Shown here: in pieces, positions 1 through 64,000 of the stretch
Numbering within the stretch: the stretch's first letter is position 1
How the letters are laid out: each line of letters begins with the position of its first letter
Assembly (NCBI GenBank): GCA_963785075.1
Contig: CAWATW010000004.1
Span: forward strand, 338,516-402,515
Direction: 5' to 3'
Source of the DNA: an uncultured bacterium
GTDB lineage: Bacteria > Actinomycetota > Acidimicrobiia > Spongiisociales > ZC4RG35
DNA length: 64,000 nt
Notes under the pieces: generated by a model
Database searches by the model: none
Seen by the model: only the letters and a program-made list of their open reading frames with translations
Told to the model about the DNA's origin: nothing
Made by a program: the position numbers and the translations under genes

Positions 1-150
1 GCCACCGAAGCACGCATCGTCACGCTGCTCACGCAGACCGAGGAAGCGATGGCCGCCCTGGCACAACGCAAGGCAGAGATCCGGCAGGAGATGGATCACA
101 TGGGCCGTCTCCGCTCCGCAGGCGCCGGATACATCCGCTACGACACCTGA
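1..150 (+). CDS. 3' end of an unidentified CDS that continues upstream of the window
   Basis: Frame 1 is open from the window edge to TGA at 148-150 (..EARIVTLLTQTEEAMAALAQRKAEIRQEMDHMGRLRSAGAGYIRYDT*). No family recognised. Confidence 0.35.
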   Translation, partial: ATEARIVTLLTQTEEAMAALAQRKAEIRQEMDHMGRLRSAGAGYIRYDT

Positions 151-194
151 CCGGCCACCCGCCTTGTGGCGGATCACGTCGAGCGTGCGTGGAC

Positions 195-222
195 CGTACG
201 ACGTAGGACGTTCAACGTCCCG
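195..222. repeat. 4 tandem heptamers CGTNNNA (cgtacga cgtagga cgttcaa cgtcccg) upstream of flgB
   Basis: Direct reading of the sequence; followed by ggacg. Confidence 0.5.
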
Positions 223-260
223 GACGACACCATCCGTCACGGCGCGCGATCGCAGCCACT

Positions 261-288
261 CGTTCTACGTTCGACGTTCTACCTTCTA
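261..288. repeat. 4 tandem heptamers CGTTCKA (cgttcta cgttcga cgttcta ccttcta) followed by cggaccc, upstream of flgB
   Basis: Direct reading of the sequence. Confidence 0.55.
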
Positions 289-482
289 CGGACCCCAGGC
301 GGCGAGCCAATCCCCTCCCCCCGTCGAACGCTTCGCGTGAAAAGCGTCCTCACCCTTAACCGCGGGCTTGGTCAGTCGACAGGCGTACTCGACAACCGAA
401 TACATGGAAGATTCAACGGCGACAGGGACGAGCGCACGGCGTTCGCCCCTGTCGTTTTCTCGTTTTGGAGGAGCCCAAGTCA

Positions 483-836
483 ATGATCACGAGTACCGAC
501 CTCACCACACAGGCCATCGAATGGGCGCTGTCTGGCCTCGAGCGTCGCTCCGAGGTCATCGCCAACAACGTGGCCAACGCCGAGGTCCCCAACTTCCGGG
601 CACAGCGGGTCGAGTTCGAAGGTCAGCTCTCCGCGGCCCTCGGCACAGGACAGACCGATCGGAGCGTCGAGGCAACGGTCGTCAGCACGGGAACGGCACC
701 CGGTGCCAACGGCAACAACGTCCAGATGGAGGACGAGCTGGTCGGGATGCTGGAAACCAACCTCATGAAGACCGCAATGATCGAAGCCTTCAACTACAAG
801 GCCAGCCTCATCAGGCTGGCGGTCGGGAGCCGCTGA
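483..836 (+). CDS. flgB: flagellar basal-body rod protein FlgB
   Basis: N-term ...AIEWALSGLERRSEVIANNVANAEVPNFRA.. matches the rod-protein N-terminal motif. GGAGG RBS at 468-472. Alternative ATG at 465. The stop overlaps the flgC start. Confidence 0.85.
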   Translation: MITSTDLTTQAIEWALSGLERRSEVIANNVANAEVPNFRAQRVEFEGQLSAALGTGQTDRSVEATVVSTGTAPGANGNNVQMEDELVGMLETNLMKTAMIEAFNYKASLIRLAVGSR

Positions 837-1228
837 TGAGCGTGTTCGGGTCCATCGACATCGCACGAACGGGCGCCGGCCTCAGCCGAACCTGGCTGGA
901 CGCCATCGCCCACAACATCGCCAACGTCAACACCATCAACCCGGCCGAGGACGAACCGTTCAGGGCAAAGGTCGTGGTCGCCGCAGCCCGCACCGACGGC
1001 ACCGGCGTGGACGTCGCAGGCGTACGCGAAGCGCCGGGTGATGCGCCCATGGCCTACGACCCCACGCATCCGCTGGCGGACGAGGACGGCTACGTGAATC
1101 GTCCAGTCGTTGATCTCGCCGGCCAGATGGCCGATCTGATCGCTGCACAACGGAGCTATCAGGCGAATCTGTCGGTTGTGAAGTCGGGCCGCGAGGCGTA
1201 CGAAGCAGCGCTGAGGCTCGGGCGATGA
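836..1228 (+). CDS. flgC: flagellar basal-body rod protein FlgC
   Basis: MSVFGSIDIARTGAGLSRTWLDAIAHNIANVNT.. and C-term ..VDLAGQMADLIAAQRSYQANLSVVKSGREAYEAAL (rod C-terminal motif). ATG overlaps the flgB TGA. Confidence 0.85.
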   Translation: MSVFGSIDIARTGAGLSRTWLDAIAHNIANVNTINPAEDEPFRAKVVVAAARTDGTGVDVAGVREAPGDAPMAYDPTHPLADEDGYVNRPVVDLAGQMADLIAAQRSYQANLSVVKSGREAYEAALRLGR

Positions 1229-1527
1229 CGTCTCCAATCGGACCCATCTCGGGAATCACCTCCATCGTCCGCCCGGCGACGGAGCGGATCACGCCCGCGG
1301 CGGACGGCGCCAACTTCGCCGACAAGATCGGAAGCGCGCTGCAGTCGGTCTCCGACGGGGAGCGCACTGCCGACCTGATGGCCCAAGACGTCGCCGCAGG
1401 CGGCGACACGCCCGTCCATGAACTGATGATCGCGACCACCAAGGCGACGCTCGGCGTGGAAACGCTTGTCCAGGTGCGCAACAAGGCGGTCGAGGCGTAC
1501 CAAGAAATAATGCGGATGCAGGTCTGA
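1225..1527 (+). CDS. fliE: flagellar hook-basal body complex protein FliE
   Basis: About 100 aa, conserved fliE position after flgC. ATGA overlap with the flgC stop. Confidence 0.75.
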   Translation: MTSPIGPISGITSIVRPATERITPAADGANFADKIGSALQSVSDGERTADLMAQDVAAGGDTPVHELMIATTKATLGVETLVQVRNKAVEAYQEIMRMQV

Positions 1528-1528
1528 C

Positions 1529-3055
1529 ATGGCGGCCACCGAAACCTTGAAGCGTCTCCTTCGGGACCTGACCGCCTCCCAGAAGTCCGTGATGGCGGCA
1601 GCAACCGTCGTCGTCCTGATCGCGTCGGCGGCGTTCTTCACCTGGGTGACGCAGCCTTCGTACACTGTTCTCTATTCGGGGATCGACGAGACCCAGCTCA
1701 GCCAGGTCGTGGACTCATTGGAGGCTGCGGGCGTGCCGTATCGGCTCGAAGGCGGTGGATCGAGGGTCCTCGTGCCGCAGGACTCGGTGTACCGGGTTCG
1801 AGCCGACCTCGCCGCCGACGGGATCCAGGCCTCGGTGGTCCCTCAGGGTTACGAACTGCTCGACGAGCAGGGGCTTTCGGTGTCGGACTTTCGCCAGCGC
1901 GTCGACTACCAACGAGCTCTCGAGGGTGAACTCGCCCGAACTCTCACAGCGATGGGGTCGGTCGACAGCTCGACAGTGCATCTGGTCATCCCCGAAGAGG
2001 CGCTCTTCGTGGAGAACCAAGAGCCGGTGACGGCTTCGGTGCTCGTCGATCCGAATGGTTCCCTCGCCGACTCGGACATCGAAGCGATCGTGATGCTTGT
2101 CGCATCCTCGGTCGAAGGCCTCGAACCCAGCCAGGTCACAGTCGCCTCGACCGATGGGGTCGTTCTCCATGCCGCCGGAGAGGACGGCGCCACTGCGCTC
2201 GGCAATCGCCAGCTCAGGCTGACGTCGGACTTCGAGACTGCACTCTCCACCGACATCAACGAGATGCTGGCATCGGTCCTCGGGGCTGGGCGCGCATCGG
2301 TCGTCGTCCGCGCCGAGCTCGACTTCGACGAGCGCTCGACCGAGAGCGAGACCTATTCCCCCGAGTCGGCGACCGCCCTCCGTAGCCAGGTGATCGAAGA
2401 GACCTTCACCGGAGCAGGCGCAGCGCCGGTCGGGTCGGTCGGTGTCGACGGCGCCGCCATCGACACCGGTGACGGGGCGTACGACTACTCCCGGAACGAG
2501 GACACCACCGAGTTCGGCATCGATCGAGTCGTGGTCAAGACCACCGAGGCGCCCGGAACGGTCGAACGTCTCTCGGTGGCCGTGGTCGTGGACGACGGCA
2601 GCCTCACCGGGGCGACCGCGCCCGACGTGACGGCGATCGAGTCCCTCGTCACGGCTGCGATCGGCGCACAACAGCAACGCGGCGATACGGTCGAGGTGTC
2701 GGCCGTGCCATTCCCCGCATTGCCCGAAGCAATCGAAGGAGCGCCCTTGGAAGAGGGCGGGATCATGACGTTGATCCCGACGATCATCGGCGCGCTCGTC
2801 CTCCTGCTCGTCACGGTGGCACTGTTCCTGATGAGCCGGGGCAGCAAGAAGAAGGCGAGGAAGGGCGAGATCATCGAGCTCGCGCAGGCATTGCCGGGTG
2901 GCGACGGATCCGCGATCGACGCCAACGACATGGCCAATCAGAACGCCGTTCTCGGCCTCACCGACGACGTGATCCAACTCGTGGAACGTCAGCCGGAGGA
3001 GATCGCCACCCTGCTCAGGTCTTGGCTCGCCGACCGCCGTGAGACGGTGGGCTGA
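1529..3055 (+). CDS. fliF: flagellar MS-ring protein FliF
   Basis: 508 aa with an N-terminal TM segment, a periplasmic ring region (..YRLEGGGSRVLVPQDSVYRVRADLA..), a C-terminal TM segment and a charged tail. Confidence 0.9.
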   Translation: MAATETLKRLLRDLTASQKSVMAAATVVVLIASAAFFTWVTQPSYTVLYSGIDETQLSQVVDSLEAAGVPYRLEGGGSRVLVPQDSVYRVRADLAADGIQASVVPQGYELLDEQGLSVSDFRQRVDYQRALEGELARTLTAMGSVDSSTVHLVIPEEALFVENQEPVTASVLVDPNGSLADSDIEAIVMLVASSVEGLEPSQVTVASTDGVVLHAAGEDGATALGNRQLRLTSDFETALSTDINEMLASVLGAGRASVVVRAELDFDERSTESETYSPESATALRSQVIEETFTGAGAAPVGSVGVDGAAIDTGDGAYDYSRNEDTTEFGIDRVVVKTTEAPGTVERLSVAVVVDDGSLTGATAPDVTAIESLVTAAIGAQQQRGDTVEVSAVPFPALPEAIEGAPLEEGGIMTLIPTIIGALVLLLVTVALFLMSRGSKKKARKGEIIELAQALPGGDGSAIDANDMANQNAVLGLTDDVIQLVERQPEEIATLLRSWLADRRETVG

Positions 3056-4083
3056 TGGCAAACGGCTCTGCGCTTCCTGTCCCGACCGGCCCCCGAGGGG
3101 TGGCCGTCCCCGCACCTCGCCAGCGAGCGGCGGCTCTCGTGCTGGCGATCGGGTCGGGCAAAGCAGCCAACATCCTCGAGCATCTCAGTCCCGACGAGAT
3201 AGCACTCCTCGCGGAGGAGGTCTCCAGCCTCGGCGACATCGACTCGGCGACGCGCAATTCGCTCATGGCGCGCACGCTCAACCACATGATGTCCATCGAT
3301 CCGAGCGAGGAGGCACGACTGCTGAGGATGCGTGCCGATGCCATGAGGGCTGCGGCAGAGCTGGATGAGCTCGGACACTTCGACCCGCACCAGCCCTTTC
3401 GATTCCTCCAGAAGGTGGAGCTCGACCAGGCGGTTCAGTTCCTCGCCAACGAGCACCCTCAGACCGCCGCCGTGATCCTCGCAGCGCAGCCGCCTACCTT
3501 CGCAGCCAAGGTGTTGTCCCACTTCGATCCGACCGAGGCAGGCGACATCTCGCTTCGCATCGCCACCATCGGCAAGACGCCGACCGAGGTCATCCAACGG
3601 ATCGAGCAGGCGATGCGAAAGAACCTCAGCGAAAGCAACGAAGGCGAGGGCGAAACGCGAGACGGACCAAAGGAGCTGGCCGCAATCCTCAACAACGCAG
3701 ATCGCGACATAGAGGAGAAGGTGCTCGCCCATCTCACCTCGTTCGACCAGGAACTCGCCGAACGAGTTCGATCGCTCATGTTCGTCTTCGAGGATGTTCA
3801 GACGCTCGAAGACCGGGCCATCCAGCAGGTACTGCAACAGGTGAACACGAACTCGCTGGCACTTGCCCTGAAAGGCGTCGACGAGGCCGTACGCGACAAG
3901 ATCCTCAACAACCTGTCGGAGCGGGCACGCGAGTCGCTCCTGGAGGAATTCGATCTCCTCGGCGCCGTCCGCAAACAGGACGTCATGGAGGCTCGGACCG
4001 CAATCGTCGCCACCATCCGCTCGCTCGAGGCGAGCGGCCAGATCGTGATCGCAAGAGGAGACGACAGTGAGTTCATCGAATAG
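3055..4083 (+). CDS. fliG: flagellar motor switch protein FliG
   Basis: 342 aa, ..AALVLAIGSGKAANILEHLSPDEIALLAEEV.. and a FliG C-terminal domain. ATG overlaps the fliF TGA. Confidence 0.9.
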   Translation: MANGSALPVPTGPRGVAVPAPRQRAAALVLAIGSGKAANILEHLSPDEIALLAEEVSSLGDIDSATRNSLMARTLNHMMSIDPSEEARLLRMRADAMRAAAELDELGHFDPHQPFRFLQKVELDQAVQFLANEHPQTAAVILAAQPPTFAAKVLSHFDPTEAGDISLRIATIGKTPTEVIQRIEQAMRKNLSESNEGEGETRDGPKELAAILNNADRDIEEKVLAHLTSFDQELAERVRSLMFVFEDVQTLEDRAIQQVLQQVNTNSLALALKGVDEAVRDKILNNLSERARESLLEEFDLLGAVRKQDVMEARTAIVATIRSLEASGQIVIARGDDSEFIE

Positions 4084-4651
4084 CGGTGTCCTTCGTCAGC
4101 CGTTCCTGGCGACCGATCCGCATGTCATGGGGAACGCACACGCCGGGTTCCTCGATCCGACGTTCCTCGAGCACATCGATGAAGCGCGTAGCTCTGGATA
4201 CGACCAGGGCTTCGCAGATGGAGCGAAGGCGGCCGAGGCCGCGGCTCGCCGGTCCGCCGAGGCGGCGGCTCAACGGCTCAGGACTGCCGCCACCGACGCC
4301 GTCGCCCACCTCGCATCCGCGACCGTCGACTTGGTCCCGCAACTGCTCGACGTGGCGATTGCGATCGCACGCAACATCGTCGCCGAGGTGCCGGAGCAGG
4401 TCAGTGCCTCTCTCGGCGATCGGATCGCCGTGGCGCTCTCCCAGATCGACGATGACCGACTGACGATTTCCGTCTCGCCGGGAGATCTCGGCGAGGTGTC
4501 CGCCGGATTCGGGTCGGTTCCCGGACTTACCGTCGTACCCGACGAGGCGCTCGGAGCCGGCGAAGCTCGCATCGACGGTGTCTGGGCCCACGCCGATCTG
4601 ACCATTCCGATGGCGTGGGCCATCGTGGAGGAGAACCTCCGTGGCCGATGA
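4067..4651 (+). CDS. fliH: flagellar export/assembly protein FliH
   Basis: GTG start 7 nt after an AAGAGGAG RBS. FliH-like Ala/Glu-rich coiled region. Sits between fliG and fliI. Confidence 0.7.
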   Translation: MSSSNSGVLRQPFLATDPHVMGNAHAGFLDPTFLEHIDEARSSGYDQGFADGAKAAEAAARRSAEAAAQRLRTAATDAVAHLASATVDLVPQLLDVAIAIARNIVAEVPEQVSASLGDRIAVALSQIDDDRLTISVSPGDLGEVSAGFGSVPGLTVVPDEALGAGEARIDGVWAHADLTIPMAWAIVEENLRGR

Positions 4652-5933
4652 GCTCCGCAGCCTGCCGCTTCTCGTCCAAGGGTCCCTCGCGCGGGTCGTC
4701 GGGCACGAGCTGGAGGTACGCGGGCTCCGACTCCGACTGGGAGACGCTCTGGAAGTGACGGGCGTCGACGGATCCAGGCTGGCCGAGGTCGTCGCCGTCG
4801 AGCCGGAAGGCGCCACCGCCCTGGTATACGGCGACACCACGGGTTTGGGTCGCGGCGACCGCGTCACACGCCTCGACAGCGTGCCGGGTGCGGTCGTCGG
4901 ACCGGCACTCGTGGGAAGGGTCGTGGATGCACTGGGGCAGCCGATGGACGGGAAGGGACCGATTCTCGGCGAAGCCGTCAGGCTCGACTCCAACACCCCG
5001 GCCGCCATGGAGCGGCGTCGCATCGACACTCCGATCACCACCGGTGTGCGCCTCATCGACACCCTCTGCACCATCGGGAAGGGCCAGAGGGTCGGCATCT
5101 TCGGCGGATCGGGGGTCGGCAAGTCCACCCTGCTGGGAATGCTCGCGAAGGGGCAGCAAGCCGACGTCGCGGTGATCGGGCTCATCGGTGAGCGCGGCCG
5201 CGAAGTTCGTGAGTTCATCGAAGACGAACTCGGTCCCGAAGGAATGGCCCGGTCGATCGTCATCGTCGCAACGTCGGATCAACCGGCCCTGCTCCGACTC
5301 CGAGCCGCCCTCTACGCGACCCGGGCGGCGGAGTGGTTCGCCGATCGCGGAAACGACGTTGTGCTGATGATGGACTCGATCACCCGTCTCGCAATGGCCC
5401 AGCGCGAGGTCGGCCTCGCTGCGGGCGAGCCTCCGACCGCACGTGGCTACACCCCCTCCGTGTTCTCCATGCTGCCGAAGATCCTCGAGCGGTCGGGACC
5501 GCGGGTCCATGGCACCATCACGGCCCTCTACACCGTGCTCGTCGACGGCGACGACATGAACGATCCCGTGGCAGATGCCGTTCGAGGAATCCTCGACGGA
5601 CACCTGGTTCTGGACCGCAACCTCGCGGTTCAGGGTCGATATCCCGCCATCGATCCCCTCGCTTCGCTCAGTCGTCTCGCCCAGAAACTGTGGAACGAGC
5701 GCCAGGCACGGGTGGCTTCCGCCACACGCGATGCGCTCGCTGCCGCGACCGAGGTCCAGGAATTGGTCGAAGTCGGCGCGTACGTGTCGGGATCGAACCC
5801 TCGGGCGGACAAGGGCCTACGGGTCGCGCCGCAGCTCGTGGAGTTTCTCAGACAGCGGCCGTCCGACCTGACACCGGCGGAGAGGTCATGGCAGGCGCTG
5901 TCAGAGATCTGCACGAGAGGTGAGCTCATATGA
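4641..5933 (+). CDS. fliI: flagellum-specific ATP synthase FliI
   Basis: Walker A GGSGVGKSTLLGM, Walker B VVLMMDSITRLA, F1/T3SS ATPase fold. Confidence 0.92.
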   Translation: MADELRSLPLLVQGSLARVVGHELEVRGLRLRLGDALEVTGVDGSRLAEVVAVEPEGATALVYGDTTGLGRGDRVTRLDSVPGAVVGPALVGRVVDALGQPMDGKGPILGEAVRLDSNTPAAMERRRIDTPITTGVRLIDTLCTIGKGQRVGIFGGSGVGKSTLLGMLAKGQQADVAVIGLIGERGREVREFIEDELGPEGMARSIVIVATSDQPALLRLRAALYATRAAEWFADRGNDVVLMMDSITRLAMAQREVGLAAGEPPTARGYTPSVFSMLPKILERSGPRVHGTITALYTVLVDGDDMNDPVADAVRGILDGHLVLDRNLAVQGRYPAIDPLASLSRLAQKLWNERQARVASATRDALAAATEVQELVEVGAYVSGSNPRADKGLRVAPQLVEFLRQRPSDLTPAERSWQALSEICTRGELI

Positions 5934-6346
5934 AAGACATGTCCCGCCTCCTCCGGGTCCGCAAGATCTGGGAGAAGCAGGCCCGCTCACAACTGGGCGA
6001 GGCCACCACCGAACTGAACGAAGCGGAGACCCAGGCGGTCAAGTCTCTCGAGGAGCATCGGACCACGACCTCGGCCCCTCCTACGGGAACCCGGCTCGAC
6101 GACCTGACGGTCCGCCGTATCGCCGGCATGGCTACTCACGAGAGGTACACGGCGGCCGAGCTGGTCCGCCAGCAGGCCGATCACCGGGCCCGGGCTGCAC
6201 ACGGCGCGTGGCGCCGGAGCGCTCAGGACCTCGAGGTCACCGACAAGCTCGAAGAGCGCAGAAAGCAGGCGCTCGCCTATCTCGCACGCCGATCCGCCGA
6301 AGCGACCCTCGACGAGCTGATGGCGATGAGGAAGAGAACGAAGTGA
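5930..6346 (+). CDS. fliJ: flagellar export chaperone FliJ-like coiled-coil protein
   Basis: 138 aa, predicted coiled coil. Conserved position after fliI. ATGA overlap with fliI. Confidence 0.6.
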   Translation: MKDMSRLLRVRKIWEKQARSQLGEATTELNEAETQAVKSLEEHRTTTSAPPTGTRLDDLTVRRIAGMATHERYTAAELVRQQADHRARAAHGAWRRSAQDLEVTDKLEERRKQALAYLARRSAEATLDELMAMRKRTK

Positions 6347-6942
6347 GCGGGATTGCATCGGTGATGGCGCGAATCAGCCAGATTCAATCGATGGCGACAC
6401 ACGTCTCTGGCGGGTCCGGGCCCACGTTCGAGGCCGCGCTCGCAGAGGCAGCGTCGAGTTCGAACGCCGCCGCCACCAGCTCTCCGTCGACTCGAACCCG
6501 CACGAGCGGAGTCGGCTCGACGGATCTACCCGTCGACACGCTCCCGACCGGCGCTGCCCGCTGGAAGGCGTCGATCGAGCGGGCGGCCCGCGCCAACGGG
6601 ATCGATCCCAAGCTCCTGACCGCCCTGGTGTGGGTGGAGTCGGGGTTCGATCCCAGTGCCGTGTCACACGCCGGTGCGATCGGGCTCGCCCAGCTCATGC
6701 CCGCCACCGCCGAAGGTTTGAAGGTGGATCCGTACGACCCCGAGCAGAACCTCGACGGGGGCGCCCGTTTCCTCGCTGCCATGGTCGATCGCTTCGGAAG
6801 CACCGAGCTCGGCCTGGCCGCGTACAACGTCGGACCCGCACGAGTCGGGTCCCTCCTCAACGACCAACCCGGCGTTCCCGTGGCCGAAGGCTACGTGAAC
6901 GCAGTACTCGACCGATTCCGACAACTTGGAGGAACCGAGTGA
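6343..6942 (+). CDS. flagellar-locus lytic transglycosylase (SLT domain, FlgJ/SltF-like peptidoglycan hydrolase)
   Basis: ..LVWVESGFDPSAVSHAGAIGLAQLMPATAEGL..NLDGGARFLAAMVDRFGSTELGLAAYNVGP.. is an SLT catalytic-domain signature. GTG at 6343 overlaps the fliJ stop. Alternative ATG at 6364. Confidence 0.7.
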   Translation: MSGIASVMARISQIQSMATHVSGGSGPTFEAALAEAASSSNAAATSSPSTRTRTSGVGSTDLPVDTLPTGAARWKASIERAARANGIDPKLLTALVWVESGFDPSAVSHAGAIGLAQLMPATAEGLKVDPYDPEQNLDGGARFLAAMVDRFGSTELGLAAYNVGPARVGSLLNDQPGVPVAEGYVNAVLDRFRQLGGTE

Positions 6943-8174
6943 TGATCCCTCCCTTGATGGGCTCGACCCCCGTCCCAGAGAGCACCGACCAGCCCGGCGA
7001 GGGGTTCGCGAACGCGATGGCCGCGGCCTTGGTCATGGTGACGCCGCCTCCCGCCGCTCCGCCGGCTACGTCGGTTGCGTCGGCCCCGTCGACCGGCCAG
7101 GACGGGGCGTCCGCCCCGGCGCCTGCGATTCCCCCCGGTTCCAGGCTCACCGTCCCCGCCCCTGCACCCTTCACGACGATGCCGGACCAGATCGCCCGTC
7201 TGGCGACGCCGACCTCGCCTGAACACGACGCGGATCTGGGCCAGGCCGCCGGTTCGATGGTTGCTTCCGCCGGAAACCCGACGCGGCTCGCGACCGCCGG
7301 AAGCACGACACCCGTCGTGACCCCCGCGGACCCGGTGCCGTCCCCACCGACGGACCTAGAGATGATCGAGCGGCCGCCAGGACACGTCGAGTTGGTCGAG
7401 CCGCCCGCTGCGCCCACGGAGGAACCGGCCGAAGTGGTGACCCCCGATGTGATCACCGAGCTCACGACGGCGGAAGCAACCGCAGAGGTGCCCCGCCCGG
7501 CCGTGGTCACATCGCCGACGGCTCCGCCCCGCGTCGAATCCCCGATGCCCCTCACACGCCCCGCAGGCGAACCAACGGCGCCTGCGGTCATGCCATCGAA
7601 CGGTCCACGGCCCGAGGTTCCGGTCGCCGCGGAAGCCGTCACACCGCACGTCGGTGCCGACCCTGCTCCGGCCACGACCCCGACGAGCAGCGAGAGCGTC
7701 TCGGTCCCCGACGCCGGTCCCGTTGAACCCGCCCGCCAGGCGGAACTCCCCGGACGCGAACCGGTCGAGACGACCACGTCCGTCGCAGCTGCCGAGCCCG
7801 CACCCGGCCACACCTCGGGCGTTTCCTCATCCGAGCCTCAGGCCGCTCCCTCGTCGGCGTTGCGCAGGGTGGAAGAAGCCGTACGGCGTCTCGAGAACGC
7901 TGCTCCGCCGCGGACGATCACCGTCACCGTCGACGACCACGGACTGCATCGTGTGACCGTGAGCCTGATGTCCGATGGGGTCAGGCTCACGGTTCCAGAC
8001 GGCGCAACCACCGATCCCCAGTTGGTCGCCGACATGGAGCGTGCACTCGAGAGCCGTGGTTTCGACATGAGCGGTCGCCGGCGCGGCGGGAGCCCCGACC
8101 AGACCGATGATGCCGGCGACTTCGTTCCGACCCAGGCGCAGACACGCCGTACCGACGCCGGATACCGGCTTTGA
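6942..8174 (+). CDS. fliK: flagellar hook-length control protein FliK (Pro/Ala-rich)
   Basis: Extended P/A/T-rich linker and a C-terminal ..TITVTVDDHGLHRVTVSLMSDGVRLTV.. hook-length-control-like domain. GGAGG RBS 9 nt upstream. The start overlaps the SLT gene stop. Confidence 0.65.
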   Translation: MIPPLMGSTPVPESTDQPGEGFANAMAAALVMVTPPPAAPPATSVASAPSTGQDGASAPAPAIPPGSRLTVPAPAPFTTMPDQIARLATPTSPEHDADLGQAAGSMVASAGNPTRLATAGSTTPVVTPADPVPSPPTDLEMIERPPGHVELVEPPAAPTEEPAEVVTPDVITELTTAEATAEVPRPAVVTSPTAPPRVESPMPLTRPAGEPTAPAVMPSNGPRPEVPVAAEAVTPHVGADPAPATTPTSSESVSVPDAGPVEPARQAELPGREPVETTTSVAAAEPAPGHTSGVSSSEPQAAPSSALRRVEEAVRRLENAAPPRTITVTVDDHGLHRVTVSLMSDGVRLTVPDGATTDPQLVADMERALESRGFDMSGRRRGGSPDQTDDAGDFVPTQAQTRRTDAGYRL

Positions 8175-8184
8175 AGGAGATGCC

Positions 8185-8589
8185 ATGACCGATGCAGTCA
8201 ATGCAATTGCCGCACAGACGCAGGCCCAGCCCACTTCGCTCGGTGGTCTCGGCGGCGAGGCATTCCTCCAACTGCTCGTCGCCCAGCTGCGATACCAGAA
8301 CCCCATGGACCCGAGCGACGGGACCGAGTTCCTCCAGCAAACCGCGCAGTTCACCCAGGTCGAGACCCTGCAAACACTCGCCGACACCCAGGCCCAACTC
8401 ATGAATCTCACCCAGTTTTCGCTTGCCGTCGGCCTGAGCGGAAAGACGATCGAGGCCATCGGCACAGATGGTTCTCGGGTGACCGGGCAGGTGGCCGGCG
8501 TGCGGTTCACCGCCGACGGCCCCGAGCTCGAGGTCGACACGCAATGGATTCCGATCGCCAACGTACTGGAGGTGGAGCCGGGCACCTGA
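8185..8589 (+). CDS. flgD: flagellar hook capping/assembly protein FlgD
   Basis: ..FLQLLVAQLRYQNPMDPSDGTEFLQQTAQFTQVE.. is the FlgD signature. AGGAGA RBS. Confidence 0.8.
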   Translation: MTDAVNAIAAQTQAQPTSLGGLGGEAFLQLLVAQLRYQNPMDPSDGTEFLQQTAQFTQVETLQTLADTQAQLMNLTQFSLAVGLSGKTIEAIGTDGSRVTGQVAGVRFTADGPELEVDTQWIPIANVLEVEPGT

Positions 8590-8802
8590 GTTCGCAGGCG
8601 ACGAGGCCTGCCATGGCCACTTCACGCGACCGCCTTCGCCCGGCATCGACGGAGGCCGCGCCCGCCGACCCACCCGGGGCGGCCGGCATTTCACCACACC
8701 ACTGAAGTCAACCGACAAACAGACGACGAGAAGAGAAGCGGGCCGACGGATCGGCCGGCACCACACCCACGGATGGGCCTCTACAAGGAGGACCACTCCA
8801 CC

Positions 8803-10029
8803 ATGATGCGCTCGATGTTCGCCGGGATCTCCGGCCTCCGTTCGCACCAGACGATGATGGACGTCGTCGGTAACAACATCGCCAACGTGAACACCGCCGG
8901 GTACAAGGCCTCGGTCGTCACCTTTCAAGAAGCCTTGACCCAGACGCTGCAGGGCCCGTCGGCCGGCGGCGCCAACCAGGGCGGCTCCAACCCGATCACA
9001 ATCGGGCTCGGCACCAAGGTCGCCACCATCGACGGCGTGTTCACACAGGGTGCGAGTCAGGTGACGGGCCGCAACACGGACCTAGCGATTCAGGGCGATG
9101 GATTCTTCGTGATGGAGAACGCGGGCTCTCGCTTCTACACGCGAGCCGGCAACTTCAGCTTCGATTCCGCGGGCAACTTGACCGGACCGGGGGGAGCCCG
9201 GGTGATGGGATGGACCGCGGACACAACCGGCGCCATCGATTTCTCACGACCGCTCTCGGCGATCCAGCTCCCGCTCACGCAGGTGATCGATCCCATCGTG
9301 ACGACCAGTGTGTCGCTCGGCGGGAACCTGCCGGCCGATGCTGCCGTGGGTAACACCCAGGTCACGACCATCAGTGTGTACGACTCGGTCGGGAACTCCC
9401 ACGAAATGGTGGCGACCTTCACGAAGACCGGAACCAACACGTGGTCGGTGTCCGCCGCGGTCGACGGAGCCGCTGCGACTCTGTCGAGCAGCACTGTGAC
9501 GTTCGATACGAGCGGAGCGCTGACCTCTGCAAGCCCGATCACGTTGACCGGCGTCACACCCGCCGGAGCAGCTCCACTGAACATCGACATCGACCTCTCG
9601 ACCGACACGCCGCTCGTGCAGTTCGGAGGTTCGCCCACGATGGCCGCCTTCTCCCAGAACGGCAACGAAATCGGCTTCATGCGGAGCTTCGTGATCAGCG
9701 ACGACGGCACCATCGTGGGCCAGTTCTCCAACGGCTGGACCAAGACGCTCGGCACGGTCGCCACTGCGACGTTCACGAACCCGGCAGGCTTGATGCGCAG
9801 CGGCGAATCGCGTTTCCAGGAGAGCATCAACTCCGGCCAGCCGATCGTCGGGACGCCCGGCTCCGGAAACCGGGGTCTGCTGTCGGCCGGCACGCTCGAG
9901 ATGTCGAACGTCGATCTCGCCGCCGAATTCACGAACATGATCATCGCCCAGCGTGGTTTCCAGGCGAACAGCCGTGTGATCACCGCCGCCGACGAAATCC
10001 TGTCGGACCTGGTCAATCTGAAGCGTTGA
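8803..10029 (+). CDS. flgE: flagellar hook protein FlgE
   Basis: MMRSMFAGISGLRSHQTMMDVVGNNIANVNTAGYK.. and C-term ..LEMSNVDLAAEFTNMIIAQRGFQANSRVITAADEIL.. AAGGAGGA RBS. Confidence 0.9.
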   Translation: MMRSMFAGISGLRSHQTMMDVVGNNIANVNTAGYKASVVTFQEALTQTLQGPSAGGANQGGSNPITIGLGTKVATIDGVFTQGASQVTGRNTDLAIQGDGFFVMENAGSRFYTRAGNFSFDSAGNLTGPGGARVMGWTADTTGAIDFSRPLSAIQLPLTQVIDPIVTTSVSLGGNLPADAAVGNTQVTTISVYDSVGNSHEMVATFTKTGTNTWSVSAAVDGAAATLSSSTVTFDTSGALTSASPITLTGVTPAGAAPLNIDIDLSTDTPLVQFGGSPTMAAFSQNGNEIGFMRSFVISDDGTIVGQFSNGWTKTLGTVATATFTNPAGLMRSGESRFQESINSGQPIVGTPGSGNRGLLSAGTLEMSNVDLAAEFTNMIIAQRGFQANSRVITAADEILSDLVNLKR

Positions 10030-10037
10030 TGCATGAC

Positions 10038-10066
10038 GGTCCTCGGGCCCACAGGGCCCGAGGACC
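10038..10066 (+). terminator. perfect 13-bp stem/3-nt loop hairpin immediately after the flgE stop
   Basis: ggtcctcgggccc-aca-gggcccgaggacc. No U-tract, which is usual for high-GC genomes. Confidence 0.45.
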
Positions 10067-10067
10067 G

Positions 10068-10088
10068 GCGAGGAGCGAGGAGCGAGGA
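10068..10088. repeat. (GCGAGGA)x3 tandem heptamers directly 3' of the hairpin
   Basis: gcgagga gcgagga gcgagga. Confidence 0.5.
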
Positions 10089-10371
10089 GCCAGACCCCCG
10101 CCCCTTCCTCGTCGACACCCTTCCCCATCGGCACAGAAGGGGTCGCCCACCCGTCTCAGCACTCACACCGTGGCCCGAAAGGCGGTTTGGCTCCTCGCAG
10201 CGAGCGAAGCGAGCGGCCTCGCCCCTGGCTTTTCGCACTCCAGCCAATGTCCTTACGCGGCTCTAGGACGCGCCGACGGGATCTTTGCAGGGTCGATGGA
10301 CGACCCCGACAGACACACGGAGGTGTCGAAGTGCCTACGCGCACCAGGACAAACAAGAGTGGGGGCTCCCG

Positions 10372-11160
10372 ATGTTGACCATTGGCGGAGTCGTTCTGGT
10401 CCTCGTCGCCATCGTCGTGTCGACGTTGATGGACGGAAACTCATTCGGACCGCTCATCGGGCCCTCTTCTCTCGTGCTCGTGTTCTTCGGTGCGGTCGGC
10501 GCAGGCATGACCGCTTTCGAGATCCCACATCTCGCCGGTATGCCCAAGGCCATGATCAAGGCGTTCACCGGCAAGCCCGCCAACGGCGACCAAGCCGTGA
10601 ACACCATGATGAAGATGGCGGAGGTCGCCCGCCGGGAGGGGGTTCTCGCTCTCGAGGAGAAGCTGAAGGACATCGAGGATCCGTTCCTGCAGCAAGGCCT
10701 GCAACTGGTGGTCGACGGCATGGACACCGAGAACGCTCGGGCGATTCTCGAGACGATGGTCGACTCGGTGGATGCCAGGCACACCACGCAGATCGGATTG
10801 TGGAAGGCGATCGGTGGCTACTGCCCGACGCTCGGGATGATGGGAACCGTCATCGGGCTCATCAACATGCTCGGGAACCTGTCCGACCCCTCTCAGCTCG
10901 GCATCGGCATGTCCCTGGCTCTGCTGACGACTCTGTACGGCGTGTTCTTCTCGAACGTGATCTTCATCCCCGTGGCCAACAAGCTCGAGCAACTCAACAC
11001 TGCCGAGATATCCACCATGAGTCTCATCATCGACGGTGTCCTCGCCATCCAAGCAGGGGCGAGCCCACGCATGCTGGTCGAGCGCCTGGAGGCGTTCCTC
11101 GAGCCGGCGCAGCGCATCGGGCACCACGCCCGGGCGAAAGGCGGGGCGGAGGCCGCCTGA
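10372..11160 (+). CDS. motA: flagellar stator protein MotA
   Basis: 4-TM MotA/TolQ/ExbB fold, ..CPTLGMMGTVIGLINMLGNL.. Confidence 0.85.
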   Translation: MLTIGGVVLVLVAIVVSTLMDGNSFGPLIGPSSLVLVFFGAVGAGMTAFEIPHLAGMPKAMIKAFTGKPANGDQAVNTMMKMAEVARREGVLALEEKLKDIEDPFLQQGLQLVVDGMDTENARAILETMVDSVDARHTTQIGLWKAIGGYCPTLGMMGTVIGLINMLGNLSDPSQLGIGMSLALLTTLYGVFFSNVIFIPVANKLEQLNTAEISTMSLIIDGVLAIQAGASPRMLVERLEAFLEPAQRIGHHARAKGGAEAA

Positions 11161-11990
11161 TGGCTAGGAAGGAAAAAGGCCCAGACACCGCATCGATGGA
11201 GGCCGAACTCAGGTTCATGGGAACATACGGGGATGCGATCACCCTCCTGATGGCGTTCTTCGTGATGCTGTACGCCATCTCGCAGGTCGACACCCAGAAG
11301 TTTCAACTGTTGGTCTCCGGGCTCGCCGACCCTTTCAAGAACACGGCCGCCGAGGAGGGCCTACTCGATTCTGGGACGGGCATCGTCGGACCGCAGTTCA
11401 AGGATCCTGCCATCGAGGAGACCACCCAGGGTATCGAGGGCATCGAATTGATCCCCGACCCGCACCCGATGACGGCCGCCTCGTCCGACGAGGAAGACGA
11501 CGGTGTCTTCCTCGCGAGCGCCGAGGAGCTGGCGGACGTGCGGGACTCGCTCGTCGAGGCGCTCCAGGCCTTCGGGCTGGAGCCTGAAGTCTCGCTGAGA
11601 CTCGACAGCCGCGGGCTCGTCGTATCGATCGCCACCGACGACGTGCTCTTCGCGAGCGGGTCGCCCGTCCTGTCACCGGCCGGGCGTGACATCATCGACG
11701 CCCTCACGCCGATCCTCACCGAGTTCGACAACGAGATCCTCATCGAGGGCCACACCGACACGGTTCCGCTCAACGAGAACGGCTACACGAACTGGAACCT
11801 GTCGGCCGACCGGGCGCTCGCGGTCCTGGAGATCCTGGCGTCCGGAGACGTAAACCCGCGCCGACTTTCGGCGACAGGGTATGGAGAGTTCCGACCGATC
11901 TCCGACAACAGCACCGAAGAGGGCCGGGCGGCGAACCGCCGGGTCGAGATGGTGATCGTTGCCGGAGCTCCCGCACCAACGGAGAATTGA
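11160..11990 (+). CDS. motB: flagellar stator protein MotB (OmpA-like C-terminal domain)
   Basis: N-terminal TM with the plug region, OmpA_C motifs ..ILIEGHTDTVPL..NWNLSADRALAVLEIL..GYGEFRPI..NRRVEM.. ATG overlaps the motA TGA. Confidence 0.85.
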   Translation: MARKEKGPDTASMEAELRFMGTYGDAITLLMAFFVMLYAISQVDTQKFQLLVSGLADPFKNTAAEEGLLDSGTGIVGPQFKDPAIEETTQGIEGIELIPDPHPMTAASSDEEDDGVFLASAEELADVRDSLVEALQAFGLEPEVSLRLDSRGLVVSIATDDVLFASGSPVLSPAGRDIIDALTPILTEFDNEILIEGHTDTVPLNENGYTNWNLSADRALAVLEILASGDVNPRRLSATGYGEFRPISDNSTEEGRAANRRVEMVIVAGAPAPTEN

Positions 11991-11991
11991 G

Positions 11992-12474
11992 ATGGCGAAG
12001 GAAAAGAAGGAAAAGACGCCGAAGGAAGAGGGCGAAGAAGGCGGCAGCGGCAAGCTGAAGAAGATCATTCTGATGGTCGTGCCCGCACTGGCCGTCGGCG
12101 CCGGCCTGTTCTTCTTTCTCGGTGGTGGCGGTGACGCCGAAGCGGCCGCGCCGACGACCACGCTTCCGCCCGTCGAAGGCGAAGTCATCGAAGTCGACAC
12201 CCTCACGGTCAACCTCGTTGGAGAGGAGGGTCGCTACGCACGGGTCGGATTCGCCGTGGTGCTCACCGACCTCGCCGACTCCGGGGCGGTGGCCGGCAAG
12301 ATCCCGCTCATGCGCGACGCCGCGCTCAGCATCATGACCGGTTTCACGTCCACGGAGTTGCAGTCGGCGGAGGGCATGGAGCGGCTCCGTCAAGAGCTGT
12401 CCGATGCCCTCGTGGCCCTGTTCCCCGACGGTGAGGTCCTCCGGGCTGTGCTCACGGAGCTCATCGTCCAGTGA
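11992..12474 (+). CDS. fliL: flagellar basal body-associated protein FliL
   Basis: Lys-rich N-terminus, single TM, ..TLTVNLVGEEGRYARVGFAVVL.. FliL domain. Confidence 0.7.
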   Translation: MAKEKKEKTPKEEGEEGGSGKLKKIILMVVPALAVGAGLFFFLGGGGDAEAAAPTTTLPPVEGEVIEVDTLTVNLVGEEGRYARVGFAVVLTDLADSGAVAGKIPLMRDAALSIMTGFTSTELQSAEGMERLRQELSDALVALFPDGEVLRAVLTELIVQ

Positions 12475-12486
12475 CGGGCGACGATA

Positions 12487-12516
12487 CGTAGTAGGTAGAA
12501 CGGAACACCTACTACG
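12487..12516 (+). terminator. 10-bp inverted repeat cgtagtaggt-N10-acctactacg just after fliL
   Basis: Directly read. An AT-richer island that contains the tacgtagta motif. Confidence 0.35.
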
Positions 12517-12685
12517 GAGGGCGCATACGCGTACCGCCAGGGGATCCTCCGCACCTTCTCCGCCGAGTCCACCAGCGACCCGTGTCCCTCGTGCAGCGAC
12601 CCCGGCACAGCCGCTCCTCCGCATTCACTGAACCGCCCCCACCATCGGCCGACAGGCCTCACGTGGCACGAAACAGGACCTTCGC

Positions 12686-13000
12686 ATGACTCACTCGGTG
12701 GTATCACCGATCGTCGTCCCTGAGCTCACGGACACGTCGAGCGGCATGGCGCAGCGATCCGTCGAAGTGCTCGGTGCCGTCCCCGCCCAGGTCACCGTGG
12801 TGGCCGGGAGGGCCGAGATGACCCTGCGACAGATGCGTGACCTCGATGTCGGCGACATCGTCACGCTGGACCGCAGCCCCGACGCCACAGTGGACATCTA
12901 CGTCAACGGATGCCACATCGCCCGAGGTGACATCATCGTGCTCGACGAGCACATAGCCACCCGGGTCTCAGAACTCGATCCCGACCCGCGAGCGACCTGA
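12686..13000 (+). CDS. fliN: flagellar motor switch protein FliN (SpoA domain)
   Basis: 104 aa, ..VTVVAGRAEMTLRQMRDLDVGDIVTLDRSPDATVDIYVNGCHIARGDIIVLDEHIATRV.. No fliM gene lies between fliL and fliN. Confidence 0.8.
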   Translation: MTHSVVSPIVVPELTDTSSGMAQRSVEVLGAVPAQVTVVAGRAEMTLRQMRDLDVGDIVTLDRSPDATVDIYVNGCHIARGDIIVLDEHIATRVSELDPDPRAT

Positions 13001-13002
13001 CC

Positions 13003-13413
13003 ATGTGGACGTCGACGGTTTCGACCCTTCTGGTGTTCGTGGGTGCCCCGCTGGTGATCTGGTGGATCCGACGGACCAAGGTTGGTGGTCTCGGAGGAGG
13101 TCTCCGAGTCGCCTCCCGCACTGCCCTGACTCGCAACGGGGTCGTGGCGGTGATCGAGACCGATGGGCGCCGCTTCCTCGTTGGTGCCACCGACCACGGA
13201 ATCAATCTCCTGACCGAGCTCGATCGCGACCTCGACGACGAGGATGTCGTCGTGCCGATGGAGCCGATGTCGTTCATGGACGAGGAACAGCCGATGGTGC
13301 CATTGACCCCATCGCACGCAGGGCCAGGGAAGAGCCCGATCGAAACGCTGCGAGCCATGACGGTTCGCAAGCCAACCCGCTCGACCTTCCCTCATGTCCG
13401 CCCTCCGTCCTGA
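13003..13413 (+). CDS. fliO: flagellar biosynthesis protein FliO/FliZ
   Basis: Single N-terminal TM plus ..VVAVIETDGRRFLVGATDHGINLL.. Sits directly before fliP. Confidence 0.6.
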   Translation: MWTSTVSTLLVFVGAPLVIWWIRRTKVGGLGGGLRVASRTALTRNGVVAVIETDGRRFLVGATDHGINLLTELDRDLDDEDVVVPMEPMSFMDEEQPMVPLTPSHAGPGKSPIETLRAMTVRKPTRSTFPHVRPPS

Positions 13414-14236
13414 GCCAACCCGCGCACTGCGGCTCTTGATCGCCATCACGGCGGTGTGCTCTGTGCTCGCGTCTGCGCTCCCCGCGTCGGCTCAGACGCT
13501 GACGACCCCGGAAGTGACCGTGCCGGCCGTGACCGTACCCGAGCCGGGAGCAGTACCCGAGGTGCCTTCGATCGCTGTTCAGGTCAACGGTGTCGAGGGA
13601 GGTCTCACGCAAACGGTCTCTCTGGTCTTGCTCATGACGATGGGATCGCTCCTCCCGGGCCTCCTGCTGCTGGCGACGAGCTTCACACGATTCATCGTGG
13701 TGCTCGGCCTCACCCGAAACGCGGTAGGAATCCAGACCGCTCCCCCTGCACCGGTGCTGATCGGGATCGCCCTGTTCCTCACATTGTTCGTCATGAAACC
13801 GGTGCTGACACAGGTGTGGGACGACGCCGCCCAACCGCTCATCGACCAGGAGATCTCGATCGATGAGGCCTACGACAGGGGCTACGCGCCACTCCGTGAG
13901 TTCATGCTTGCACAGACCCGCGAGGAGGATCTCCGACTCTTCCTGGACCTGGCCGAAGGGCCGCAGCCCGAGTCGCCGGAAGAGATCGGCGCCACCGTGC
14001 TCATTCCCGCCTACATCGTCTCGGAACTCCGGACCGCGTTCATCATCGGCTTCGTGGTGTTCGTCCCATTCCTCATCATCGACCTCATCGTGTCGACCGT
14101 CCTCATGGCGCTCGGAATGGTGATGCTGCCGCCAACCTTCATCTCGCTTCCCCTGAAGCTCCTGCTGTTCGTCCTCGCCGACGGGTGGGTGCTGTTGATC
14201 GGGTCACTCGTCTCGTCGGTGCAGGGTGGGGGTTAG
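13394..14236 (+). CDS. fliP: flagellar export apparatus protein FliP
   Basis: Signal peptide, ..FTRFIVVLGLTRNAVGIQTAPP.. and ..GFVVFVPFLIIDLIVSTVLMALGMVMLPP.. FliP signatures. Confidence 0.9.
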   Translation: MSALRPEPTRALRLLIAITAVCSVLASALPASAQTLTTPEVTVPAVTVPEPGAVPEVPSIAVQVNGVEGGLTQTVSLVLLMTMGSLLPGLLLLATSFTRFIVVLGLTRNAVGIQTAPPAPVLIGIALFLTLFVMKPVLTQVWDDAAQPLIDQEISIDEAYDRGYAPLREFMLAQTREEDLRLFLDLAEGPQPESPEEIGATVLIPAYIVSELRTAFIIGFVVFVPFLIIDLIVSTVLMALGMVMLPPTFISLPLKLLLFVLADGWVLLIGSLVSSVQGGG

Positions 14237-14239
14237 CTC

Positions 14240-14503
14240 GTGAGCGACGTCGAAGTGATCGAGATCCTCCTCGGGGCCCTCGACCTGGTGACCCGGCTCG
14301 CCGGACCGATGCTGGCGGCAACCCTCATCATCGGTGTGGGCGTTTCGATCCTCCAGACGGTCACGCAGATCCAGGAAATGACACTGACCTTCGTGCCCAA
14401 GCTCATCGCAGCGGGAGCGATCCTGGTCTTCGGTGGCAACTGGATGCTACGGGAGCTGGTGAGCTGGACCACACTCCTGTGGGAACGCATCGGGTCGATG
14501 TGA
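14240..14503 (+). CDS. fliQ: flagellar export apparatus protein FliQ
   Basis: 87 aa, 2 TM, GTG start. Confidence 0.85.
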   Translation: MSDVEVIEILLGALDLVTRLAGPMLAATLIIGVGVSILQTVTQIQEMTLTFVPKLIAAGAILVFGGNWMLRELVSWTTLLWERIGSM

Positions 14504-14504
14504 C

Positions 14505-15266
14505 ATGGAGGCTGTGATCGACGTCGCCGGGATGACCGGCATCGTCCTCGCCATCACACGGGTGGGTGCCTTCTCAGTCGCCTCGCCCGTACTCAAAGCG
14601 TTTCCGGCGACCGGACGCAGCGCGTTCGCGTTGGCGGTCGGCCTCGCGTTGGCCCGCCCCACTCCCATGCCGACCTCCCTGTCCGGTTTCATCGTGGTGA
14701 TGGCCACCAACATCGGCGTCGGCGTAACGCTCGGCTTCCTGACCGGCATCCTCCTACACGCCTTCGAGGTAGCGGGTTCGATCATCGACCTGAACTCGGG
14801 GCTCAACGCCAGCCAGATCTTCGACCCGCTCAGCGGTCAATCCGTCTCGGTGTTCGGTCGCGCATTCAACCTGGCGGCAATCACGTTGTGGCTCGTCATG
14901 GGCGGCGACCGGCTCGCCGTCGAGGCTCTCGCCGCAACCGTGGAGATGATTCCGCTGAACGGTGCGTTGTCCTTCGCTCCCGGCATCGCCGAGACTGCCG
15001 TGGCCCTGGTTGCGCAGATGCTGCTGGCGGCGGTGCAGCTCACCATTCCTGCGCTTGCTGCCCTCATGGTGGTCGAGGTCGCACTTGGCGTGGCCGCCCG
15101 CTTCGCTCCGCAGGCGAACGTCTTTGCTCTGGGCCTCCCTGCCAAGCTGGCCGCTGCCCTTGCAACGGTGTCTCTGGTCGTGATGGCCTTTCCCGGCGCG
15201 ATCGGCACCTCGATGGACGCCACCAGAGATGTGGTGGTGACCACCATCCGCGGGCTGGGTGGCTAG
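14505..15266 (+). CDS. fliR: flagellar export apparatus protein FliR
   Basis: 253 aa polytopic protein in the conserved position. Confidence 0.85.
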   Translation: MEAVIDVAGMTGIVLAITRVGAFSVASPVLKAFPATGRSAFALAVGLALARPTPMPTSLSGFIVVMATNIGVGVTLGFLTGILLHAFEVAGSIIDLNSGLNASQIFDPLSGQSVSVFGRAFNLAAITLWLVMGGDRLAVEALAATVEMIPLNGALSFAPGIAETAVALVAQMLLAAVQLTIPALAALMVVEVALGVAARFAPQANVFALGLPAKLAAALATVSLVVMAFPGAIGTSMDATRDVVVTTIRGLGG

Positions 15267-15426
15267 CGCTCGACCAGGTACACGGGTGTCGGTGTCCGTG
15301 CCGACAGCCGACGACCGGCATGGGCACGAGGGGACTCGAGGGCCATAGGCGTCTTCCGTTGTCCACCAAGCACGTCCGAGAAACCTCGGGGCTGGAACTG
15401 TCACACCACTTCGCGATAATCGACGA

Positions 15427-16665
15427 GTGGGAGCAGTTGCAGAGATCCTCCATCTCGACCTCGATGCGTTCTATGCATCGGTCGAGCAGCTCCTACGCCC
15501 CGAGCTCCGGGGCAGACCAGTCGTGGTAGGAGGCGGCGTGGTACTCGCCGCCTCCTACGAGGCCAGGGCCTTCGGTATATCGGCCCCCATGAACATCAGG
15601 CGGGCGAGAGAACTGTGCCCGCACGTCATCTCGGTGGGCGGGTCATTCGAGAAGTACTCCGAGCTCTCGCAACAGGTGATGGACATCTGCCGTGACGCCA
15701 CTCCCCTGGTGGAACAGATCTCGATCGACGAGGCGTTTCTCGACGTGTCAGGCTCCATCCACCTGCTCGGTGCCCCCGCCGACATCGGGGCCGACCTCAG
15801 AGCACGGATCCGGGCCGAGGTCGGCCTTCCCATCTCGGTGGGTGTGGCATCGACCAAGTTCCTCGCCAAGGTGGCCTCGGGCCAGGCCAAACCCGACGGC
15901 ATGCTCGTCATCGACCCCGCTCGTGAGCTCGAGTGGTTGCACGCGCTCCCCGTACGCGTGATCTGGGGTGTCGGACCGGTCACGGAGACCAACCTCATCG
16001 CCCACGGGATAGAACGGGTCGGACAGATCGCCGAGGCGCCTCCCGAGGCGCTCGCACGGTGGTTGGGACCTGGCGCCGGTCGACACCTCCACGCACTCGC
16101 CTGGAATCGTGACCCCCGATCCGTCAAGGTTGGAGGGCGGGCGGGTTCCGTCGGTGCCCAGAGCGCCCTCGGTCGCGGCCTCACCGCCGACTCGGACCTC
16201 GGCCGCGTCGTGCTGGGGCTCGCAGATCGAGTCTCGGGACGTATGCGCAAGAAGGAACGAGCGGGTCGCACGATCACCGTGCGGGTTCGCTTTGCCGACA
16301 TGGCCAGCGTGACACGGTCCGTCACCCTCCCGGCCGCAGTGTCGACCACGGCAGCGCTTCATCATGCGGGCCTCGAGCTGTTGGCCTCGGCTCGCGCCGA
16401 TCGACCAGGGATCGTGACGCTGGTTGGCATCAGCGTCTCTCATCTCGAGCAGGGCGAAACCCTCCAACTCGAGCTGCCCTTCGACCAGGGTGACCCGACC
16501 CGTGCAGGCAGCCCTCGTGGGGCGGCGCACCTCATGATCGACGAACAGGTCGACGCAGCCAGGGAACGTTTTGGGAAGGATGCGGTCGGCCGAGCATCGG
16601 TGATGCTCGATCGGAACGCGAGGGGCGTTCCCGACGGCTTCCGCGAGTTGGCCGAGAAGGAGTAG
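15427..16665 (+). CDS. dinB: DNA polymerase IV (Y-family, DinB)
   Basis: ILHLDLDAFYASVEQ, RPVVVGGG, AASYEARAFGI, SIDEAFLDVSG and VGVASTKFLAKVASGQAKPDG are all DinB motifs. GTG start. Confidence 0.85.
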   Translation: MGAVAEILHLDLDAFYASVEQLLRPELRGRPVVVGGGVVLAASYEARAFGISAPMNIRRARELCPHVISVGGSFEKYSELSQQVMDICRDATPLVEQISIDEAFLDVSGSIHLLGAPADIGADLRARIRAEVGLPISVGVASTKFLAKVASGQAKPDGMLVIDPARELEWLHALPVRVIWGVGPVTETNLIAHGIERVGQIAEAPPEALARWLGPGAGRHLHALAWNRDPRSVKVGGRAGSVGAQSALGRGLTADSDLGRVVLGLADRVSGRMRKKERAGRTITVRVRFADMASVTRSVTLPAAVSTTAALHHAGLELLASARADRPGIVTLVGISVSHLEQGETLQLELPFDQGDPTRAGSPRGAAHLMIDEQVDAARERFGKDAVGRASVMLDRNARGVPDGFRELAEKE

Positions 16666-16765
16666 AAGCGACCGGACGCGAGCAGGCGGATTTCCGCCCG
16701 ACGCCGAACGCCCGACGGAACCCGCAAACCACAACACGGGGGCCGGGCAGGCATAGGCTGGAACG

Positions 16766-17512
16766 ATGCGGCTGACGGTCATCGGGTCTGCGGGCGGATA
16801 TCCGGCACCGGGTGTTGCCACCTCCGGCTACCTCATCGACCACGGCGAAACCAGGATCTGGTGTGACATCGGTCCGGGCACGGTGGTCGGGTTCCCAGAC
16901 CGGTTGGACACTGTGGACGCGGTCGTCGTCTCCCACGAGCACCCGGATCACTGCCTCGACCTGATCGCGCTGTTCCACGCCCTGGCGTACCGCTTGGGGC
17001 CACCACCAGGGCCTCTGGCGGTGTATGCCCCGCGCCCGGCGATCGACAAGGTCAGAGCCTTCGTGACTCCCGACCAGACGGAACTCATCGACCGAACGTT
17101 CTCGTTCCATCCCATCGAGGTCGATTCGATCGTGGAGGTCGGATCGATTCGGGCCACCTTCGCCGAGACCACACACCCCGTGCAGACGGTGGCGATGCGA
17201 TTCACGGCCGACGGCCACAGTATCGCCTACACCGGCGACACCGGCCCCGCCGGCGACTGGACGAGGGTCGCCGTCGACGCCGACCTACTCCTGTGTGAGG
17301 CGACGTTCGTGGGCACACGAGACGACTACCCCTACCCGTATCACCTCAACGCCTTCGAAGCCGGGCGCATCGCAGCCGCGAGCGGCGTCGACCGGTTGGT
17401 ACTGACGCACATCCCGATGCATTGGGACCCGGCACGATCGCTGATCGAGGCGGGGACCCACTTCGACGGGGATCTGCGCCTCGCCGAGCCCGGTGCCTCC
17501 TGCTCGATCTGA
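16766..17512 (+). CDS. MBL-fold metallo-hydrolase
   Basis: VVVSHEHPDHCLDL (HxHxDH motif) plus downstream His/Asp ligands. Confidence 0.75.
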   Translation: MRLTVIGSAGGYPAPGVATSGYLIDHGETRIWCDIGPGTVVGFPDRLDTVDAVVVSHEHPDHCLDLIALFHALAYRLGPPPGPLAVYAPRPAIDKVRAFVTPDQTELIDRTFSFHPIEVDSIVEVGSIRATFAETTHPVQTVAMRFTADGHSIAYTGDTGPAGDWTRVAVDADLLLCEATFVGTRDDYPYPYHLNAFEAGRIAAASGVDRLVLTHIPMHWDPARSLIEAGTHFDGDLRLAEPGASCSI

Positions 17513-17615
17513 TTCCGACGGCTTACGCGATCGGTCCCCAGGCCGACTGGAATCCTGATCAGGGACGAGAGAACGACGCCCAGGGACGTGGCGGCCACCC
17601 TCCATTTGGGATGCC

Positions 17616-18665
17616 GTGAGCGAAGACAAGTCCCAGAAAACCGAAAAGGCGACATCGAAGCGCCGCCGTGACTCCCGTCGCAAGGGTCAGATCCCCAAGT
17701 CGGCGGAGATCGGCGTGGCCGCCTCATTCGTCACCGCTCTCATCGCCCTGCGAGCATTTGGCCCGGCCACCGTGCGGGTCTTGTTCGAGGACGCCCGGCA
17801 CATCATCGGCTCGGCCGGCTCGAATCCCAGTCTCGGTACGGTTGCAGGGCTTGCGGGCACCATGTTTCTCGTAGGTGTCGCACCGTTCCTCGGGATCGCA
17901 GCGATCGCCGGAACCGCCGGCGCCGTCGCCCAGGTGGGCTTCGTCCTCACGCCAGAGGCCGCCAAGCCCAAACTGTCCAACCTCAATCCCAAACGCGGTC
18001 TCGACAAGCTCAAGCCCGCCACCGCAACATGGGAACTCGCTCGCACGGCCTTGAAGCTGGGGCTCTTCGTCGCCCTCGCCTGGGGCCCCGTTGTAGAAGG
18101 CATCACCGAGCTCGCCGGCGTCCGGACCCTCGACCGGGCGATCGCCGACGTCTCGGCAGTCACCTGGGACGTTCTCGTGAGAGCAGCGATGTTGGCACTG
18201 CTCATCGGTCTGTCCGACTACGCGTTCAATCGTTGGAAGACGGCGAAGGGGATGCGCATGTCGAAAGAGGAGATCAAGCAGGAGTACAAGACCAGCGAAG
18301 GCGACCCCCTCGTCAAGGGCCAGCGGCGTCGCCGTGCCGCCGAAACGAACCGGAATCGGCTCATCAACGTTGCATCCGCCGACGTGGTCGTGACCAACCC
18401 GACACACTTCGCCGTCGCGCTGAAGTACGACCGCGCCGAACCCGCACCGCGGGTGGTTGCAAAGGGAACGGATCGACATGCCAAGAAGATCCGCAGGATG
18501 GCGGCACGACATGGAGTACCGATGGTCGAGAACCGTCCCCTCGCCCGCAGCTTGTTCCGGCGCGTGAAGGTCGGCGGGTTCGTTCCCACCGCCCTATTCG
18601 AAGCCACCGCCGTCGTGTTGGCCGAGGGGTACCGCCGCCGGGGTAGAAGGCCGAGCGCAGCATGA
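17616..18665 (+). CDS. flhB: flagellar export apparatus protein FlhB
   Basis: ..SQKTEKATSKRRRDSRRKGQIPKS.. N-terminus, 4 TM, NPTHFAVAL autocleavage site. Confidence 0.9.
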   Translation: MSEDKSQKTEKATSKRRRDSRRKGQIPKSAEIGVAASFVTALIALRAFGPATVRVLFEDARHIIGSAGSNPSLGTVAGLAGTMFLVGVAPFLGIAAIAGTAGAVAQVGFVLTPEAAKPKLSNLNPKRGLDKLKPATATWELARTALKLGLFVALAWGPVVEGITELAGVRTLDRAIADVSAVTWDVLVRAAMLALLIGLSDYAFNRWKTAKGMRMSKEEIKQEYKTSEGDPLVKGQRRRRAAETNRNRLINVASADVVVTNPTHFAVALKYDRAEPAPRVVAKGTDRHAKKIRRMAARHGVPMVENRPLARSLFRRVKVGGFVPTALFEATAVVLAEGYRRRGRRPSAA

Positions 18666-20716
18666 GGCGCGGAGCGGGAGCCCAGATGTTGACGCCACTG
18701 CTGCTCGTGGGCGTGGTCCTCATGATGGTGGTGCCAATGCCACCTGTGATGCTCGACGTGATGCTGGCGGCGAACTTCACGCTGGCAATCCTTGCACTGC
18801 TTGCCGCCATGCTGCTGAAGGACTCGCTCGAACTGTCGGTGTTCCCGTCGTTCCTTCTCGTCGCCACCCTCACACGGCTTGCCCTCAACGTGTCGTCGAC
18901 GCGGCTCATCCTGCTCAACGGCTACGCCGGCAAGGTGATCGACGCATTCGGGACGTTCGTCATCGGCGGATCCGTCGTGGTCGGCCTGGTCGTGTTCCTG
19001 ATCCTGGTGATCATCCAATTCGTCGTCATCACGAACGGTGCCGGCCGGGTGGCCGAGGTCGCGGCTCGATTCACCCTCGACGCCATGCCCGGCAAGCAGA
19101 TGGCGATCGATGCCGATCTCGGGTCGGGTCTGATCAACGAGGCGCAGGCGAGGGAGATGCGGGCCAAGATCGCCAAGGAGGCCGACTTCTACGGCGCCAT
19201 GGATGGTGCGTCCAAGTTCGTCAAGGGTGATGCCATCGCCGGCGTCATCATCACGTCGATCAACCTGATCGGTGGGATGGCGATCGGGCTCGGATCGGCC
19301 GGGCTGGGTTTTGGGGAGGCGGTCGACACCTACTCACGCCTCTCGGTCGGCGACGGCCTCGTCTCGCAGATCCCGGCGTTGCTGATCTCGATCGCCACCG
19401 GTCTGCTGGTGACGAGGGTCGGCTCGGACAACGCCATGGGTTCCGACCTCGCCCGTCAGGTATTCGGCAACCCCGACGCCCTCAGGATCGGATCCATCGT
19501 CCTCACCGGGATGGGCCTGCTGCCCGGGCTTCCAAAAGTCCCCTTCTTCGGGATCGCTGCACTGCTGTTCTTCCTATCCACACGGGCCGCCGGCACCAAA
19601 GCCGACGACGAGATTCCCCTCGACGGCGAGCCAGAGATCCGCACCAGCCCCGACGACCCTGAAGCGCTCATCGAACGGATGCGCCTCGAGCCGTTGGAGC
19701 TGCACCTCTCCCACGAAATCCTCGATCTGGTGGACCCCGAGCGCGGCGGCGACCTCATGGAGCGAGTCAGATCGCTCCGCCGGCAGATCGCCGACGAGCT
19801 CGGAGTAGTCATCCCACTGCTGCGCGTGCGAGACGACGCCACGCTCCCCGAGTCGGCCTACAACATCCTCTTGCGGGGGATCGAAGTCGGCTCCGGTGTG
19901 GCACCCCGTGACCAACTCCTGGCTCTACCCATGGGCGACGGGTCGGACTTGCGAGCGATGGGTGGGTCGCCGACCACTGAGCCGGTCTTCGGACTCGAGG
20001 CGTTCTGGGTGCCGGACTCTGCCCGCAGCGCAGCCGCCGCCACCGGCGCCACGGTCGTCGATCGCTCATCTGCCGTGGTCACCCACCTCGCCGAGGTGGT
20101 CCGGACCAACGCCTCCCAGCTCCTGAGCCGGCAGGACGTGTCGATGCTGCTCGAAGGGCTTCGATACGACGAGCCCATCCTCGCCAACGAGGTCGGAACC
20201 GACCAGCTTCCGCTCCAGACCCTGCACGCGGTCCTCCGGGCACTCCTCGACGAACGGGTGTCCATTCGCGACATCGGCCGGATCATCGAAGCGGTGGCAT
20301 CCAAGGCGACCGAAACGAGGTCGGTCGAGGCGCTGGTGGCTGCGGCCAGGGTGTCACTGGGATCGGCCATCGTCGGCAAGATCGCACCGGGTGGCCGGCT
20401 CAAGCTCATCACACTCGAGCCCACCCTCGAAGCTGCATATCACGAGGCGATCCGCGAAGTCGACGGGACATCGCATCTGGTGCTCGACCCGGGAAAGCTG
20501 GAACGCCTGAGAGCGGACACGACGGCAGCGCTGTCGGCGGTGTCCGGTGAACCGTTGGCTCTCGTCTGCAGCCTGGCGCTGCGCAAGCCCCTCCACAGAA
20601 CCCTCACATCACTCGGCGTCGACCTCCCCGTGGTGGCCTACCCCGAGCTTCCCGCACACCTGGAACTCATCCCGATCGGAGTGATCGAACATGGCGAACC
20701 AACCCACGCTGTCTGA
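18662..20716 (+). CDS. flhA: flagellar export apparatus protein FlhA
   Basis: 684 aa with an FHIPEP-type N-terminal membrane domain and a cytoplasmic domain. ATGA overlap with flhB. Confidence 0.92.
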   Translation: MRRGAGAQMLTPLLLVGVVLMMVVPMPPVMLDVMLAANFTLAILALLAAMLLKDSLELSVFPSFLLVATLTRLALNVSSTRLILLNGYAGKVIDAFGTFVIGGSVVVGLVVFLILVIIQFVVITNGAGRVAEVAARFTLDAMPGKQMAIDADLGSGLINEAQAREMRAKIAKEADFYGAMDGASKFVKGDAIAGVIITSINLIGGMAIGLGSAGLGFGEAVDTYSRLSVGDGLVSQIPALLISIATGLLVTRVGSDNAMGSDLARQVFGNPDALRIGSIVLTGMGLLPGLPKVPFFGIAALLFFLSTRAAGTKADDEIPLDGEPEIRTSPDDPEALIERMRLEPLELHLSHEILDLVDPERGGDLMERVRSLRRQIADELGVVIPLLRVRDDATLPESAYNILLRGIEVGSGVAPRDQLLALPMGDGSDLRAMGGSPTTEPVFGLEAFWVPDSARSAAAATGATVVDRSSAVVTHLAEVVRTNASQLLSRQDVSMLLEGLRYDEPILANEVGTDQLPLQTLHAVLRALLDERVSIRDIGRIIEAVASKATETRSVEALVAAARVSLGSAIVGKIAPGGRLKLITLEPTLEAAYHEAIREVDGTSHLVLDPGKLERLRADTTAALSAVSGEPLALVCSLALRKPLHRTLTSLGVDLPVVAYPELPAHLELIPIGVIEHGEPTHAV

Positions 20717-21482
20717 CACACCAACCGTCACCATCGAGGCCGCCACGGTCGAAGAGGCACTTGGTCGCCTGACCGAGGAAGTCGGCCCCGGAGCCCGGAT
20801 ACTGCGAGCCGACCGAGTCCGGCGCGGCGGGATCGCCGGGTTCTTCGCCCGCGAGATGGTTGAGATCGAAGCAGAGGCTCCCGGCGGCGAGGGCGTCGCC
20901 GGCGCCTTCGATCGAATGCTGGAAGCCGCCGAGAGCGCAGACGAGCGCCCTGTGCTCGACGACTCTCTCACCCGCCCCACCCTCGAGTCGGGGCCGCCGG
21001 CGGCGCTCACTTCACGGCGGCGACCGGTCACCACCACCGTGTGGGACAGCGCCAAGATGCTCGAACTGGGCCTTCCGGGTGCCTTGGTGCAAGCCGTGGC
21101 CTCCCTCGACCCCTCCGACGACCTCGGTCACCTCACGGCGCTCGTAGAGGTTCTCACGCCCGTTTGCGGGTCGCTGCCCCCCCAACCCATGCGGCTGGTC
21201 GGCGAACGCGCCGAGCGGCTCCGCTCAGCGGTCGCCATCGATGAGGGCGACACCGGTCTCATCCATCTCGTCGTGGGTGACGAGCTGCCCGCAACGCTGC
21301 CCGGGGTTCCGGCCGTTGTGTCGTGGGTCAGTGACGGCGGCGTCGCCAGAGCCATCAGTCTGGCCCTGGGCACAGGAGCCTTGCTGGGCTACGGAATCGG
21401 AAGCTCCTTCGGCGCACCGGTTCGTCGGATCGCTCCCCTCGACGCCGCGATCTCGATTCGCGAGCTCATGGACCGGACATGA
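20691..21482 (+). CDS. FlhF-like protein: N-terminal B-domain only, SRP-GTPase (NG) motifs not detectable
   Basis: ..TVTIEAATVEEALGRLTEEVGPGARILRADRVRRGGIAGFFAREMVEIEAEA.. parallels B. subtilis FlhF ..TAATMQEAMKLVREELGEDAVILNSKKVKTGGFLGFFKKKNFEVIAA.. No GxxGxGKT/DTAGR motifs in the rest of the protein. 26-nt overlap with flhA. Confidence 0.5.
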   Translation: MANQPTLSDTPTVTIEAATVEEALGRLTEEVGPGARILRADRVRRGGIAGFFAREMVEIEAEAPGGEGVAGAFDRMLEAAESADERPVLDDSLTRPTLESGPPAALTSRRRPVTTTVWDSAKMLELGLPGALVQAVASLDPSDDLGHLTALVEVLTPVCGSLPPQPMRLVGERAERLRSAVAIDEGDTGLIHLVVGDELPATLPGVPAVVSWVSDGGVARAISLALGTGALLGYGIGSSFGAPVRRIAPLDAAISIRELMDRT

Positions 21483-21718
21483 ACGGACCTCAATACCTCA
21501 AGCGGCTCATCGCCATCATCGGGCTCTTGCTGATGCTGCCCATCGGGTACCAGCTGATCATGGCCACGGTGACACCGAGGGATGCGGCAATACGGGCAGG
21601 CGCTTTGTTCGTCGGCGTGGTCATGGCTCGCAAGGCGGCCGACCTCGCTCCCAGCGGCCGGACCGTGCTGATTCCCCTCCAGGACGAGCGCCCAGTCGAG
21701 ACACCGGTCGAGGGCTGA
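21479..21718 (+). CDS. small predicted membrane protein (79 aa), terminal gene of the flhBA unit
   Basis: ATGA overlap with the preceding stop, one hydrophobic segment. Confidence 0.35.
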   Translation: MNGPQYLKRLIAIIGLLLMLPIGYQLIMATVTPRDAAIRAGALFVGVVMARKAADLAPSGRTVLIPLQDERPVETPVEG

Positions 21719-21905
21719 TCGGCGCATCGATCCGCGCGCATGAGAATCCGACCGCGGGTATCGTCGGCCCGGTCTCTCCCGACAGCCTCGCCGGAAACGT
21801 CTCGAGGGTACGGGGTCGACCGAGCGTCGCACGGCGACGACAAGCCACGGGCTCGCCTCACGAGGCCATTGCCCGTCCGGTGGGCACCCCCCTTCGCACC
21901 GGTTC

Positions 21906-21946
21906 GAGAGGAGACCCGTCAGAAGGGTCTCAGTGGTCTCTCATCG
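21906..21946. terminator. nested hairpin gagag-gagaccc-gtcagaa-gggtctc-agtggt-ctctc in the convergent gap (flagellar + unit / HDOD - unit)
   Basis: Directly read; candidate bidirectional terminator. Confidence 0.3.
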
Positions 21947-22079
21947 CATCGCGATCCATCGTGGGACTTCTCGAGCGTCCTCGATGGGGATGAGCTCTGC
22001 TGAGTCGCTCGGAGCCGAGATTCCCCACCGCGACCGACGGGTCCACCGACCACGTAGGACATGGGTCGGCGCGAGGTCT

Positions 22080-22886
22080 TCACCCGGCGAGCGGATCGGC
22101 TTCCAGTTCCGACTCCGGCAGGGTCGCAAACACTTGCGCCGTGGCTTCGGCGAAGAGGCGGGACTCCGTCTCGACGAACCCAACGTGGCCATCGAGGTCG
22201 AGACGCTTCATAGCGATCCGGAGTGGTATGTCCAGACATCGTGTGGGGGACTCGTCTTCGACCGCGCACATCGCTGCGGCGAGCGCCCGCTCCATCTCGG
22301 TGACGGGCTCGTGATGGGCGGCGACGGCCGCCACGATGTCGGTGGGGAGATTCCACTCGGCGAGCATCTTGGTGCCCATCTCGAGATGATCGGTTTCGTA
22401 CGCCATTCGCTCGCGACGCAACATCTGCTGGTCCTGGTACCCCCGCATCCACTGCTTCCGACGCCATGCCAGGAAGCCTTCGTCCGTCGTGAGCAGTCCG
22501 GCCGTGCCGGCGGCGGAGAACAGCCCCGCCACGAACAACTGCTCGTTCTCGGCCCGGGAGAAGCCGAGGAGGCGTCCGATCAGCTTGGCGGCACGGCCCA
22601 CGACGAGAGACTCCTCCCACAGCTCAGGGGCACCCCAGGTGTCGACCAGCTCGCGGTTCAACGACGCCATGGCGAGAGCACCCACCGAGCGGCAGCCGAC
22701 TCGGATCACAGCCTCCATCACCGTTCCCACGGGATACACGGCGCCGACGTACGCAGAGTTGGCATACCGCACGACCGCTGCTGCCGTGTCGGGGATCGTC
22801 GCCACGCGGGCAGCTACCTCATACAGGTCCGGATCGTTGGCCATAGCCGCCGTCCAGAGCTCTACCTTGCGCGAGCCGAGGTCCAT
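22080..22886 (-). CDS. HDOD-domain protein (paralog 2)
   Basis: ..VYPVGTVMEAVIRVGCRSVGALAMASLNREL.., ..LFVAGLFSAAG.., ..AHHEP.. are HD-related output domain signatures. About 65% identical to the adjacent paralog. Confidence 0.7.
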   Translation of the reverse strand: MDLGSRKVELWTAAMANDPDLYEVAARVATIPDTAAAVVRYANSAYVGAVYPVGTVMEAVIRVGCRSVGALAMASLNRELVDTWGAPELWEESLVVGRAAKLIGRLLGFSRAENEQLFVAGLFSAAGTAGLLTTDEGFLAWRRKQWMRGYQDQQMLRRERMAYETDHLEMGTKMLAEWNLPTDIVAAVAAHHEPVTEMERALAAAMCAVEDESPTRCLDIPLRIAMKRLDLDGHVGFVETESRLFAEATAQVFATLPESELEADPLAG

Positions 22887-22998
22887 GATGCGTCAATATC
22901 TCCTTGGAGGACCGGTCGGCCGTTTCGGACGCTGGAAAAGACCTCGGGAGGCGTTGATCGGGCCTGTACGCCGATTCCGGCGCCCAGGCGTGGATCTG

Positions 22999-23811
22999 TC
23001 AGGCGACTCGTTCGGCGACACGCTTCGACGCCACTGCGGCTCCGGGTGAGTCGCCCTCTCCGAACACGGCCTCCACGTACCGAAGCGCCTCGACGCGCAC
23101 GGAATCCACGTGCTTCGACAGTCCGATCTCGTCCATCGCTGCGGTGAACGGAGTGTCATGACACCTCGTTGCCGATCGTGAATCCGGGATGGTCATCCCC
23201 GCCCACAAGGCGAGGTCGAACCGATTCCGGGGCTCGTGATGCGACGCGACCGCATCGATGATCGAGGTGGGCATGTTCCACTCGTCGAGCAGGCGAGACG
23301 CGGCGACCACGTGATCGAACTCATAAGCCATCCGCTCACGATGCAGCATCTGATCCTCGCCAAGCCCCTTCACCCATTGGTTGGCTCGCCACGAGAGGTA
23401 GCCGGCGTCCTGGGCGCTGAGCGCAGCGGCACCTGCACTCGAGAAGAGACCAGCGACGAACAGGGACTCGGATTCGCGGCGGGGGAAGCCGTGGAGCCGA
23501 CCGATCATTCGAGCTGCACGGCCCACAGCAAGGGCGTCTGATGCCAACTCGGGGATGTCCCACCGATCGGCCAACTCACGATTCAGCGAGGCGAGCGCTA
23601 TCGCTCCGACCTGCCGACCACCGATCCGCACGACTGCGTCGAGCACACTCGCGACGGGGTACACCGCACCGACGTAGGAGGAGTTGGCGAAACGGATGAC
23701 CGCGCTCACCGTATCGGGGATCGTGCCGAGCAGTGCAGCGATCCCGAACACATCGGGCTCATCATCCGAGGCCAATCGCCACAATTCGAGTTTGCGCTCA
23801 ACGACATCCAT
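22999..23811 (-). CDS. HDOD-domain protein (paralog 1)
   Basis: Start chosen at MDVVERKLELW by alignment with paralog 2 (MDLGSRKVELW). Carries ..ASHHEP.. Confidence 0.7.
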   Translation of the reverse strand: MDVVERKLELWRLASDDEPDVFGIAALLGTIPDTVSAVIRFANSSYVGAVYPVASVLDAVVRIGGRQVGAIALASLNRELADRWDIPELASDALAVGRAARMIGRLHGFPRRESESLFVAGLFSSAGAAALSAQDAGYLSWRANQWVKGLGEDQMLHRERMAYEFDHVVAASRLLDEWNMPTSIIDAVASHHEPRNRFDLALWAGMTIPDSRSATRCHDTPFTAAMDEIGLSKHVDSVRVEALRYVEAVFGEGDSPGAAVASKRVAERVA

Positions 23812-23867
23812 CACGTCACGCTCCCCCGTCGACCAGGTCGGTGCGACCAAAAGCGCTTGGCAGCGGA

Positions 23868-24740
23868 TCAGCCCGCTTCGTACAGACGAGCGTTGCCGGT
23901 GGTGGCGGACTCGAGCAGCGACTCTGCATCGAGTCGGGTGCGCCAGTTCGATTGATCGGCCATGCGAGCGACGTAGGCGGCTCGTGCGCGCTTCCCGGGC
24001 GCAGAATCCGGGGAAGGCTCGACGCCCTCGTATTGGGTCGAGAAGAACGAGCGCATGGCCATCAGCGCCTCCGACCGGATCTGACTGACCCGGGCCTCGG
24101 TGAGACCGAGATCGTCGGCGATGTCCTGTAGGAGCTCCCCTTCCAGGTAGTAGCGGGAGATCACCTCGGCCTGAACGGTCGGAAGATGGCGAACGGCGTC
24201 CACGAGCGACCCCCGAAGCTCGCGCTGCTCGAGCGCCACCTCGGGGAGCGTCTCCACCCGCTCTTCTTCCACGCGGTCGGCAAGCGAGGTTTCGTCGGTC
24301 TCACTCGGTTGGTCGAGGTGGAGCAGTGTGCTGGTGGCGGCGTGGGCCTGCCGGCTGTTGAGCTCGGCGACGGAGATACCCAGGAAGGCGGCGATCTCGT
24401 CGGTGGTGGGGGGACGTCCGTGCTGCTCCTCGAGCCCGGTCTGGGTCTCCTGGATCTCGCGGAGCCGGCGGCGAACGGATCGGCTGGCCCAGTCCCGGGT
24501 CCGTGTGGAGTCGATGATGGCACCGCGAATCCGGATTGCGGCGTAGCGGGCGAACGGTATCCCGGATTCGGGGTCGTACCGCCGGCTGGCCTCCACGAGA
24601 CCGAGTGCGCCGGCGTTCCAGAGTTCGGAACGATCGACATGACGCGGATACCGCGCCGACACTTCACTGACGATGTGGCCTACGAGATCGAGGGTTTCCG
24701 AGACGAGCTCGTTCTGCTCCTCCGCCGTCAACGCTGCCAT
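23868..24740 (-). CDS. fliA: flagellar sigma factor sigma-28 (FliA/WhiG family) with a ~55-aa C-terminal extension
   Basis: ..RYPRHVDRSELWNAGALGLVEASRRYDPESGIPFARYAAIRIRGAIIDSTRTRDW.. is region 2; ..LLQDIADDLGLTEARVSQIRSEALMAMR.. is region 4. Start set at MAALTAEEQ (24740) so as not to overlap the divergent gene at 24880; the upstream in-frame ATG at 24818 (MALKDQ..) and the ORF-track start at 24905 would run into that gene. Confidence 0.8.
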   Translation of the reverse strand: MAALTAEEQNELVSETLDLVGHIVSEVSARYPRHVDRSELWNAGALGLVEASRRYDPESGIPFARYAAIRIRGAIIDSTRTRDWASRSVRRRLREIQETQTGLEEQHGRPPTTDEIAAFLGISVAELNSRQAHAATSTLLHLDQPSETDETSLADRVEEERVETLPEVALEQRELRGSLVDAVRHLPTVQAEVISRYYLEGELLQDIADDLGLTEARVSQIRSEALMAMRSFFSTQYEGVEPSPDSAPGKRARAAYVARMADQSNWRTRLDAESLLESATTGNARLYEAG

Positions 24741-24879
24741 GATGTGGACCCCCAAATGCGTGCCGAATGCCTTACGTTTCAGGGATCGGACAATCGGGGG
24801 CTGATCCTTGAGGGCCATATTTGCATAGTCACTCGCCCGAATCACGAAACCTCGGCGCGATCGGCCGACAGGTCCCTCG

Positions 24880-25329
24880 ATGACAACGGCACTGGCCTCT
24901 CCCACGTACTACGACCTGATCGGTCTCCTCGCCAACGAACGCCGACTCCTCGAGCGGCTTCTGTTCCGCCACGCAGAGATCTCGATGCTGATCGCCGCGG
25001 GCGAGCACCGATTCGTCGGCCGCGCCGTCGACGAGGCCCTCGAAGTCGAGGCCGAGCTCGCCGCATGTGACCTCACCAGGGCGATGATGCTCGTAGGCCT
25101 CACGCCTCACGGTGACGACATGTCGATGGCCGAGCTCATCTCCGAGGCACCCGCCGAGTTCGAGACGCCGCTCGGCGATCTGACCCGCGACATGAAGCGA
25201 ATCATGGCCCAGGTGGATCGATATCGTCGCGAGGCGGCAGCTTGGGCCGGGGAACGAGCCGAGCAGGTTCGGCAGGCCATCGAGCGCTTCGGCGCCGAGA
25301 CCTACTTGGACGGCCGGTTGGGGTCCTGA
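24880..25329 (+). CDS. FlgN-family-like protein (paralog of the flgN at 28332-28844)
   Basis: LLANERRLLERLLFRHAEISMLIAAGEHRFVGRAVDEALEVEAEL aligns with LHAERQLLEHLLFKLIEARLVLAADEARFLPQAMREVEAIVDRV of the other copy. 3' end overlaps csrA convergently by 28 nt. Confidence 0.5.
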   Translation: MTTALASPTYYDLIGLLANERRLLERLLFRHAEISMLIAAGEHRFVGRAVDEALEVEAELAACDLTRAMMLVGLTPHGDDMSMAELISEAPAEFETPLGDLTRDMKRIMAQVDRYRREAAAWAGERAEQVRQAIERFGAETYLDGRLGS

Positions 25330-25562
25330 AGCTTGAGTCCCGTCGCCTTCGTCGACAACAAGCTGGACTTCAGGTCGGTGGACGCAGCGGCTGCACGGTT
25401 CTCAGCCAGCACCTGCTCGTATATCTCCGCACGATGAACCGCGAGACTCCGCGGTGCATCGACGCCCACTCGTATCTGACCGCCTCGAACCTCGAGGATG
25501 GTGATCACAACATCGTTCCCGATGACGATGGACTCGCCGGCTCGTCTGCTCAGCACCAGCAT
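25302..25562 (-). CDS. csrA: carbon storage regulator CsrA
   Basis: MLVLSRRAGESIVIGNDVVITILEVRGGQIRVGVDAPRSLAVHRAEIYEQV is canonical CsrA. 1-nt TGATG overlap with fliW. Confidence 0.88.
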   Translation of the reverse strand: MLVLSRRAGESIVIGNDVVITILEVRGGQIRVGVDAPRSLAVHRAEIYEQVLAENRAAAASTDLKSSLLSTKATGLKLQDPNRPSK

Positions 25563-25954
25563 CAGCCGGCGCTCACAGGCAGCAGCGCCCTGATCGGGTA
25601 GTCCTGGTCGGTGAGTACGACCTGACGCCCCATCCGGGTCTTCACGTTGACGATGAATGGTCCCAACAGATTCATGTGTGCACTCTTGCGGTCGGAGTCC
25701 AGCGTAACGGCGCAGAACACGACCGCATCCTGTTCCTGCTCGATACCCAGCCCCGCCTGGTCGACGTCGGTGAGCTCGGGGGCATAGTCGGGAAAGAACA
25801 GCCACGGCACGCCAACGACGATCGCCAAGTCGGGATCATCGACGTTCTGGAGCAGCTGGAACGCTCCGTCGTCGACGAGTTCGACGAGTTGGAAGCGATG
25901 GGCATCCGGAAACCCGGGAATCCCATCGTCGAACTCCAGATACTGCTCATCCAT
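25562..25954 (-). CDS. fliW: flagellar assembly factor FliW
   Basis: 130 aa, ..GIPGFPDAHRFQLVEL..DPDLAIVVGVPW.. Forms a fliW-csrA pair as in Bacillus. Confidence 0.8.
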   Translation of the reverse strand: MDEQYLEFDDGIPGFPDAHRFQLVELVDDGAFQLLQNVDDPDLAIVVGVPWLFFPDYAPELTDVDQAGLGIEQEQDAVVFCAVTLDSDRKSAHMNLLGPFIVNVKTRMGRQVVLTDQDYPIRALLPVSAG

Positions 25955-26061
25955 CGGCGGCTACTTCCTCGATCGGCTCGTGCAGGGAATGAGGGTAGTG
26001 GCCCGGACCCCCGGTGGCCGGTAGGGACGGTGTCTCGGTCGATCGGGCGGGTGGAGGCAGG

Positions 26062-26955
26062 TCAGCGGAGGAACGATGCCAGTGACGGCTGCAGGGACTT
26101 GGCAAGGGCGCTCTGTGCCGCCTGATAGGCCGTCTCCTGGATCTGAAGCTCCATGATGGCCCTGGCCATGTCTGTGTCCTCCGTCTCGGACAGCGCGGTT
26201 CTCATGCTGACCTCGTCGGCCTGGGCCCGGAACGCAGCCTTCTCGATCCGGTTTGCCGCCGCGCCAACCGTGGCGCGGGCCGTGAGCATCCGGTTCATCG
26301 ACCGATCGATCCGATCGATGGCCGCTCCGATGCCCGCTCTGTCCTGGCTCCTGAACGCAGTCTCCAGATCGTCGAGCATGGTGAAGACGTCCTCACCGGC
26401 AGTGAAGCCGAAGACCTCGTCACCGGTCACATTCACCTTGACCACGTCATTCTCCGACACCCGACGTGTCACCTCACCCGTGTCGCCCTCGTAGGTCCAG
26501 GCGCCGGCGACCTTGGCGACGGCATCGCCGGGTCGGAAGCCCGAAAACAGAGGGCGGCCGTTGAGCTTGGCGTTGGCGAGAGACTGCACCGACTCTCGGA
26601 TTTCGGCGATCTCGACCGCCATTGCTTCCATCTCGACCGATCCTGCGGTGCCATTGCCTCCGAGGACCGCGAGCTCGCGCACGCGCTGGAGCTGTTCGAC
26701 CATGGTCCCCATGCGGGAGTCCGCGAGTTCGGTCCAGAGCATCCCGTCGTCGGCGTTGCGCTGTGCCTGGGCATTCGCCGCCAGCGCCGCGCGCATGCCG
26801 AGCGCGGTGTTCATACCTGCGACATCGTCACTGGCGACGTGGATGCGACGCCCGGTGGCAAGATCGCGCTGCGATCGCTCGAATTCGCCGATGCGAGTGT
26901 TCATTCGCTGGACCGCGAGGTCGACCATCATTCGGTTGGTGATCCGCATGTTCAT
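26062..26955 (-). CDS. flgL: flagellar hook-associated protein 3 FlgL
   Basis: MNMRITNRMM..GRRIHVASDDVAGMNTALGMRAALAANAQAQRNADDGMLWTELADSRM..LQRVRELAVLGGNGT has the FlgL pattern rather than the flagellin N-terminus. Confidence 0.75.
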   Translation of the reverse strand: MNMRITNRMMVDLAVQRMNTRIGEFERSQRDLATGRRIHVASDDVAGMNTALGMRAALAANAQAQRNADDGMLWTELADSRMGTMVEQLQRVRELAVLGGNGTAGSVEMEAMAVEIAEIRESVQSLANAKLNGRPLFSGFRPGDAVAKVAGAWTYEGDTGEVTRRVSENDVVKVNVTGDEVFGFTAGEDVFTMLDDLETAFRSQDRAGIGAAIDRIDRSMNRMLTARATVGAAANRIEKAAFRAQADEVSMRTALSETEDTDMARAIMELQIQETAYQAAQSALAKSLQPSLASFLR

Positions 26956-26961
26956 CTCTCA

Positions 26962-28332
26962 TTACCTCCCGACGATGCCCATTCGATTGATCACAGTGTC
27001 GAGCGCCTGATCGACGGTCGTGATGACCCTCGCCGCCGCCTCGTACATCCTCTGGAATTCGATGAGACTCACCATTTCTTCATCAACTGACACGGCGTGA
27101 CTCGAGGACCGGGCGAGGTCGGCGGCCGACGAGAGACCGGCCTGAGTCTCCGACGACATGCGGGCTGTCGCCGATTCCTGTCCCAAGGCCGTCACGAACG
27201 TTCGATACGACTCGAGCAACGACTGCGTGCCTCCGGACGCAGCGAGCGTCGATCGAAGATCGGACAGTCTCTGGGCGTTGGAGCCGTCGAAGGTGGGATA
27301 CGGCGGTCCGGCCGACGATGCCGTCGCCAGATCGGCGGGAGCGGCGATGACCACCCTGAAGGTGGTGGCCGGCGAACCGGCGTCGAACGTCACAAGCGGA
27401 CCACCTGGGGCGCCGGCAGCCGTGAACCCGGCGGCGTGCGTGGTGTTCAAGGCATCGGTGAGATCTCTCACGAAGTCGTCGAGCCGCGTCTTCATCGCCG
27501 GGATGTCCTCGGTGACCGAAAGCTGCAATCCGCGCAGCTCACCGCCGGGGACCAGTGCAACGCCACTGGCGTGAAGCACTTGCCCCGTGCCCTCGTCGTA
27601 GGAGAGTGGACGGGAGGTCGACCCGTTCACGAGTGAGATACCGCCGATCATCACCCTGGCATTGCCGTTGTCTTCGATGGCGACGCTGACGCCGGCGAGC
27701 TCTGACAACCGGTCGAGCAGCATGTCCCGCTGATCCATCAGGTCGTTCGGCGAGCCTGGGGCGGTGGACGCGTCGAGGATCGCCACGTTCAGCTTCGCCA
27801 CCTGATCCAAGGCGTTGTTGATCTCTTGGACGGTCGAACGGATCGAGACCACACCGTCCTGTCGAAGGGAGTCCAGCCCAGTACCCACAGCCGCTACGCG
27901 CCCGGTGAGTGCACCGAGTTGTTCGATCACGGCCACACGGGAGGCTTCGTCGGAGGGGTTGAGGGCGAGATCTTCGAAGGCGTCGAACACCGATCCGAGT
28001 TCCGCGGTGACGCCCATCTCAGGCTCGGCCAAGATCTGTTCGGCCCGGTCGAAGAACGAGGCACGCGCCTCGATGTTGTGCCGTGCCGAGACACTCGACC
28101 GATACCGTGCGTCCAGAAAGGTGTCACGCACCCGGTTGATGTCAGTCACCTTCACTCCCAATCCGACCTGACCGTTGGGGGTCATTCGGGGATACCTCGA
28201 CGCCATGTCGACACGCTGGCGGGTGTATCCGGCAGTGTTGGCGTTCGACACATTGTGGCTGGCGGTGTCCATGGCGAGCTGGGCCGCTCGCAGTCCGCTG
28301 AGCGCAACATGCAGCGCCGAGAAGTCTGCCAT
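26962..28332 (-). CDS. flgK: flagellar hook-associated protein 1 FlgK
   Basis: MADFSALHVALSGLRAAQLAMDTASHNVSNANTAGYTRQRV.. and C-term ..SVDEEMVSLIEFQRMYEAAARVITTVDQALDTVINRMG. Confidence 0.85.
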   Translation of the reverse strand: MADFSALHVALSGLRAAQLAMDTASHNVSNANTAGYTRQRVDMASRYPRMTPNGQVGLGVKVTDINRVRDTFLDARYRSSVSARHNIEARASFFDRAEQILAEPEMGVTAELGSVFDAFEDLALNPSDEASRVAVIEQLGALTGRVAAVGTGLDSLRQDGVVSIRSTVQEINNALDQVAKLNVAILDASTAPGSPNDLMDQRDMLLDRLSELAGVSVAIEDNGNARVMIGGISLVNGSTSRPLSYDEGTGQVLHASGVALVPGGELRGLQLSVTEDIPAMKTRLDDFVRDLTDALNTTHAAGFTAAGAPGGPLVTFDAGSPATTFRVVIAAPADLATASSAGPPYPTFDGSNAQRLSDLRSTLAASGGTQSLLESYRTFVTALGQESATARMSSETQAGLSSAADLARSSSHAVSVDEEMVSLIEFQRMYEAAARVITTVDQALDTVINRMGIVGR

Positions 28333-28844
28333 CAGAGCACCTCATCGATGTGGGTGGGAAGAACGGCAGTCTGGCGACCACGAGTTCCGCTTGGTGTGTA
28401 CGTGCCTGCGTCCTGGGTCCCCAGCAACGTTCCGAGCGTGTCTGAGAGGCTCTGTACTGCAAGCCCGGCAAGACGTCGATTGTCGAGCGAGGCCTGTTCG
28501 ATCTCGGTCGTGAGACGTCGGAAGTGATCCTGATGCTCCTGGAACATGGTTCGAAAGGGCTCGGGTGACCAACCGACGAGGAACTTCATGGTGATTCGGT
28601 CTTCTGGTTCGCCGATGGCATCCGCCAGTCGTTGCACCGCAACCCGACGATGACCCTCTCCGAACCGCACGCGGTCGACGATCGCTTCCACCTCGCGCAT
28701 CGCCTGCGGAAGGAAACGCGCCTCGTCAGCCGCAAGTACGAGGCGCGCCTCGATCAGCTTGAAGAGAAGATGCTCGAGCAGCTGACGCTCGGCGTGAAGC
28801 GTCTCAGCGAGCTCGGCCAGCTGTTGGCGGTAGGCGATGCTCAT
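28332..28844 (-). CDS. flgN: flagellar export chaperone FlgN-family protein
   Basis: Position upstream of flgK as in B. subtilis, FlgN-like helical sequence. Alternative start at 28853. Confidence 0.6.
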   Translation of the reverse strand: MSIAYRQQLAELAETLHAERQLLEHLLFKLIEARLVLAADEARFLPQAMREVEAIVDRVRFGEGHRRVAVQRLADAIGEPEDRITMKFLVGWSPEPFRTMFQEHQDHFRRLTTEIEQASLDNRRLAGLAVQSLSDTLGTLLGTQDAGTYTPSGTRGRQTAVLPTHIDEVL

Positions 28845-28901
28845 CGTCAGCATCCTGTCGGCTCTCGAATTGGTGAATAAAGGCTTCGAGAGGGTTTCTG
28901 T

Positions 28902-29525
28902 ATGACCCGAGGATGGTCACTTCCCCTCGCCGACTGCACAGCTATCGTCGGGGGGGTGACGCGCGTTCTTCCCGATGACCCGGTGGAGCTCAAGAACCTG
29001 CTGGATGCAGCTCTCGACGAGCTCGAACGACTGAAACTCACCTTGGAGGTTGTCGGCACCACCGATCTCGATGCAGGGATCCTCAACCGAACGGGTGTCC
29101 TGGAGTCATTGGAACGGGGTCGAAGATGGATGGCGCGCCGCGGCGACATCTACGGGTTGGTCGTCGTGCGGTTCCCCATGCTCCGGCGACTGGATCCCAC
29201 CGACGCCGGCGACCTCGACTTGATCCAGCACCTCGCAGCGACGATCGGGGCCGGCGTCCGCGAGGTCGACGAAGTGGGGCGCATCGACGACCTCACCTAC
29301 GCGGCCACCCTGCAAGACCTGAAGCCAGGCACGATTCGGGTCGTGGTCGATCGCGTCCAGACCCTGCTCTCCAAGACACTCATGTCGATGCCGGATCTCG
29401 GCCATTTCAAGCTGGGTGCGGTCGAAGTGCTCAACGCCGGCCACACATCGGGCACGGTCCTCGAGGCGGCCATTCGGATATCGGACCAGGCGTCCATCGA
29501 CAATCACCGAGTCGGTCAGCTGTAG
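28902..29525 (+). CDS. degenerate GGDEF-domain protein (GGEEF replaced by RIDDL), probably catalytically inactive
   Basis: ..DAGILNRTGV..GLVVVRFPMLRRLD..LDLIQHLAATIG..EVGRIDDLTYAATLQD..VVDRVQTLL..KLGAVEVLN.. follows the GGDEF domain architecture with a degenerate active site. Confidence 0.45.
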   Translation: MTRGWSLPLADCTAIVGGVTRVLPDDPVELKNLLDAALDELERLKLTLEVVGTTDLDAGILNRTGVLESLERGRRWMARRGDIYGLVVVRFPMLRRLDPTDAGDLDLIQHLAATIGAGVREVDEVGRIDDLTYAATLQDLKPGTIRVVVDRVQTLLSKTLMSMPDLGHFKLGAVEVLNAGHTSGTVLEAAIRISDQASIDNHRVGQL

Positions 29526-29613
29526 GTCCAGGACCGGCCGGCGCCCTTCGCCGGCACCGGCACGAAGATGTGGCCACTTCAGCGTCGGCCGCCGCGGCCG
29601 ACAGGAAGCCTCG

Positions 29614-29859
29614 ATGATCAGATTGCATCGCATCCGTGGCGAGGAGTTCTTCCTCAATGCCGACCTGGTCGAGAGCGTGGAAAACACGCCCGACACGGTC
29701 CTCACGCTCTTCGACGGGCGCAAGATCGTGGTCCACGAAAGCGCCGAAGAGGTGGCTGAACTCATCACCACATACCGGGCATCGGTGCTACGACTCGCAG
29801 ACGCCGTTCGAAGTGGTGAGCGGAACCTGGTGGCGTTCCCCGGCGGGCGCGAAGACTGA
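29614..29859 (+). CDS. flbD: flagellar protein FlbD
   Basis: MIRLHRIRGEEFFLNADLVESVENTPDTVLTLFDGRKIVVHESAEEVAELITTYRASVL, compare Bacillus/Borrelia FlbD MIKLTRLNGQEFYLNPDLIE..TPDTVITL.NGKK..V.ES..E.. Confidence 0.7.
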   Translation: MIRLHRIRGEEFFLNADLVESVENTPDTVLTLFDGRKIVVHESAEEVAELITTYRASVLRLADAVRSGERNLVAFPGGRED

Positions 29860-29915
29860 CCTCGAATTCGAACACCTCGCCCCCTGAGATGTCGCGGCCA
29901 GTCGCAGGCCGGGTG

Positions 29916-31427
29916 TCAGTGCTCTTCAGGTCGCATGGTCGGAAACAGGATCACGTCGCGGATGTGCGACTGGTCGGTGAGAAGCATCACCACCCGGTCG
30001 ATTCCGATCCCGAGACCGCCTGTGGGTGGCATCCCGTATTCGAGAGCCCGCAGAAAGGCTTCATCCACGACATGCGCCTCTTCGTCGCCGGCGTCCTTGG
30101 CTGCCGCCTGAGCCACGAATCGCTCCCGCTGGTCGATGGGATCGTTGAGCTCGGAATATGCATTGCCGTACTCCGATCCTGCGATGAACAGCTCGAAGCG
30201 CTCGGTCAGCGACGGGTCGTCCCGGTGGCGACGCGCCAGTGGTGAGACCTCGACCGGATGGTCCAGCACGAACACCGGATCCCAGATCGTGTGCTCCACC
30301 AGGTGGTCGAACATGGCCTCGACGATCTTCCCAGGTCCCCAGACGGGGTCGACCTCGACACCGTGACGTTCGGCCAGATCGGCCAGCCCATCACCGGGCG
30401 GCCAGATCGGCTCCCCGATCACCTCTGACACCAGGTCGACGAGTCGAGCCCGCCGGAACGGCGGCGTGAGGTCGATCATCCGGCCCTGATACTCGAAGGT
30501 GGTGGAACCGTGGATGGTGGTGGCGATCGCAGCGAAGATCTCCTCGACCATCGTCATGATGTCGTGGTAGTCGGCGTAGGCCTCGTACGACTCGAGCATC
30601 GTGAACTCCGGATTGTGGGTCCCATCGACGCCTTCGTTGCGGAAGATCCTGCCGATCTCGAACACCTTCTCGAGGCCGCCGACGATCAGCATCTTGAGCG
30701 GGAGCTCGGTGGCGATTCGGAGGTACATGTCGAGATCGAGTGCGTTGTGATGGGTCTCGAACGGCTTGGCGAGCGCTCCACCCGCCTCGGCGAGCAACAC
30801 CGGGGTTTCGACTTCGATGTACCCCCTCGACTCGAACTGCCGCCTCATCTCCGAGACGATCCGCGATCGGGCGACAGCTACATCCCGCGATTGCGGGTTG
30901 ACGATGAGATCCAGATATCGACGCCGCGAGCGCGTCTCGACGTCCGCCAGGCCATGCCACTTCTCGGGTAGCGGGCGCAGGCCTTTGGCAAGCAGAAGGA
31001 AGTCCGTCACGCGCACGCTGAGCTCTCCCTTGCGGGTGGTGACCACCTCCCCGGTCGCACCGACCGTGTCGCCGACGTCGAGGGCATCGAACTCGTCGAG
31101 GCGATCGGACAGCGTGTCTCGCTGGGCCATCAGCTGGATGCGACCCGACCCGTCCTGGATCGTGGCGAACACGAGCTTTCCGAAGCTCCGATGGAGCATG
31201 ATCCGCCCTGCCACCGTGACCTCCAAACCGGTGGAGGCACCTGCGTCCAGGCTCGCGAATCGTTCCCGCACATCGGCGGTCAGATCGGTTCGCCGGAACC
31301 CGACGGGATATGGGTCGACACCCGAAGCCTCGAGCTCACTCACCTTGTCGAGCCGCCGGGCGGTGAGGATGTGCTCTTCGAGGCCTGAACCTTCGTGATC
31401 GGATTCTGACGCTTCGGTGTCTGACAT
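29916..31427 (-). CDS. lysS: lysine--tRNA ligase (class II)
   Basis: N-terminal OB-fold anticodon-binding domain, class II motifs (..FRNEGVDGTHNPEFTMLE.., ..GGLGIGIDRVVMLL..). Confidence 0.92.
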   Translation of the reverse strand: MSDTEASESDHEGSGLEEHILTARRLDKVSELEASGVDPYPVGFRRTDLTADVRERFASLDAGASTGLEVTVAGRIMLHRSFGKLVFATIQDGSGRIQLMAQRDTLSDRLDEFDALDVGDTVGATGEVVTTRKGELSVRVTDFLLLAKGLRPLPEKWHGLADVETRSRRRYLDLIVNPQSRDVAVARSRIVSEMRRQFESRGYIEVETPVLLAEAGGALAKPFETHHNALDLDMYLRIATELPLKMLIVGGLEKVFEIGRIFRNEGVDGTHNPEFTMLESYEAYADYHDIMTMVEEIFAAIATTIHGSTTFEYQGRMIDLTPPFRRARLVDLVSEVIGEPIWPPGDGLADLAERHGVEVDPVWGPGKIVEAMFDHLVEHTIWDPVFVLDHPVEVSPLARRHRDDPSLTERFELFIAGSEYGNAYSELNDPIDQRERFVAQAAAKDAGDEEAHVVDEAFLRALEYGMPPTGGLGIGIDRVVMLLTDQSHIRDVILFPTMRPEEH

Positions 31428-31463
31428 GCGTGGCTGGCACTTTGGACGGTCGGCCGCCGCGGT

Positions 31464-32228
31464 TCAAGTCGAATTGCGTTCGTAGATGAGCCGCAGACCT
31501 CTCAATGTCAGATCCTCGTCGACCTGGGACACCGACTCGACGAGCGGAGCGATGACATCGGCCAGCCCACCGGTCGCAACTATCGGGGTCTCCGGCGGCA
31601 GCTCGTGTTCGGCGCAGAAGCGCCTCACGAGACCATCGACGAGACCGGCGAATCCGTAGGTGAGACCAGCCTGCATCGCCTCGACCGTGCTCCGGCCGAC
31701 GGCGTGACGCGGGACCGCCAGCTCAACGCGTCTGAGCGCCGACGTCGCCTCGACCAACGCCTCAGCGGCGACGCGAACTCCGGGAGCGATTGCGCCACCC
31801 TGGTAGGCGCCGGAAGACCCGACGAGATCCACCGTGGTGGCCGTTCCGAAGTCCACCGTTATCACCGGTGCCCCATACCGCTCGATGGCGCCAACGGCGT
31901 TGGCGATTCGATCTGCCCCCACCTCCCGTGGATTGTCGACCGAGATCTGCAAACCCGTCTTCGTGCCAGGCCCCACCACGACGACTTCGTCGCCGATCAT
32001 GCGCCGCAATGTGGCCCGCAACACCTCGGTCGTGGCCGGGACCACACTTGCGACGGCGGCGCCTGTCACGGCGGGAGCGTCACCGGCGACCAGGCCGTCG
32101 AGCATCAACTCGAACTCGTCGGTGGTGCGATCGACGGTTGTGATCCTCCAACGACGAATCAGACGCTGGTCGTCGAACATCCCGAACACGGAGGTGCTGT
32201 TCCCGATGTCGGCGACCAGAAGCATCAC
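31464..32228 (-). CDS. coaX: type III pantothenate kinase
   Basis: MMLLVADIGNSTSVFGMF.. and ..PVITVDFGTATTVDLV.. ASKHA fold. Confidence 0.85.
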   Translation of the reverse strand: MMLLVADIGNSTSVFGMFDDQRLIRRWRITTVDRTTDEFELMLDGLVAGDAPAVTGAAVASVVPATTEVLRATLRRMIGDEVVVVGPGTKTGLQISVDNPREVGADRIANAVGAIERYGAPVITVDFGTATTVDLVGSSGAYQGGAIAPGVRVAAEALVEATSALRRVELAVPRHAVGRSTVEAMQAGLTYGFAGLVDGLVRRFCAEHELPPETPIVATGGLADVIAPLVESVSQVDEDLTLRGLRLIYERNST

Positions 32229-33097
32229 TCCGCGTCCTTCGGGAAGATGCCGCGGTCTGGCCGGAACCGTCCCTCGACGACGTCGAAGGCCACGTTGTCG
32301 ATCAGTCTCGTCGCCCCGACCCGGGCGGCGACGGCCAGGAAGGCGGGGCGATCGAGATGGTCGAGTTTCGAGGCGTCCGACTGTGATGCCAGCTCGACAT
32401 AGTCGACCGCATCCACCTCGTGCAGGTGGGCTCGAGCTGCCGATTCGAGCGCGCTCGCCGTTCGCTCGCCGCCATCGACGAGGTCGGCGGCCGCCATCAG
32501 GCCACGCGAAAGACCCAGCGCATGGCGGCGCTCCTCGTCGGACAGGAAGACGTTGCGGCTGCTCAGCGCCAATCCGTCGGCATCACGAACCGTCGAACAC
32601 GGCACCACCTCGACCGGGAAGTCGAGATCGGCGACCATCGTCGAAATCACCGCCACCTGCTGGGCATCCTTCCGGCCGAAGAAGGCCAGGTCGGGCTGGA
32701 GCCCTGCCAGCAGCTTCGCAACCACGGTGGCCACGCCGGAGAAATGGCCTGGACGGTTGGGGCCTTCCATGCGATCAACGACCCCGCTCACCGACACCGT
32801 CGTCCTCGGGGATCGCGGATACATCACCTCGACCGCGGGCACGAACGCCACGTCCACCCCCGCCTGCCGGCACATCTCCAGATCGGCCTCGACGGGCCGC
32901 GGGTATCGGTCGAGGTCTCCCGAGTCGTCGAACTGGAGCGGATTGACGAAGATCGACACCGTCAAGGTGTCGACCCGTGCTCTGGCGGCATCGAGCAGCG
33001 ACCGGTGTCCGGCGTGAAGGGCACCCATCGTCGGCACCAGGCCCACCGTTCCCCGGTGCTCGGCCCGGGCTTCGTCGAACGTCCCGACCAACATCAC
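32225..33097 (-). CDS. panC: pantoate--beta-alanine ligase
   Basis: ..GLVPTMGALHAGHRSLL.. HIGH-type motif, ..FVNPLQF.. Confidence 0.9.
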   Translation of the reverse strand: MMLVGTFDEARAEHRGTVGLVPTMGALHAGHRSLLDAARARVDTLTVSIFVNPLQFDDSGDLDRYPRPVEADLEMCRQAGVDVAFVPAVEVMYPRSPRTTVSVSGVVDRMEGPNRPGHFSGVATVVAKLLAGLQPDLAFFGRKDAQQVAVISTMVADLDFPVEVVPCSTVRDADGLALSSRNVFLSDEERRHALGLSRGLMAAADLVDGGERTASALESAARAHLHEVDAVDYVELASQSDASKLDHLDRPAFLAVAARVGATRLIDNVAFDVVEGRFRPDRGIFPKDAE

Positions 33098-33915
33098 GAT
33101 CGGGACCTGAGCAACAGGTCGAACACCTCGTAGTGGCGCGTGAGGCGGGCTGTGGCATCCACCATCGATGCGTAGACGGGTGCCAGAACCGGTGATGCTG
33201 CCTCGACGGCATCGAGCTGGCCCGCAACCGTGCCGACATCTCCCCGGGCGATGGGACCGGTCAGCGCGTCCATGGCGCCCAGCTCGTAGCCGTTGGCAAC
33301 CGACGTGTTCGTGAGGGCACGATATGCCTCGGGTGGCACGCCGGCCAAGGAGCCGAGCTGCGAAGCAAGGACGAGTGAGGCGTTCACGAAGTTGGATGCG
33401 GCCGCGGCGGCGGCGTGATGCAACGGTTTCAGGCTGTCTTCGAGGTCGAGCGGGGTCATGCCGATCGACGTGGCCAGACCCCGGAGGACTTCCAGGGTCG
33501 ACGGATCACCCGTGAGCGCCGCGAACGAACCACGCAGTGACCACGACCCTGAGTCCGGATCCGGCAGACTCTGCACCGGGTGAAACGATCCGATGCCCAG
33601 GTCCGTGGATCGAAGCGGCGAGAGAGCTTCGACCGTTGTGAAACCGCTGAGATGACAAACGTGCCGCACCGACTCGATCCTGCCGACGAGCTCTTGGCCA
33701 ACCGACTCGATTGCGTCGTCACGGACCGCCACGAGAACCAGATCTGCGGATGGGAGCGGCCCGCTCACCAGCGGAATCTCGCCGAGTGGCGCCGGAACGA
33801 AGCCCGAGGGGCCGACGACGATTCCGACGAGTTCGTGTCCCGCTCGCTGTGCGGCGAGGGCGAGTGACCCTCCAGCCCGCCCGGGCCCGACTACCACTAT
33901 CCGCAGCGCTCTCAT
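33094..33915 (-). CDS. Rossmann-fold protein, DUF2520-like, commonly next to panC in Actinobacteria
   Basis: MRALRIVVVGPGRAGGSL.. dinucleotide-binding N-terminus. Start set at 33915. Confidence 0.5.
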   Translation of the reverse strand: MRALRIVVVGPGRAGGSLALAAQRAGHELVGIVVGPSGFVPAPLGEIPLVSGPLPSADLVLVAVRDDAIESVGQELVGRIESVRHVCHLSGFTTVEALSPLRSTDLGIGSFHPVQSLPDPDSGSWSLRGSFAALTGDPSTLEVLRGLATSIGMTPLDLEDSLKPLHHAAAAAASNFVNASLVLASQLGSLAGVPPEAYRALTNTSVANGYELGAMDALTGPIARGDVGTVAGQLDAVEAASPVLAPVYASMVDATARLTRHYEVFDLLLRSRS

Positions 33916-33941
33916 ATCTTCGCACGAGCGTAGTGAGCGCA

Positions 33942-34634
33942 ATGCAACCGGAGGTAGTCGTGGACATCGAGGGCAGGAGCTTCCTCATCGCGGGCGCATC
34001 AGGCGGGCTCGGTGGCGCCATTGCAACCGAGCTCGAGGGGCGAGGCGCCCACCTCGTGCTCACCGGTCGCGATCGAGAACGGCTGGCAACGGTCCCGGTC
34101 GAGGCAGAACGGTTCACCATCGATCTACGGCTCCCGGAAGCGGCCGCTCAGGCCGTCGGACGGGCACATGCCGTCCACGGGCGCCTCGATGGCGTGATCA
34201 ATGCGGCGGGAGTCGTCGCCTTCGGGTGGTCCGCCGCCACCGACCCGGACACCGTCGAGGAGCTCTTCCTCACGAACACGTTCCTCCCGATCTTCCTGTT
34301 CGACGCTGCCGCGAGCGCGATGTCGGGGGGCGGGGTGCTCGTGAACCTCAGCGGCGTCGTCGCAGAGCGTCCGACGGCCGGCATGGCCGCCTATTCCGCA
34401 TCGAAGGCGGCGATCGCCGCCCACCTGGTGGCACTGCGCAAGGAACTCAGACGACGGAACATCGCCGTCGTCGATGCCCGTCCCGGGCACACCGAAACCG
34501 ACTTGTCACGCCACCCGATCGCCGGGTCCGCTCCCCGACTGGGCGACGGCATCGACCCGGCCGCGGTGGCGCGTCGTATCGCCGATGCCATCGTGGCCGA
34601 CGAGGAAGACCTGGGTCCAGACGCCTTCGGGTGA
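33942..34634 (+). CDS. short-chain dehydrogenase/reductase (SDR)
   Basis: ..FLIAGASGGLGGAIA.. is the TGxxxGxG motif. ..AYSASKAAIAAH.. is the YxxxK motif. Confidence 0.8.
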   Translation: MQPEVVVDIEGRSFLIAGASGGLGGAIATELEGRGAHLVLTGRDRERLATVPVEAERFTIDLRLPEAAAQAVGRAHAVHGRLDGVINAAGVVAFGWSAATDPDTVEELFLTNTFLPIFLFDAAASAMSGGGVLVNLSGVVAERPTAGMAAYSASKAAIAAHLVALRKELRRRNIAVVDARPGHTETDLSRHPIAGSAPRLGDGIDPAAVARRIADAIVADEEDLGPDAFG

Positions 34635-34654
34635 ACGGCGCCGTCAACCGGCCG

Positions 34655-34984
34655 TCACCACTCCTCCACGGGCTCCTGCTGCTCCAGCCACTGCGCATCC
34701 ATGCGCGCACGCATGTCGCGGTAGGAGTCGCGTCGCTTCCAGAACTTCGTCTTCCACACCTTGAACCGACGGCTCTGCACGGGCACCTGTTCGAGCGGTT
34801 CGTGTTCGTGCGTCCGCTTCACCTGCGGCAATGGGTCGAGCTCATCGGGATCCGCAAGAGTATGCAACATCTGGTTTGCGGTGTGGCGAGCACGACGGTG
34901 CTCGAGCCTGCGCTCTTCACGGCTGGGACGGACGTCGTCGTAGCCGCGGTTGACGGTGCGGTTTTCACGGGATCGGCGGGCCAT
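34655..34984 (-). CDS. hypothetical highly charged small protein
   Basis: ORF only (MARRSRENRTV..FKVWKTKFWKRRDSYRDMRARMDAQWLEQQEPVEEW). No family recognised. Confidence 0.25.
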   Translation of the reverse strand: MARRSRENRTVNRGYDDVRPSREERRLEHRRARHTANQMLHTLADPDELDPLPQVKRTHEHEPLEQVPVQSRRFKVWKTKFWKRRDSYRDMRARMDAQWLEQQEPVEEW

Positions 34985-35106
34985 GGACACTCCTGGGATC
35001 GACGTTGGTGGACCTGGTCGACGGTCACTCGATCGGAGGAGCTCGCTCCATCTCTGACAACGTACCACCTCCGGTCACCGTATGAAGGGTCCATCGTCAC
35101 CGACTA

Positions 35107-35180
35107 CCCCCGGACGGGTTTTCGCGCACAAAAGGTGCGCTATTCACGCATTTCGTGCGCGAAAACACGATCCCGTCTCC
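35107..35180. repeat. copy 1 of a ~70-bp hairpin-containing direct repeat (17-bp arm gacgggttttcgcgcac ... gtgcgcgaaaac[acgat]cccgtc)
   Basis: About 97% identical to 36575-36643. The right arm is interrupted by a 5-nt insertion. Inner palindrome gcgcac-aaaag-gtgcgc. Confidence 0.7.
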
Positions 35181-35193
35181 TGCTGATACCGTG

Positions 35194-35207
35194 GTACTAC
35201 GTAGTAC
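35194..35207. promoter_or_regulatory. perfect 14-bp palindrome GTACTACGTAGTAC 42 bp upstream of padR, nested in the ccgtggt..accacgg inverted repeat; candidate PadR operator
   Basis: Directly read. PadR-family proteins autoregulate through palindromic operators. Confidence 0.4.
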
Positions 35208-35248
35208 GTATTACACTCCAGACCACGGTAGACAACCCGGGAGGAGAG

Positions 35249-35572
35249 ATGGATACGACCCAGGTACTCAAAGGGGTGCTGGACACCGCCGTGCTTGCAG
35301 TTCTGGCGAAGGCGAGCACATATGGCTACGACCTCGTCCGCCAGCTGCGTGAAGCGGGGCTCGAGGATGTTGGGGATGCATCCGTCTACGGGACGCTGCG
35401 ACGACTCTTCTCAGGTGGCTACCTGACGTCCGAGATCGTTCCCTCGGACGAGGGGCCTGCCCGCAAGTACTACGGCATCAACGCCGCCGGCCGCGACCTG
35501 CTCGCTCGCTCGACCAAGACGTGGAACCACCTGTCGAGTGTGATGAACGATCTGTTGGAGGAAGTCGCATGA
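35249..35572 (+). CDS. PadR-family transcriptional regulator
   Basis: ..LKGVLDTAVLAVLAKASTYGYDLVRQLREAGL..DASVYGTLRRLFSGGYLTSEIVPSDEGPARKYYGINAAGRDLL.. is the winged-HTH PadR signature. GGGAGGAG RBS. Confidence 0.85.
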   Translation: MDTTQVLKGVLDTAVLAVLAKASTYGYDLVRQLREAGLEDVGDASVYGTLRRLFSGGYLTSEIVPSDEGPARKYYGINAAGRDLLARSTKTWNHLSSVMNDLLEEVA

Positions 35573-36574
35573 GCACTACCACTCTCTTCCCCGCCGCCGT
35601 CGCATTCCTCGATCAGGTTCGCGAGCTGCTCGGCGACCTCACCGACGAGGACCGCGAGGAGGTGATCCAGGACCTCGAGGCGCACCTTGAGGATCTCGGC
35701 GTCACCAGCATCGAGCAGTCACTCGGCACCGCGGAGGCCTTCGTCGACGAGTTCCGCGCCAGCGCTGGGTTGTCCGCCGACAGCACCAAGCCTCGGGGAA
35801 GGGTGTCGACGCTCGTCGATGGGGTCGTAGATCGATGGATGGCAAGCTGGGAGCATCCTGTGATTGCGCAGCTGAACAAATTGACCGAGCCATTGAGGCC
35901 GGCATGGCCCTGGATCAGGGCGTGGCTCGCGCTGATGCTCGTCGCCTTCGGCACAGCGTGGGACGGAGTCGTGTTCCGGCGATTCCCCATTCCGAGTGTG
36001 AATGGGAGCGCGGTGACCGGTCTCGCGGCACTGGCGCTGGTCACCTGGATCTCGGTCACCGCCCAGCGCCGAGGACACCGGACTCGTCGCTTGACCGGCG
36101 GCATCCTCAATCTCGCCGCTGCGATCGCAATCCTGATCGGGGTGTTCGCACCATATGCCTTGATGACGTCGTGGGCGGCAAACAGCTACCAGCATCAGGA
36201 CACCGTTACCGCCTACGGAGGACTGGTCGGACCGTACGGCGACATCTCGAACATCCACGCATACGACCGTGACGGAAACCCGGTGGAAGTGTTGCTCTAC
36301 GACCAGGACGGCAACCCGCTGAGCAGTGTCCCAGGACGTGTACTTCATCGACGTCGGACAGATGGGCGACTCGTGGGGCGCCGTCAGATTCGGCACCGAC
36401 GCCTACGGCCAGCCGATCACCAACCTCTTTCCGCTCGAACGATTGGGCGAGATCTGGACCAACGGGACGGTGAGCTACGACGAGTTGCCTCCTCCGCGCG
36501 TCGCCCTGCCAGATCTCGGGGTACAAAGGGCCAATACGGTTCCGTCGACGATCGTCATCCCACCCGTCGACTGA
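35569..36574 (+). CDS. PadR-associated membrane protein (DUF1700-like N-terminus), apparently interrupted by a +1 frameshift near 36320-36330
   Basis: ATG overlaps the padR stop. Frame 1 reads plausibly up to ..LLYDQDGNPLSSVP. Frame 2 then reads plausibly (..DVYFIDVGQMGDSWGAVRFGTDAYGQPITNLFPLERLGEIW..) as far as the TGA at 36572-74. Confidence 0.45.
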
Positions 36575-36643
36575 CCCCCGGACGGGTTTTCGCGCACAAA
36601 AGGTGCGCTATTCACGCACTTTGTGCGCGAAAACCCGTCTCTG
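36575..36643. repeat. copy 2 of the ~70-bp repeat with an intact perfect 17-bp inverted repeat gacgggttttcgcgcac-N25-gtgcgcgaaaacccgtc, between convergent stops
   Basis: Directly read. Lies exactly between the + gene stop (36574) and the folK-fusion stop (36646). Confidence 0.7.
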
Positions 36644-36645
36644 GG

Positions 36646-37599
36646 TCACCAGATGACGGGGATGAATCGGCGCGGGACACGGACCCGGTATGACGAGTAC
36701 TCGGGATGGGCGAGCGTGAGGGCACGTTCCTCCATGCCCGACTTGTAGCGGAACAGCACAGCCAGCGCGATCAGCGGCACCAGCGCCCACGACGACGACA
36801 AGGTGATCGAGGCACCGACACCTCCGAGCAGGAGTCCGCCGTAGATGGGATGTCGCACCATCCCGAACACGCCACGCTGCACGAGGTTGGCGCCGGGACG
36901 GGGATCCGGCAGTGCCGAAAGGTCCTTTCCCAGAGCCAGCAGGGCGCCGACCGCGAGGAATCCGCCGAGCGCAGCCACAGCCACGCCCAACGTGAGCCGC
37001 CATGCCACCGGCTCGAGGTCGCCCGTGAACACCGCAATGGAGGCAAAGACGAGAAACAGGACGAACTGCAGACCCACGAGAACATGACCGAGCGTTCCAA
37101 GCCGGGGCTGATCGACAACCCAATGACCGGCCCAGCGGAACACCCCGCCCGGCGGTACCGCGGCCAGCGCTGCGGCCGCCGACAGACCGGACGAGACCAT
37201 CACGTCGGGTGCGATCTCGGCAACCGGTTCGAGCACGAAGCGGCGCTCGATCGCCCTGGGGTGCGGCACTACGAGCGCGGGCTCCTCGATGACCTCGTCG
37301 CCATGGCAGATCAAGTCGATGTCCAGCGTTCGCGGTCCCCACTGGATGTCCCGTACACGCCCGGCCTCTCGTTCGATCGCCAATACCGCATCGAGAAGAC
37401 GACGCGCCGACAGTTCCGTATCGATCAAGACGGCAGCATTCAGGAAACGGCCTTGGACAGGGCCACCCACCGGGTCGGTCTCGTAGAGCGACGACACCGC
37501 GACGACCGAACCGAGTTCGCCGATGCGCAACACCGCGGTCCGCATGTGCTCGAGGCGATCTCCGATGTTCGAGCCCAGCGCCAGGATCGACCTCGTCAT
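36646..37599 (-). CDS. folK: HPPK (FolK) fused to a C-terminal ICMT/PEMT-like membrane methyltransferase-family domain
   Basis: N-term MTRSILALGSNIGDRL..LYETDPVGGP..PRTLDIDLI is the HPPK signature. C-term ..RHPIYGGLLLGGVGASITL..EERALTLAHPEYSSYRVRVPRRFIP resembles the isoprenylcysteine carboxyl methyltransferase / phospholipid methyltransferase family. Single continuous ORF. Confidence 0.7.
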   Translation of the reverse strand: MTRSILALGSNIGDRLEHMRTAVLRIGELGSVVAVSSLYETDPVGGPVQGRFLNAAVLIDTELSARRLLDAVLAIEREAGRVRDIQWGPRTLDIDLICHGDEVIEEPALVVPHPRAIERRFVLEPVAEIAPDVMVSSGLSAAAALAAVPPGGVFRWAGHWVVDQPRLGTLGHVLVGLQFVLFLVFASIAVFTGDLEPVAWRLTLGVAVAALGGFLAVGALLALGKDLSALPDPRPGANLVQRGVFGMVRHPIYGGLLLGGVGASITLSSSWALVPLIALAVLFRYKSGMEERALTLAHPEYSSYRVRVPRRFIPVIW

Positions 37600-37958
37600 C
37601 GGGAACGACTGATCTGGACGGCCACGTCCCTGAACGGCATCCCGATCGGCGCTCGCGGCTTGTGAACAGCCACGTCGACCGATCGACAGAGACGGAATTC
37701 GTCCAGCACCGTCTCGGCGACGCGCTCGGCAACCCGTTCGATGAGCTGCCACCGCTCGCCGCCAACCACCGCGTGCACGCGATGGGTCAGATCGGCATAG
37801 TCGACGGTGGCCGTCAGATCATCGGTGCGCCCAGCCTCGCCCAGATCCAGGTGAAGGGTCAGATCGACCACGAAGGGCTGCGGGAATTCGGCCTCGTGCG
37901 GGCTGCAGCCGTGTGTTCCGTACACCTCGATGCCAAAGACAGAAAGCGAGTCGCTCAC
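37596..37958 (-). CDS. folB: dihydroneopterin aldolase
   Basis: ..FGIEVYGTHGCSPHEAEFPQPFVVDLTLHLDL..TDDLTATVDYADL.. ATGA overlap with folK. Confidence 0.85.
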   Translation of the reverse strand: MSDSLSVFGIEVYGTHGCSPHEAEFPQPFVVDLTLHLDLGEAGRTDDLTATVDYADLTHRVHAVVGGERWQLIERVAERVAETVLDEFRLCRSVDVAVHKPRAPIGMPFRDVAVQISRSR

Positions 37959-38440
37959 GAGTCGCCCACGGGGCCGGGTATGAGCGCCCGTCCCTCCGGG
38001 CCGAGCGGACGCCCGAGGATCTCCTGGATGATGGCTGCTGCCAGGATTCGATCGTCCAGCAGGCCGGAGACGATCAGATACCCACCGAGCAGGCCGGCCA
38101 GGACGTCGTCGATGACCTCACGATGAACCAGGACGCGGGCGTGAGGATCGGACAGCGCCTCGTCCAGAGCTGCGTAGAGCTTGGCCGGGAAGGACTTGTC
38201 CATGTCTGTCATCGGCACCGAGATCGTCCGGATGCCGGCCGCAGCGTACGCTCCGACGTTCTGATTACCGGGCAGCAGGTTCACGACACAGGTGATCCTG
38301 GCCTCCGATACGAGCCAGGTGATCTCCTCCTCGCGCCTCACACGCCGATGCTGGAAACCATTACCCCCGATACGTTCCGACACGGCGAGCCGGTCGGAGA
38401 TGATCCAAGTGAATCCTCTGGGTTTGAGTCCGGTGATCAT
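37955..38440 (-). CDS. conserved hypothetical protein between folP and folB
   Basis: 161-aa ORF translationally coupled on both sides. No confident family. There is a weak resemblance to the tyrosine/dual-specificity phosphatase fold, but no CX5R P-loop. Confidence 0.35.
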   Translation of the reverse strand: MITGLKPRGFTWIISDRLAVSERIGGNGFQHRRVRREEEITWLVSEARITCVVNLLPGNQNVGAYAAAGIRTISVPMTDMDKSFPAKLYAALDEALSDPHARVLVHREVIDDVLAGLLGGYLIVSGLLDDRILAAAIIQEILGRPLGPEGRALIPGPVGDS

Positions 38441-39309
38441 GTACTGCTGTCTGGGGAGTTTGCGCGAGCGTCAACGATAGCCCGGGCGAGCAGCGCGGCA
38501 TGGCGTGACGCCAAGGGATCATGAACTCTCACTGCGGCCGCCCCCCGTTCGATTGCGAGCGCGGTGGTGACCGCAGTGGCGCCGTCTCTCATGCGAGGAT
38601 CCGGAAGATCCAACAGGGTTCCGAGGAAGCTCTTTCGAGACGTTCCGACCATCACCGGCCATCCCAGGGCCGTGATCTCCTCGAGGCGCGCCAGGAGTGC
38701 CAGGTTGTGTGCCGTGGTCTTGCCGAACCCGATGCCAGGGTCGAGGCAGATGCGATCAGAGCTCATGCCCTCTGCCAAACACAGCTCCGCCTGAGCTTCG
38801 AGGTACGACACCACCTCTCCAACCACATCGTCGTACTCGGGAGCTTCCTGCATGGTGCGGGGAAGGCCGCGCATGTGCATGACCACCACCCCCGCCCCCC
38901 GATCGATCGCCACTCGACGCATCTCGGGGTCGCGGAGCCCGCTGACGTCATTGATGATTTCGGCGCCCGCTTCGAGGGCGGCCGCCGCCACCTCTGCCTT
39001 CATCGTGTCGATCGAAACGATCGCGCCGGTTGATGCCAGTTCCTCGACGAGGGGAATCACACGACCGAGTTCGACATCGACGCTCACAGATTCGGCGCCG
39101 GGTCTCGTCGACTCGCCCCCGATGTCGACGATGTCAGCGCCGGCGGCCACCAACGCACGGCCGAACGGGATCGCCTCCGCCGGATCGACGTGATCCCCCC
39201 CATCGGAAAAGCTGTCGGGCGTGACGTTGAGGATCCCCATGATCACGGGGCTCGACAGATCCAATGTGCGCGACCTGAGCCGCCACGCCCGGTCCGTTGC
39301 GTCGACCAT
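38437..39309 (-). CDS. folP: dihydropteroate synthase
   Basis: ..VIMGILNVTPDSFSDGG.., ..DIVDIGGESTRPGA.., ..DPGIGFGKT.. Start at MVDATDRA (39309). Confidence 0.88.
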   Translation of the reverse strand: MVDATDRAWRLRSRTLDLSSPVIMGILNVTPDSFSDGGDHVDPAEAIPFGRALVAAGADIVDIGGESTRPGAESVSVDVELGRVIPLVEELASTGAIVSIDTMKAEVAAAALEAGAEIINDVSGLRDPEMRRVAIDRGAGVVVMHMRGLPRTMQEAPEYDDVVGEVVSYLEAQAELCLAEGMSSDRICLDPGIGFGKTTAHNLALLARLEEITALGWPVMVGTSRKSFLGTLLDLPDPRMRDGATAVTTALAIERGAAAVRVHDPLASRHAALLARAIVDARANSPDSST

Positions 39310-39322
39310 GCGGGCTGCCCGG

Positions 39323-41251
39323 TCAGTGGGTCGAGCGTGTGGGCTCGGTCTGTTGGGCGGCTGCGATCCCGCCGTTCGACGGGGCCGACGCCGATGGACG
39401 GCGAATCCGCAGCTCGCCACCGGCTGCATGCTCCCACTTGGGGACATCGTGGAAGACGCTGGCGACCTCGTCTCGATCGAGGGTCTCCCGCTCGATCAAC
39501 TCCACCGACAGCCGATGGAGAGCGTCGAGGTGGGACGAAATGATCTCGCGCGCCTCGTCGTGCGCAGCGCTGATGAGCGCACGCACTTCTTCGTCGATCC
39601 AGGCCGCCACCTCGTCGGAATAGTCGGCTTGACGGGTGTAGTCACGTCCCAGGAAGACCTCGCCGCTGGCATGGCCGTATTTCATCGGACCGAGCCGATC
39701 GCTCATTCCGAACTCCATCACCATGCGCCGGGCCAGGGCGGTCGCCTTCTCGATGTCGTTGGAGGCGCCGGTCGAGGGGTCCCCGAACACGATCTCCTCG
39801 GCGGTACGGCCACCAAGGGCGTAGGCCAGCTCGTCCACCATCTCGCTCCGGCGCTTGTAGTACCGGTCCTCGGTGGGCAGCGCCAGCGTGTATCCGCCGG
39901 CGCGGCCCCGCGGGATGATGGTCACCTTGTGGATCGGGTCGAGGTGCGGCAATGCGAAGCCCACCAGCGCATGTCCACCCTCGTGATACGCGGTGAGCTT
40001 CTTCTCGTCCTCGGACATCACTCGCGTCTTGCGCTCTGGTCCGGCCATCACCCGGTCGATGGCCTCTTCCAGCTCGTCCATGCCGATCTTCGTCTTCCGC
40101 CGACGCGCCGTGAGCAGCGCGGCCTCGTTGATGAGGTTGGCGAGATCGGCGCCGGTGAAACCGGGCGTGCGGCGAGCCAGCACTGCGAGCTCGACGTCGG
40201 TGTCGAATGGCTTGCCACGAGCGTGCACACCGAGGATGCCTTCACGGCCTCTGATGTCAGGGGCGTCGATGATGATCTGCCGGTCGAAACGTCCGGGCCG
40301 GAGCAGGGCCGGATCGAGGATGTCGGGCCGGTTCGTGGCAGCCATGACGATCACACCCGTGTTGCCTTCGAACCCGTCCAGCTCGACCAAGAGCTGGTTC
40401 AGCGTCTGTTCACGCTCGTCGTGTCCGCCGCCGAGACCGGCTCCACGATGCCGGCCGACAGCGTCGATCTCGTCGATGAACACGATCGCCGGTGCGTTCT
40501 GCTTGGCCTGATCGAAGAGGTCGCGAACGCGGCTGGCGCCGACACCCACGAACATCTCGACGAAGTCCGATCCGGAGATCGACAGGAACGGAACGCCTGC
40601 CTCTCCTGCGATGGCGCGGGCCAAGAGGGTTTTTCCGGTACCGGGCGGTCCGAACAGGAGCACACCTTTGGGGATCTTGGCTCCCAGGGCCCGGTACTTG
40701 TCGGGGTGGGACAGGAAGTCTTTGATCTCTTCGAGTTCTTCGATGGCCTCGTCGATGCCGGCCACGTCCTTGAAGGTGACTTTGGGCTGGTCCTTGCTGA
40801 TGGTCTTCGCCTTGGCCTTCCCGAATTGCATGACTCGGTTTCCCGATCCCTGCATCTGCATGAAGATGAAGACCATGAATCCGATCAGGAAGAGCCACGG
40901 GAGGAACCCGATCAGGATCTCGAAGAAGCTCGGCGGTTCGACGTCGTCTTCGACCTCCACACCGGCTGCGAGCACCTTGGCGGTGATGTCTCCCTCGTAC
41001 TGCTCGGGATACTTCACCACGAAGTCGTACGCATCCTCGGCCGCACTGGAGTCGACGAAGCGGCCGCGGATCCGGTCGCTCCGCTCGAGGATGACCACCT
41101 CTGCGATCTCGCCGGCCTCGAGCCGGTTCTCGAAGTCGGAGAGGACGATTTCGGTCGGCGCCGAGATCTGGTCGAACCACTGCTGGGCTACGACTGCGAG
41201 TACGGCGAAGACCAAGCCGTAGATGAGCAGCGTACGGAAGGTGCGGTTCAA
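39323..41251 (-). CDS. ftsH: ATP-dependent zinc metalloprotease FtsH
   Basis: N-terminal TM pair, AAA+ Walker [17 protein letters not shown] region, HEGGHALVG zinc site. Confidence 0.95.
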
Positions 41252-41459
41252 GGTCGGCCTCTGGTCGGTTGAGTCATGGGGTTGTCAGCGAGGAACGGCG
41301 GGACTTCACACGGAGTCGGAGACGCTCACGGTCGCACCGCTCACGCGGCGAGTGGCAGGCGACACCGAGCACCGGCCGTTCCTCCGAGACCACATGGTAC
41401 GGGACGATCCCGTCTAAGGGAACCTGAAGCGGTCGACAACCGGATCGCGACGTGCTGAC

Positions 41460-42044
41460 TCACTCCGGGTCACCCTCCATGACACCCACGTACGGGAGGT
41501 TCCGGTATCGCCCGGCGTAGTCGAGCCCGTATCCGATCACGAACTCAGGACCGATCTCGAAGCACGGATACCTGACGTCGATCGGCACCCGTTGAATGCC
41601 ACGCTTGACGAGCAGCGCAGCGATTTCGATCGACTCGGGCTTCCGTACCCGAAGGGATTTCATCAGATAGTTGAGGGTGAGTCCCGAGTCGATGATGTCC
41701 TCGACGATGAGGACGTGGCGGTCGGCGATCTCCTGGTCGAGATCCTTGAGGATGCGCACGACGCCGGACGTCTGAGTCGATGCGCCGTACGAGCTCACCG
41801 CCATGAAGTCGAACTCGACGGGAAGGTCGATGTGTCGCGCCAGGTCGGCCATCACCATGAAGGCCCCCTTGAGCACGCCGACGACCAGGAGGTCCCGGTC
41901 GCGATAGTCGGCAGTGATCTGAGCACCGACCTCGGTGAGCTTTGCGTCGATCTCATCGGCCGAAATGAGCGTTCGAATGCTTCCCAACGAAGATCCTCTG
42001 TCGCGAGGTTGCCAAGGTAGTTCACCGGCCGCGTCGGAGCACAA
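41460..42044 (-). CDS. hpt: hypoxanthine-guanine phosphoribosyltransferase
   Basis: ..LLVVGVLKGAFMVMADL.. and the PRPP-binding motif ..VLIVEDIIDSGLTL.. Exact start uncertain. Confidence 0.85.
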   Translation of the reverse strand: MCSDAAGELPWQPRDRGSSLGSIRTLISADEIDAKLTEVGAQITADYRDRDLLVVGVLKGAFMVMADLARHIDLPVEFDFMAVSSYGASTQTSGVVRILKDLDQEIADRHVLIVEDIIDSGLTLNYLMKSLRVRKPESIEIAALLVKRGIQRVPIDVRYPCFEIGPEFVIGYGLDYAGRYRNLPYVGVMEGDPE

Positions 42045-42065
42045 CCGAAACGGTGCTCGTTGTGC

Positions 42066-43010
42066 TCAGGACGTTCCGACACCCATCGTGAACAGGAGCC
42101 AACCACCATCGACGTCGACCGTGAGCCGGCCGATCTCGGCGCGCCTCACCCGCCGATGGGCGACATCCAGTGCCGTGTCGACCACCCGCAGCGGTGGCGG
42201 ATACGGTGGCTCGAGTGCCCTGATCGCCTGGCGCACCGCCCTCGCTGCGATCCCGGGATGAGCCGTCAGCAGCCCGCTGAGCGACAACCTGATCGCATCC
42301 GAGGTCACGACCCTGTCGATCTCGGAAGCGAGATCTTCGAGAACTGAGACATCCCTTCGGATCACCTCTGCCGACCGATGCAACGTGGTCGACAGACCAG
42401 CACCGAACGTCGATTCGATCACCGGCAGAAGATCGTTCCGGATCCTGTTCCGGAGATGACTCCGATCGAGGTTGGCAGGGTCATCGAACCAGGGCATCCC
42501 GGTGATCGCCGCCAACTCGCGTGCGTCCGACCTGCTCGAGTCGAGGAGCGGACGGACATAGGGAGGTTCGCAGTGTCCCATGCCCGCAAGCCCATCGAGC
42601 CCTGAACCCCGAACGAGGCGCATGAGCACGGTCTCGACCTGATCGTCACGGGTGTGGCCGACCACAAGCCATTCTGCGGGCCCCAGTGTTCGCGTCAGCG
42701 CCTCATGACGAACCGTCCGCGCTCGGGCCTCGTAGCTCGGACCCGCCGGAACCTCGACCCGCTCGAAAGTGAGTGGGATCGAAAGTCGGTTGGCGATCGA
42801 CACCGCGGCCACCTCCAGCCGATCGGCCGCCACCGATCCATGATGGACGTGGATCGCCCGCACGCTCCGGCCGGAGTCCACGGACAACCAGGCTGCCGCC
42901 GCCGAATCTGCCCCACCAGACAGCCCGACGACCAGATCGCCTCCCGGGCAATCGTTGAGAACGGAACGCGATTGGGCGGCGAGCTGGGTCAGCCGACGCG
43001 GTTCAGCCAT
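42066..43010 (-). CDS. tilS: tRNA(Ile)-lysidine synthetase
   Basis: PP-loop LVVGLSGGADSAAAAWL. Start at MAEPRRL (43010). Confidence 0.85.
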   Translation of the reverse strand: MAEPRRLTQLAAQSRSVLNDCPGGDLVVGLSGGADSAAAAWLSVDSGRSVRAIHVHHGSVAADRLEVAAVSIANRLSIPLTFERVEVPAGPSYEARARTVRHEALTRTLGPAEWLVVGHTRDDQVETVLMRLVRGSGLDGLAGMGHCEPPYVRPLLDSSRSDARELAAITGMPWFDDPANLDRSHLRNRIRNDLLPVIESTFGAGLSTTLHRSAEVIRRDVSVLEDLASEIDRVVTSDAIRLSLSGLLTAHPGIAARAVRQAIRALEPPYPPPLRVVDTALDVAHRRVRRAEIGRLTVDVDGGWLLFTMGVGTS

Positions 43011-44035
43011 GACTGTGGATCTTCGATCTCGGCGATCGTAGGAACGGCATCTGGTCCAGTCCACGCCCGATCGAGCGCCGACCAACCGGCTGCGGCTTCG
43101 ACCCCTTTCACGAACCGCTCGCCCGCTTCGTACTGACGCATCTTCATCTCCATGCCGGTGAGGCGAAAGAACCAGGCGGCCTTCGGATCGGTGCGACGCG
43201 CCTTGAGCATGGCGGACATCCGTGCCTGTCCCGGAAGAATCCGCTCACCGACCCGATCCATCACCACGTGGCCGTGACCCTCCAAGAGTGACATCAGCGC
43301 CTGAACCCGATCGAGGGCCGCTCCTCGCTTCGGCGAGGCGAGGAGACCCATCAGACCTCGTTCGTCGATCAGCGGTTCACCTGCCCGACGCGCCGATCGG
43401 TAGCGGGAGACGATGGTCCTGAGCCGGGAGTCTTCGGGCGTCGAAGTGTCGACGAGTTCGTGGACCAGGCTCATGAAGTACTCGCGGAGCCACGGAACCC
43501 CGACGAACTGCGCTCGATGGGCAGCCTCGTGAAGCGAGATCCACATGCGGAACTCGGCAGGTCGGAACTGGCGAGCACGCTCCATCTGCAGGATGTTCGC
43601 GCCCACGAATGCGATCGAGTCGGCGTCGTCACCGGAAGGTACGACCAGTTCGTACTGGCCCAGGACCCGACGCGAGAGGAAACCGAGCAGCGCTCCGACC
43701 TCGGCACCCATCATCTTGTGCGCCAGAAGTCGGGCTGTGTCGTCGTCGAGACCCTCCATCCGCTCGACCAGCCTGCGTTCTGCAGGTTCGATCAGCTGCG
43801 AGAACCCCGCGATGTTGCGCTCGGCCCACTCGCGCCGATCCACGATGATGACATCGGGCCGACCCGGTAGGGGGAGACCAGTCTCGGTGGACACCATCTC
43901 GTTGGCCGCCGCCACGATCGGTGGCATCTCGGCCACGAGATGATCGAAGTGATAGGAGTCGGCGAGATCGTACGTGCGGCCGACGAGTCCGGCGATGCGA
44001 CCGGCGAAGGGCCACGGGCCTTCGTCGGTGGTCAC
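42989..44035 (-). CDS. zinc-dependent metalloprotease-like conserved actinobacterial protein (HExxH)
   Basis: ..WISLHEAAHRAQFVGVPWL.. HExxH motif. About 350 aa. Occupies the position upstream of tilS that conserved hypotheticals hold in actinomycetes. Confidence 0.55.
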   Translation of the reverse strand: MTTDEGPWPFAGRIAGLVGRTYDLADSYHFDHLVAEMPPIVAAANEMVSTETGLPLPGRPDVIIVDRREWAERNIAGFSQLIEPAERRLVERMEGLDDDTARLLAHKMMGAEVGALLGFLSRRVLGQYELVVPSGDDADSIAFVGANILQMERARQFRPAEFRMWISLHEAAHRAQFVGVPWLREYFMSLVHELVDTSTPEDSRLRTIVSRYRSARRAGEPLIDERGLMGLLASPKRGAALDRVQALMSLLEGHGHVVMDRVGERILPGQARMSAMLKARRTDPKAAWFFRLTGMEMKMRQYEAGERFVKGVEAAAGWSALDRAWTGPDAVPTIAEIEDPQSWLNRVG

Positions 44036-44340
44036 TCGACCGTCTTGTACCTGGTCCGAACGACCTTGACGAAATACTGCACGACGGTTCCGAACACCAG
44101 GAGACCGGCGATCACGATCGAGGTCGGGATGAGATACCTGATCGTCCAGGGCTGGAGAACCTCCGGCTCAGGGGTCTCGACGATCGAAACCGCCGGGGGC
44201 CTTGCCGGCGCGGTCTCCTCGGCCACCGTGGTCTCGGTCGCCACGGTCGTCTCGGTTTCGGCGGCTCCGGCAATCGCCGGCAACATCATCGACAACAGGA
44301 TTCCGATCAGGATGGCGATGGGGAACAAGCGGTTTCGCAT
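44032..44340 (-). CDS. small secreted/membrane protein (signal peptide, acidic Thr/Glu repeats, C-terminal TM)
   Basis: ORF with an N-terminal hydrophobic segment ..LPAIAGAAETETTVATETTVAEE.. and a C-terminal TM. ATGA overlap with the upstream gene. Confidence 0.4.
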   Translation of the reverse strand: MRNRLFPIAILIGILLSMMLPAIAGAAETETTVATETTVAEETAPARPPAVSIVETPEPEVLQPWTIRYLIPTSIVIAGLLVFGTVVQYFVKVVRTRYKTVE

Positions 44341-44410
44341 GGCGCCGTGCAGCCTACCCCGCCCGGTGATGACCAGCGAACCATCGTCGCCGGCCGGACT
44401 CGGCGTCCGG

Positions 44411-44650
44411 TCAGGCGTCGCGGTGATCCGACAGGTGCGCCCGCAGCCGTTCCAGCATCTCAGGGGGCACCTCTTCTCGGAGCTTGGTCCTCACCACCAC
44501 GCGCAGTCGCTCTTCGAAGACGAAGGCACCGCCGCACGGCGGGCAGTCGTCGAGATGGAACCGGATCCGCTCCGCCACCTGCTCGTCATCGAGTTCGTGA
44601 TCGAGATACGTGTAGAGGTTGGCGAGGGCCTCATCACAATGGTCAGACAT
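44411..44650 (-). CDS. zinc-binding anti-sigma factor (ZAS family, RsrA/RshA-like)
   Basis: ..[37 protein letters not shown].. gives the H-x3-C-x2-C ZAS motif. Overlaps the 3' end of the ECF sigma gene. Confidence 0.8.
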
Positions 44651-45290
44651 CGGTCACCTCATCGGGGAGCAGGCCGCGTTCTCTTGCGAACTCCCACAAC
44701 GCTCGCTGGAGCGCTTTTCTTCCCCGATGGAGCCGCGACATCACGGTTCCGATCGGGATGTCCAAGATCTCGGCGATCTCCTTGTACGCAAAACCTTCGA
44801 GGTCGGCCAACAGGACCGGGATTCGGAAGTTCTCGGGCAGCGCCTCGACGGCCCGTTTGATGTCGCTCTCGACCAACCCGTCGAGCACCTGGTCTTCGAC
44901 GCTGCGGGCCGCCTCGGCCGACTGCTCGGATCCGAGGCGCCGATAGAGATACAGATCTTCGACCTCACCGAGATCGGTCTCGGTGGGACGACGCGTGTCC
45001 CGTCGGTACTTGTTGATGTAGGTGTTGGTCAGGATGCGATAGAGCCATGCCTTCAGGTTCGTGCCCGCCTCGAACGTGTTGTATGCCCGATAGGCCTTGA
45101 GGTACGTCTCCTGGACGAGGTCCTCGGCATCTGCCGGATTACGAGTCATCCGCATGGCCGCGCTGAACAGCTGCGGTGCATATTCCATCGCATCTCGTTC
45201 GAAGTCGGCCTGGTCTGCCACGGCCGAAACGGTAGCAAGCCCGACATGGCACCAAACCTGGACACTTGGCGCCGGGGGCGCGGGCGCCAT
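44643..45290 (-). CDS. sigH: ECF sigma factor, SigH/SigR-like
   Basis: ..[67 protein letters not shown].. is near-identical in pattern to mycobacterial SigH. Start uncertain (ATG 45290, or downstream in-frame GTGs near 45245/45230). Confidence 0.85.
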
Positions 45291-45299
45291 CGTGGCACC

Positions 45300-45327
45300 A
45301 GGTCCGGAGTCCGAGGTCCGACGTCCG
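45300..45327 (-). repeat. 4 tandem heptamers (reading the - strand: cggacgt cggacct cggactc cggacct) immediately upstream of the sigH ATG at 45290
   Basis: Directly read. Same unit family as the array at 63644-63671. Confidence 0.55.
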
Positions 45328-45419
45328 TCCCGGACCGCCCGCCTGTGCGGCGCCAAGAAGCTCTGGACCGCGGGTTGAGAGGGGTCGGGCGGCGCCCGCT
45401 CATGACCGAATACTGGCTA

Positions 45420-45431
45420 CTGAGTGCTCAG
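45420..45431. promoter_or_regulatory. near-palindrome ctgagtgctcag 20 bp from the tRNA-Thr 3' end
   Basis: Related to the perfect palindrome at 45594-45605. Confidence 0.3.
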
Positions 45432-45452
45432 CGCTGCCGGACGAAGTCCGGC

Positions 45453-45527
45453 TGGAGCCGAGGGGGGGATTTGAACCCCCGACCTACGCATTACGAGTGC
45501 GTTGCTCTACCCCTGAGCTACCCCGGC
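45453..45527 (-). tRNA. tRNA-Thr (anticodon CGU)
   Basis: Reverse complement GCCGGGGTAGCTCAGGGGTAGAGCAACGCACTCGTAATGCGTAGGTCGGGGGTTCAAATCCCCCCCTCGGCTCCA. 7-bp acceptor stem (one G-U pair), D/anticodon/T arms, GTTCAAATC T-loop, genomically encoded CCA. Confidence 0.85.
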
Positions 45528-45589
45528 AGTCGGCCCGCAAGGTTAGTGGGTCCCGACGCCTCGGGAACCAAGGTGTGGTACTCCGCACC

Positions 45590-45605
45590 AGTACTGAGTA
45601 CTCAG
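45590..45605. promoter_or_regulatory. agtactgagtactcag containing the perfect 12-bp palindrome CTGAGTACTCAG, upstream (sense side) of tRNA-Thr
   Basis: Directly read. The 12-mer GTACTGAGTACT recurs at 63479-63490. Confidence 0.35.
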
Positions 45606-45623
45606 CACCAAGTCCTGAGCGTT

Positions 45624-45641
45624 GAAGCGCTCTAGCGCTTC
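45624..45641. terminator. perfect 18-bp palindrome gaagcgctctagcgcttc overlapping the holB stop codon
   Basis: Directly read. Confidence 0.3.
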
Positions 45642-46686
45642 ACGCGTTGGCCAGGTCAGCGAACAGGTCGGCCAGCAGGAGCTGGGGGCGGAGATTGGCC
45701 TCGAGGTCGATGACCGCACCCATGACGCGCTCGGCGCGTTCCACCGCGAGCCGGGGCGTGACCGTGGTGAGCGTGGCCACGGGGATGTCCCGGTTGCGCA
45801 TCGGACCTCCGAGCTGCACTGCCGCTGCGTCCAGGTACCACGATGCGATCAGCTCCAGCCCTGTCGAGAGCAACGACTGGCGGGCCCGGCGTCGAGCCCG
45901 CTCGGTCTCCTCCTTCGAGAGATCGGCGCCGACGCCTTCGAGCAACGGGTCGACCGACTCGATCATTTCGGCGGCAAGCCGAAACGCCTCGCCGGGACGG
46001 GCCGATGCCCGCAGCGGCACCGACAACCATGCCCTTCTGAACCCCGAGATCTCAGGGCTGGCCAGCACTGAGAAGGCCAGCCCCGGCCGGCCTCCGGCGA
46101 GCCCGGCCAGAACCTCGGCATGGGTCCCGTCGACGCCACGTTCGGTGAGCGCGGCCGTGAGCACGTGGTCGGCCACTCGCCCGAAGTGGACGGTGCGGCA
46201 ACGGCTCGCGACCGTCGACGGCAGCTGGTCCTCGAACTCGACGACGAGGATGAACACGGTGCTGACGGTCGGCTCTTCGAGCGTCTTCAGCAGGGCGTTC
46301 GCCGCCTGATCGGTCATCGAGCCCGCATCCTCGATCAAGAACACCTTCCGCGCCGCCTCGACAGGGCTCATCGAAGCCTGATGGATCGTGGCACGCGCCT
46401 GATCGACTCCGAGACTCTGGCGGCCTTCGGGCGCCACCAGGATGATGTCCGGATGGGCGCCGGAGAGCACCCGTCGACACGATCGACACTCGTCCTCGTG
46501 CACTCCGCCATCGGGACACAGCAACATCGCCGCAAAACGTCGTGCAACAACGGCCTTGCCCACACCTGCCGCCCCCGTGAAGAGGTAGGCGTTTGCGGGT
46601 GCCGGAGCCTCTCTCACCAGCAACTCCAGAACTCGCTCGTGACCGACGACGTCCCCAAACAGCTTCAACTGCGCAGACTCGATCAT
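45640..46686 (-). CDS. holB: DNA polymerase III subunit delta'
   Basis: ..AYLFTGAAGVGKAVVARRFAAMLLCPDGGVHEDECRSCRRVLSGAHPDI.. shows AAA+ clamp-loader motifs and a zinc module. Start at MIESAQ (46686). The ORF-track extension to 47103 is a shadow of tmk. Confidence 0.8.
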   Translation of the reverse strand: MIESAQLKLFGDVVGHERVLELLVREAPAPANAYLFTGAAGVGKAVVARRFAAMLLCPDGGVHEDECRSCRRVLSGAHPDIILVAPEGRQSLGVDQARATIHQASMSPVEAARKVFLIEDAGSMTDQAANALLKTLEEPTVSTVFILVVEFEDQLPSTVASRCRTVHFGRVADHVLTAALTERGVDGTHAEVLAGLAGGRPGLAFSVLASPEISGFRRAWLSVPLRASARPGEAFRLAAEMIESVDPLLEGVGADLSKEETERARRRARQSLLSTGLELIASWYLDAAAVQLGGPMRNRDIPVATLTTVTPRLAVERAERVMGAVIDLEANLRPQLLLADLFADLANA

Positions 46687-47282
46687 CGTTGCACCGCCGC
46701 CAGCTCCAACACCCTTCGAGCGGTCTCGTCGACCGATCCGTCCGCCGCCACCAGCTTCACCCGATCCGGCTCCGACAGCGCCAGAGACCGGTACGCGTCC
46801 GCCACCTGCTCTTGAAACCGCACTCCGGTCGAGCCGATACGGTCGGGATCCATCTGGCGGGCCAAGGCGACCTCCGGTTCCAGTTCCAGAACGGCGACGA
46901 GATCGGGAATCACTCCGTCGAGAACTGCCTCGTTCAGGGCGCGGACTGCCTCTACGCCGAGGCCGCGGGCGGCGCCCTGGTAGGCGAGCGACGAGTAGTA
47001 CGAACGGTCGGAGATGACAAAAGCCCCCCGCTCGAGGGCCGGGCCGACCACTTCTGACGCCAGCTGGGCTCGCTGGGCTGCGAACAGCGCAGCCTCGGCC
47101 CAAGGTGTCATCTCGTCCGAATGCAGCAGCAACCGACGTACCTCCTCACCGAGATTCGTCCCGCCGGGCTCACGAACCACAACCACTTCGTGCCCCTCGG
47201 ATTCGAGCCGGCGCGCCATCGCGCGTGCGACTGTGGTCTTCCCCGATCCGTCGACGCCTTCGAGAGCGATGTACCGACTCAC
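46683..47282 (-). CDS. tmk: thymidylate kinase
   Basis: MSRYIALEGVDGSGKTT P-loop, ..ISDRSYYSSLAYQG.. Confidence 0.9.
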   Translation of the reverse strand: MSRYIALEGVDGSGKTTVARAMARRLESEGHEVVVVREPGGTNLGEEVRRLLLHSDEMTPWAEAALFAAQRAQLASEVVGPALERGAFVISDRSYYSSLAYQGAARGLGVEAVRALNEAVLDGVIPDLVAVLELEPEVALARQMDPDRIGSTGVRFQEQVADAYRSLALSEPDRVKLVAADGSVDETARRVLELAAVQR

Positions 47283-48676
47283 TCTCCGTGCCGATCACCG
47301 CGAACCCATCCGGCGGCGCGACTGGCGTCCTGCAGTGTCCGATAGGCGGACTCATCCATGGGCTCACCACGCAGCTGGTGACGAACCGACCACATCGTCC
47401 CTCCACCCGAGGCGAAGATGACTGCCCCACTCAAGACGATGACCACACGAACGCCGCTCCCCAGGAAACCCGGGAGCACCCCGTCGAGCGCTGCAGCCCC
47501 CACTCCCGCCAATCCGAAGGAGATGAGTAGGGCGAGTCGGGCAGATGCGAACAGGGCGGCGAACGTTCTGCCGCGAATCTCGTCGGTGACGACCGCATGG
47601 AGGTGCGTGAAGCCGGTGACGTACGCGATTCCCGTACACAACCCGGCAGTCAGAACCCACCCGGCGGCGCCCCACACCGTCGATGTGAGACCGGCGAAGA
47701 CGATGGAAAGGCCGGCGAACACGAGCGCCAGCGCGAACACCGGCTCTCGTCGTTCGATCTTCTGACCGAAGAATGTCACGGCCCCCATACCCAACCCTGC
47801 GCCCACGCCCAAGGCCGTCACCACGATGCCATAACCCGAGTTGCTTCCCTTCAGAACCTGTTCCGAGAAGGGCTGACCGAGGACGAACAACGCTCCCCCG
47901 CCGAACAATCCGGCTGCCATCCCGGACACGAGGCGCCGAACCGAGGGATACGAGCCGACAAACCGGAACCCCTCGAGCATGTCCCGGAGCGGAGCCTTCA
48001 CGTCCAGCTTGCCCCGAGCCTTGCGCTCGCGGCTCAACACGGTCGCCGGGATCGCGATGGTGAGCATCATCAGACCCGACGCCACGAACGTGAAAGCGTC
48101 GAACACGAAGGCTGCCGCCACGCCGGGATTCGACACGGAATCGGGAAGCAGCCGCTCCCCGGACACGGCGAAGAGGGCGAAGAGGGCCGAGCCGACGGGC
48201 GCCGTGCCATAGCTGGCGATGAGATTCAAACCGTTGGCTGCCATGAGATGACGGCTGGGGATGAGCTGAGGAACAACCGACTCACGAGCCGGCTGACGGA
48301 TCAGCGAGAGCACTTCGATGAAGAACGTCACGACGAAGAGGTCCCGGTAGTTCCCCACGAACACGAGCACGAGCACGAGCACGGCTCGCCCGAAGTCCGC
48401 AACGATCATCGTCTTCTTGCGGTCGAGACGATCGGCGAGTACGCCACCGATGACACCGATCAACAACCCTGGAAGAATCCGGGCCACCAGCGCGACCAGA
48501 ATCCCAATCGGCGCCGCCCGCCCGCCGCCGGCGATGTGGGCGGCCAACGAGAAGGTTGCGAAGAGGGTTACCCAGTCGCCGAGGCTCGAGATGAGCTGTG
48601 ACCACCACAGGCGGGCAAACGGACCGCGCCGAATCAGTTCACGGCCGGTGATACGTTCGATCGACACGTCCACCAT
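47279..48676 (-). CDS. MFS transporter
   Basis: 12-14 TM, ..WWSQLISSLGDWVTLFA.., ..VLADRLDRKKTM.. MFS motif A-like. Start set at MVDVSIER to avoid overlap with the HK gene. Confidence 0.75.
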   Translation of the reverse strand: MVDVSIERITGRELIRRGPFARLWWSQLISSLGDWVTLFATFSLAAHIAGGGRAAPIGILVALVARILPGLLIGVIGGVLADRLDRKKTMIVADFGRAVLVLVLVFVGNYRDLFVVTFFIEVLSLIRQPARESVVPQLIPSRHLMAANGLNLIASYGTAPVGSALFALFAVSGERLLPDSVSNPGVAAAFVFDAFTFVASGLMMLTIAIPATVLSRERKARGKLDVKAPLRDMLEGFRFVGSYPSVRRLVSGMAAGLFGGGALFVLGQPFSEQVLKGSNSGYGIVVTALGVGAGLGMGAVTFFGQKIERREPVFALALVFAGLSIVFAGLTSTVWGAAGWVLTAGLCTGIAYVTGFTHLHAVVTDEIRGRTFAALFASARLALLISFGLAGVGAAALDGVLPGFLGSGVRVVIVLSGAVIFASGGGTMWSVRHQLRGEPMDESAYRTLQDASRAAGWVRGDRHGE

Positions 48677-48683
48677 GGCAAGG

Positions 48684-50321
48684 CTACTCGCCACTCCGGC
48701 CGACGTCGGTGTTCGGTCCGGTGTGAGTCGCATCATCGTCGGACGCCGGGAGTGTCAGCACGGCCGCGGTTCCGGCGCCGCGACCAGCGCTCTCGAGGGT
48801 CAGCGTGCCACCCATGGCCTCTGCGAGGCGGCGACTGATCACCAACCCGAGCCCGGTTCCTGTCCGCTCGCCCGATGACGACCGACCACTGAACGGCTTG
48901 AACAATTCCGCCATCTCCTCGCGGTCGATACCCTCACCTTCGTCTCGCACGGTCAGCACGACATTCTCACCGGAGCGCTCGGCGGCGATCGACACCGAGG
49001 CGTCGGCAGTGAACTTGACCGCATTCGACAACAGGTTGATCAGGATCTGGCGGAGTCGCACCGCATCTCCGAGCGCTGCGATTCCGGTCGACACGGAGGA
49101 TTCGACCGTCACCCGGCGATCCGTGGCCTGGGGCCCAACCAGACCGATCACCTCGTTCACGATGGGTGAGACGTCGATCCTCTGGTCGGTGGCGACCGTG
49201 AGCCGGCCCGCGTCGGAGCGAGCCACATCGAGCACGTCGCCGATCAGTTCGAGCACGTGGCGTGCGCTGTCACGGATGGCGGTCGCGAACTCGGCGCGTT
49301 CGTCCACCCCCAGATTCTCGCCGTTCTCCACCAGGATCTCTGCGTACCCGGCGATTGCCGTCATCGGGGTCCGAAGCTCGTGACTGAGCGACGAGATGAA
49401 GTCGCCTCTCGCACGATGAGCGTCGATGAGCGACTGTTCGAGGGCGGTGCGCTGGAGGCAGGCCACCGTGTGCGCGGCGATTGCCGCCAACGCCGCGGTT
49501 CGGGAGTGGGCGGTGTCGACCGCCGATGCCGCTCCCACCACACCTCCCTTCAGGTCGCCGGCGACCGGTAGGGGAACCACGAGCAGATCGGCTCCGGTCG
49601 GGTCGGGTACGACGGCGGTGGAGAACCCCGCATACCGCTCGGCGTACTCCAGCACCTCGGCGACCTCCGGTGGCGAACCGGTACCCGATTGCCTCCATGC
49701 GACGGTGATCGGTTCTGCGTCGGCTCGTGGCACGACGATCCTGCCGGCCGTCAGGCCGGCGACTCGTGCCACGAGCCTCAAGGCGTATTCGGCCACCAAG
49801 TCGGATTCGGTGAGCGTCACCATGGTCACCAACGAACGGGCGACGTCCCCGCTCGGATTCAACATCGCGGTCGTTCGGACCTTTCGAACCACACGCTTGG
49901 CGAAGTGCTCGAGCGCTCCCACGAGATCGTCGTCGGGGGCCTGTGCCAGCTCCACACTGAAAACGTGATCTCCAATCGGAGTCGCGACCTGAGACGGCAA
50001 CCCGACGGCCGCCGGAACCCAATCCCGGTCGTCGGGCCCGTGCACGACCCTCTGCACTTCGCCCGTGCGGAATGCCCGTCCGATGACCCCGAACTCGGCG
50101 ACGATGCCATCGAAGACCGTCTGGTAGCCGGCTTGGGCGATCAGCCACAACCGGCCTTCCCAATGCCGATACAGGGACGCCGCCACCGCCCCGGCGCTCA
50201 GCTCGCGTAGCCGACTCACTGCGAGTTGTGCAGCTTCGGGGCCAGACTCGTCGTCGAGAGCGGTTTCGACCCGTGTGAGCGCCGCGATCACGGAGGTGTT
50301 TTCGGTCTGCACAAGGCACAT
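48684..50321 (-). CDS. cytoplasmic GAF-domain sensor histidine kinase
   Basis: H-box ..FISSLSHELRTPMTAIAGYAEIL.., N/G boxes ..ILINLLSNAVKF.., ..DEGEGIDREEMAELFKPF.., ..GTGLGLVISRRLAEAMGG.. Start placed at MCLVQTEN (50321) because of the divergent topA promoter. Longer starts are possible. Confidence 0.75.
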   Translation of the reverse strand: MCLVQTENTSVIAALTRVETALDDESGPEAAQLAVSRLRELSAGAVAASLYRHWEGRLWLIAQAGYQTVFDGIVAEFGVIGRAFRTGEVQRVVHGPDDRDWVPAAVGLPSQVATPIGDHVFSVELAQAPDDDLVGALEHFAKRVVRKVRTTAMLNPSGDVARSLVTMVTLTESDLVAEYALRLVARVAGLTAGRIVVPRADAEPITVAWRQSGTGSPPEVAEVLEYAERYAGFSTAVVPDPTGADLLVVPLPVAGDLKGGVVGAASAVDTAHSRTAALAAIAAHTVACLQRTALEQSLIDAHRARGDFISSLSHELRTPMTAIAGYAEILVENGENLGVDERAEFATAIRDSARHVLELIGDVLDVARSDAGRLTVATDQRIDVSPIVNEVIGLVGPQATDRRVTVESSVSTGIAALGDAVRLRQILINLLSNAVKFTADASVSIAAERSGENVVLTVRDEGEGIDREEMAELFKPFSGRSSSGERTGTGLGLVISRRLAEAMGGTLTLESAGRGAGTAAVLTLPASDDDATHTGPNTDVGRSGE

Positions 50322-50359
50322 ATTGCCTTGTCGAGCGACGTTCGCCCATATGTGCGCCC

Positions 50360-50389
50360 TTGACACCAGGTCGATCCCTGGCGTAGCTT
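50360..50389 (+). promoter_or_regulatory. candidate sigma-70-type promoter TTGACA-N18-TAGCTT that positions the TSS at or near the topA GTG (leaderless)
   Basis: Perfect -35 hexamer, acceptable extended -10, GTG start codon at 50398 about 8 nt downstream. Confidence 0.4.
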
Positions 50390-50397
50390 GCCCATCC

Positions 50398-52971
50398 GTG
50401 TCCGGTCCTCTCGTGATCGTCGAGTCCCCCACCAAGGCCAAATCCATTGGTCGGTTTCTGCGCGCCCTGGACCCAGATATCAAGGTCGAGGCGTCGATCG
50501 GTCACATCCGCGACCTGCCCGAAGGCGCCAAGGCCCTGCCCGAGCGGTACAAGAAGGAGAAGTGGGCGTATCTCGGAGTCAACGTGGACGAGGGGTTCGA
50601 ACCGGTCTACGTCATCTCGACCCGATCCAAGTCCCAGATCAAGAAGTTGAAAGACCTGCTGGCCGACGCCGACGAGCTCTATCTCGCGACCGACGAAGAC
50701 CGCGAAGGCGAGGCGATCGCCTGGCACCTGGCCGAGGTGCTCAAGCCCAAGGTGCCGGTCAAACGAATGGTCTTCCACGAGATCACCGAACAGGCGATCC
50801 GAGAAGCATTTGCGTCACCACGCGATATCGACGAGAACCTGGTGGACGCCCAGGAGACACGCCGGATACTCGATCGGATCGTCGGGTACGACATCTCCCC
50901 GGTGGCCTGGAAGAAGGTCCGTCCTCGTCTTTCGGTCGGTCGGGTGCAGTCGGTGGCCGTTCGCATCGTCGTCGAACGTGAGCGCGAGCGAATGGCGTTT
51001 CGCTCCGCTTCCTACTGGGACATCGAGGGCGAATTCGCCACCGACGACGGCGAGTTCACGGGGTCGCTCGTTGCAGTCGACGGTGTCCGGGTAGCGGCCG
51101 GCCGTGACTTCTCTTCGCTGGGCGAGCTCACAACGTCCGATGTGGTGGCTCTCGATCAACCCGACGCCGAAGCGTTGGTCGGAGCACTCGACGGCGCCGA
51201 GTTCACGGTTCGGTCGACCGAGACGAAGCCATACACGCGCCGGCCCTACCCGCCATTCCGCACGTCGACCCTGCAACAGGAGTCCGGCCGCAAGCTGAAG
51301 TTCTCGTCGACTCGCACCATGAGCGTCGCTCAACGCCTGTACGAGAACGGCTTCATCACCTACATGCGAACCGACTCGACGTCGCTCTCCGAGGCTGCGA
51401 TCACTGCGGCACGTGGTGAGATCCACAAGCTGTACGGCGATGACTACGTGCCCGACAAGCCGCGCACCTACTCCGGCAAGGCCAAGAACGCCCAGGAGGC
51501 GCACGAGGCGATCCGTCCTGCCGGAGAAGCATGGAGGACGCCGGCTCAGGTCGGCAGAGAGCTCGGTGCGTCGAGCGACGAAGCCAGGCTGTACGACCTG
51601 ATCTGGAAGCGGACCCTCGCTTCGCAGATGCCGGATGCCAAAGGTGAGTCGCTGTCCGTGAGACTCGGAGCGACGGCCTCTGACGACCGGGACGCCGAGT
51701 TCTCGACCTCCGGGCGTGTCATCCAGTTCCCCGGCTTCCTCAAGGTCTATGTCGAATCGATCGACGACCCCGACGCCGACACCGACGACACCGAACGCCG
51801 ACTTCCGCCCCTGGCCGTGGATGACCCTCTCGAAGTCAGGTCTCTCGAAGCATCCGGTCACGAGACGAAACCACCCCGTCGCTACACCGAAGCCTCCCTG
51901 GTGCAGAAATTGGAGGAGCTCGGCGTCGGGCGACCATCGACCTACGCATCGATCATCGAGAAGATCCTCGACCGTCACTACGTGTGGAAGAAGAGCGGAG
52001 CGCTGGTCCCCTCGTTCACGGCGTTCGCTGTCGTCGCTCTGCTCGAACAGCACTTCCCTGACCTCGTGGACTATGCGTTCACAGCACGGATGGAGGAGGA
52101 CCTCGACCTCATCGCATCAGGCGAAGAGCAGCGAGTCGACTGGCTGAGCGGCTTCTACCTGGGCGAGACCGGGCTCCGACAGAGGATCGCCGACAACCTG
52201 GAGCACATCGATGCCCGCGAGATCAACTCGATTCCGATCGGGACCGACGTCCAGGGTCGCGAGATCGTGGCCAGGGTCGGGCGATACGGCCCCTATCTGG
52301 AGAGGCACGAAGATCGCGCTTCGATCCCCGACGACCTCGCGCCCGACGAGCTCGACGTGGCGAGAGCTACCGAGCTGATCGACGACCAGTCGAAGGGCGA
52401 CAAGATCCTCGGGACCGACCCGGACTCGGGTCTGGTGGTTTTGGGACGGACCGGCCGGTTCGGCCCCTATGTGCAGTTGGGCGAGCAGGAAGAAGGCAGC
52501 AAGGACAAGCCGAAACGAGCGAGCCTCCTCAAAGGGATGGAGCTCGACGAGTTGGGTCTCGACGGGGCCTTGAGACTGCTGTCGCTTCCTCGCCTCGTGG
52601 GAACCGACCCCGATGGCAGCGAGATTCGCGCCTTCAACGGGAAGTACGGGCCCTACATCAAACGCAGGGACGACTCGAGAAGCCTCGAATCCGAGGACCA
52701 GTTGTTCACCGTCACCGTGGAAGAGGCGATGGCGCTGCTCGCCGAACCCCCTCGGCGACGTGGCCAGCAAGCGGCTCCCGGCCCACTCCGCGAACTGGGT
52801 GAAGACCCCGTTTCGAAGAAGCCGGTCACCGTCCGCAAGGGCCGCTACGGACCCTACGTGACCGACGGCGACGTGAACGCATCGCTGCGCAAGGGCGACG
52901 ACCCGGAGAAGATCACCCTCGAACGCGCCGCCGAGCTGCTGGCCGACCGCCGATCCCGACTGGGGAAGTGA
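50398..52971 (+). CDS. topA: DNA topoisomerase I
   Basis: ..LVIVESPTKAKSIGRFL.. Toprim N-terminus, ..YMRTDSTSLSEAAI.. active-site Tyr region, Lys/Arg-rich C-terminal repeats typical of actinobacterial TopA. Alternative ATG at 50350. Confidence 0.92.
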   Translation: MSGPLVIVESPTKAKSIGRFLRALDPDIKVEASIGHIRDLPEGAKALPERYKKEKWAYLGVNVDEGFEPVYVISTRSKSQIKKLKDLLADADELYLATDEDREGEAIAWHLAEVLKPKVPVKRMVFHEITEQAIREAFASPRDIDENLVDAQETRRILDRIVGYDISPVAWKKVRPRLSVGRVQSVAVRIVVERERERMAFRSASYWDIEGEFATDDGEFTGSLVAVDGVRVAAGRDFSSLGELTTSDVVALDQPDAEALVGALDGAEFTVRSTETKPYTRRPYPPFRTSTLQQESGRKLKFSSTRTMSVAQRLYENGFITYMRTDSTSLSEAAITAARGEIHKLYGDDYVPDKPRTYSGKAKNAQEAHEAIRPAGEAWRTPAQVGRELGASSDEARLYDLIWKRTLASQMPDAKGESLSVRLGATASDDRDAEFSTSGRVIQFPGFLKVYVESIDDPDADTDDTERRLPPLAVDDPLEVRSLEASGHETKPPRRYTEASLVQKLEELGVGRPSTYASIIEKILDRHYVWKKSGALVPSFTAFAVVALLEQHFPDLVDYAFTARMEEDLDLIASGEEQRVDWLSGFYLGETGLRQRIADNLEHIDAREINSIPIGTDVQGREIVARVGRYGPYLERHEDRASIPDDLAPDELDVARATELIDDQSKGDKILGTDPDSGLVVLGRTGRFGPYVQLGEQEEGSKDKPKRASLLKGMELDELGLDGALRLLSLPRLVGTDPDGSEIRAFNGKYGPYIKRRDDSRSLESEDQLFTVTVEEAMALLAEPPRRRGQQAAPGPLRELGEDPVSKKPVTVRKGRYGPYVTDGDVNASLRKGDDPEKITLERAAELLADRRSRLGK

Positions 52972-52992
52972 GCTCGGCGCATGCGTGTCGAG

Positions 52993-53027
52993 TAATACGT
53001 AATACGTAATACGTAATACGTAATACG
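52993..53027. repeat. (TAATACG)x5 perfect tandem heptamer array in the topA / protease intergenic region
   Basis: Directly read. AT-rich island in a roughly 70% GC background, flanked by cgcatgcg and gtggcg..cgccac palindromes. Confidence 0.8.
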
Positions 53028-53142
53028 TGTGGCGGTTCGCTGTGCGCCACGCACGCATCTCACGGTCTGACGCTCAAGTTTTGACGCCGTCGGGGCCGAT
53101 GCACTTCCCAGAGGTACTCGTCTCACAAAAGGTGCACTTGAC

Positions 53143-54855
53143 GTGTTCGGGGGAATGCGACTGACCGATCGGAGCCGAAGCCGGAGCCGGCTCGCACCGA
53201 TCGTGGCGATCATCGGAATGCTCATCGCGGTGGTTCCCGCCTCGGCACCGCGGGTTGAAACGATGCATCAGGTGATCGTGCGTGCCGACTCTGCGATGCT
53301 CGATGTCGTCCGTCGCAACGTGGAGTCGCTGGGCGGCGTCATCGTCCGCGACCTTTCGATCATCAACGGTTTCGCAGCACGAGTGCCGGCGGGACTCGAT
53401 GCCGCATCGTTGCCCGGAGTCACCGAGGTGACCACCGACGGTCGCATCGAGCTGTCCTCGTCTCGAGCCGGGGGCGGGTACACGTCGATGCGGACCCTGA
53501 CCGACCGCGTGCTCGATGTCGATCGGCTCTGGGCGCGAGGGATCACGGGTGCCGGCGTGGGTGTCGCCCTGATCGACACGGGTGTGACGCCTGTGGGCGG
53601 GCTCGACGGAGACGGAAAGATCGTGAACGGTCCCGACCTGTCCTTCGACGCCGAATTCGAGAACCTCAGGTGGCTCGACATGTACGGGCACGGAACCCAC
53701 CTGGCGGGCATCATCGCGGGCGAGGACCCTCAGTTCTCACCACGCAGCAGCCGCCGCAACGTGTTCGCCGGGGTGGCACCTGAGGCCCAGATCGTCAACG
53801 TCAAAGTGGCAGACGCCACCGGGACCGCCGACGTCTCGCAGGTCATAGCCGGAATCCAGTGGGTTGTGGACCACAAGGACGACGGTCCGGTCGACATCAG
53901 GGTGTTGACGCTGGCGTTCGGAACCGATGGCACGCAGGCCTACACACTCGATCCGCTCGCTCACGCCGCCGAAGTGGCGTGGCACGAGGGCATCGTGGTC
54001 GTTGTCGCCGCCGGCAACGACGCTGCCGCACGGCCACTCCGCAACCCGGCCACGGACCCCTACGTGATCGCGGTGGGAGCGCTGGACCCCGCCAACAGCT
54101 CGAAGGTGTCGGATGATCGGCTGTTGGCGTTCTCGAACTGCGGCACCGCCGAACGCTCCGTGGATGTTCTTGCGCCGGGTAGATCCATCGCCAGTCTCCG
54201 AGTCGGAGGCTCCTTCATCGACGATCAGTACCCGGAGGCACGCACAGGTCGCCGGTACTTCCGGGGCACAGGAACGTCACAGGCCGCGGCGGTCGTGTCT
54301 GGAGCAGCAGCATTGTTGATCGACCAACGGCCCGATCTGACTCCAGATCAGGTCAAGGAGTTGCTGACCGAATCGGCACGCACCGTTGCGAGCGCCGGCG
54401 GAGCCTGCGCGCAAGCCGGATCTCTCGACGTTCGCCGAGCGTCGGCGAGTCCCACGCCCACCGTGGCTCAGGACTTCGACCGGTCTGACGGATCGGGATC
54501 ATTGGAGGCCGCTCGAGGGTCGTACCACGTGTCACACGACGGCATCGTTCTCGAAGGCGAGATCGACGTCACTGGAGGCACCTGGAGCGGAGGCACCTGG
54601 TCCGGAGGCACCTGGTCAGGAGGCACCTGGTCCGGAGGCACCTGGCGGAGGCCCTCAGGAGGCACCTGGTCCGGAGGCACCTGGAGCGGAGGCACCTGGT
54701 CCGGAGGCACCTGGTCCGGAGGCACCTGGTCCGGAGGCACCTGGAGCGGAGGCACCTGGTCCGGAGGCACCTGGTCCGGAGGCACCTGGAGCGGAGGCAC
54801 GTGGTCCGGAGGCACCTGGTCAGGGAGCACCTGGTCGGGTGCCCGATGGCGGTGA
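53143..54855 (+). CDS. secreted subtilisin-like serine protease (S8) with a C-terminal array of about 18 GGTWS pentapeptide repeats
   Basis: Signal peptide, catalytic triad contexts ..GVGVALIDTGV.. (Asp), ..HGTHLAGIIAG.. (His), ..GTGTSQAAAVVSGAAALL.. (Ser). C-term TGGTWSGGTWSGGTWS..WRRPSGGTWS(x12)..GSTWSGARWR. Confidence 0.85.
   Translation: MFGGMRLTDRSRSRSRLAPIVAIIGMLIAVVPASAPRVETMHQVIVRADSAMLDVVRRNVESLGGVIVRDLSIINGFAARVPAGLDAASLPGVTEVTTDGRIELSSSRAGGGYTSMRTLTDRVLDVDRLWARGITGAGVGVALIDTGVTPVGGLDGDGKIVNGPDLSFDAEFENLRWLDMYGHGTHLAGIIAGEDPQFSPRSSRRNVFAGVAPEAQIVNVKVADATGTADVSQVIAGIQWVVDHKDDGPVDIRVLTLAFGTDGTQAYTLDPLAHAAEVAWHEGIVVVVAAGNDAAARPLRNPATDPYVIAVGALDPANSSKVSDDRLLAFSNCGTAERSVDVLAPGRSIASLRVGGSFIDDQYPEARTGRRYFRGTGTSQAAAVVSGAAALLIDQRPDLTPDQVKELLTESARTVASAGGACAQAGSLDVRRASASPTPTVAQDFDRSDGSGSLEAARGSYHVSHDGIVLEGEIDVTGGTWSGGTWSGGTWSGGTWSGGTWRRPSGGTWSGGTWSGGTWSGGTWSGGTWSGGTWSGGTWSGGTWSGGTWSGGTWSGGTWSGSTWSGARWR
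54574..54837 (+). repeat. about 17.6 tandem copies of a 15-bp unit ggaggcacctggwsc encoding GGTWS, in two blocks (5 + 12) separated by a variant unit
   Basis: Directly read. The long antisense ORF 54468-56204 (PDQVPP repeats) is its shadow. Confidence 0.9.
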
Positions 54856-57359
54856 GCCGACTTTCGCTGCGGAGGATGACCAGCGGTCACACCCGCGTTT
54901 GGTGGCTCACCTCCGCCATCATCCTGGCGACCGCGCCGCTCGTGGCGCTCGCAGTCGATATACCTGCGCCCGACAGCCCGATCAGGATGCCGTGGTGGCT
55001 CCTGACCGTCTTCTACTACGTGGCCGAGATCACCGTGGTGCACGTGCGATTCCGGCGCGACGCCCATTCCTTCTCGATGAGCGAGTTCCCCCTCGTGATG
55101 TCGCTCTTCTTTGCATCGCCGATCACGATCATCGCTGCTCAGATGATCGGATCCGCAGCCGCGCTCGGGATCACCAGACGGCAGCGGCCGGTGAAACTCA
55201 TCTTCAACCTCGCGCAGCTGAGCCTGCAGACCACCGTCATGACGTCTGTGTTCTGGGCGATCACGGGGAACGGCGATCCCCTCGGACCTCGCGGCTGGTA
55301 CGCAGTGGGTAGCGGCATCGCCTGCACCCTGGTCATATCGAACGCTCTGATCTCCGGCGCGATCGTCCTGTCGGGCGGATCGATCAGCCGTTCCGAACGA
55401 ACGACGATGTACATGCTGACAGGCGGGGCGGGTCTCATGAACGCCACCCTTGGGCTCGTCGCAGCCACGATCTTGTGGGCTCGGCCCCAGTCCTCCTGGA
55501 TCGCTGCCGCTCCCCCCCTCGTGCTGTTCTTCGCATACCGGGCCTACTTGTCCCAGCGGCTGGAACGTGAGCGCGTGCAAGCCCTCTACGAGGTCAGCGA
55601 GGAGCTCCATCGACTTCCACACATCGAAGACGCGCTGGAGGCCGCCGTCGATCGCGCCCGCGTGATGTTCGATGCGGAGACCGCCGAGATCCTGCTCTAC
55701 CCCGAGGGCCTCGATTTCGAGGGCATATCGACCACGGCACGAATCGACGAAGAGATCGACGTGATGGCTGTGGCTCCGCCGGCAACCGACGATGAGCGAC
55801 TGGTGGAGATCGCGAAGTCGGGCACCGGGCGACTGATCTCCGACGCCGGGAGGGTGGTCGGGATGATCGTCCCCATCCCGGGGACCGGCGGCGTGTTGCG
55901 GGTGACCATTCCAAAGAGCGACATCGGAGGCTTCGGTGAGCGCGATCTCCAGTTGCTCAGCACTCTGGCCGGCCACGTCGGGATCTCCCTCGAAAACGGA
56001 CGTCTCGAGGACTCCCTCACGAAGCTCACCCAGCTCAAGGACCAGTTGCGGCATCAGGCCCTGCACGACGGGCTGACAGGTCTCGCCAACCGCAGCCTCC
56101 TGCTCGACCGATTGATCGACGCCACGTCCCTGCCTTCGGGATCTGCGGCCGTACTGTTCCTCGACCTCGATGACTTCAAGGGAGTGAACGATGGTCATGG
56201 CCACGAAGCCGGCGACGCTCTCCTCGTCCAGGTGGCACGGCGCCTAGAGGCATGTTGCCGCCCAACCGACACCGTGGCGAGATTGGGAGGTGACGAGTTC
56301 GCCCTGCTGGTGACCGATCTCGCCAACCCCGATCACGTGGTGACCGTTGCGCGTAGAGTGATCGAAGAGCTCGGCGAACCGTTCCAGGTGGCGGGCACCA
56401 CGCTCGAGATCCATGCCTCCATCGGCGTGGCGGTCATCGACCGCGGGACACCGCCGGACGAAGTCCTCAAGGCTGCCGATGAAGCGATGTACGTCGCGAA
56501 GGGTGAAGGCAAAGGCACCTACCGCGTGTACAGCCCGGGCCTGCGTTCGACACACAGCCGGGAACTCAGCGCGCTGGCCGAGCTTCGCGCCGCGATCCGA
56601 GAAGAGCGCCTCGTGCTGCACTACCAACCGATCTTCGACCTGTCGACAGGACGCATCGACGGCGTCGAAGCCCTCGTGCGATGGGATCATCCAGAACGCG
56701 GACTGATCTCGCCGGACGAATTCGTCCCGTTGGCCGAGCGTCGCGGTGTCGTCGAGGAGATCGGGGACTGGGTCCTGAGAAAGGCTGCGGACGCCCTCCG
56801 AAGCTGGCGGCTCAGCTTCGGAGCAGACGCCCCTTACATGTCGGTCAATTTCTCGGCCGCGGAGATCGCCGAGCCCGCACTCCTCAGGACCGTGCTCGAC
56901 GTGCTGGCCGTCCGCGATCTCGATCCCGCGTCGCTCCAGATCGAGATCACAGAGGGTGCGATGATGGACAGCGGGACCTCTGTGCTCGACGGGCTCCGCA
57001 GATCGGGCGTACGTGTGGCTCTCGACGACTTCGGGACCGGATACTCATCGCTCGCCTACCTCGATCAGCTGCCGGTGGACACCATCAAGCTCGCCCGGGG
57101 CTTCGTCGACCGCATCGGCGACCCCCGGGTCCGCACGATCATCGAGATGATGGTGGGCGTGGGCGAGACACTGGGCTTCACGACCATCGCCGAAGGGATC
57201 GAGCGACAGGATCAACTCGAGATACTGCGGGCGATCGGCTGCGAGCAGGCACAGGGATACCACCTGGCTCGACCGATGCCCGAGGCCGATCTGATGGAGA
57301 TCCTCGCCGCCAACGCGGAGCCGAACGCACGAGGACATCTGCGGATCGCCACGGCGTGA
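54846..57359 (+). CDS. membrane sensor - GAF - GGDEF - EAL protein (c-di-GMP turnover)
   Basis: Multi-TM N-terminus; ..LHDGLTGLANRSLLLDRL..VLFLDLDDFKGVNDGHGHEAGDALL..RLGGDEFALLV.. (GGDEF intact); EAL domain ..YQPIFDLSTGRIDGVEALVRW.., ..QIEITEGAMM.., ..VALDDFGTGYSSLAYL.., ..IAEGIERQDQ.. The ATG overlaps the protease stop by 10 nt. Confidence 0.85.
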   Translation: MAVSRLSLRRMTSGHTRVWWLTSAIILATAPLVALAVDIPAPDSPIRMPWWLLTVFYYVAEITVVHVRFRRDAHSFSMSEFPLVMSLFFASPITIIAAQMIGSAAALGITRRQRPVKLIFNLAQLSLQTTVMTSVFWAITGNGDPLGPRGWYAVGSGIACTLVISNALISGAIVLSGGSISRSERTTMYMLTGGAGLMNATLGLVAATILWARPQSSWIAAAPPLVLFFAYRAYLSQRLERERVQALYEVSEELHRLPHIEDALEAAVDRARVMFDAETAEILLYPEGLDFEGISTTARIDEEIDVMAVAPPATDDERLVEIAKSGTGRLISDAGRVVGMIVPIPGTGGVLRVTIPKSDIGGFGERDLQLLSTLAGHVGISLENGRLEDSLTKLTQLKDQLRHQALHDGLTGLANRSLLLDRLIDATSLPSGSAAVLFLDLDDFKGVNDGHGHEAGDALLVQVARRLEACCRPTDTVARLGGDEFALLVTDLANPDHVVTVARRVIEELGEPFQVAGTTLEIHASIGVAVIDRGTPPDEVLKAADEAMYVAKGEGKGTYRVYSPGLRSTHSRELSALAELRAAIREERLVLHYQPIFDLSTGRIDGVEALVRWDHPERGLISPDEFVPLAERRGVVEEIGDWVLRKAADALRSWRLSFGADAPYMSVNFSAAEIAEPALLRTVLDVLAVRDLDPASLQIEITEGAMMDSGTSVLDGLRRSGVRVALDDFGTGYSSLAYLDQLPVDTIKLARGFVDRIGDPRVRTIIEMMVGVGETLGFTTIAEGIERQDQLEILRAIGCEQAQGYHLARPMPEADLMEILAANAEPNARGHLRIATA

Positions 57360-57399
57360 GCGGATCCAGCGCTCTGGAACGCCTCGACTGGTACCGGCG

Positions 57400-58926
57400 T
57401 CAGCCGCCTGCGGCCCGGCCCGAATTCGGGTCGACGATCAGCCCCGACACGTCGACCGCCTCGAAGGACGAGCCCGGAATCGTCTTCAGCTCATCGAGGA
57501 TGTCATTGTCCCAACGGTCGTCGGGTGCACCGGAGATGTACCAGGCCGAACCATTGTCCGCCAGGATGATCCCGTACTCCTGGAAGGCGCGGAGAATCAC
57601 CTGCACATCGGTGGAGAATCCCGAGATGTCGAAGGACCCGGACAGTCGGAATCGTTGACCCATGGGGGGAACGTCGAGATCGGTGTTCGACGATGCGAAA
57701 TGACGGGCGGGCCAAACGTATGCCTGCTGGGTGACAGGAGCAGTGAAGCGAATGGCATGATCGATCTCCCCGGATGCGACCTCGTCGAAGCGCACCAGAC
57801 CCGGGTAGATGGGCAGACCGGCGGCGTCGGCCGAAGTCCACCCCGCCGGTCGAAGCGCGTTCGAGGTGAGGTCATATCGGGCGGCTGAATCGGCAGACCA
57901 CACGGCGCCCCCATTCAGCGGGAACGCTCGGTACATCTCGTAGAGCACGCAATCTCCGGTATCGAGAACCAGGACGTGGCGATCCCCGTCCGAGTTCGGC
58001 CCTCCTTCGATCGGCGCATCGGACGGCACCGGGTAGGGGCCAGGGTCGCTCTCATCCCCGTAGGCCGTGAACACGATGGGCACCTCGGGCTGATCGGCGT
58101 CCACTTCGACGTATGGGATCCCGATCGGTGCGCCCTCCCAGAGGCCCGAGCCAAAGTCGGGATGGAGGTTCGACGATCCGATCGAAGCCACGTATGCAGC
58201 CGACCGAACGTGGAGAGGTAGGTCGTCCACGCGACTGTTCCAGATGTTGTCGTCGGGAAGCACCGGACAGCGCTCGGGGACGACGACGGGCGCGAGACCC
58301 TCCGCACGACCGAGGAATGACGCCATCTGATCTCGACGCACCGGGTCGTCGGGGCAGAACCGATCGTTGTCGGGCGGGTTGCATCCAAGCGTGACCCCCG
58401 CCACGGCGAGTCGTTCGATGTCGTTCTCGAACACCGAGTCGTCATCGTCTCCGAAGAGGTCCCCGGTTGCGGGCGGATAGGCGTACGCCCTCACGAGGAA
58501 CGCCGCCATCTGACCCCGCGAGACAGGGTCGTCCGGACAGAATCGAGTGTTCTGCGGAGGATCGCACCCTCGTGTCACACCGGCTTCGGCCAGGGCTTCG
58601 ATGTCGTCCTCGAACACCGTCCCGTCATCGTCTCCGAAACTGTCCGAGCCGGACGAGGCCGGGAGGCCGAGCGCCCGAACGAGGAACGCCGCCATCTGCC
58701 CCCGTGTGACCACGTCAGAAGGGCAGTACCGATCGTTGGCCGGTGGATTGCACCCTCTCGTTATCCCCGCAGCTGCGACCGCCTCGATCATCCCTTCATG
58801 GACGTTGCCGTCGTCGTCGACGAACGTGCCGCCGGGCTCAGCCGCCCACGAGGGGCTCATGAGCACGATCGAAGCGACCAGCGCGACGACGAGCGCCACG
58901 GGACCACGAATCCTGGCGATGATCAC
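57400..58926 (-). CDS. secreted protein with three SLH-like repeats (F.DDDG.VFE.DIE.LA.AGVTRGC.PP.N.RFCPDDPV.R.QMAAFLVRA) and a ~330-aa C-terminal domain of unknown function
   Basis: Signal peptide ..IIARIRGPVALVVALVASIVLMSPSWA. Three ~60-aa repeats. Probable GTG start (58926). The ORF-track N-terminal extension is junk. Confidence 0.55.
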   Translation of the reverse strand: MIIARIRGPVALVVALVASIVLMSPSWAAEPGGTFVDDDGNVHEGMIEAVAAAGITRGCNPPANDRYCPSDVVTRGQMAAFLVRALGLPASSGSDSFGDDDGTVFEDDIEALAEAGVTRGCDPPQNTRFCPDDPVSRGQMAAFLVRAYAYPPATGDLFGDDDDSVFENDIERLAVAGVTLGCNPPDNDRFCPDDPVRRDQMASFLGRAEGLAPVVVPERCPVLPDDNIWNSRVDDLPLHVRSAAYVASIGSSNLHPDFGSGLWEGAPIGIPYVEVDADQPEVPIVFTAYGDESDPGPYPVPSDAPIEGGPNSDGDRHVLVLDTGDCVLYEMYRAFPLNGGAVWSADSAARYDLTSNALRPAGWTSADAAGLPIYPGLVRFDEVASGEIDHAIRFTAPVTQQAYVWPARHFASSNTDLDVPPMGQRFRLSGSFDISGFSTDVQVILRAFQEYGIILADNGSAWYISGAPDDRWDNDILDELKTIPGSSFEAVDVSGLIVDPNSGRAAGG

Positions 58927-59411
58927 ACTCTCCCGATCATGGCACTCGTGCGGCCGAGAATCTGCCTCATGACGTCGATGGACCCCATGGGATCGCCCGG
59001 GATCTCGAAGTACCGATCGACACGTGCGAGGTGCAGCACCTCGAACTGGCGGAGCCGCGCCGCCGAGGCCCGATCCCACCCGTCATCGGAGAGGCTCCCG
59101 ACGATGAGACCCGGGCCCTTGGCAATGGAGAGCGCGGTAGCAGTGTCCGGATCGGCGAAGTTGGGTGACAGCCATACGCCGAGCTCGACATCGGCTGCAC
59201 GTGTGCAACCGGCACCGAATGCCACCACCAGCCCGACATCGTGCAAGGAATCGGTCACTTGGGCAACGACACAGTCATGCCCGGCCTTGGCGATCAACCC
59301 ACGGACGTAGTGAAGGAGCGGCAGCCCTGCCGCTTCTTCCGTGGGGATGACGACGCACTTCGCCACAGACCTCCGAGTATCGACCTGCTCACGGTACCGG
59401 TCGGATCGCAC
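58923..59411 (-). CDS. hypothetical protein between phoH2 and the SLH-repeat gene
   Basis: ORF with plausible composition, co-directional and tightly spaced. No family recognised. Confidence 0.3.
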   Translation of the reverse strand: MRSDRYREQVDTRRSVAKCVVIPTEEAAGLPLLHYVRGLIAKAGHDCVVAQVTDSLHDVGLVVAFGAGCTRAADVELGVWLSPNFADPDTATALSIAKGPGLIVGSLSDDGWDRASAARLRQFEVLHLARVDRYFEIPGDPMGSIDVMRQILGRTSAMIGRV

Positions 59412-59441
59412 CGGCGTTGGCCCAGGCCAACTCCTTTGCGA

Positions 59442-60785
59442 TCAGAGGATCCGCGCCGCCATCTCGGCCAGCGGGCTCCGGATCGATTTCTCGAGTATCA
59501 CATGCCCGAACAGCGGCGAGTCCTTGAACTTCTCGATCAACGCCGCCATGCCGCCGTAGGGCGATACATACGGATTGTCGACCTGGGAGAGATCGCCGCA
59601 GAAGACGACTTTCGAATCCTTGCCCAACCGGGTGAGGATGACCTTCAACGTCGGAAGCTCGAGGTTCTGGGCTTCGTCGATGATCACGAACTCGCCGGTG
59701 ATCGACCGGCCGCGGAGATACGTGACGGCGGCCATCTCGAGCTCACCGCGCTCCAGCAGCTCGGTGACGGCAGCGTTGGCTCCCTCGGCCCCGCTGTCCT
59801 GGAACAGGGCGTGGAGGTTGTCATGGACGGCGGCCATCCAGGGCGCCAGCTTCTCGTCGAGGTCGCCAGGAAGATATCCAACTTCCTGACGCCCCACCGC
59901 CACCAGAGGCCGGTAGACCGACACCTTGCGGTACCGCTGTTGCTCGAGCACCTGTTCGAGGCCGGCGGCGAGAGCGAGAAACGTCTTGCCCGAACCCGCG
60001 GTTCCCATCATCGAGACGGCAGGGATGTCCGGATCGAGCAGATGGGTCATGGCCACCGTTTGCCGGAGGTTCTTGGGTTCGACGCCGAATGCCCTCGGGT
60101 GGTTGGTGACCCGTTCGACGGTCACGTGTGGGTTGGATTCGATGACGCGGGCCAGACCCGATCGTGAGATGTCGGCTTTCAAGGTCACGAAGTCGTTCAC
60201 GTCGGCTTCGACGCCGTCCAGCACGATCTTGCCCTCTTCGAAGAGTCTGTCGATCGTGTCACCTGTCGTCGTGACCTCGATCACCCCGGTGCGCAGTTCG
60301 GAGGCCTGCACCGTATCGGCGCGATAGTCCTCCACTTCGACACCGAGCTGCGCACCTTTGATCCGCAGCGAGGCGTCCTTGGTGACGAGGACAGGATCGC
60401 CGCCGACATCGGCGAGATTGAGGCAGGTGGCAAGGATCCTGTGGTCCGGGCTGTGCGGGTCGAGCACCTGCGGGAGGCGCTCCGACACGACGCCGTTCAG
60501 CTCGATACGGAGGCTTCCGCCGCCGGGGAGCGCCACCGGATCTCGAAGCCCTCCCGGTCGCGAGGCGCCGAGTTCCTCCAATGACCGGATCGCCATCCGG
60601 GCATTGGCGCCCACCTCGTCCATGCGGGTCTTCTTGCGATCCAGTTCCTCGATCACCACCAGTGGCAGAACCACCTGGTGCTCGTCGAACCGCAACGTGG
60701 CGTGCGGATCGGCGAGCAGAACACACGTGTCGAGGACGTAGGTGCGTGACACCTGATCGACTCCTTCAATCGGCCGGCGGTGCAT
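59442..60785 (-). CDS. PhoH2 (N-terminal PIN domain fused to a PhoH-like ATPase)
   Basis: PIN: ..TYVLDTCVLLADPHAT..VVLPLVVIEELD.. PhoH: ..MMGTAGSGKTFLALAAG.. Walker A, ..FVIIDEAQNL.. Walker B. Start at MHRRPIEG (60785). Confidence 0.85.
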   Translation of the reverse strand: MHRRPIEGVDQVSRTYVLDTCVLLADPHATLRFDEHQVVLPLVVIEELDRKKTRMDEVGANARMAIRSLEELGASRPGGLRDPVALPGGGSLRIELNGVVSERLPQVLDPHSPDHRILATCLNLADVGGDPVLVTKDASLRIKGAQLGVEVEDYRADTVQASELRTGVIEVTTTGDTIDRLFEEGKIVLDGVEADVNDFVTLKADISRSGLARVIESNPHVTVERVTNHPRAFGVEPKNLRQTVAMTHLLDPDIPAVSMMGTAGSGKTFLALAAGLEQVLEQQRYRKVSVYRPLVAVGRQEVGYLPGDLDEKLAPWMAAVHDNLHALFQDSGAEGANAAVTELLERGELEMAAVTYLRGRSITGEFVIIDEAQNLELPTLKVILTRLGKDSKVVFCGDLSQVDNPYVSPYGGMAALIEKFKDSPLFGHVILEKSIRSPLAEMAARIL

Positions 60786-60837
60786 CAGTATCCCCGACCA
60801 TTGGACGAAAAACGAGGACCAAAACGGTTGCCGCGAT

Positions 60838-61560
60838 GTGAATGAACCAGAGGACCTATGTCCGGGGTCGCCACGCCGGGCCGACGGTCCCGTGCGGGCC
60901 GTGAGCGTCCGCACCTTGCCGGGGCCCGCACGTTGGTCCAGAATCCGCACAGTGCCCGTCGACGTCGCCCTCGACCAACTCACTGCTCTGTTGCCGCTGG
61001 CGGATCGTCAGGCTGCGCTCGACTCACGCCTCCGGTCGGTGCATCGGAAGGTCCTCCGAGGATTCCTCGAGCATGCCGCGCCGCCGGAGGTGGATCCCGC
61101 CGATGCCATGGCGCTCGCCGGGGTCGACCTCGTCGTGACCGGCGCCGACGGAGCGATCACGGGGGCATACCCGTTCACTTTGGAGCACACTCCGCACGCC
61201 GTCCAAACGGGAGCCACCCACGTACACGTCATGTGCTCGCTGGATGCCCTCGCGGTCGCTCCCATGTACGGGGTGAGCACACGGGTGATCTCGAAATGCG
61301 CCATGTCCGGCGGTGCCATCGAAGTCCACCAGCGGGACGACGACCTGGTCTCGAATCGACCACCCGCACCGTGGATCGGCATCCGCTGGCAAGCGCCAGG
61401 CGAACATGCCGCCACGTCGCTGTGTCGGGAGATGGTGTTCCTCTCCGATGAGGAGGTTGCAGTGCGATGGCGGGGCGCCGACCCCCACTCGGCCGCGATC
61501 CTGCCGCTGCCCGAAGCGATCGAGCTCGCAGCCGCGTTCTTCGGTCCTCTCGCCGGCTGA
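60838..61560 (+). CDS. hypothetical protein, possibly organomercurial lyase (MerB)-like
   Basis: ..ATHVHVMCSLDALAV.. and ..ISKCAMSGGAIEV.. resemble the MerB Cys/Asp/Cys catalytic arrangement. Weak. Start uncertain. Confidence 0.3.
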   Translation: MNEPEDLCPGSPRRADGPVRAVSVRTLPGPARWSRIRTVPVDVALDQLTALLPLADRQAALDSRLRSVHRKVLRGFLEHAAPPEVDPADAMALAGVDLVVTGADGAITGAYPFTLEHTPHAVQTGATHVHVMCSLDALAVAPMYGVSTRVISKCAMSGGAIEVHQRDDDLVSNRPPAPWIGIRWQAPGEHAATSLCREMVFLSDEEVAVRWRGADPHSAAILPLPEAIELAAAFFGPLAG

Positions 61561-61587
61561 GCCACTGCGCCAGACGCCGGCGGCCCA

Positions 61588-62172
61588 TCACATCCGTTCG
61601 ACGAGCGTCACGAACTGTGGGCTCGAAAGCAGATTGAACTCGGAGTGGAGATGCCGAAACCCGCGTCCCTCCGTCATTCGCCGAACCTTCGACGGCCACA
61701 ACCACTGGCAGTGCACCTGACGGGCCCTCAGCGGGTTCTTGTGGAGGAGCACGGCCGTCGGCACCGCCCAGATCCCCTGGATGGGTTCTGCCGGATAGAT
61801 GAACATCGCTCGGGCCGAAGGCTTGAGGACCCGAGCCATCTCGTCGAACGCCTCCTCGAGCGCCGGGATGTGCTCGATTGCATGGACCGAGACGATCTTG
61901 TCGAAGGTCGAGTCGGGGAAATCCAGCCGCTCGGCATACATGTGACGAACCTTTTCGGACACCGCAACCTCTCCCGCCCGGGGGTTGGCATCGATTCCCG
62001 TGACATCGACACCCCAGTCGTCGAGCACTCTGGTGAGGTGCCCCCTGCCGCAACCGACCTCCAGGACACGCTCTCCCGGTCGAGGATCCAGGACGCGTCG
62101 GACCGTCGCCTCATGCCGCCGGTCCCAGCGATTGACGAGGGCGTATCTGGTCGAGTCGTAGTCGGTTCCCAC
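61588..62172 (-). CDS. class I SAM-dependent methyltransferase
   Basis: ..RVLEVGCGRGHLTRVL.. motif I, ..FDKIVSVHAIEHI.. GTG start 1 nt after the upstream gene's stop. Confidence 0.7.
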   Translation of the reverse strand: MGTDYDSTRYALVNRWDRRHEATVRRVLDPRPGERVLEVGCGRGHLTRVLDDWGVDVTGIDANPRAGEVAVSEKVRHMYAERLDFPDSTFDKIVSVHAIEHIPALEEAFDEMARVLKPSARAMFIYPAEPIQGIWAVPTAVLLHKNPLRARQVHCQWLWPSKVRRMTEGRGFRHLHSEFNLLSSPQFVTLVERM

Positions 62173-62173
62173 G

Positions 62174-63400
62174 TCAAGCCCTTTCGAGGTGAGGCGCCAG
62201 CGAATAATCGGCGAGCATCGGTCCGGTCGGCGGGAGCGCAATGTGGGTGACCGAGCTGTTGAGCGCCACTCCCAGATCGCGGTTGATGTCGTTCCCACGC
62301 TGTTGGAACCCGGCGATGGTGGCACGGATCGCCGCTCCGTGCGACACCACGATCGTTCGGTCGGCGGCCTCGAACTGAAGCGCCCGGAGGAACCGGGTCA
62401 TTCGCTCCGCCACCTCGGCAAAGGACTCCCCGGTGTGTCCGCGACGAAGGTCTTCGCCGTCCCGATAGATCCTGACTGCCTCCTCCTGATCGGAGAACTC
62501 CGATCCCTTGAGGCCCTCCCACTCGCCAAAGGCCATTTCCATGACCTCGGGAGCGGGCTCGACGTGACGGCCGAAGGCCGCGGCCGTTTCCATCGCCCGC
62601 TGAAGCGGCGACGAGATGAGGCGGTCCGGTCTCGGATACCACGTGGCCAGGCCGACGGCCTGAGCGTGGCCTTCCTCGTCGAGACCCCAGCAACTCTGCC
62701 CTTGGACCCGGCCCTCCTTGTTCGCCGTCGTGACCCCGTGCCGAACGAAGGCCACGACGGGGATGCCGTCCGAGCGCATCCGGCCCAGGAACCCGACATC
62801 CACGCCGAGATGGGTGGCATCGTTGAAGACGGCGAGTCGCATCGTATCCGGCGTGCCTTCGAGCACCGTGAGCGATGTGTTCGTGACGATGGGAAACGTC
62901 CTCCGGTCCGGAAGCCGGCCGAGAAACCGGCCGACGATCGAATCGATCACACCCCCGTGAGTGGCGACCAAGGCGCTCTCTCCGTCACCAAGCCGATGCA
63001 CGAGGGCGTCGAACGCATCGAGCGACCGACGCTCGAAATCGGCGATCGTCTCGCCCGAGGCGCCAAACGCCACGGCCTCGCCAGACCGGATCGCCTGGAG
63101 GAGATCGGGGTGCTTGGCCACCACCTGTTCGAAACGTTGCCCTTCCCACTCCCCGAGATCCATCTCCCGCCATGCGTGATCGACCTCAGGGTCCCCATCG
63201 ATGGCCTGCGCCGTCTCGAGGGCCCGATCGAGGTCGGAGGACAACACGACGTCGAAGCTACGACCGTTCAGGCGGACGCCGACGGCCTCTGCTTGCCTTC
63301 GGCCCTCTGCGGACAGAGGAGCGTTGCCCTGCCCCTGCCATATGTTCGCCTCGTTGGCCTCTGAGCGCCCGTGACGTACAAGCGTGATACGGATCGACAT
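62174..63400 (-). CDS. tandem histidine-phosphatase (phosphoglycerate mutase family) two-domain protein
   Basis: Two RHG motifs: ..ITLVRHGRSEAN.. and ..VVAFVRHGVTTAN.. Start at MSIRITL (63400). Confidence 0.75.
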   Translation of the reverse strand: MSIRITLVRHGRSEANEANIWQGQGNAPLSAEGRRQAEAVGVRLNGRSFDVVLSSDLDRALETAQAIDGDPEVDHAWREMDLGEWEGQRFEQVVAKHPDLLQAIRSGEAVAFGASGETIADFERRSLDAFDALVHRLGDGESALVATHGGVIDSIVGRFLGRLPDRRTFPIVTNTSLTVLEGTPDTMRLAVFNDATHLGVDVGFLGRMRSDGIPVVAFVRHGVTTANKEGRVQGQSCWGLDEEGHAQAVGLATWYPRPDRLISSPLQRAMETAAAFGRHVEPAPEVMEMAFGEWEGLKGSEFSDQEEAVRIYRDGEDLRRGHTGESFAEVAERMTRFLRALQFEAADRTIVVSHGAAIRATIAGFQQRGNDINRDLGVALNSSVTHIALPPTGPMLADYSLAPHLERA

Positions 63401-63478
63401 GAGGGCCTGAGGATATGACCTTTGCGAGCGTGCGCAGCTCAAACTCACCGGGCGGCGGAGTTACCGGTACCGAGTCTC

Positions 63479-63493
63479 GTACTGAGTACTGAG
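63479..63493. promoter_or_regulatory. gtactgagtactgag motif (shares the 12-mer GTACTGAGTACT with 45591-45602)
   Basis: Directly read. Confidence 0.3.
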
Positions 63494-63643
63494 ATCCGGA
63501 CCGGAGCGGAGAAGCCGGGGCTCATTCGGCCCCGGTCCCGAGCAACAATCCTGCCGTCCGACGCCGCGTCCGACGTCCGGACCACCCCACCCACGGTCCG
63601 TCCAACGCCTGCCGCCCGACCCCGGGTCCGACGTCCGCACGCG

Positions 63644-63671
63644 TCGGACCTCGGACCTCGGACTTCGGACC
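63644..63671 (+). repeat. 4 tandem heptamers tcggacc tcggacc tcggact tcggacc, preceded by a 9-bp-stem inverted repeat ggtccgacg-N8-cgtcggacc
   Basis: Directly read. The whole 63540-63675 region is built from GTCCGAC/GTCGGAC units in both orientations. Confidence 0.6.
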
Positions 63672-63699
63672 CGAGACGATGCCTTTCGCTACCAGATTG

Positions 63700-64000
63700 T
63701 CAGCCGATGAAGGCCGAGGCGAAGATCAGCGACACGATCGTCATCACCTTGATGACGATGTTCATCGACGGACCGGACGTGTCCTTGAACGGGTCACCGA
63801 CGGTGTCGCCGATCACAGCGGCCTTGTGCGGGTCCGAGCCTTTGCCGCCGTGATGTCCGCTCTCGATGTACTTCTTGGCGTTGTCCCATGCGCCACCGGC
63901 GTTGGCCATGTAGATGGCCAGAAGGAAGCCCGTGACGAGGGCACCGGCCAGGAAGCCTCCGAGGGCTTCCACGTCGATGAATCCGATCACGAGTGGGAAG
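63700..64000 (-). CDS. hppA: K+/Na+-insensitive type H+-translocating pyrophosphatase, C-terminal part (the gene continues past the window end)
   Basis: ..[12 protein letters not shown].., ..[19 protein letters not shown].. conserved V-PPase C-terminal motifs. Confidence 0.85.

Follow-up and report, generated by a model that had tools for sequence, protein, structure and literature searches.

The window, a stretch of 64,000 nucleotides from an uncultured member of the Acidimicrobiia, carries a flagellar gene cluster into which two genes of a different nature are set. On the forward strand, motA, motB and fliL are followed by the tightly packed run of fliP (13394-14236), fliQ (14240-14503) and fliR (14505-15266), with spacers of only 3 and 1 bp, and fliR is the last gene of this run. 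The three genes were identified by gene calls and profile matches (Bac_export_1 for FliR, 1.4e-45). Further downstream on the same strand lie flhB (17616-18665, GTG start) and flhA (18662-20716), which overlap by 4 bp and are both intact. A gene for a FliA/WhiG-family sigma factor (23868-24908), with matches to regions 2, 3, and 4, is found beyond them on the reverse strand. Between fliR and flhB, and co-directional with both, gene calls and profile matches confirm the two genes announced by a preliminary description of this DNA: dinB (15427-16665), encoding a Y-family DNA polymerase IV of 412 residues, and a gene for an MBL-fold hydrolase of 248 residues (16766-17512, ATG start), which is a candidate YhfI/Rv1339-like phosphodiesterase. 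The fliR-dinB spacer (15267-15426) measures 160 bp, as described before, and holds putative dinB promoter elements at its 3' end; the dinB-MBL gap is 100 bp long, and the MBL-flhB gap is 103 bp rather than the 104 bp initially given.

Elsewhere, this part of the cluster is remarkably constant. A contig scan with generic FlhB peptide patterns, which returned relatives of at most 39% identity, provided 77 informative flhB loci from many phyla. In all of them the distance from the end of fliQ to the start of flhB is below 1.3 kb, which leaves room for fliR only (the presence of fliR being read from this spacing), and no DinB or MBL match was found within 10 kb of flhB in any of the 77. The conservation of the fliPQR-flhBA run, asserted beforehand, is thus borne out, and a search of the literature turned up no report in which dinB accompanies fliR and flhB in this way.

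The same pair does occur at the same site in three related lineages, whose FlhB proteins are 73-95% identical, but in several layouts. In locus L081, it is co-directional with the flagellar genes, as in the window. In L082 and L088, dinB and the MBL gene are both on the opposite strand, although their order relative to fliR and flhB is unchanged, so that the MBL gene and flhB point away from each other with a control region in common (242 bp in L088). In L083, L084, L093, and L094, the pair is again co-directional, and an opposite-strand Peptidase_S15 gene separates fliR from dinB. In each of the three lineages, the MBL gene lies immediately next to flhB, whichever strand it is on. A metagenome scan with a DNA pattern from the 5' end of flhB yielded two additional contigs, both arranged like L083, and no other layout. 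The ENA assemblies ERZ25039603 and ERZ25039600 contain close relatives. The pair is absent from two flagellated sister lineages, L089 and L090 (FlhB 60%), which have the same cluster synteny. There, fliR directly precedes flhB, with an insertion-free gap of 245 and 94 bp, respectively; the comparison with related genomes proposed at the outset thus yields an uninterrupted order in these two and an interrupted one in the three pair-bearing lineages. By the same comparison, the GTG start of flhB is not a scar of the insertion: it is the start codon that the clade conserves, together with the N-terminus VSEDKSQKTEK (five loci), and L090, which lacks the insertion, uses GTG for flhB as well.

One explanation of such a break is a recent horizontal acquisition, or the insertion of a mobile element that disrupted the flagellar operon. 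The pair does interrupt an otherwise unbroken adjacency, and the site varies further, with an extra peptidase gene and strand flips. Nevertheless, the GC and GC3 values of dinB and the MBL gene are identical to those of their flanks, flhB and flhA are intact, and the gene calls and matches for the segment and its neighbours include no transposase or integrase. An inverted-repeat search over 15200-17700, with arms at most 60 nt apart and hence blind to repeats bracketing the 2.35-kb segment, revealed no flanking repeats. The closest homologs of the DinB and MBL proteins are proteins of other Acidimicrobiia. Moreover, DinB identities between the lineages (76-81%) are in step with those of FlhA (84-87%); because the divergence of DinB and of the MBL protein tracks that of FlhA across the three lineages, the insertion predates their split. 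A recent arrival is, therefore, very improbable.

The dinB product has the features of an intact polymerase. It matches IMS (1.2e-48), IMS_C (3.2e-22), and IMS_HHH (2.2e-05) in Pfam, and scores 532.4 bits against the NCBIfam model PRK03858 'DNA polymerase IV', whose cut-off is 367. The motif alignment, on which the first assignment had been made to depend, succeeded: the catalytic residues D11/D13 and D101/E102 and the steric-gate residue Y16 are in register with solved Pol IV structures, LDLDAFY (D11, D13, Y16) and SIDEAFLDV (D101, E102) matching IIHVDMDCFF and SLDEAYLDV of 4IR1, and likewise 7YLL. Beta-clamp-binding motifs are of the QLxLF or QLxLxL type, and a clamp-like motif, QLELPF, can be read from the sequence at residues 347-352, followed by a C-terminal tail of about 60 residues. 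By its sequence, dinB encodes an intact Y-family DNA polymerase IV, with predicted translesion activity. Its orthologs L091 (70% identity) and L092 (66%) lie in unrelated contexts without an MBL gene, and dinB is best read as the regular chromosomal Pol IV gene of this lineage.

The MBL protein matches Lactamase_B_2 (5.5e-22) and carries, at residues 56-62, the signature SHEHPDH, which is of the [T/S]HxHxDH type that defines the atypical class-II phosphodiesterase family (PMC9293780). Residues H137, D158, and H215 are invariant among 33 homologs, and D158 is taken as the metal-bridging aspartate. An AF2 model of high confidence (pLDDT 93) gave YhfI (6KNS/6KNT) as its top structural match, with a TM-score of 0.88, for a sequence identity of only about 30%. 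The NCBIfam model NF041851 (cyclic-nucleotide phosphodiesterase) aligns end to end with 160.2 bits (E 5.9e-47), short of its equivalog cut-off of 400. Since every Acidimicrobiia homolog tested, P0017 with its rph neighbour among them, reaches no more than 145-166 bits, this model looks tuned to closer relatives of Rv1339. On sequence and model, the protein is closest to atypical class-II phosphodiesterases of the YhfI/Rv1339 type. It would be a binuclear-metal phosphodiesterase like YhfI, Rv1339, and CpdA, and, by analogy with them, most likely acts on cyclic mononucleotides; the activity that marks this family is hydrolysis of the 3',5'- and 2',3'-cyclic forms.

Other assignments were considered for the MBL protein and rejected. 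For Apyc1, an anti-Pycsar MBL nuclease, there is no PF23023 match at E <= 0.001; precomputed matches of this family in homologs are 'faint' or 'weak' only, and Apyc1 structures rank 25th or lower against the model (TM 0.73-0.76, 13-14% identity). For RNase Z or RNase BN, matches are partial and reach at best 81.7 bits against a cut-off of 252, and these enzymes have about 300 residues, compared with 248. A dedicated two-gene dinB-MBL module was also rejected, because the more distant dinB orthologs (66-70% identical) and MBL homologs (48-53%) are not mutually adjacent.

Both inserted genes are preceded by promoter-like elements of their own. Upstream of dinB, the motif TGTCAC-N10-GATAAT (15399-15420, forward strand) was recognized from a seven-locus alignment and a published motif. 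The GATAAT hexamer ends 6 nt before the GTG, so that the predicted transcription start coincides with the start codon. The consensus GTC-N12-GATAMT-N6-GTG is conserved in relatives: across the seven aligned loci, the columns that never vary are GTCA, CG, A.A.T within the -10 hexamer, and GTGG at the start, although L092 needs a gap of 25 columns to fit the alignment and is scored as a non-match. The GTC triplet, the spacing, and the A..T are kept in six of the seven orthologous loci, L092 being the one without the motif. The dinB of L091, which is unlinked to flagella, keeps TGTCAG-N10-GATACT-N5-GTG. In the window as a whole, TGTCR-N11-NANNNT occurs 15 times against 10.5 expected, a pattern of low information content that is too weak by itself. 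The published PafBC motif, tGTCgg(N10)tA(N3)T, has a strictly conserved GTC in place of a -35 box (PMC8635444). With a GTC-containing -26 element and a 10-nt spacer, dinB would have a promoter of PafBC architecture to itself and give rise to a leaderless mRNA, and may be damage-inducible through PafBC, which governs a RecA-independent DNA-damage response (the element being RecA-NDp-like). No WYL-domain gene, the class to which pafBC belongs, was found among the scanned ORFs of the window. Mycobacterial dinB genes are not known as classic PafBC targets.

The MBL gene has a -10 hexamer, TAGGCT (16754-16759, forward strand), exactly 6 nt upstream of its ATG. TANNNT-N6-ATG precedes this gene in every pair-bearing lineage, while the inner bases vary (TAGGCT, TACACT, TACTGT), and the MBL start stands alone among the 4025 ATG/GTG of the window in having TANNNT at -12 to -7. 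Neither dinB nor the MBL gene has a Shine-Dalgarno sequence. The MBL gene, like dinB, would thus yield a leaderless mRNA, from a TANNNT box of its own.

A third promoter-like element, of the sigma-28/WhiG1 type, belongs to flhB. CTTA-N16-GCCGACTG (17522-17549, forward strand) lies about 70 nt (67 nt) upstream of the start codon and is followed by a conserved leader of about 65 nt (17550-17615) with TCAGGGA, CCAGGGAC, and GGGA just before the GTG. Its boxes are kept, with a variable spacer, in all seven loci compared (the window, L081, L082, L083, L088, and the insertion-free L089 and L090). Consensus folding of this leader yields a weak hairpin that has next to no covariation behind it, so that no structure is claimed. 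The counterpart upstream of motA is CTTA-N16-GCCGACGG (10252-10279, forward strand). CTHW-N16-GCCGAC has four matches in the window, each directly 5' of, and co-oriented with, flagellar-cluster genes, namely motA, flhB, an HDOD gene, and the first gene of the flgK operon. The looser TT-N17-GCCGACNG has seven matches against 0.99 expected, a number reached by none of 100 shuffles; a search for GCCGAC regardless of the -35 gave too much noise to be useful. The flhB site has a -35 element (CTTA, the type being CTCA or TAAA), an N16-17 spacer, and a GCCGA-type -10 with the central CGA, within 200 bp of a motility start codon, and is thus a predicted sigma-28/WhiG1 promoter. The sigma factor encoded in the cluster, which scores 181.9 bits against TIGR02479 (FliA_WhiG), just below the cut-off of 189.6, is a candidate reader of the GCCGAC promoters. 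flhBA would be driven at least partly by this promoter and, as the insertion-free relatives share its motif, the fliR/flhB junction was probably an operon boundary already. All three elements, before dinB, the MBL gene, and flhB, are predicted from their conservation and position to act as promoters.

The gaps contain no evident stop to transcription. A consensus terminator scan found nothing in the fliR-dinB, dinB-MBL, or MBL-flhB gap, and none of them folds better than shuffled sequence (z -0.29, -0.02, and +0.02, respectively). As an in-window reference, the strong hairpin just 3' of flgE (10037-10067, forward strand), with a perfect stem of 14 bp, has an MFE of -49.8 kcal/mol, compared with -33.0 for its shuffles (z -4.67; 0/200 as stable). 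The earlier remark that the flanking gaps lack obvious terminators is, therefore, upheld. A sigma-70 consensus scan of 12.5-21.5 kb returned no promoter, a result that is uninformative because the scan needs a -35 box and such a box is missing from PafBC-type promoters and from many others in actinobacteria. A single tRNA, outside the three gaps, is the only Rfam match in the window.

Since the sequence downstream of fliR, of dinB, and of the MBL gene in the window lacks any terminator-like hairpin, read-through into dinB, the MBL gene, and flhBA is conceivable in the co-directional lineages. The preliminary description built on this a coupling of dinB to the flagellar regulon. As spelled out here, transcription from the sigma-28-type promoter of motA would run through fliR into dinB, the MBL gene, and flhBA, so that Pol IV and the phosphodiesterase are made together with flagella. 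The co-directionality of all the genes, an arrangement kept in L081, speaks for such a coupling, at least for the window and L081, as does the lack of hairpins in three gaps when a strong one follows flgE. Against it, L082 and L088 have the pair on the strand opposite to the flagellar genes, an opposite-strand gene blocks the path from fliR in L083/L084, and the pair is absent from L089, L090, and the 77 other flagellar loci; co-orientation and co-occurrence, the marks of membership in the flagellar regulon, are thus not conserved across relatives. dinB orthologs elsewhere are unlinked to flagella. Finally, internal translation from a read-through transcript would be poor, because both genes have conserved -10 boxes placed as for leaderless starts and no Shine-Dalgarno sequence. 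Relatives with the same insertion and independent promoters and terminators had been named beforehand as evidence against the coupling; the insertion and the promoter-like elements are there, so that by this measure the coupling fails, although terminators were not found. Altogether, the coupling is unsupported, and we regard it as unlikely.

The constant contact between the MBL gene and flhB suggests another explanation, in which the phosphodiesterase is a lineage-specific motility regulator that degrades a cyclic nucleotide controlling the expression or function of flagellar genes and is kept next to flhB for that reason, dinB being a passenger. The adjacency holds in three lineages on either strand, the divergent MBL gene and flhB have a common control region in L082 and L088, cAMP and cGMP are substrates of the nearest characterised family, and HDOD-domain genes of the cluster are preceded by sigma-28-type motifs. 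However, the flagellated sisters L089 and L090 do without the MBL gene, and its distant homologs are found in unrelated contexts: P0017 adjoins rph and a Ham1-family gene, which are also the neighbours of Rv1339, and P0012 lies among metabolic genes. The -10 box of the MBL gene is of the housekeeping TANNNT type, not the flagellar GCCGAC box, and shared ancestry alone can account for an adjacency seen in three related lineages. A regulatory role in motility is, thus, doubtful.

The reading preferred here, to which a probability of roughly 70% is given, is that two autonomous genes, with promoters of their own, were inserted long ago into an inter-operon spacer and have descended vertically since. 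In one sub-clade of Acidimicrobiia, two self-contained genes would have entered the spacer that separates the operons motA...fliPQR and flhBA, and the pair would then have been passed on there by vertical descent. The insertion may have landed in, or been tolerated at, a pre-existing operon boundary; of the earlier alternative, an insertion that split the operon, the insertion stands, with the correction that the junction most likely carried a promoter beforehand. Because the flhB promoter probably predates the insertion, expression of the flagellar export gate need not be disturbed. On this reading, the arrangement is an unusual but otherwise ordinary gene order, not a link between mutagenesis and motility. 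The persistence of the pair at one site through at least two rearrangements could, nevertheless, reflect selection and not just inertia. Selection might keep the site if the phosphodiesterase tuned a cyclic-nucleotide signal that gates expression of the export apparatus, with read-through, in the co-directional lineages, tying Pol IV levels to the motile state, which is a long shot; it would connect second-messenger turnover with motility and mutagenesis in a way new for Actinomycetota, and nothing found requires it.

The main value of the analysis is a correction, namely that co-directional genes within a conserved operon are not necessarily co-transcribed. As by-products, it offers CT[TCA][AT]-N16-GCCGAC as a candidate FliA/WhiG consensus for uncultured flagellated Acidimicrobiia, sequence-level indications of PafBC-style and leaderless promoter architecture beyond the well-studied Actinomycetia, and a case in which the spacer between two operons serves as a landing site that is tolerated and repeatedly rearranged.

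The DinB of the window resembles the actinobacterial PRK03858 Pol IV, with IMS, HhH, and little-finger domains and a score above the family cut-off, and is unusual in its location only. The element in front of it shares with PafBC promoters of Actinobacteria the GTC element, the 10-nt spacer, and the A...T -10 hexamer, but has 'AC' after GTC where the mycobacterial motif has 'gg'. The MBL protein is like Rv1339 of M. tuberculosis, YhfI of B. subtilis, and CpdA of C. glutamicum in its fold, its size of about 250 residues, and its [T/S]HxHxDH signature; its gene stands apart in adjoining dinB and flhB in this sub-clade. The CT[TCA][AT]-N16-GCCGAC sites resemble the Actinoplanes WhiG1 consensus, CTCA-N16-17-GCCGAACT, including the central CGA, and depart from it in the 3' half of the -10 box (GCCGACNG). 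Multiple WhiG sites are reported to be embedded in actinobacterial flagellar clusters (PMC12871210, also the source of the consensus), and here too several sigma-28-type sites occur in one cluster with a FliA/WhiG-family sigma gene nearby. The position of one of them directly before flhB differs from the sampled Thermoleophilia-type clusters L024, L054, L064, and L067, which have no fliR-flhB spacer and in which the only nearby match to the pattern lies about 2.4 kb upstream.

The flagellar gene cluster spans 1-29 kb of the window, which comes from a high-GC bacterium (about 65%). It starts with a rod gene (360-836), followed by fliE, fliF, fliG, fliH, fliI, a weak fliJ match, a 514-aa ORF, flgD, flgE and a strong hairpin (10037-10067; z -4.7 versus shuffled sequence), then by motA, motB, fliL, a fliN-like gene with a FliMN_C domain, fliO, fliP, fliQ and fliR. 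After dinB and the MBL-fold hydrolase gene come flhB, flhA, two unassigned genes, an HDOD gene, a FliA/WhiG-family sigma factor gene, a FlgN-like gene, csrA, fliW, a flagellin-family gene and flgK. The 514-aa ORF (6630-8174, + strand) that separates the fliJ-like gene from flgD matches no Pfam family and could, by its position, encode the hook-length protein FliK. The two genes directly 3' of flhA (20691-21482 and 21479-21718, + strand; 263 and 79 aa) likewise match no Pfam family, and keep their position in every related cluster, including two loci devoid of dinB and the MBL gene (L089 and L090); in other bacteria, this position is often occupied by flhF and flhG. As a large GGDEF-EAL protein gene (54489-57359, + strand) and at least one HDOD-domain protein gene (22080-22892, - strand) are found near the cluster, cyclic-dinucleotide signalling components lie close to the motility genes.

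The presence of dinB and the MBL gene between fliR and flhB, as first described, is confirmed. The dinB gene (15427-16665, + strand, GTG start) encodes three Pol IV domains, and its product reaches 532 bits against NCBIfam PRK03858 (cut-off 367); its LDLDAFY and SIDEAFLDV stretches line up with the catalytic Asp/Glu residues and the steric-gate position in Pol IV enzymes of known structure. The MBL gene (16766-17512, + strand, ATG start) encodes a 248-aa protein with an MBL fold (Lactamase_B_2, 5.5e-22). The flanking flagellar genes abut or overlap one another; the gaps are 160 bp (fliR-dinB), 100 bp (dinB-MBL) and 103 bp (MBL-flhB), so that, of the two flanking distances in the preliminary description, 160 bp was exact and 104 bp was not. 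The GC and GC3 of both genes equal those of their neighbours. A terminator scan yielded no terminator-like site in the three gaps, whose folds are no more stable than those of shuffled sequence (z about 0), in agreement with the initial remark that the flanking gaps hold no obvious terminators.

By sequence, the nearest solved relatives of the MBL protein are Bacillus subtilis YhfI (6KNS, E 5e-31) and Bacillus anthracis BA1088, and YhfI is also the best match of its AF2 model, a confident one (pLDDT 93), at TM 0.88, with RNase Z and Apyc1 structurally more distant. Its SHEHPDH motif conforms to [T/S]HxHxDH, the signature by which the 'atypical class-II phosphodiesterases' Rv1339, YhfI and CpdA are defined; Rv1339 acts on cAMP, cGMP and 2',3'-cNMPs, while c-di-NMPs are not hydrolysed (PMC9293780). 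The other metal ligands show no variation among 33 homologs. The NCBIfam model for Rv1339/YhfI/CpdA-type enzymes aligns end to end, at 160 bits, below the cut-off of 400, and an rph-linked Acidimicrobiia homolog behaves alike. As to activity, the best guess is a putative cyclic-mononucleotide phosphodiesterase.

Among 80 flhB loci gathered from many phyla, 77 include upstream sequence. In all of these, less than 1.3 kb separates the end of fliQ from the start of flhB (fliR itself was not scored), so that nothing more than fliR would fit in between, and no DinB or MBL match lies within 10 kb. Six of the 77 come from other Actinomycetota (Conexibacter, Solirubrobacterales and others), with space for fliR only before flhB. 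Since the adjacency is kept so widely, its break in the window is real and rare.

For the MBL protein, FlhB and DinB alike, the closest homologs originate from Acidimicrobiia metagenome assemblies. Contexts of pair-carrying loci were recovered for three lineages, every arrangement being represented by two or more independent assemblies. The window and L081 make up lineage A (FlhA 99%), with fliR, dinB, MBL and flhB in that order on one strand. Lineage B (L083, L084, L093, L094; FlhA 86.5% for L083) has the same order, with a dinB-MBL spacing of only 23 bp and an opposite-strand Peptidase_S15 gene between fliR and dinB. This 653-aa Peptidase_S15/PepX_C gene (L083 2727-4688, - strand; also in L084 and L093) is a second, independent change in the same fliR-flhB spacer. 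In lineage C (L082 and L088; FlhA 85-87%), dinB and the MBL gene lie on the opposite strand, the latter divergent from flhB. Related genomes in which flhB directly follows fliR, an initially suggested check, were found as well: L089 and L090 (FlhB 60%, FlhA 75-78%) share the overall synteny without dinB and the MBL gene, their non-coding fliR-flhB gaps being 245 and 94 bp, respectively. As DinB identity among the three lineages (76-81%) parallels that of FlhA (84-87%), sequence divergence places the pair in the ancestor that these lineages share, with vertical inheritance from then on.

Between lineages A and C, both strands changed while the positional order remained the same, so that a single inversion of the pair is not sufficient and no fewer than two rearrangements must have taken place; none of the recovered loci shows an intermediate arrangement. 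That the MBL gene kept its place beside flhB during both may have a functional meaning. The intergenic regions of lineage C contain runs of imperfect 7-nt repeats (L082 about 5840-6000 and 6770-6830, with equivalents in L088): CCAGTAG CCAGTAG CCAGTAG plus GCCAGAA-like units between the MBL gene and flhB, and GTGAACG GTCAACG GTGAACC GTGAACC just upstream of the dinB promoter motif. In the L082 ENA contig, flhB is in two frames (about 5610), and a Logan contig with an identical MBL protein carries a 365-aa product; the split is probably an assembly indel rather than a pseudogene.

The two genes do not form a module, as their relatives lie apart in unrelated contexts. DinB orthologs in L091 (70% identity) and L092 (66%) have no MBL neighbour, the latter (region 411-8345) lying between secY-adk-map and L36/S13 ribosomal-protein genes; dinB is not tied to flagella. 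The L092 dinB, which adjoins a 1570-aa STAND/kinase/beta-propeller gene, is a further insertion bordering a conserved operon. MBL homologs in L085 (53% identity) and L087 (48%) have either metabolic genes around them or rph and a Ham1-family gene behind them.

Each gene also has its own promoter-like element. The dinB GTG is preceded by [T/G]GTCA[C/G]-N10-GATA[A/C]T-N5/6 in lineages A, B and C and in L091; in the alignment, GTCA, CG, A.A.T and the GTGG start are invariant, and the rest of the upstream region has diverged. The -10 hexamer ends 6 nt before GTG, which places the predicted transcription start on the start codon, a leaderless layout. Leaderless mRNAs are common in Actinobacteria. 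By sequence comparison, the layout matches the PafBC consensus tGTCgg(N10)tA(N3)T, whose GTC triplet is strictly conserved and whose element replaces the -35 box (PMC8635444). The PafBC-type motif alone gives 15 matches in the window versus 10.5 expected, which is not statistically significant; what supports this candidate dinB promoter is its conserved position. The L092 ortholog lacks the GTC-N12-GATAMT motif. For the MBL gene, every lineage carries a TANNNT hexamer at a distance of exactly 6 nt from the ATG, its inner bases differing (TAGGCT, TACACT, TACTGT), as does the L085 homolog (TACCCT); among 4025 ATG/GTG trinucleotides in the window, only the MBL start has TANNNT at -12 to -7.

About 70 nt upstream of flhB, a CT[TCA][AT] box, a 16-nt non-conserved spacer and GCCGAC[ACT]G are found in 7/7 loci, including L089 and L090. 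The window has four matches to the CT[TCA][AT]-N16-GCCGAC pattern, and all of them immediately precede a flagellar-cluster gene in the same orientation: motA (10252-10279, +), flhB (17522-17549, +), the HDOD gene (22913-22940, -) and the gene that opens the flgK operon (28855-28882, -). The looser TT-N17-GCCGACNG gives 7 matches versus 0.99 expected, a count reached by 0/100 shuffles. GCCGAC-type motifs also precede the HDOD gene in L081, L083, L088, L089 and L090, with a varying -35 box, and motA in L089. CT[TCA][AT]-N16-GCCGAC[N]G is put forward as a candidate flagellar sigma-28/WhiG1-type promoter consensus of this Acidimicrobiia group. The flhB motif resembles both the sigma-28 -10 box GCCGATAA and CTCA-N16-17-GCCGAACT, the consensus reported for flagellar WhiG1 promoters in Actinoplanes; several sites of this kind per flagellar cluster have been reported in actinobacteria (PMC12871210). 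A FliA/WhiG-family sigma factor gene lies 5 kb downstream. It is inferred that a sigma-28-type promoter dedicated to flhBA was in place when the insertion occurred, in which case the fliR-flhB junction would already have been a spacer able to tolerate extra genes. The flhB leader (17550-17615), conserved in seven loci, holds two CA(G/C)GGA motifs and GGGA beside the start codon, which look like candidate CsrA binding sites; its consensus fold is a weak hairpin only, without covariation. The cluster contains a canonical csrA (about 25302-25562, - strand; MLVLSRRAGESIVIG...) and fliW (25562-25954, - strand).

The preliminary description had offered coupling of the polymerase to the flagellar regulon, or an insertion that split the operon. 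Coupling to the flagellar regulon fails the comparison, related genomes showing the same insertion with separate promoter-like elements, which the description itself had named as evidence against it. As no terminators were found, read-through may occur in the co-directional lineages. The insertion reading holds: the insertion is old and vertically inherited, and placed two autonomous genes in front of a flhB promoter that would have pre-existed. Compared with known systems, nothing seen here is new in kind; each protein is a new member of a known family, in a place that is unusual but explicable.

Follow-up and report, generated by a model that had tools for sequence, protein, structure and literature searches.

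FlhF is a central determinant of flagellar site and number in many phyla. The canonical protein shows GTP-dependent homodimerisation and membrane association, and how far it depends on GTP for its function is a matter of debate. The FliG-interaction domain (FID) of FlhF from S. putrefaciens binds FliG-MC, FliG held in this way cannot bind FliM/FliN, and the interaction of the NG domain with HubP is independent of nucleotide (PMC11236974). Flagellar assembly needs the B and N domains, and polar localisation the G domain (PMC12713375). FlhF has a small membrane-protein partner in FipA (PMC11620751). A survey of the degenerative evolution of actinobacterial flagella scored FlhF as absent in Acidimicrobiia, Nitriliruptoria and Actinomycetia (PMC10746217).

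We analysed a 64-kb stretch of acidimicrobial DNA, here called the window, in which the product of the gene at 20691..21482 is very probably a direct descendant of FlhF turned pseudo-GTPase (pseudo-FlhF). Canonical FlhF (TIGR03499; PF00448; 2PX0, 8R9R, 9EN1) and pseudo-FlhF have in common the position after flhA, the FID fold, a disordered linker and an NG-type C-terminal fold. The canonical NG domain comprises some 255 residues, carries the G1–G5 motifs and has FlhG as its GTPase activator, whereas that of pseudo-FlhF has shrunk to about 150 residues without these motifs and has no FlhG nearby. The FlhFs of Thermoleophilia (L083, P0204, P0195), of the same phylum, share with pseudo-FlhF both the actinobacterial GG[IV]GGFFA variant of the FID and the post-flhA position, and likewise have no adjacent FlhG. 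Unlike pseudo-FlhF, they match Pfam SRP54 and retain an intact P-loop (GAGGAGKT). Their G3 (IDTATA) and G4 (THVD) are partly degenerate, and these proteins have the look of the ancestral, GTP-binding state. Descent from FlhF is backed by the post-flhA position and by the FID motif common to these P-loop-bearing proteins.

Results and discussion

The locus

The features of the locus are collected in Table 1. The pseudo-FlhF gene starts with ATG, with GGAG 10 nt upstream, and its GC3 of 0.78 is typical for coding sequence in this DNA. It sits directly downstream of flhA in the export operon, the canonical position of flhF; the last 26 nt of flhA, stop codon included, lie within it, and the start codon of the next ORF overlaps its stop (ATGA). 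Both of these stop/start overlaps of pseudo-FlhF are conserved, and the surrounding synteny is kept in five relatives (L001, L002, L085, L087 and L088).

A frameshift hiding the NG domain, raised as a caveat by an earlier sequence-only reading of this DNA, was rejected because the ORF is intact and length-conserved, no P-loop occurs in any nearby frame, and only about 600 nt separate its stop from a convergent HDOD gene, of which a 79-aa ORF fills 240 nt. The same length and architecture recur in a homologue of 95% identity and in more than 30 further ones.

Table 1 Features of the pseudo-FlhF locus (positions in the window)
Feature	Position	Strand	Remarks
fliG, 342 aa	3055..4083	+	Pfam FliG_N, FliG_M, FliG_C; putative partner of the FID
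flhB	17616..18665	+	Directly upstream of flhA, overlapping stop/start; syntenic upstream genes of relatives match Pfam Bac_export_2
flhA	18662..20716	+	Adjoins pseudo-FlhF upstream; syntenic upstream genes of relatives match Pfam FHIPEP
Pseudo-FlhF (very probable pseudo-GTPase FlhF) gene, 263 aa	20691..21482	+	From ORF list; the last of the large genes in the flhB-flhA operon
FID (FliG-interaction domain), aa 11-62	20721..20876	+	β-α-β-β; invariant R-G-G-I-A-G-F-F-A-R-E, aa 45-55
Short conserved linker helix, aa 69-82 (GVAGAFDRMLEAAE)	20895..20936	+	AF2 helix, moderate pLDDT; V69, L77, A80 nearly invariant (A1 column conservation)
Disordered, length-variable linker, aa 83-114	20937..21032	+	pLDDT <50 for aa 84-110
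Pseudo-NG domain, aa 115-263	21033..21479	+	Three N-domain-like helices and reduced α/β G-like core; without nucleotide-binding motifs
P-loop equivalent, V170-G-E-R-A-E-R-L177	21198..21221	+	Aligned by hhalign to FlhF VGPTGAGKTT; Lys and Thr absent
Signature strand L-I-H-L-V-V-G-D, aa 190-197	21258..21281	+	H192 98% conserved; DTAG strand or next strand of G domain
V-V-S-W-V, aa 209-213	21315..21329	+	Aligned by hhalign to FlhF TKxD (G4) strand; S211 97%, W212 90%
79-aa small membrane protein	21479..21718	+	Start overlaps pseudo-FlhF stop (ATGA)

The N-terminal head

The FlhF B-domain that had been recognised by the sequence-only reading at the N-terminus proved to be intact. NCBIfam model TIGR03499 (FlhF) matches aa 14–79 over model positions 5–56 with E 1.3e-5; over the FID, the family aligns with canonical FlhFs in hhalign at a probability of 87.8% and E 3.4e-6; and the predicted fold superposes on 9EN1 with 1.1 Å rmsd. 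Judged by these sequence comparisons, the N-terminal similarity to FlhF is real and beyond chance. The TIGR03499 score is 25.3 bits against a family cut-off of 174.15, and Pfam PF00448 gives no match. The linker that follows the head varies in length within the family, from some tens of residues to hundreds. We note, by eye, a similar ‘..LdLAd.v..’ stretch in the group B1 proteins described below, at the same place as the aa 69–82 helix.

By extrapolation from the gammaproteobacterial FID, to which it is just 22% identical, the FID of pseudo-FlhF would bind FliG as in canonical FlhF. Such a protein might be a stable structural or regulatory part of the C-ring, placed on FliM's surface of FliG, or of the FlhA export gate, and not a tether that acts only briefly during nucleation. 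We regard this as unlikely, while noting the observations in its favour. All four short-form lineages (the window, L002, L087 and L088) have FliL, FliN (100–106 aa) and FliO in a cluster that lacks FliM, and tblastn for FliM found no match in the window, whereas the long-form lineage L001 has FliM. The mutual exclusion reported for FliG of S. putrefaciens (PMC11236974) and the 26 nt overlap with flhA also fit. However, a fliM gene may lie elsewhere in the genome, the comparison sets four related short-form lineages against a single long-form one, and long-form members of the family coexist with FliM; binding of FlhA by pseudo-FlhF is conjectural.

The C-terminal domain

The sequence-only reading held that the B-domain alone was kept and the SRP-GTPase domain lost. 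This part of it has to be revised, as AF2, Foldseek and hhalign identify the last ~150 aa as an NG-like domain, conserved and confidently predicted (AF2 pLDDT >90). In structure it comes closest to the NG domains of FlhF, FtsY and Ffh, at sequence identities of 10–17%. FlhF was the top structural match of the C-terminal fold; the best Foldseek matches were Ffh/FtsY, with E 1.5e-2 for the short form. Using hhalign, group A aligned to FlhF with E 6e-4 over 175 colinear columns spanning the whole FlhF NG profile (short-form probability 28.6%), group A to group B1 with E 3.8e-5, and group B1 to FlhF with E 1.5e-6 over 205 columns; reversed controls for this chain gave 0.4–0.8. The original 34-sequence alignment had yielded a probability of 4.4% against group B1, and the comparison became informative only with a larger C-domain alignment, of 200 sequences. 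Given the NG structural neighbours and the colinear alignment with the whole FlhF NG profile, the NG domain is very probably retained as a shrunken pseudo-GTPase. For the short form, sequence profiles by themselves give modest evidence of NG homology.

Group B1 (L021, L073 and P0041-P0045, from other Acidimicrobiia and ‘Actinomycetes’ MAGs) has the same arrangement of FID, linker and motif-less NG at the same locus, with no GKT; its NG remnant of ~200 aa is a sequence family separate from the pseudo-FlhF C-domain. The sizes observed are canonical, full-size pseudo-NG, 170–180 aa and 150 aa, and the C-domain seems to have shrunk in steps through these. The short form has ~30 core residues fewer than the common long form.

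One alternative is that the FID was joined to a Rossmann-like α/β domain of unrelated origin, the C-domain then not being descended from NG. Conventional searches would allow such a replacement. Pfam did not find SRP54 in pseudo-FlhF and nine relatives. The family profile gave a weak FID match alone among PDB sequences (9en1, E 0.5), with none to NG, and the group B1 profile matched no PDB sequence; phmmer of pseudo-FlhF against the same sequences returned only spurious multi-repeat PPR matches on the low-complexity linker. In subgroup B2, from Ilumatobacteraceae, the FID is followed by a C-terminus that is clearly of another kind, so C-terminal replacement does occur in this gene family. For pseudo-FlhF we consider it improbable.

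Nucleotide-binding motifs and FlhG

GxxGxGK[ST], DTAGR and [NT]KxD are absent from pseudo-FlhF and 200 family members by regular expression and profile alignment; the motif scan and the column frequencies of the 200 members thus bear out what had been read from the single sequence. One chance GK[ST] occurs among them, and neither DTAG nor TKxD at all. When cryptic G1–G5 motifs were sought by profile alignment, the G1, G4 and G5 positions could be located and are occupied by non-catalytic residues, while G3 is deleted or ambiguous in the short form. The G1 equivalent reads VGERAERL (family consensus V-G-P-R-A-x-R-L, with G171 at 99%, A174 at 82% and no K/T at the G1 positions) and the G4 equivalent SWVS. 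A by-eye equation of HLVVGD with DTAGR was dropped as unsettled, because the two hhalign profile alignments differ in the NG strand they assign to it. In place of the nucleotide motifs the family has a strongly conserved set of its own: VGPRA, H192, S211-W212, LDPxDDL and C159.

The strongly conserved polar residues H192, S211, D143/D144, C159 and R246 suggest a specific site for a ligand or partner, and could be taken to indicate a nucleotide-dependent switch with a non-canonical binding site and possibly an unrecognised activator. This is very improbable: the P-loop Lys/Thr, DTAG and TKxD are missing in 200/200 members, the short form has in addition shed its ~30 core residues relative to the long form, and no FlhG-type activator is encoded nearby. 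Regarding the latter, the sequence-only reading had seen no flhG/MinD-like partner following the gene, and the wider search agrees. The deviant Walker A of MinD/FlhG was found neither in six frames of the 64-kb window nor, in 80 related genomes, in the 6 kb on either side of the homologous gene. The only P-loops in the window are those of FliI (5103), the ORF at 39323..41251, and those at 47235 and 59982. A flhG gene may be located beyond the ends of the window.

A small membrane protein and the proposed role

The 79-aa protein is almost always encoded next after pseudo-FlhF, with overlapping stop and start codons, and a homologous small ORF is found immediately downstream in at least 21 group A loci. 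It has a strongly hydrophobic helix (aa 6–32) and a second, moderately hydrophobic one (aa 34–58), and matches nothing in Pfam, DUF2802 included, or NCBIfam. Gene adjacency makes this previously unnoticed protein a candidate partner of pseudo-FlhF. FipA of gammaproteobacteria, likewise a small membrane protein, encoded beside the flhF operon, recruits FlhF and offers an analogy; it has 163 aa, with a single TM helix and a DUF2802 domain on the cytoplasmic side, whereas the 79-aa ORF is about half the size and lacks DUF2802.

Taking identity and mechanism together, pseudo-FlhF is probably an FlhF-descended, nucleotide-independent adaptor. That it acts specifically as a FliG tether with nucleotide-free docking is a proposal to which we give even chances. 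In this mechanism the pseudo-NG domain would be a docking module independent of nucleotide, its most plausible target being the 79-aa membrane protein or some other part of the membrane or basal body. Pseudo-FlhF would constitutively hold FliG at the membrane and so nucleate MS-ring and C-ring assembly, and there would be no on-off cycle of GTP and FlhG, by which other phyla control the number and site of their flagella. The sequence-only reading had offered a GTPase-dead FlhF remnant serving as scaffold, which is the best-supported reading: the FID is intact, the motifs are gone, FlhG is not found nearby and there is no frameshift. More speculatively, pseudo-FlhF and the 79-aa protein may together make up a self-contained module, independent of nucleotide, by which Acidimicrobiia and Nitriliruptoria nucleate or anchor the flagellar basal body in place of the GTP/ATP switch of FlhF and FlhG; the short forms, whose flagellar clusters show no fliM, may also occupy the FliM surface of FliG, giving a C-ring without the canonical switch protein. 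We hold this extended version to be possible yet doubtful.

The family is a natural case of separation of function, the FliG-binding head and NG scaffold being kept, and nucleotide binding and FlhG dropped. The eukaryotic pseudoGTPases (p190RhoGAP pG1/pG2) are Ras-like, not SRP/SIMIBI, and have no evolutionary link to it; the comparison is conceptual only.

Family breadth and selection

Clustered at 50% identity, the family reaches at least 181 clusters (E<1e-30), spread over Acidimicrobiia and Nitriliruptoria, and is too large for the lineage-specific novelty that had been suggested as an alternative. We found no prior description in the literature on FlhF, pseudoGTPases, Actinoplanes, Acidimicrobiia and related taxa. 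The presence of an FlhF descendant here corrects the gene inventory of actinobacterial flagella (PMC10746217) and provides a function-linked name for proteins now labelled ‘hypothetical’.

Against the 95%-identical copy (L085), dN/dS is 0.136 for the whole gene, 0.00 for the FID, which shows no non-synonymous change, 0.10 for the C-domain and 0.36 for the segment aa 65–114. Pseudo-FlhF is under purifying selection. The idea of a decaying, non-functional flhF relic en route to loss, to which the reported flagellar degeneration and FlhF absence in these classes (PMC10746217) and the apparent stepwise shrinkage of the C-domain might lend colour, is scarcely credible, being contradicted by the selection data (dN/dS 0.10–0.14, with the unchanged FID) and at odds with an ORF unbroken in all lineages seen, family-specific invariant residues, diverged clusters numbering in the hundreds and the conserved stop/start overlaps with both neighbours. 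For the 79-aa ORF, dN/dS is 0.25.

The pseudo-FlhF gene and its locus

The 263-aa protein encoded between flhA and a 79-aa ORF, here called pseudo-FlhF, is very probably a degenerate FlhF: a FliG-interaction domain (FID, or B-domain), a linker and a pseudo-NG C-domain. Its ORF begins with ATG, 10 nt downstream of a GGAG, and shares 26 nt with the 3′ end of flhA. The flhA gene likewise overlaps flhB, and the pseudo-FlhF stop overlaps the start of the 79-aa ORF (ATGA). The GC3 of 0.78 is usual for genes in the window (65% GC), which carries a large flagellar cluster and has Acidimicrobiia MAGs as its nearest relatives.

Features of the flagellar cluster and Walker A sites in the window
Feature	Position	Strand	Remark
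Rod protein gene	465..836		flagellar cluster
fliE, F, G, H, I, J, flgD, flgE, motA			flagellar cluster
Walker A site	5103		FliI
fliL, fliN, fliO	11959..13413		fliN product 104 aa
fliP, Q, R			flagellar cluster
IMS and MBL-fold hydrolase genes	15427..17512		between fliR and flhB
flhB	17616..18665
flhA	18662..20716
pseudo-FlhF ORF	20691..21482	+
Linker helix	20895..20936		aa 69-82 of pseudo-FlhF
79-aa ORF	21479..21718
Two HDOD genes	22080..23850	−	tandem
FliA/WhiG sigma factor gene	23868..24905	−
fliW, flagellin-type gene, flgK		−
Walker A site	39323..41251		within ORF
Walker A site	47235
Walker A site	59982

Scanned for motifs in all six frames, the whole window yielded only four Walker A sites, no deviant Walker A of the MinD/FlhG kind and, in the pseudo-FlhF gene or near it, no SRP-type G1. 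DTAG or [NT]KxD occurs in none of 200 family members; GK[ST] occurs in one, by chance. No MinD-like gene lies within ±6 kb of any of 80 FID-bearing loci. The sequence-only reading, which took the gene for an FlhF keeping its B-domain alone, was thus right that GTPase motifs are missing and that no FlhG/MinD-like partner is adjacent, and by its motifs the protein does appear to be GTPase-dead. An NG domain hidden by a frameshift is ruled out, because the stop and the convergent HDOD gene are only ~600 nt apart (240 of them taken by the 79-aa ORF) and because a homologue of 95% identity, found on a 1.23-Mb contig, and >30 others have equal length and domain order.

Domain structure

The NCBIfam FlhF model TIGR03499 matched aa 14-79 over model positions 5-56 (E 1.3e-5), scoring 25 bits against a cut-off of 174 bits. 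When profiles of 34 family members and 29 canonical, Pfam-SRP54-positive FlhFs were compared by hhalign, the same stretch aligned with 87.8% probability (E 3.4e-6). The AlphaFold2 model (mean pLDDT 79.7) places β12-17, α20-30, β36-45 and β54-62 at the N-terminus. Together these establish the N-terminal similarity to FlhF far beyond chance. In an otherwise variable linker sits a short conserved helix, GVxxAFDRLLAAAE, with V69, L77 and A80 nearly invariant, which may be a short binding motif. By eye, group B1 proteins, which have a full-size motif-less NG, carry a similar '..LdLAd.v..' stretch after the FID.

In the same model, residues ~115-263 (pLDDT >90) form three helices and then a β-α-β-β-α-β-β-α core. 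Foldseek ranked Ffh and FtsY top for this C-domain, weakly (E 1.5e-2, probability 0.95). With an alignment enlarged to 200 sequences, the C-domain ran colinear in hhalign with the NG region of canonical FlhF over its full length (E 6e-4, 28.6% probability, 175 columns) and also matched the NG of group B1 (E 3.8e-5, 70.9%); group B1 itself aligned to canonical FlhF over 205 columns (E 1.5e-6, 90.2%). Reversed-template controls gave E 0.4-0.8. The SRP-GTPase domain, earlier thought lost, is therefore retained in shrunken, degenerate form. The C-domain spans 170-180 residues in most family members and ~150 in the window's subclade, which has a ~30-residue deletion. VGERAERL (family consensus VGPRAxRL; G171 99% conserved) aligns on VGPTGAGKTT of FlhF, VSW on the TKxD strand and LGYG on the G5 strand; LIHLVVGD is placed on different NG strands by two alignments. 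The invariant or near-invariant residues W118, G127, P129, D140, D143, D144, C159, G171, H192, S211 and W212 define a new conserved surface, separate from nucleotide binding.

Family and descent

In an exhaustive profile search the number of clusters (50% identity) rose from 181 at E<1e-30 through 444 at E<1e-10 to 2399 at E<1e-3, the weakest of which may include canonical FlhFs matched via the FID. The gene is thus a member of a large family, not a one-off. The 80 FID-bearing loci, from a scan of GTDB species genomes, are nearly all from Actinomycetota: Acidimicrobiia, Nitriliruptoria (including Egibacter and Euzebya) and 'Actinomycetes' MAGs. The window's C-domain type (group A) is present in 22; others have the full-size pseudo-NG of group B1, and only one, from a Thermoleophilia genome of the Solirubrobacteraceae, retains the P-loop intact. 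At the same locus in Ilumatobacteraceae and related MAGs (L050, L053, L055-L057, L039, L075), the FID precedes a small conserved terminal domain that is not NG-like ('...RQVELAVAAADQLIESL..VKRLSVRIVLRT..EVEAEAEWE'), so that the FlhF-derived gene comes in a third architecture. We note that L054, a contig labelled as a Burkholderiales MAG, carries a group B1 actinobacterial-type pseudo-FlhF, probably through an error of binning and not by horizontal transfer.

FlhFs of Thermoleophilia still have GAGGAGKT and bear the signature GG[IV]GGFFA common to actinobacterial FID proteins, which argues for direct descent of pseudo-FlhF rather than convergence. Their locus likewise lacks FlhG. At L086, a Thermoleophilia MAG (4587..7595), the genes after flhA encode, in order, a 489-aa protein that Pfam does not match, a 319-aa SRP54-domain FlhF, which may be split or mis-called, and a PilZ protein; there is no FlhG there, and FlhG seems absent even with an intact P-loop. 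Pseudo-FlhF descends from FlhF and probably works like it. Since it fails the defining catalytic features and curated cut-offs, its proper place is among FlhF-derived pseudo-GTPases, not under FlhF. Source annotations of its homologues read 'hypothetical'. A phylogenomic survey of actinobacterial flagella listed FlhF as absent from non-FlgFG classes, including Acidimicrobiia (PMC10746217), a 2025 review of FlhF/FlhG diversification mentions neither Actinobacteria nor degenerate forms (PMC12826062), and a full-text literature search found no paper pairing FlhF with pseudoGTPase.

Comparison with the 95%-identical copy gave dN/dS values of 0.00 in the FID, 0.10 in the C-domain and 0.36 in the linker segment aa 65-114. 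These low values and the conserved C-domain residues indicate that pseudo-FlhF is functional, not a relic.

Proposed role and alternatives

In at least 21 group-A loci the gene that comes straight after pseudo-FlhF is a homologue of the 79-aa ORF, and these homologues share the motif M..GP..R..a..GL.aL.PIA..L..G.L...dAA.RA. The product has a strongly hydrophobic helix (aa 6-32), a moderately hydrophobic one (aa 34-58), no Pfam or NCBIfam match, and a dN/dS of 0.25. The two genes appear to behave as a module, and the product is a putative membrane protein and candidate partner.

In FlhF itself the FID is necessary and sufficient for FliG binding; it binds FliG-MC and enables FliG to capture FliF. 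Binding of the NG domain to the landmark HubP does not depend on nucleotide, and FlhG-stimulated GTP hydrolysis recycles FlhF (PMC11236974). In P. aeruginosa, assembly depends on the B and N domains and polar localisation on the G domain (PMC12713375); in gammaproteobacteria a small membrane protein, FipA, recruits FlhF (PMC11620751). We infer that pseudo-FlhF could be a constitutive adaptor, a specific mechanism to which, as a whole, we give roughly even chances. Its FID would hold FliG, and its pseudo-NG would attach to some component of the membrane or basal body, the 79-aa product being the first candidate. In this way the adaptor would favour nucleation of the MS-ring and C-ring with no need for a GTP/FlhG cycle.

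FliM is usually regarded as a universal core protein. None was found in the flagellar clusters of the four short-form loci (~150-residue C-domain: the window, L002, L087 and L088), where only a FliN-type gene of 100-106 aa stands between fliL and fliO. The long-form locus L001 (170-180 residues) has a 339-aa FliM at the corresponding position, and this FliM gave no tblastn match in the 64-kb window (E>0.8). This apparent lack prompted a rival reading, that pseudo-FlhF is a stable component of the C-ring or FlhA gate. Fusion of the FID to an unrelated α/β domain, retention of cryptic nucleotide binding, and a decaying relic are all disfavoured by the structural ranking, motif statistics and dN/dS.

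Other genes of the cluster

The IMS gene (a DinB-type Y-family DNA polymerase) and the MBL-fold gene stand within the run of flagellar export genes; L087 has the pair at the same site, inverted. The tandem HDOD genes lie directly downstream of the sigma factor gene, which in related loci is adjoined by one or two HDOD genes or an HD_5/HD protein, suggesting a conserved flagellar regulatory pairing.

Follow-up and report, generated by a model that had tools for sequence, protein, structure and literature searches.

The HDOD domain is widespread (13,828 representative clusters) and has repeatedly been tied to motility. To our knowledge, a mechanism has been defined for SadB only, and we know of no HDOD protein acting as an anti-sigma factor. 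SadB binds a stretch near the C-terminus of AmrZ and delivers AmrZ to Lon without binding a ligand (PMC12075610). The stand-alone HDOD protein PSPTO_4229 of P. syringae DC3000 (273 aa) has a fitness profile similar to those of chemotaxis genes; both its deletion and its overexpression reduce swimming, and this effect requires the C-terminal 80 aa together with an Arg pair predicted to mediate protein interaction (PMC11813219). As regards the flagellar sigma factor, FlgM is missing from actinobacterial flagellar clusters (PMC13595943, PMC10746217) and, as a class-wide trait, from the Acidimicrobiia (PMC10746217). For flagellum-linked actinobacterial FliA/WhiG1, the identity of the anti-sigma factor has been described as an open question (PMC13595943). 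According to published work, RsiG pairs with the WhiG2 clade, and flagellum-linked WhiG1 is not controlled by c-di-GMP-RsiG. The -10 element published for actinobacterial WhiG/FliA promoters is GCCGA.

Here, we describe a locus of an uncultured member of the Acidimicrobiia, in which two HDOD genes, called HDOD1 and HDOD2 hereafter, follow a fliA gene. The whole stretch of DNA analysed, 64,000 nucleotides long, is referred to as the window. An earlier note, made from the sequence of the window, had proposed that the two HDOD proteins form a control module for FliA. The features of the locus are listed in Table 1.

Table 1. Features of the fliA-HDOD locus and its surroundings (positions in the window)
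Feature	Position	Strand	Remarks
HDOD2, stand-alone, 268 aa	22080..22886	minus	PF08668, 97.1 bits; ancestral copy, in every linked locus
HDOD2 promoter-like motif	22912..22940	minus	CTTTT-N15-GCCGACCGG, 25 nt before ATG
HDOD1, stand-alone, 270 aa	22999..23811	minus	PF08668, 84.7 bits; younger, faster-evolving paralog
HDOD1 promoter-like motif	23825..23853	minus	CTTTT-N15-GTCGACGGG, ends 13 nt before ATG
fliA	23868..24740	minus	sigma-28 FliA/WhiG family, 290 aa; Pfam Sigma70 r2, r3, r4
FliA C-terminal extension, aa 236-290	23871..24035	minus	conserved motif PGKRARAAY...W[RK]xR[LI][DE]
Conserved fliA upstream region	24785..24830	minus	inverted repeat GACTAT-N-ATAG(T/G)C, then CTCAAG, TCCGAT 17 nt on
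FlgN-like gene, 149-aa protein	24880..25329	plus	divergent from fliA; weak Pfam FlgN match, E 0.0016; synteny
flgN-flgK-flgL-fliW-csrA unit	25302..28853	minus	upstream of fliA; GCCGACAGG motif at 28862
Degenerate GGDEF + coiled-coil gene, 207 aa	28902..29525	plus	RxxD kept; NCBIfam SiaD E 1e-5; orthologue alignment

Gene and protein content of the locus

The arrangement reported in the earlier note, a fliA gene followed by two co-directional stand-alone HDOD genes, was confirmed at the level of both open reading frames and Pfam domains. The gaps of 56 and 112 bp given there are correct provided that HDOD1 starts at the ATG at 23811, a start which is backed by its homologues. As judged from its sequence, the upstream gene is a member of the FliA/WhiG sigma-28 family, with regions 2, 3 and 4 and a best similarity to FliA/WhiG. 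Its product scores 182.6 bits over aa 13-231 against the FliA/WhiG model TIGR02479, about 7 bits short of the cut-off of 189.6, and its closest solved structures are those of WhiG (6PFV/6PFJ) and FliA (6PMI). The open reading frames of the window place fliA within a flagellar gene cluster.

Both HDOD1 and HDOD2 score above the Pfam cut-off of 22.9 bits and are members of the HDOD domain family PF08668. Their identity, previously put at about 65%, was overestimated: it amounts to 53% at the protein level over 249 aa and to 58-60% at the DNA level, and third codon positions are saturated (39%). HDOD2 is the single copy found beside fliA in most loci, and HDOD1 is confined to a sub-clade of them. 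The AlphaFold2 model (with a mean pLDDT of 74, more than 80 between aa 80 and 250, and a poorly modelled stretch over the N-terminal 80 aa) predicts an all-helical HD-superfamily fold like that of solved HDOD structures, its top Foldseek matches being 3M1T, 3I7A, 3HC1, 3MEM, SadB (9QZK), MmoQ and Cj0248 (1VQR).

The metal set of catalytic HD and HD-GYP proteins (H...HD...H...D) is incomplete in the HDODs. F-S (GLFSxAG) takes the place of HD, the first metal-binding histidine of the di-iron HDOD protein 3HC1 is aligned with E/S, and the DH and HH motifs are all that remains. Because the HD metal dyad is absent, the sequences indicate that HDOD1 and HDOD2 are non-catalytic and probably serve as protein-binding modules. 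Three pocket histidines (H167, H191 and H192) and one Cys are invariant.

This conserved pocket would suit another reading, which we consider improbable, namely that the HDODs sense some small molecule or metal (for instance c-di-GMP), and that together with the degenerate-GGDEF neighbour they couple flagellar expression to a second messenger, in parallel to the c-di-GMP-RsiG-WhiG system. The HDOD domain is related to HD-GYP, the nearest outgroup relatives are HDOD-GGDEF fusions, and P. fluorescens SadB has been reported as a c-di-GMP binder. Within the window a GGDEF-EAL enzyme is also encoded, the degenerate GGDEF protein is conserved in the locus with its RxxD, and in the absence of HDOD its gene takes the divergent position beside fliA. 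Against such a sensor role, c-di-GMP binding is absent in P. aeruginosa SadB, where mutations of the pocket have no effect either (PMC12075610). The loss of the HD dyad and the independence of flagellum-linked WhiG1 from c-di-GMP-RsiG also count against it. In the distant locus L057, the gene after fliA does encode an HD-GYP-type (HD_5) protein, but this protein has no detectable similarity to the HDODs, and an HD-GYP ancestry of the latter was rejected.

Conservation of the fliA-HDOD linkage

The co-occurrence of fliA and HDOD genes, which the earlier note had put forward as a check, proved to be strongly conserved. In 17 of the 17 informative loci from Acidimicrobiia genomes, and in additional loci from metagenomes, fliA has an HDOD gene as its immediate downstream neighbour in the same orientation, and the linkage holds down to 59% identity for FliA and 42% for HDOD. 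Every subfamily member with readable flanks is encoded right behind fliA, which is followed by one or two HDOD genes, the genes located further downstream being variable (flhA operon, aldehyde dehydrogenase or rhodanese). No unlinked copy of the subfamily was detected in a scan of 185,579 genomes. The subfamily is sharply bounded: 4 clusters were retrieved at E <= 1e-30 among 1.84 billion representatives, and beyond them the scores fall from 265 to about 110 bits. The HDOD pair belongs to this subfamily, which is small, confined to Acidimicrobiia and encoded right after fliA. Matches in Solirubrobacteraceae were rejected as members because they are HDOD-GGDEF fusions of 480-500 aa found in non-flagellar contexts. 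In the most divergent members, which form the deepest branches (L021, L023, L024 and L060), the gap between fliA and HDOD is 15-34 nt with no separate promoter-like motif, an operon-like arrangement.

The lack of FlgM pointed out earlier was verified, no match to the Pfam FlgM family PF04316 being obtained for the HDODs or for any other scanned open reading frame of the window. Similarly, the RsiG motif E(X)3S(X)2R(X)3Q(X)3D had no strict match in the six reading frames of the window, and the NCBIfam RsiG model had none among the scanned proteins. In the light of the literature, the missing FlgM is a known class-wide trait and no peculiarity of the fliA-HDOD locus.

Promoter-like motifs upstream of the HDOD genes

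The comparison of intergenic regions across loci revealed a local motif, CTTNA-N15-GYCGACNGG, which precedes nine flagellar transcription units in the window. These comprise both HDOD genes, the flgB, motA, fliN, flhB, flgN and flbD units and the FlgN-like gene. In front of HDOD1 the motif has the same register as in front of the eight other flagellar units, and in front of HDOD2 an AAGGAG ribosome-binding site stands between the motif and the ATG. The motif is also found upstream of 25 of the 32 distinct HDOD genes of related loci. With 10 GYCGACWGG sites for 6.3 expected, the window shows no enrichment of this sequence over chance, and it is only in the placement of the sites and in the -35 box linked to them that a non-random pattern is seen. 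The 4 intragenic copies of the 9-mer all lack a -35 box.

The GCCGA core of the -10 element and the 15-nt spacing match the sigma-28 consensus, and the CTTNA box is a partial fit to the TAAA of the -35 element. A search of the window for the canonical sigma-28 consensus TAAA-N14-16-GCCGATAA with at most 2 mismatches gave no hit, and a generic scan for sigma-70 promoters and terminators gave none around fliA, HDOD1 and HDOD2. The box upstream of fliA itself differs from the local motif (TCAAG-N17-TCCGAT). It is part of a region with an inverted repeat, CTCAAG and TCCGAT, kept across more than 20 loci, and takes the canonical form CCGATAA or GTCGATAA in L023 and L024. We infer that FliA (sigma-28), rather than another sigma factor, uses the local motif as its promoter in this lineage. 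The motif being sigma-28-like, the HDODs are therefore probably members of the flagellar regulon, and we regard it as very likely that they are both regulon members and regulators of motility. Promoters of the form CTTNA-N15-GCCGACAGG are predicted to yield mostly leaderless or short-leader mRNAs, and should be useful for annotating the flagellar genes of Acidimicrobiia MAGs.

The description of fliA and the two HDOD genes as one operon is doubtful, because each HDOD gene carries its own promoter-like motif. Read-through from fliA is nevertheless possible, since no intrinsic terminator was found between the three genes; folding of the RNA of the intergenic gaps revealed nothing beyond shuffled controls. 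The earlier note had also held that HDOD genes with promoters of their own and no conserved linkage to fliA would speak against its proposal. Promoter-like motifs of their own are indeed seen, but they belong to the flagellar, sigma-28-like class, and the linkage is conserved.

Promoters of this class, like those of motA, fliN and flbD, would equally be expected if the HDODs were late products of the flagellar regulon acting in a dose-sensitive manner on the motor, the switch complex or chemotaxis, their position after fliA simply ensuring co-expression. This explanation agrees with the chemotaxis-like fitness profile of PSPTO_4229, which has the same architecture, and with the motility phenotypes of the HDOD mutants Cj0248 and PFL_0554/PFL_5871. 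The loss of HDOD in several FliA lineages is also what would be expected of an accessory modulator. On the other hand, an effector of the motor has no obvious need for an invariant place after fliA through all rearrangements, the deepest branches show the operon-like arrangement, and no chemotaxis gene was found among the scanned open reading frames of the window, the scan being partial. We hold this explanation to be possible though doubtful.

The C-terminal extension of FliA

The unusual C-terminal tail of about 55 aa noticed earlier in this FliA was confirmed. Solved FliA/WhiG chains have 3-12 residues beyond the end of region 4; in this FliA, region 4 is over by about aa 231-236, and the tail lies past every FliA/WhiG profile and solved chain. 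Its motif PGKRARAAY-x9/10-W[RK]xR[LI][DE] is near-invariant in 19 orthologues, and two helices are predicted by AlphaFold2 (250-263 and 266-280, pLDDT 80-90). A profile search of the protein database with the tail recovered short fragments only, which are uninformative on its distribution; the latter was taken from the metagenome locus scan and from a search with full-length FliA.

A coupling between the tail and the HDODs was rejected, because the tail is also present in relatives lacking an HDOD neighbour and looks alike in both kinds of loci. At least 10 loci encode a tail-bearing FliA with no adjacent HDOD (L043-L047, L051, L052, L056-L058, L063, L064 and L066), and HDOD-linked and HDOD-less loci interleave in the FliA tree. 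It follows that HDOD is dispensable for FliA function and that the tail is no HDOD-specific docking site.

Alternatively, other proteins of the locus might control FliA, the HDODs being bystanders in this respect. Two candidates are encoded there, namely the FlgN-like chaperone paralog of 149 aa and the coiled-coil protein with the degenerate GGDEF domain. Amphipathic helices at the C-terminus of a protein are bound by flagellar export chaperones, and by analogy with FliT, which binds FlhDC, the FlgN-like protein might bind the FliA tail with its two predicted helices. The FlgN-like gene is preceded by its own GCCGACAGG motif at 24864, located 7 nt upstream of the ATG, and lies divergently beside fliA in every HDOD-linked locus as well as in the HDOD-less L044 and L047; the degenerate-GGDEF gene flanks fliA in the HDOD-less loci L064, L066, L046 and L056. 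However, neither gene is universally found beside a tail-bearing fliA, and the FlgN-like annotation is weak, its E-value lying on the wrong side of the Pfam cut-off. We give this possibility little credence.

Proposed role of the HDOD proteins

The reading that we favour is a control of FliA by the HDODs. If the local motif is the FliA promoter, the HDODs would be made when FliA is active, and as protein-binding regulators they would feed back on FliA. They could either sequester it in the manner of an anti-sigma factor or deliver it for proteolysis, following the example of SadB with AmrZ and Lon, and the result would be a negative feedback loop in a flagellar system without FlgM. HDOD2 would be the ancestral partner in this loop, and HDOD1, the later duplicate, may tune it or heterodimerise with HDOD2.

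We estimate the probability that FliA is the direct target of the HDODs, a plausible form of control, at roughly 0.35; we rate an action on the motor or in chemotaxis about as likely as a control of FliA. In other bacteria, the neighbours of fliA are often not regulators of FliA, for example cheY and fliZ. The part of the initial proposal that stands is the conserved linkage, together with the absence of FlgM recorded in the literature; the supposed connection of the tail with the HDODs does not. In its strongest form, the proposal would have the HDODs replace FlgM in flagellated Acidimicrobiia, as a new class of anti-sigma-28 factor or protease adaptor with a degenerate HD-type fold, expressed from a FliA promoter and binding FliA, possibly at its C-terminal helical extension. 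We consider this strong form unlikely; if true, it would add a second biochemical role to the one so far defined for the HDOD domain. More generally, a second defined HDOD partner would help to generalise the function of the domain, and an HDOD protein encoded beside fliA with an apparent sigma-28-like promoter is a concrete candidate for the missing partner of FliA (PMC13595943, PMC10746217).

Comparison with known systems

The role proposed, by analogy, for the HDODs is that of FlgM, which acts negatively on FliA and whose own expression depends on a FliA promoter. The two are unrelated in sequence and fold: FlgM is a disordered protein of about 100 aa exported via the flagellum, whereas each HDOD protein has about 270 aa and a folded, helical structure, with no sign of being exported. 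In Streptomyces and Rubrobacter, the RsiG-(c-di-GMP)-WhiG system likewise associates an actinobacterial sigma-28-family factor with a non-FlgM partner from the world of c-di-GMP (PMC7005675, PMC8325347), but RsiG is a coiled coil with ExxxSxxRxxxQxxxD motifs, of which the window contains none.

SadB of P. aeruginosa (9QZK) shares with the HDODs an HDOD fold with a degenerate metal pocket and a tie to the choice between motility and biofilm. A further likeness, proposed by analogy, would be the post-translational regulation of a transcription factor via a stretch near its C-terminus. In contrast, SadB needs for its function an N-terminal YbaK-like domain that is absent from HDOD1 and HDOD2, and its target AmrZ is a ribbon-helix-helix regulator and no sigma factor. 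The structural alignment of SadB with the HDODs shows 17% identity. Only the HDOD domain was detected in the latter (268-270 aa, against 457 aa for SadB), and by this measure they are not SadB-type adaptors; a SadB-like mode of action is possible by analogy.

GsmR of Xanthomonas campestris and Cj0248 of Campylobacter jejuni are HDOD proteins whose loss alters flagellar synthesis or motility. They differ from the HDODs described here in that no linkage to fliA has been reported and no mechanism defined for either, and GsmR is moreover a response regulator fused to HDOD.

PSPTO_4229 resembles the HDODs in architecture and size: its HDOD domain spans aa 23-210, and its function depends on the roughly 70-80 aa at the C-terminus; it affects flagellar motility, presumably through protein-protein action. 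It differs in coming from another phylum, with homology at the level of the HDOD superfamily only and no linkage to fliA described. In addition, Pseudomonas has FlgM, and the phenotype is more like that of a chemotaxis defect than of a change in gene regulation. Altogether, the HDOD pair is a variant on the known, mechanistically obscure HDOD regulators of motility.

Organisation of the flagellar gene cluster

The flagellar gene cluster of the window is GC-rich (65%). Its minus-strand genes, including fliA and the HDOD1 and HDOD2 genes that follow it, converge on the plus-strand flagellar genes. The order fliA-HDOD1-HDOD2 described in the earlier note was recovered. One relative, the MAG contig L007, is near-identical (FliA 99% identical), and the remaining relatives are annotated as Acidimicrobiia.

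Genes for a DinB/IMS-family translesion polymerase and a metallo-beta-lactamase-fold protein are inserted between fliR and flhB, as they are in the related locus L001. The 263-aa protein encoded 3' of flhA shows a FlhF-like stretch at its N-terminus only, with no GTPase domain detected in it; this protein and the 79-aa membrane protein that follows are both kept in related loci. A GGDEF-EAL protein of 852 aa is also encoded in the window, and c-di-GMP metabolism is therefore present in the organism.

Features of the window and their coordinates
Feature	Position	Strand	Remark
flgB, fliE, FlgD, FlgE, MotA, FliL, FliN, FliO, fliP/Q/R, flhB, flhA, 263-aa protein, 79-aa membrane protein	end 21718	+	in order listed
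DinB/IMS polymerase and metallo-beta-lactamase-fold genes	15427-17512	+	
263-aa and 79-aa proteins	20691-21718	+	
HDOD2	22886..22080	-	converges on plus-strand genes
HDOD1	23811..22999	-	converges on plus-strand genes
fliA	24740..23868	-	converges on plus-strand genes
Box and inverted repeat 5' of fliA	24785-24830	-	
FlgN-like protein	24880-25329	+	divergent from fliA
flgN-flgK-flgL-fliW-csrA	28853..25302	-	converges on plus-strand genes
Degenerate-GGDEF protein	28902-29525	+	
GGDEF-EAL protein	54801-57359	+	852 aa
CTTNA-N15-GYCGACNGG sites	375, 10272, 12648, 17542, 24864, 29597	+	flagellar units
CTTNA-N15-GYCGACNGG sites	28862, 23833, 22920	-	flagellar units

The HDOD proteins and their linkage to fliA

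HDOD1 and HDOD2 both match the Pfam HDOD family far over the cut-off, and no further domain was found. They share 53% protein and 58-60% DNA identity, lower than the ~65% first proposed, with saturated third codon positions; by this measure the duplication is old. Invariant positions of the subfamily alignment include an N-terminal RKxxxW, RFANSxYVG, ExLFVAGLFSxAG, WRxxQ, DH, WNxP, HHxP and a C-terminal SxxRC. Where the di-iron HDOD 3HC1 has its HD dyad, these proteins read F-S, and the first histidine is lost, so that the two proteins are almost certainly not hydrolases. An AlphaFold2 model, confident over residues 80-250, matches HDOD structures only, SadB and Cj0248 among them. The C-terminal 50-70 residues extend past the region matched by other HDODs and are conserved and confidently modelled.

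Close relatives are few. A word-indexed protein search returned only about 30 clusters, all stand-alone proteins of about 267-271 aa. Searched exhaustively with HMMER, 1.84 billion representatives yielded only 4 clusters at E <= 1e-30, with scores down to 265 bits; the next ones, at about 110 bits, already belong to the general HDOD superfamily (13,828 representatives). Scanning 185,579 species genomes, we found the subfamily in 18 Acidimicrobiia loci. Its linkage to fliA is conserved: wherever the upstream sequence could be read (17 loci), the adjacent gene on that side is fliA, in the same orientation, and contigs reached via individual proteins and metagenome loci show the same arrangement. 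It holds down to 59% FliA and 42% HDOD identity, while the genes 3' of the HDOD vary (flhA operon, aldehyde dehydrogenase, or rhodanese and molybdopterin genes). HDOD2 is the universal type; one sub-clade has HDOD1 as well, an extra copy placed between fliA and HDOD2. More distant Solirubrobacteraceae matches were rejected as members of the subfamily, being HDOD-GGDEF fusions in unrelated contexts.

Promoter motifs

Comparison of the fliA-HDOD intergenic regions across loci revealed a box, GCCGACAGG or GTCGACTGG, recurring 6-25 nt 5' of the start codon. Within the window, the extended motif CTTNA-N15-GYCGACNGG precedes nine units (flgB, motA, fliN, flhB, the FlgN-like gene, flbD, flgN, HDOD1 and HDOD2) in identical register, and the four intragenic copies of the 9-mer all lack a -35 box. 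HDOD1 and HDOD2 thus each carry their own promoter-like motif of the flagellar class, which speaks against the single operon first suggested. In related loci 25 of 32 distinct HDOD genes have the motif in front of them; those without it belong mostly to the most deeply branching loci, whose HDOD begins 15-34 nt downstream of fliA in what looks like an operon. Many sites are 6-9 nt away from the ATG, and before the nine units of the window the distance to the start codon is often 0-9 nt, implying leaderless mRNAs.

Sigma-28 promoters are characterised by a GCCGA -10 core and a 15-nt spacer, both of which the motif has. The -10 element of the actinobacterial WhiG/FliA search pattern is likewise GCCGA (PMC13595943). 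From this likeness we infer that the motif is the putative promoter recognised by FliA in this lineage, with the HDODs as predicted members of the FliA regulon. Early genes (flgB, flhB) and late ones both carry the motif; if it is FliA-dependent, a single sigma factor would govern the entire cluster, and there would be no class II/III split.

The box upstream of fliA itself differs: TCAAG-N16/17-xCCGAT(G/AA), abutted by an inverted repeat 5' of TCAAG (clearest forms GACTATT-N5-AATAGTC), an arrangement kept in more than 20 loci. Together, repeat and box may act as an operator plus a promoter that is either autoregulated or distinct. In four related loci (L015-L017 and L041), a perfect hairpin (GAGAACTCCCC...GGGGAGTTCTC) directly follows fliA and carries the HDOD promoter -35 box TTAAG in its loop; it may be terminator and promoter in one.

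The FliA tail and the missing anti-sigma factor

FliA contains sigma regions 2, 3 and 4, and its nearest solved structures are WhiG and FliA. Region 4 stops near residues 231-236, and the ~55 residues that follow, outside every profile or solved chain, bear out the C-terminal tail reported earlier. Across 19 orthologues they keep the motif PGKRARAAY-x9/10-W[RK]xR[LI][DE] almost without change, and two helices are predicted (pLDDT 80-90). The proposed connection between tail and HDODs did not hold. The tail is found far more widely than the HDOD: full-length FliA occurs in over 120 clusters at >=62% identity, and at least 10 loci have a tail-bearing fliA without a downstream HDOD, next to a convergent CheY-like regulator and Hpt-receiver protein, an HNH protein or an HD-GYP-type protein. 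HDOD-linked and unlinked loci interleave on the FliA neighbour-joining tree, which suggests an old linkage lost several times; the tail is therefore not HDOD-specific, and FliA can function without the HDOD.

In five HDOD-less loci (L064, L066, L043, L044 and L047), the convergent pair 3' of fliA consists of a single-domain CheY-like receiver and an Hpt-receiver-receiver protein, with polyprenyl synthase and clpC/clpB-like genes beyond. On the distant Acidimicrobiia contig L057, the gene directly 3' of a tail-bearing fliA (1730-3256, +) codes for a 508-aa HD_5 (HD-GYP-type) protein; its sequence similarity to the HDODs is not detectable.

As claimed, no FlgM match was found among the scanned window ORFs, and the RsiG signature is absent from all reading frames of the window. 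In agreement with this, FlgM is missing in Acidimicrobiia, Nitriliruptoria and Actinomycetia (PMC10746217), so its lack is a trait already known for the whole class. The anti-sigma partner of the flagellum-linked actinobacterial sigma-28 ("WhiG1" clade) is one that "remains unclear" (PMC13595943).

Two other neighbours could bear on this question. A second FlgN-like protein (149 aa, weak likeness), whose gene has a separate GCCGACAGG motif 7 nt 5' of the ATG, is encoded next to fliA in every HDOD-linked locus and also in two HDOD-less ones. It is a possible partner of the helical tail of FliA, and on a less likely reading this paralog would control FliA. The degenerate-GGDEF protein (207 aa, coiled coil) is encoded divergently from fliA where the HDOD is absent. 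Its active-site motif is replaced by IDDLTY or LDDVTF, and 12 orthologues retain the RxxD motif that stands five residues before it. The protein may be a c-di-GMP receptor. The retained RxxD motif would suit another less likely reading, in which the HDODs sense a ligand together with this neighbour.

Possible roles of the HDOD proteins

For the HDOD-based control module of the earlier note, linkage and predicted regulon membership speak in favour; the tail connection and the operon fell away. We tentatively favour, at a probability of roughly 0.35, a direct action of the HDODs on FliA, because the HDOD gene invariably comes right after fliA, the arrangement in the deep branches is operon-like and HDOD expression appears FliA-dependent. 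They would sequester FliA or serve as its protease adaptor, producing negative feedback in place of the missing FlgM. A role at the motor or in chemotaxis, suggested for PSPTO_4229, a protein of the same size (PMC11813219), is about on a par in probability with direct action on FliA. The fliA-linked HDODs turn the acknowledged question of FlgM-less sigma-28 control into a simple experiment.

HDOD proteins tied to motility include GsmR, Cj0248, SadB, PFL_0554, PFL_5871 and PSPTO_4229. SadB, the sole one with a mechanism, binds a stretch beside the C-terminus of the regulator AmrZ and hands AmrZ to Lon, with no ligand (PMC12075610). Among these known, poorly understood regulators, the subfamily described here is a new and narrowly distributed variant.
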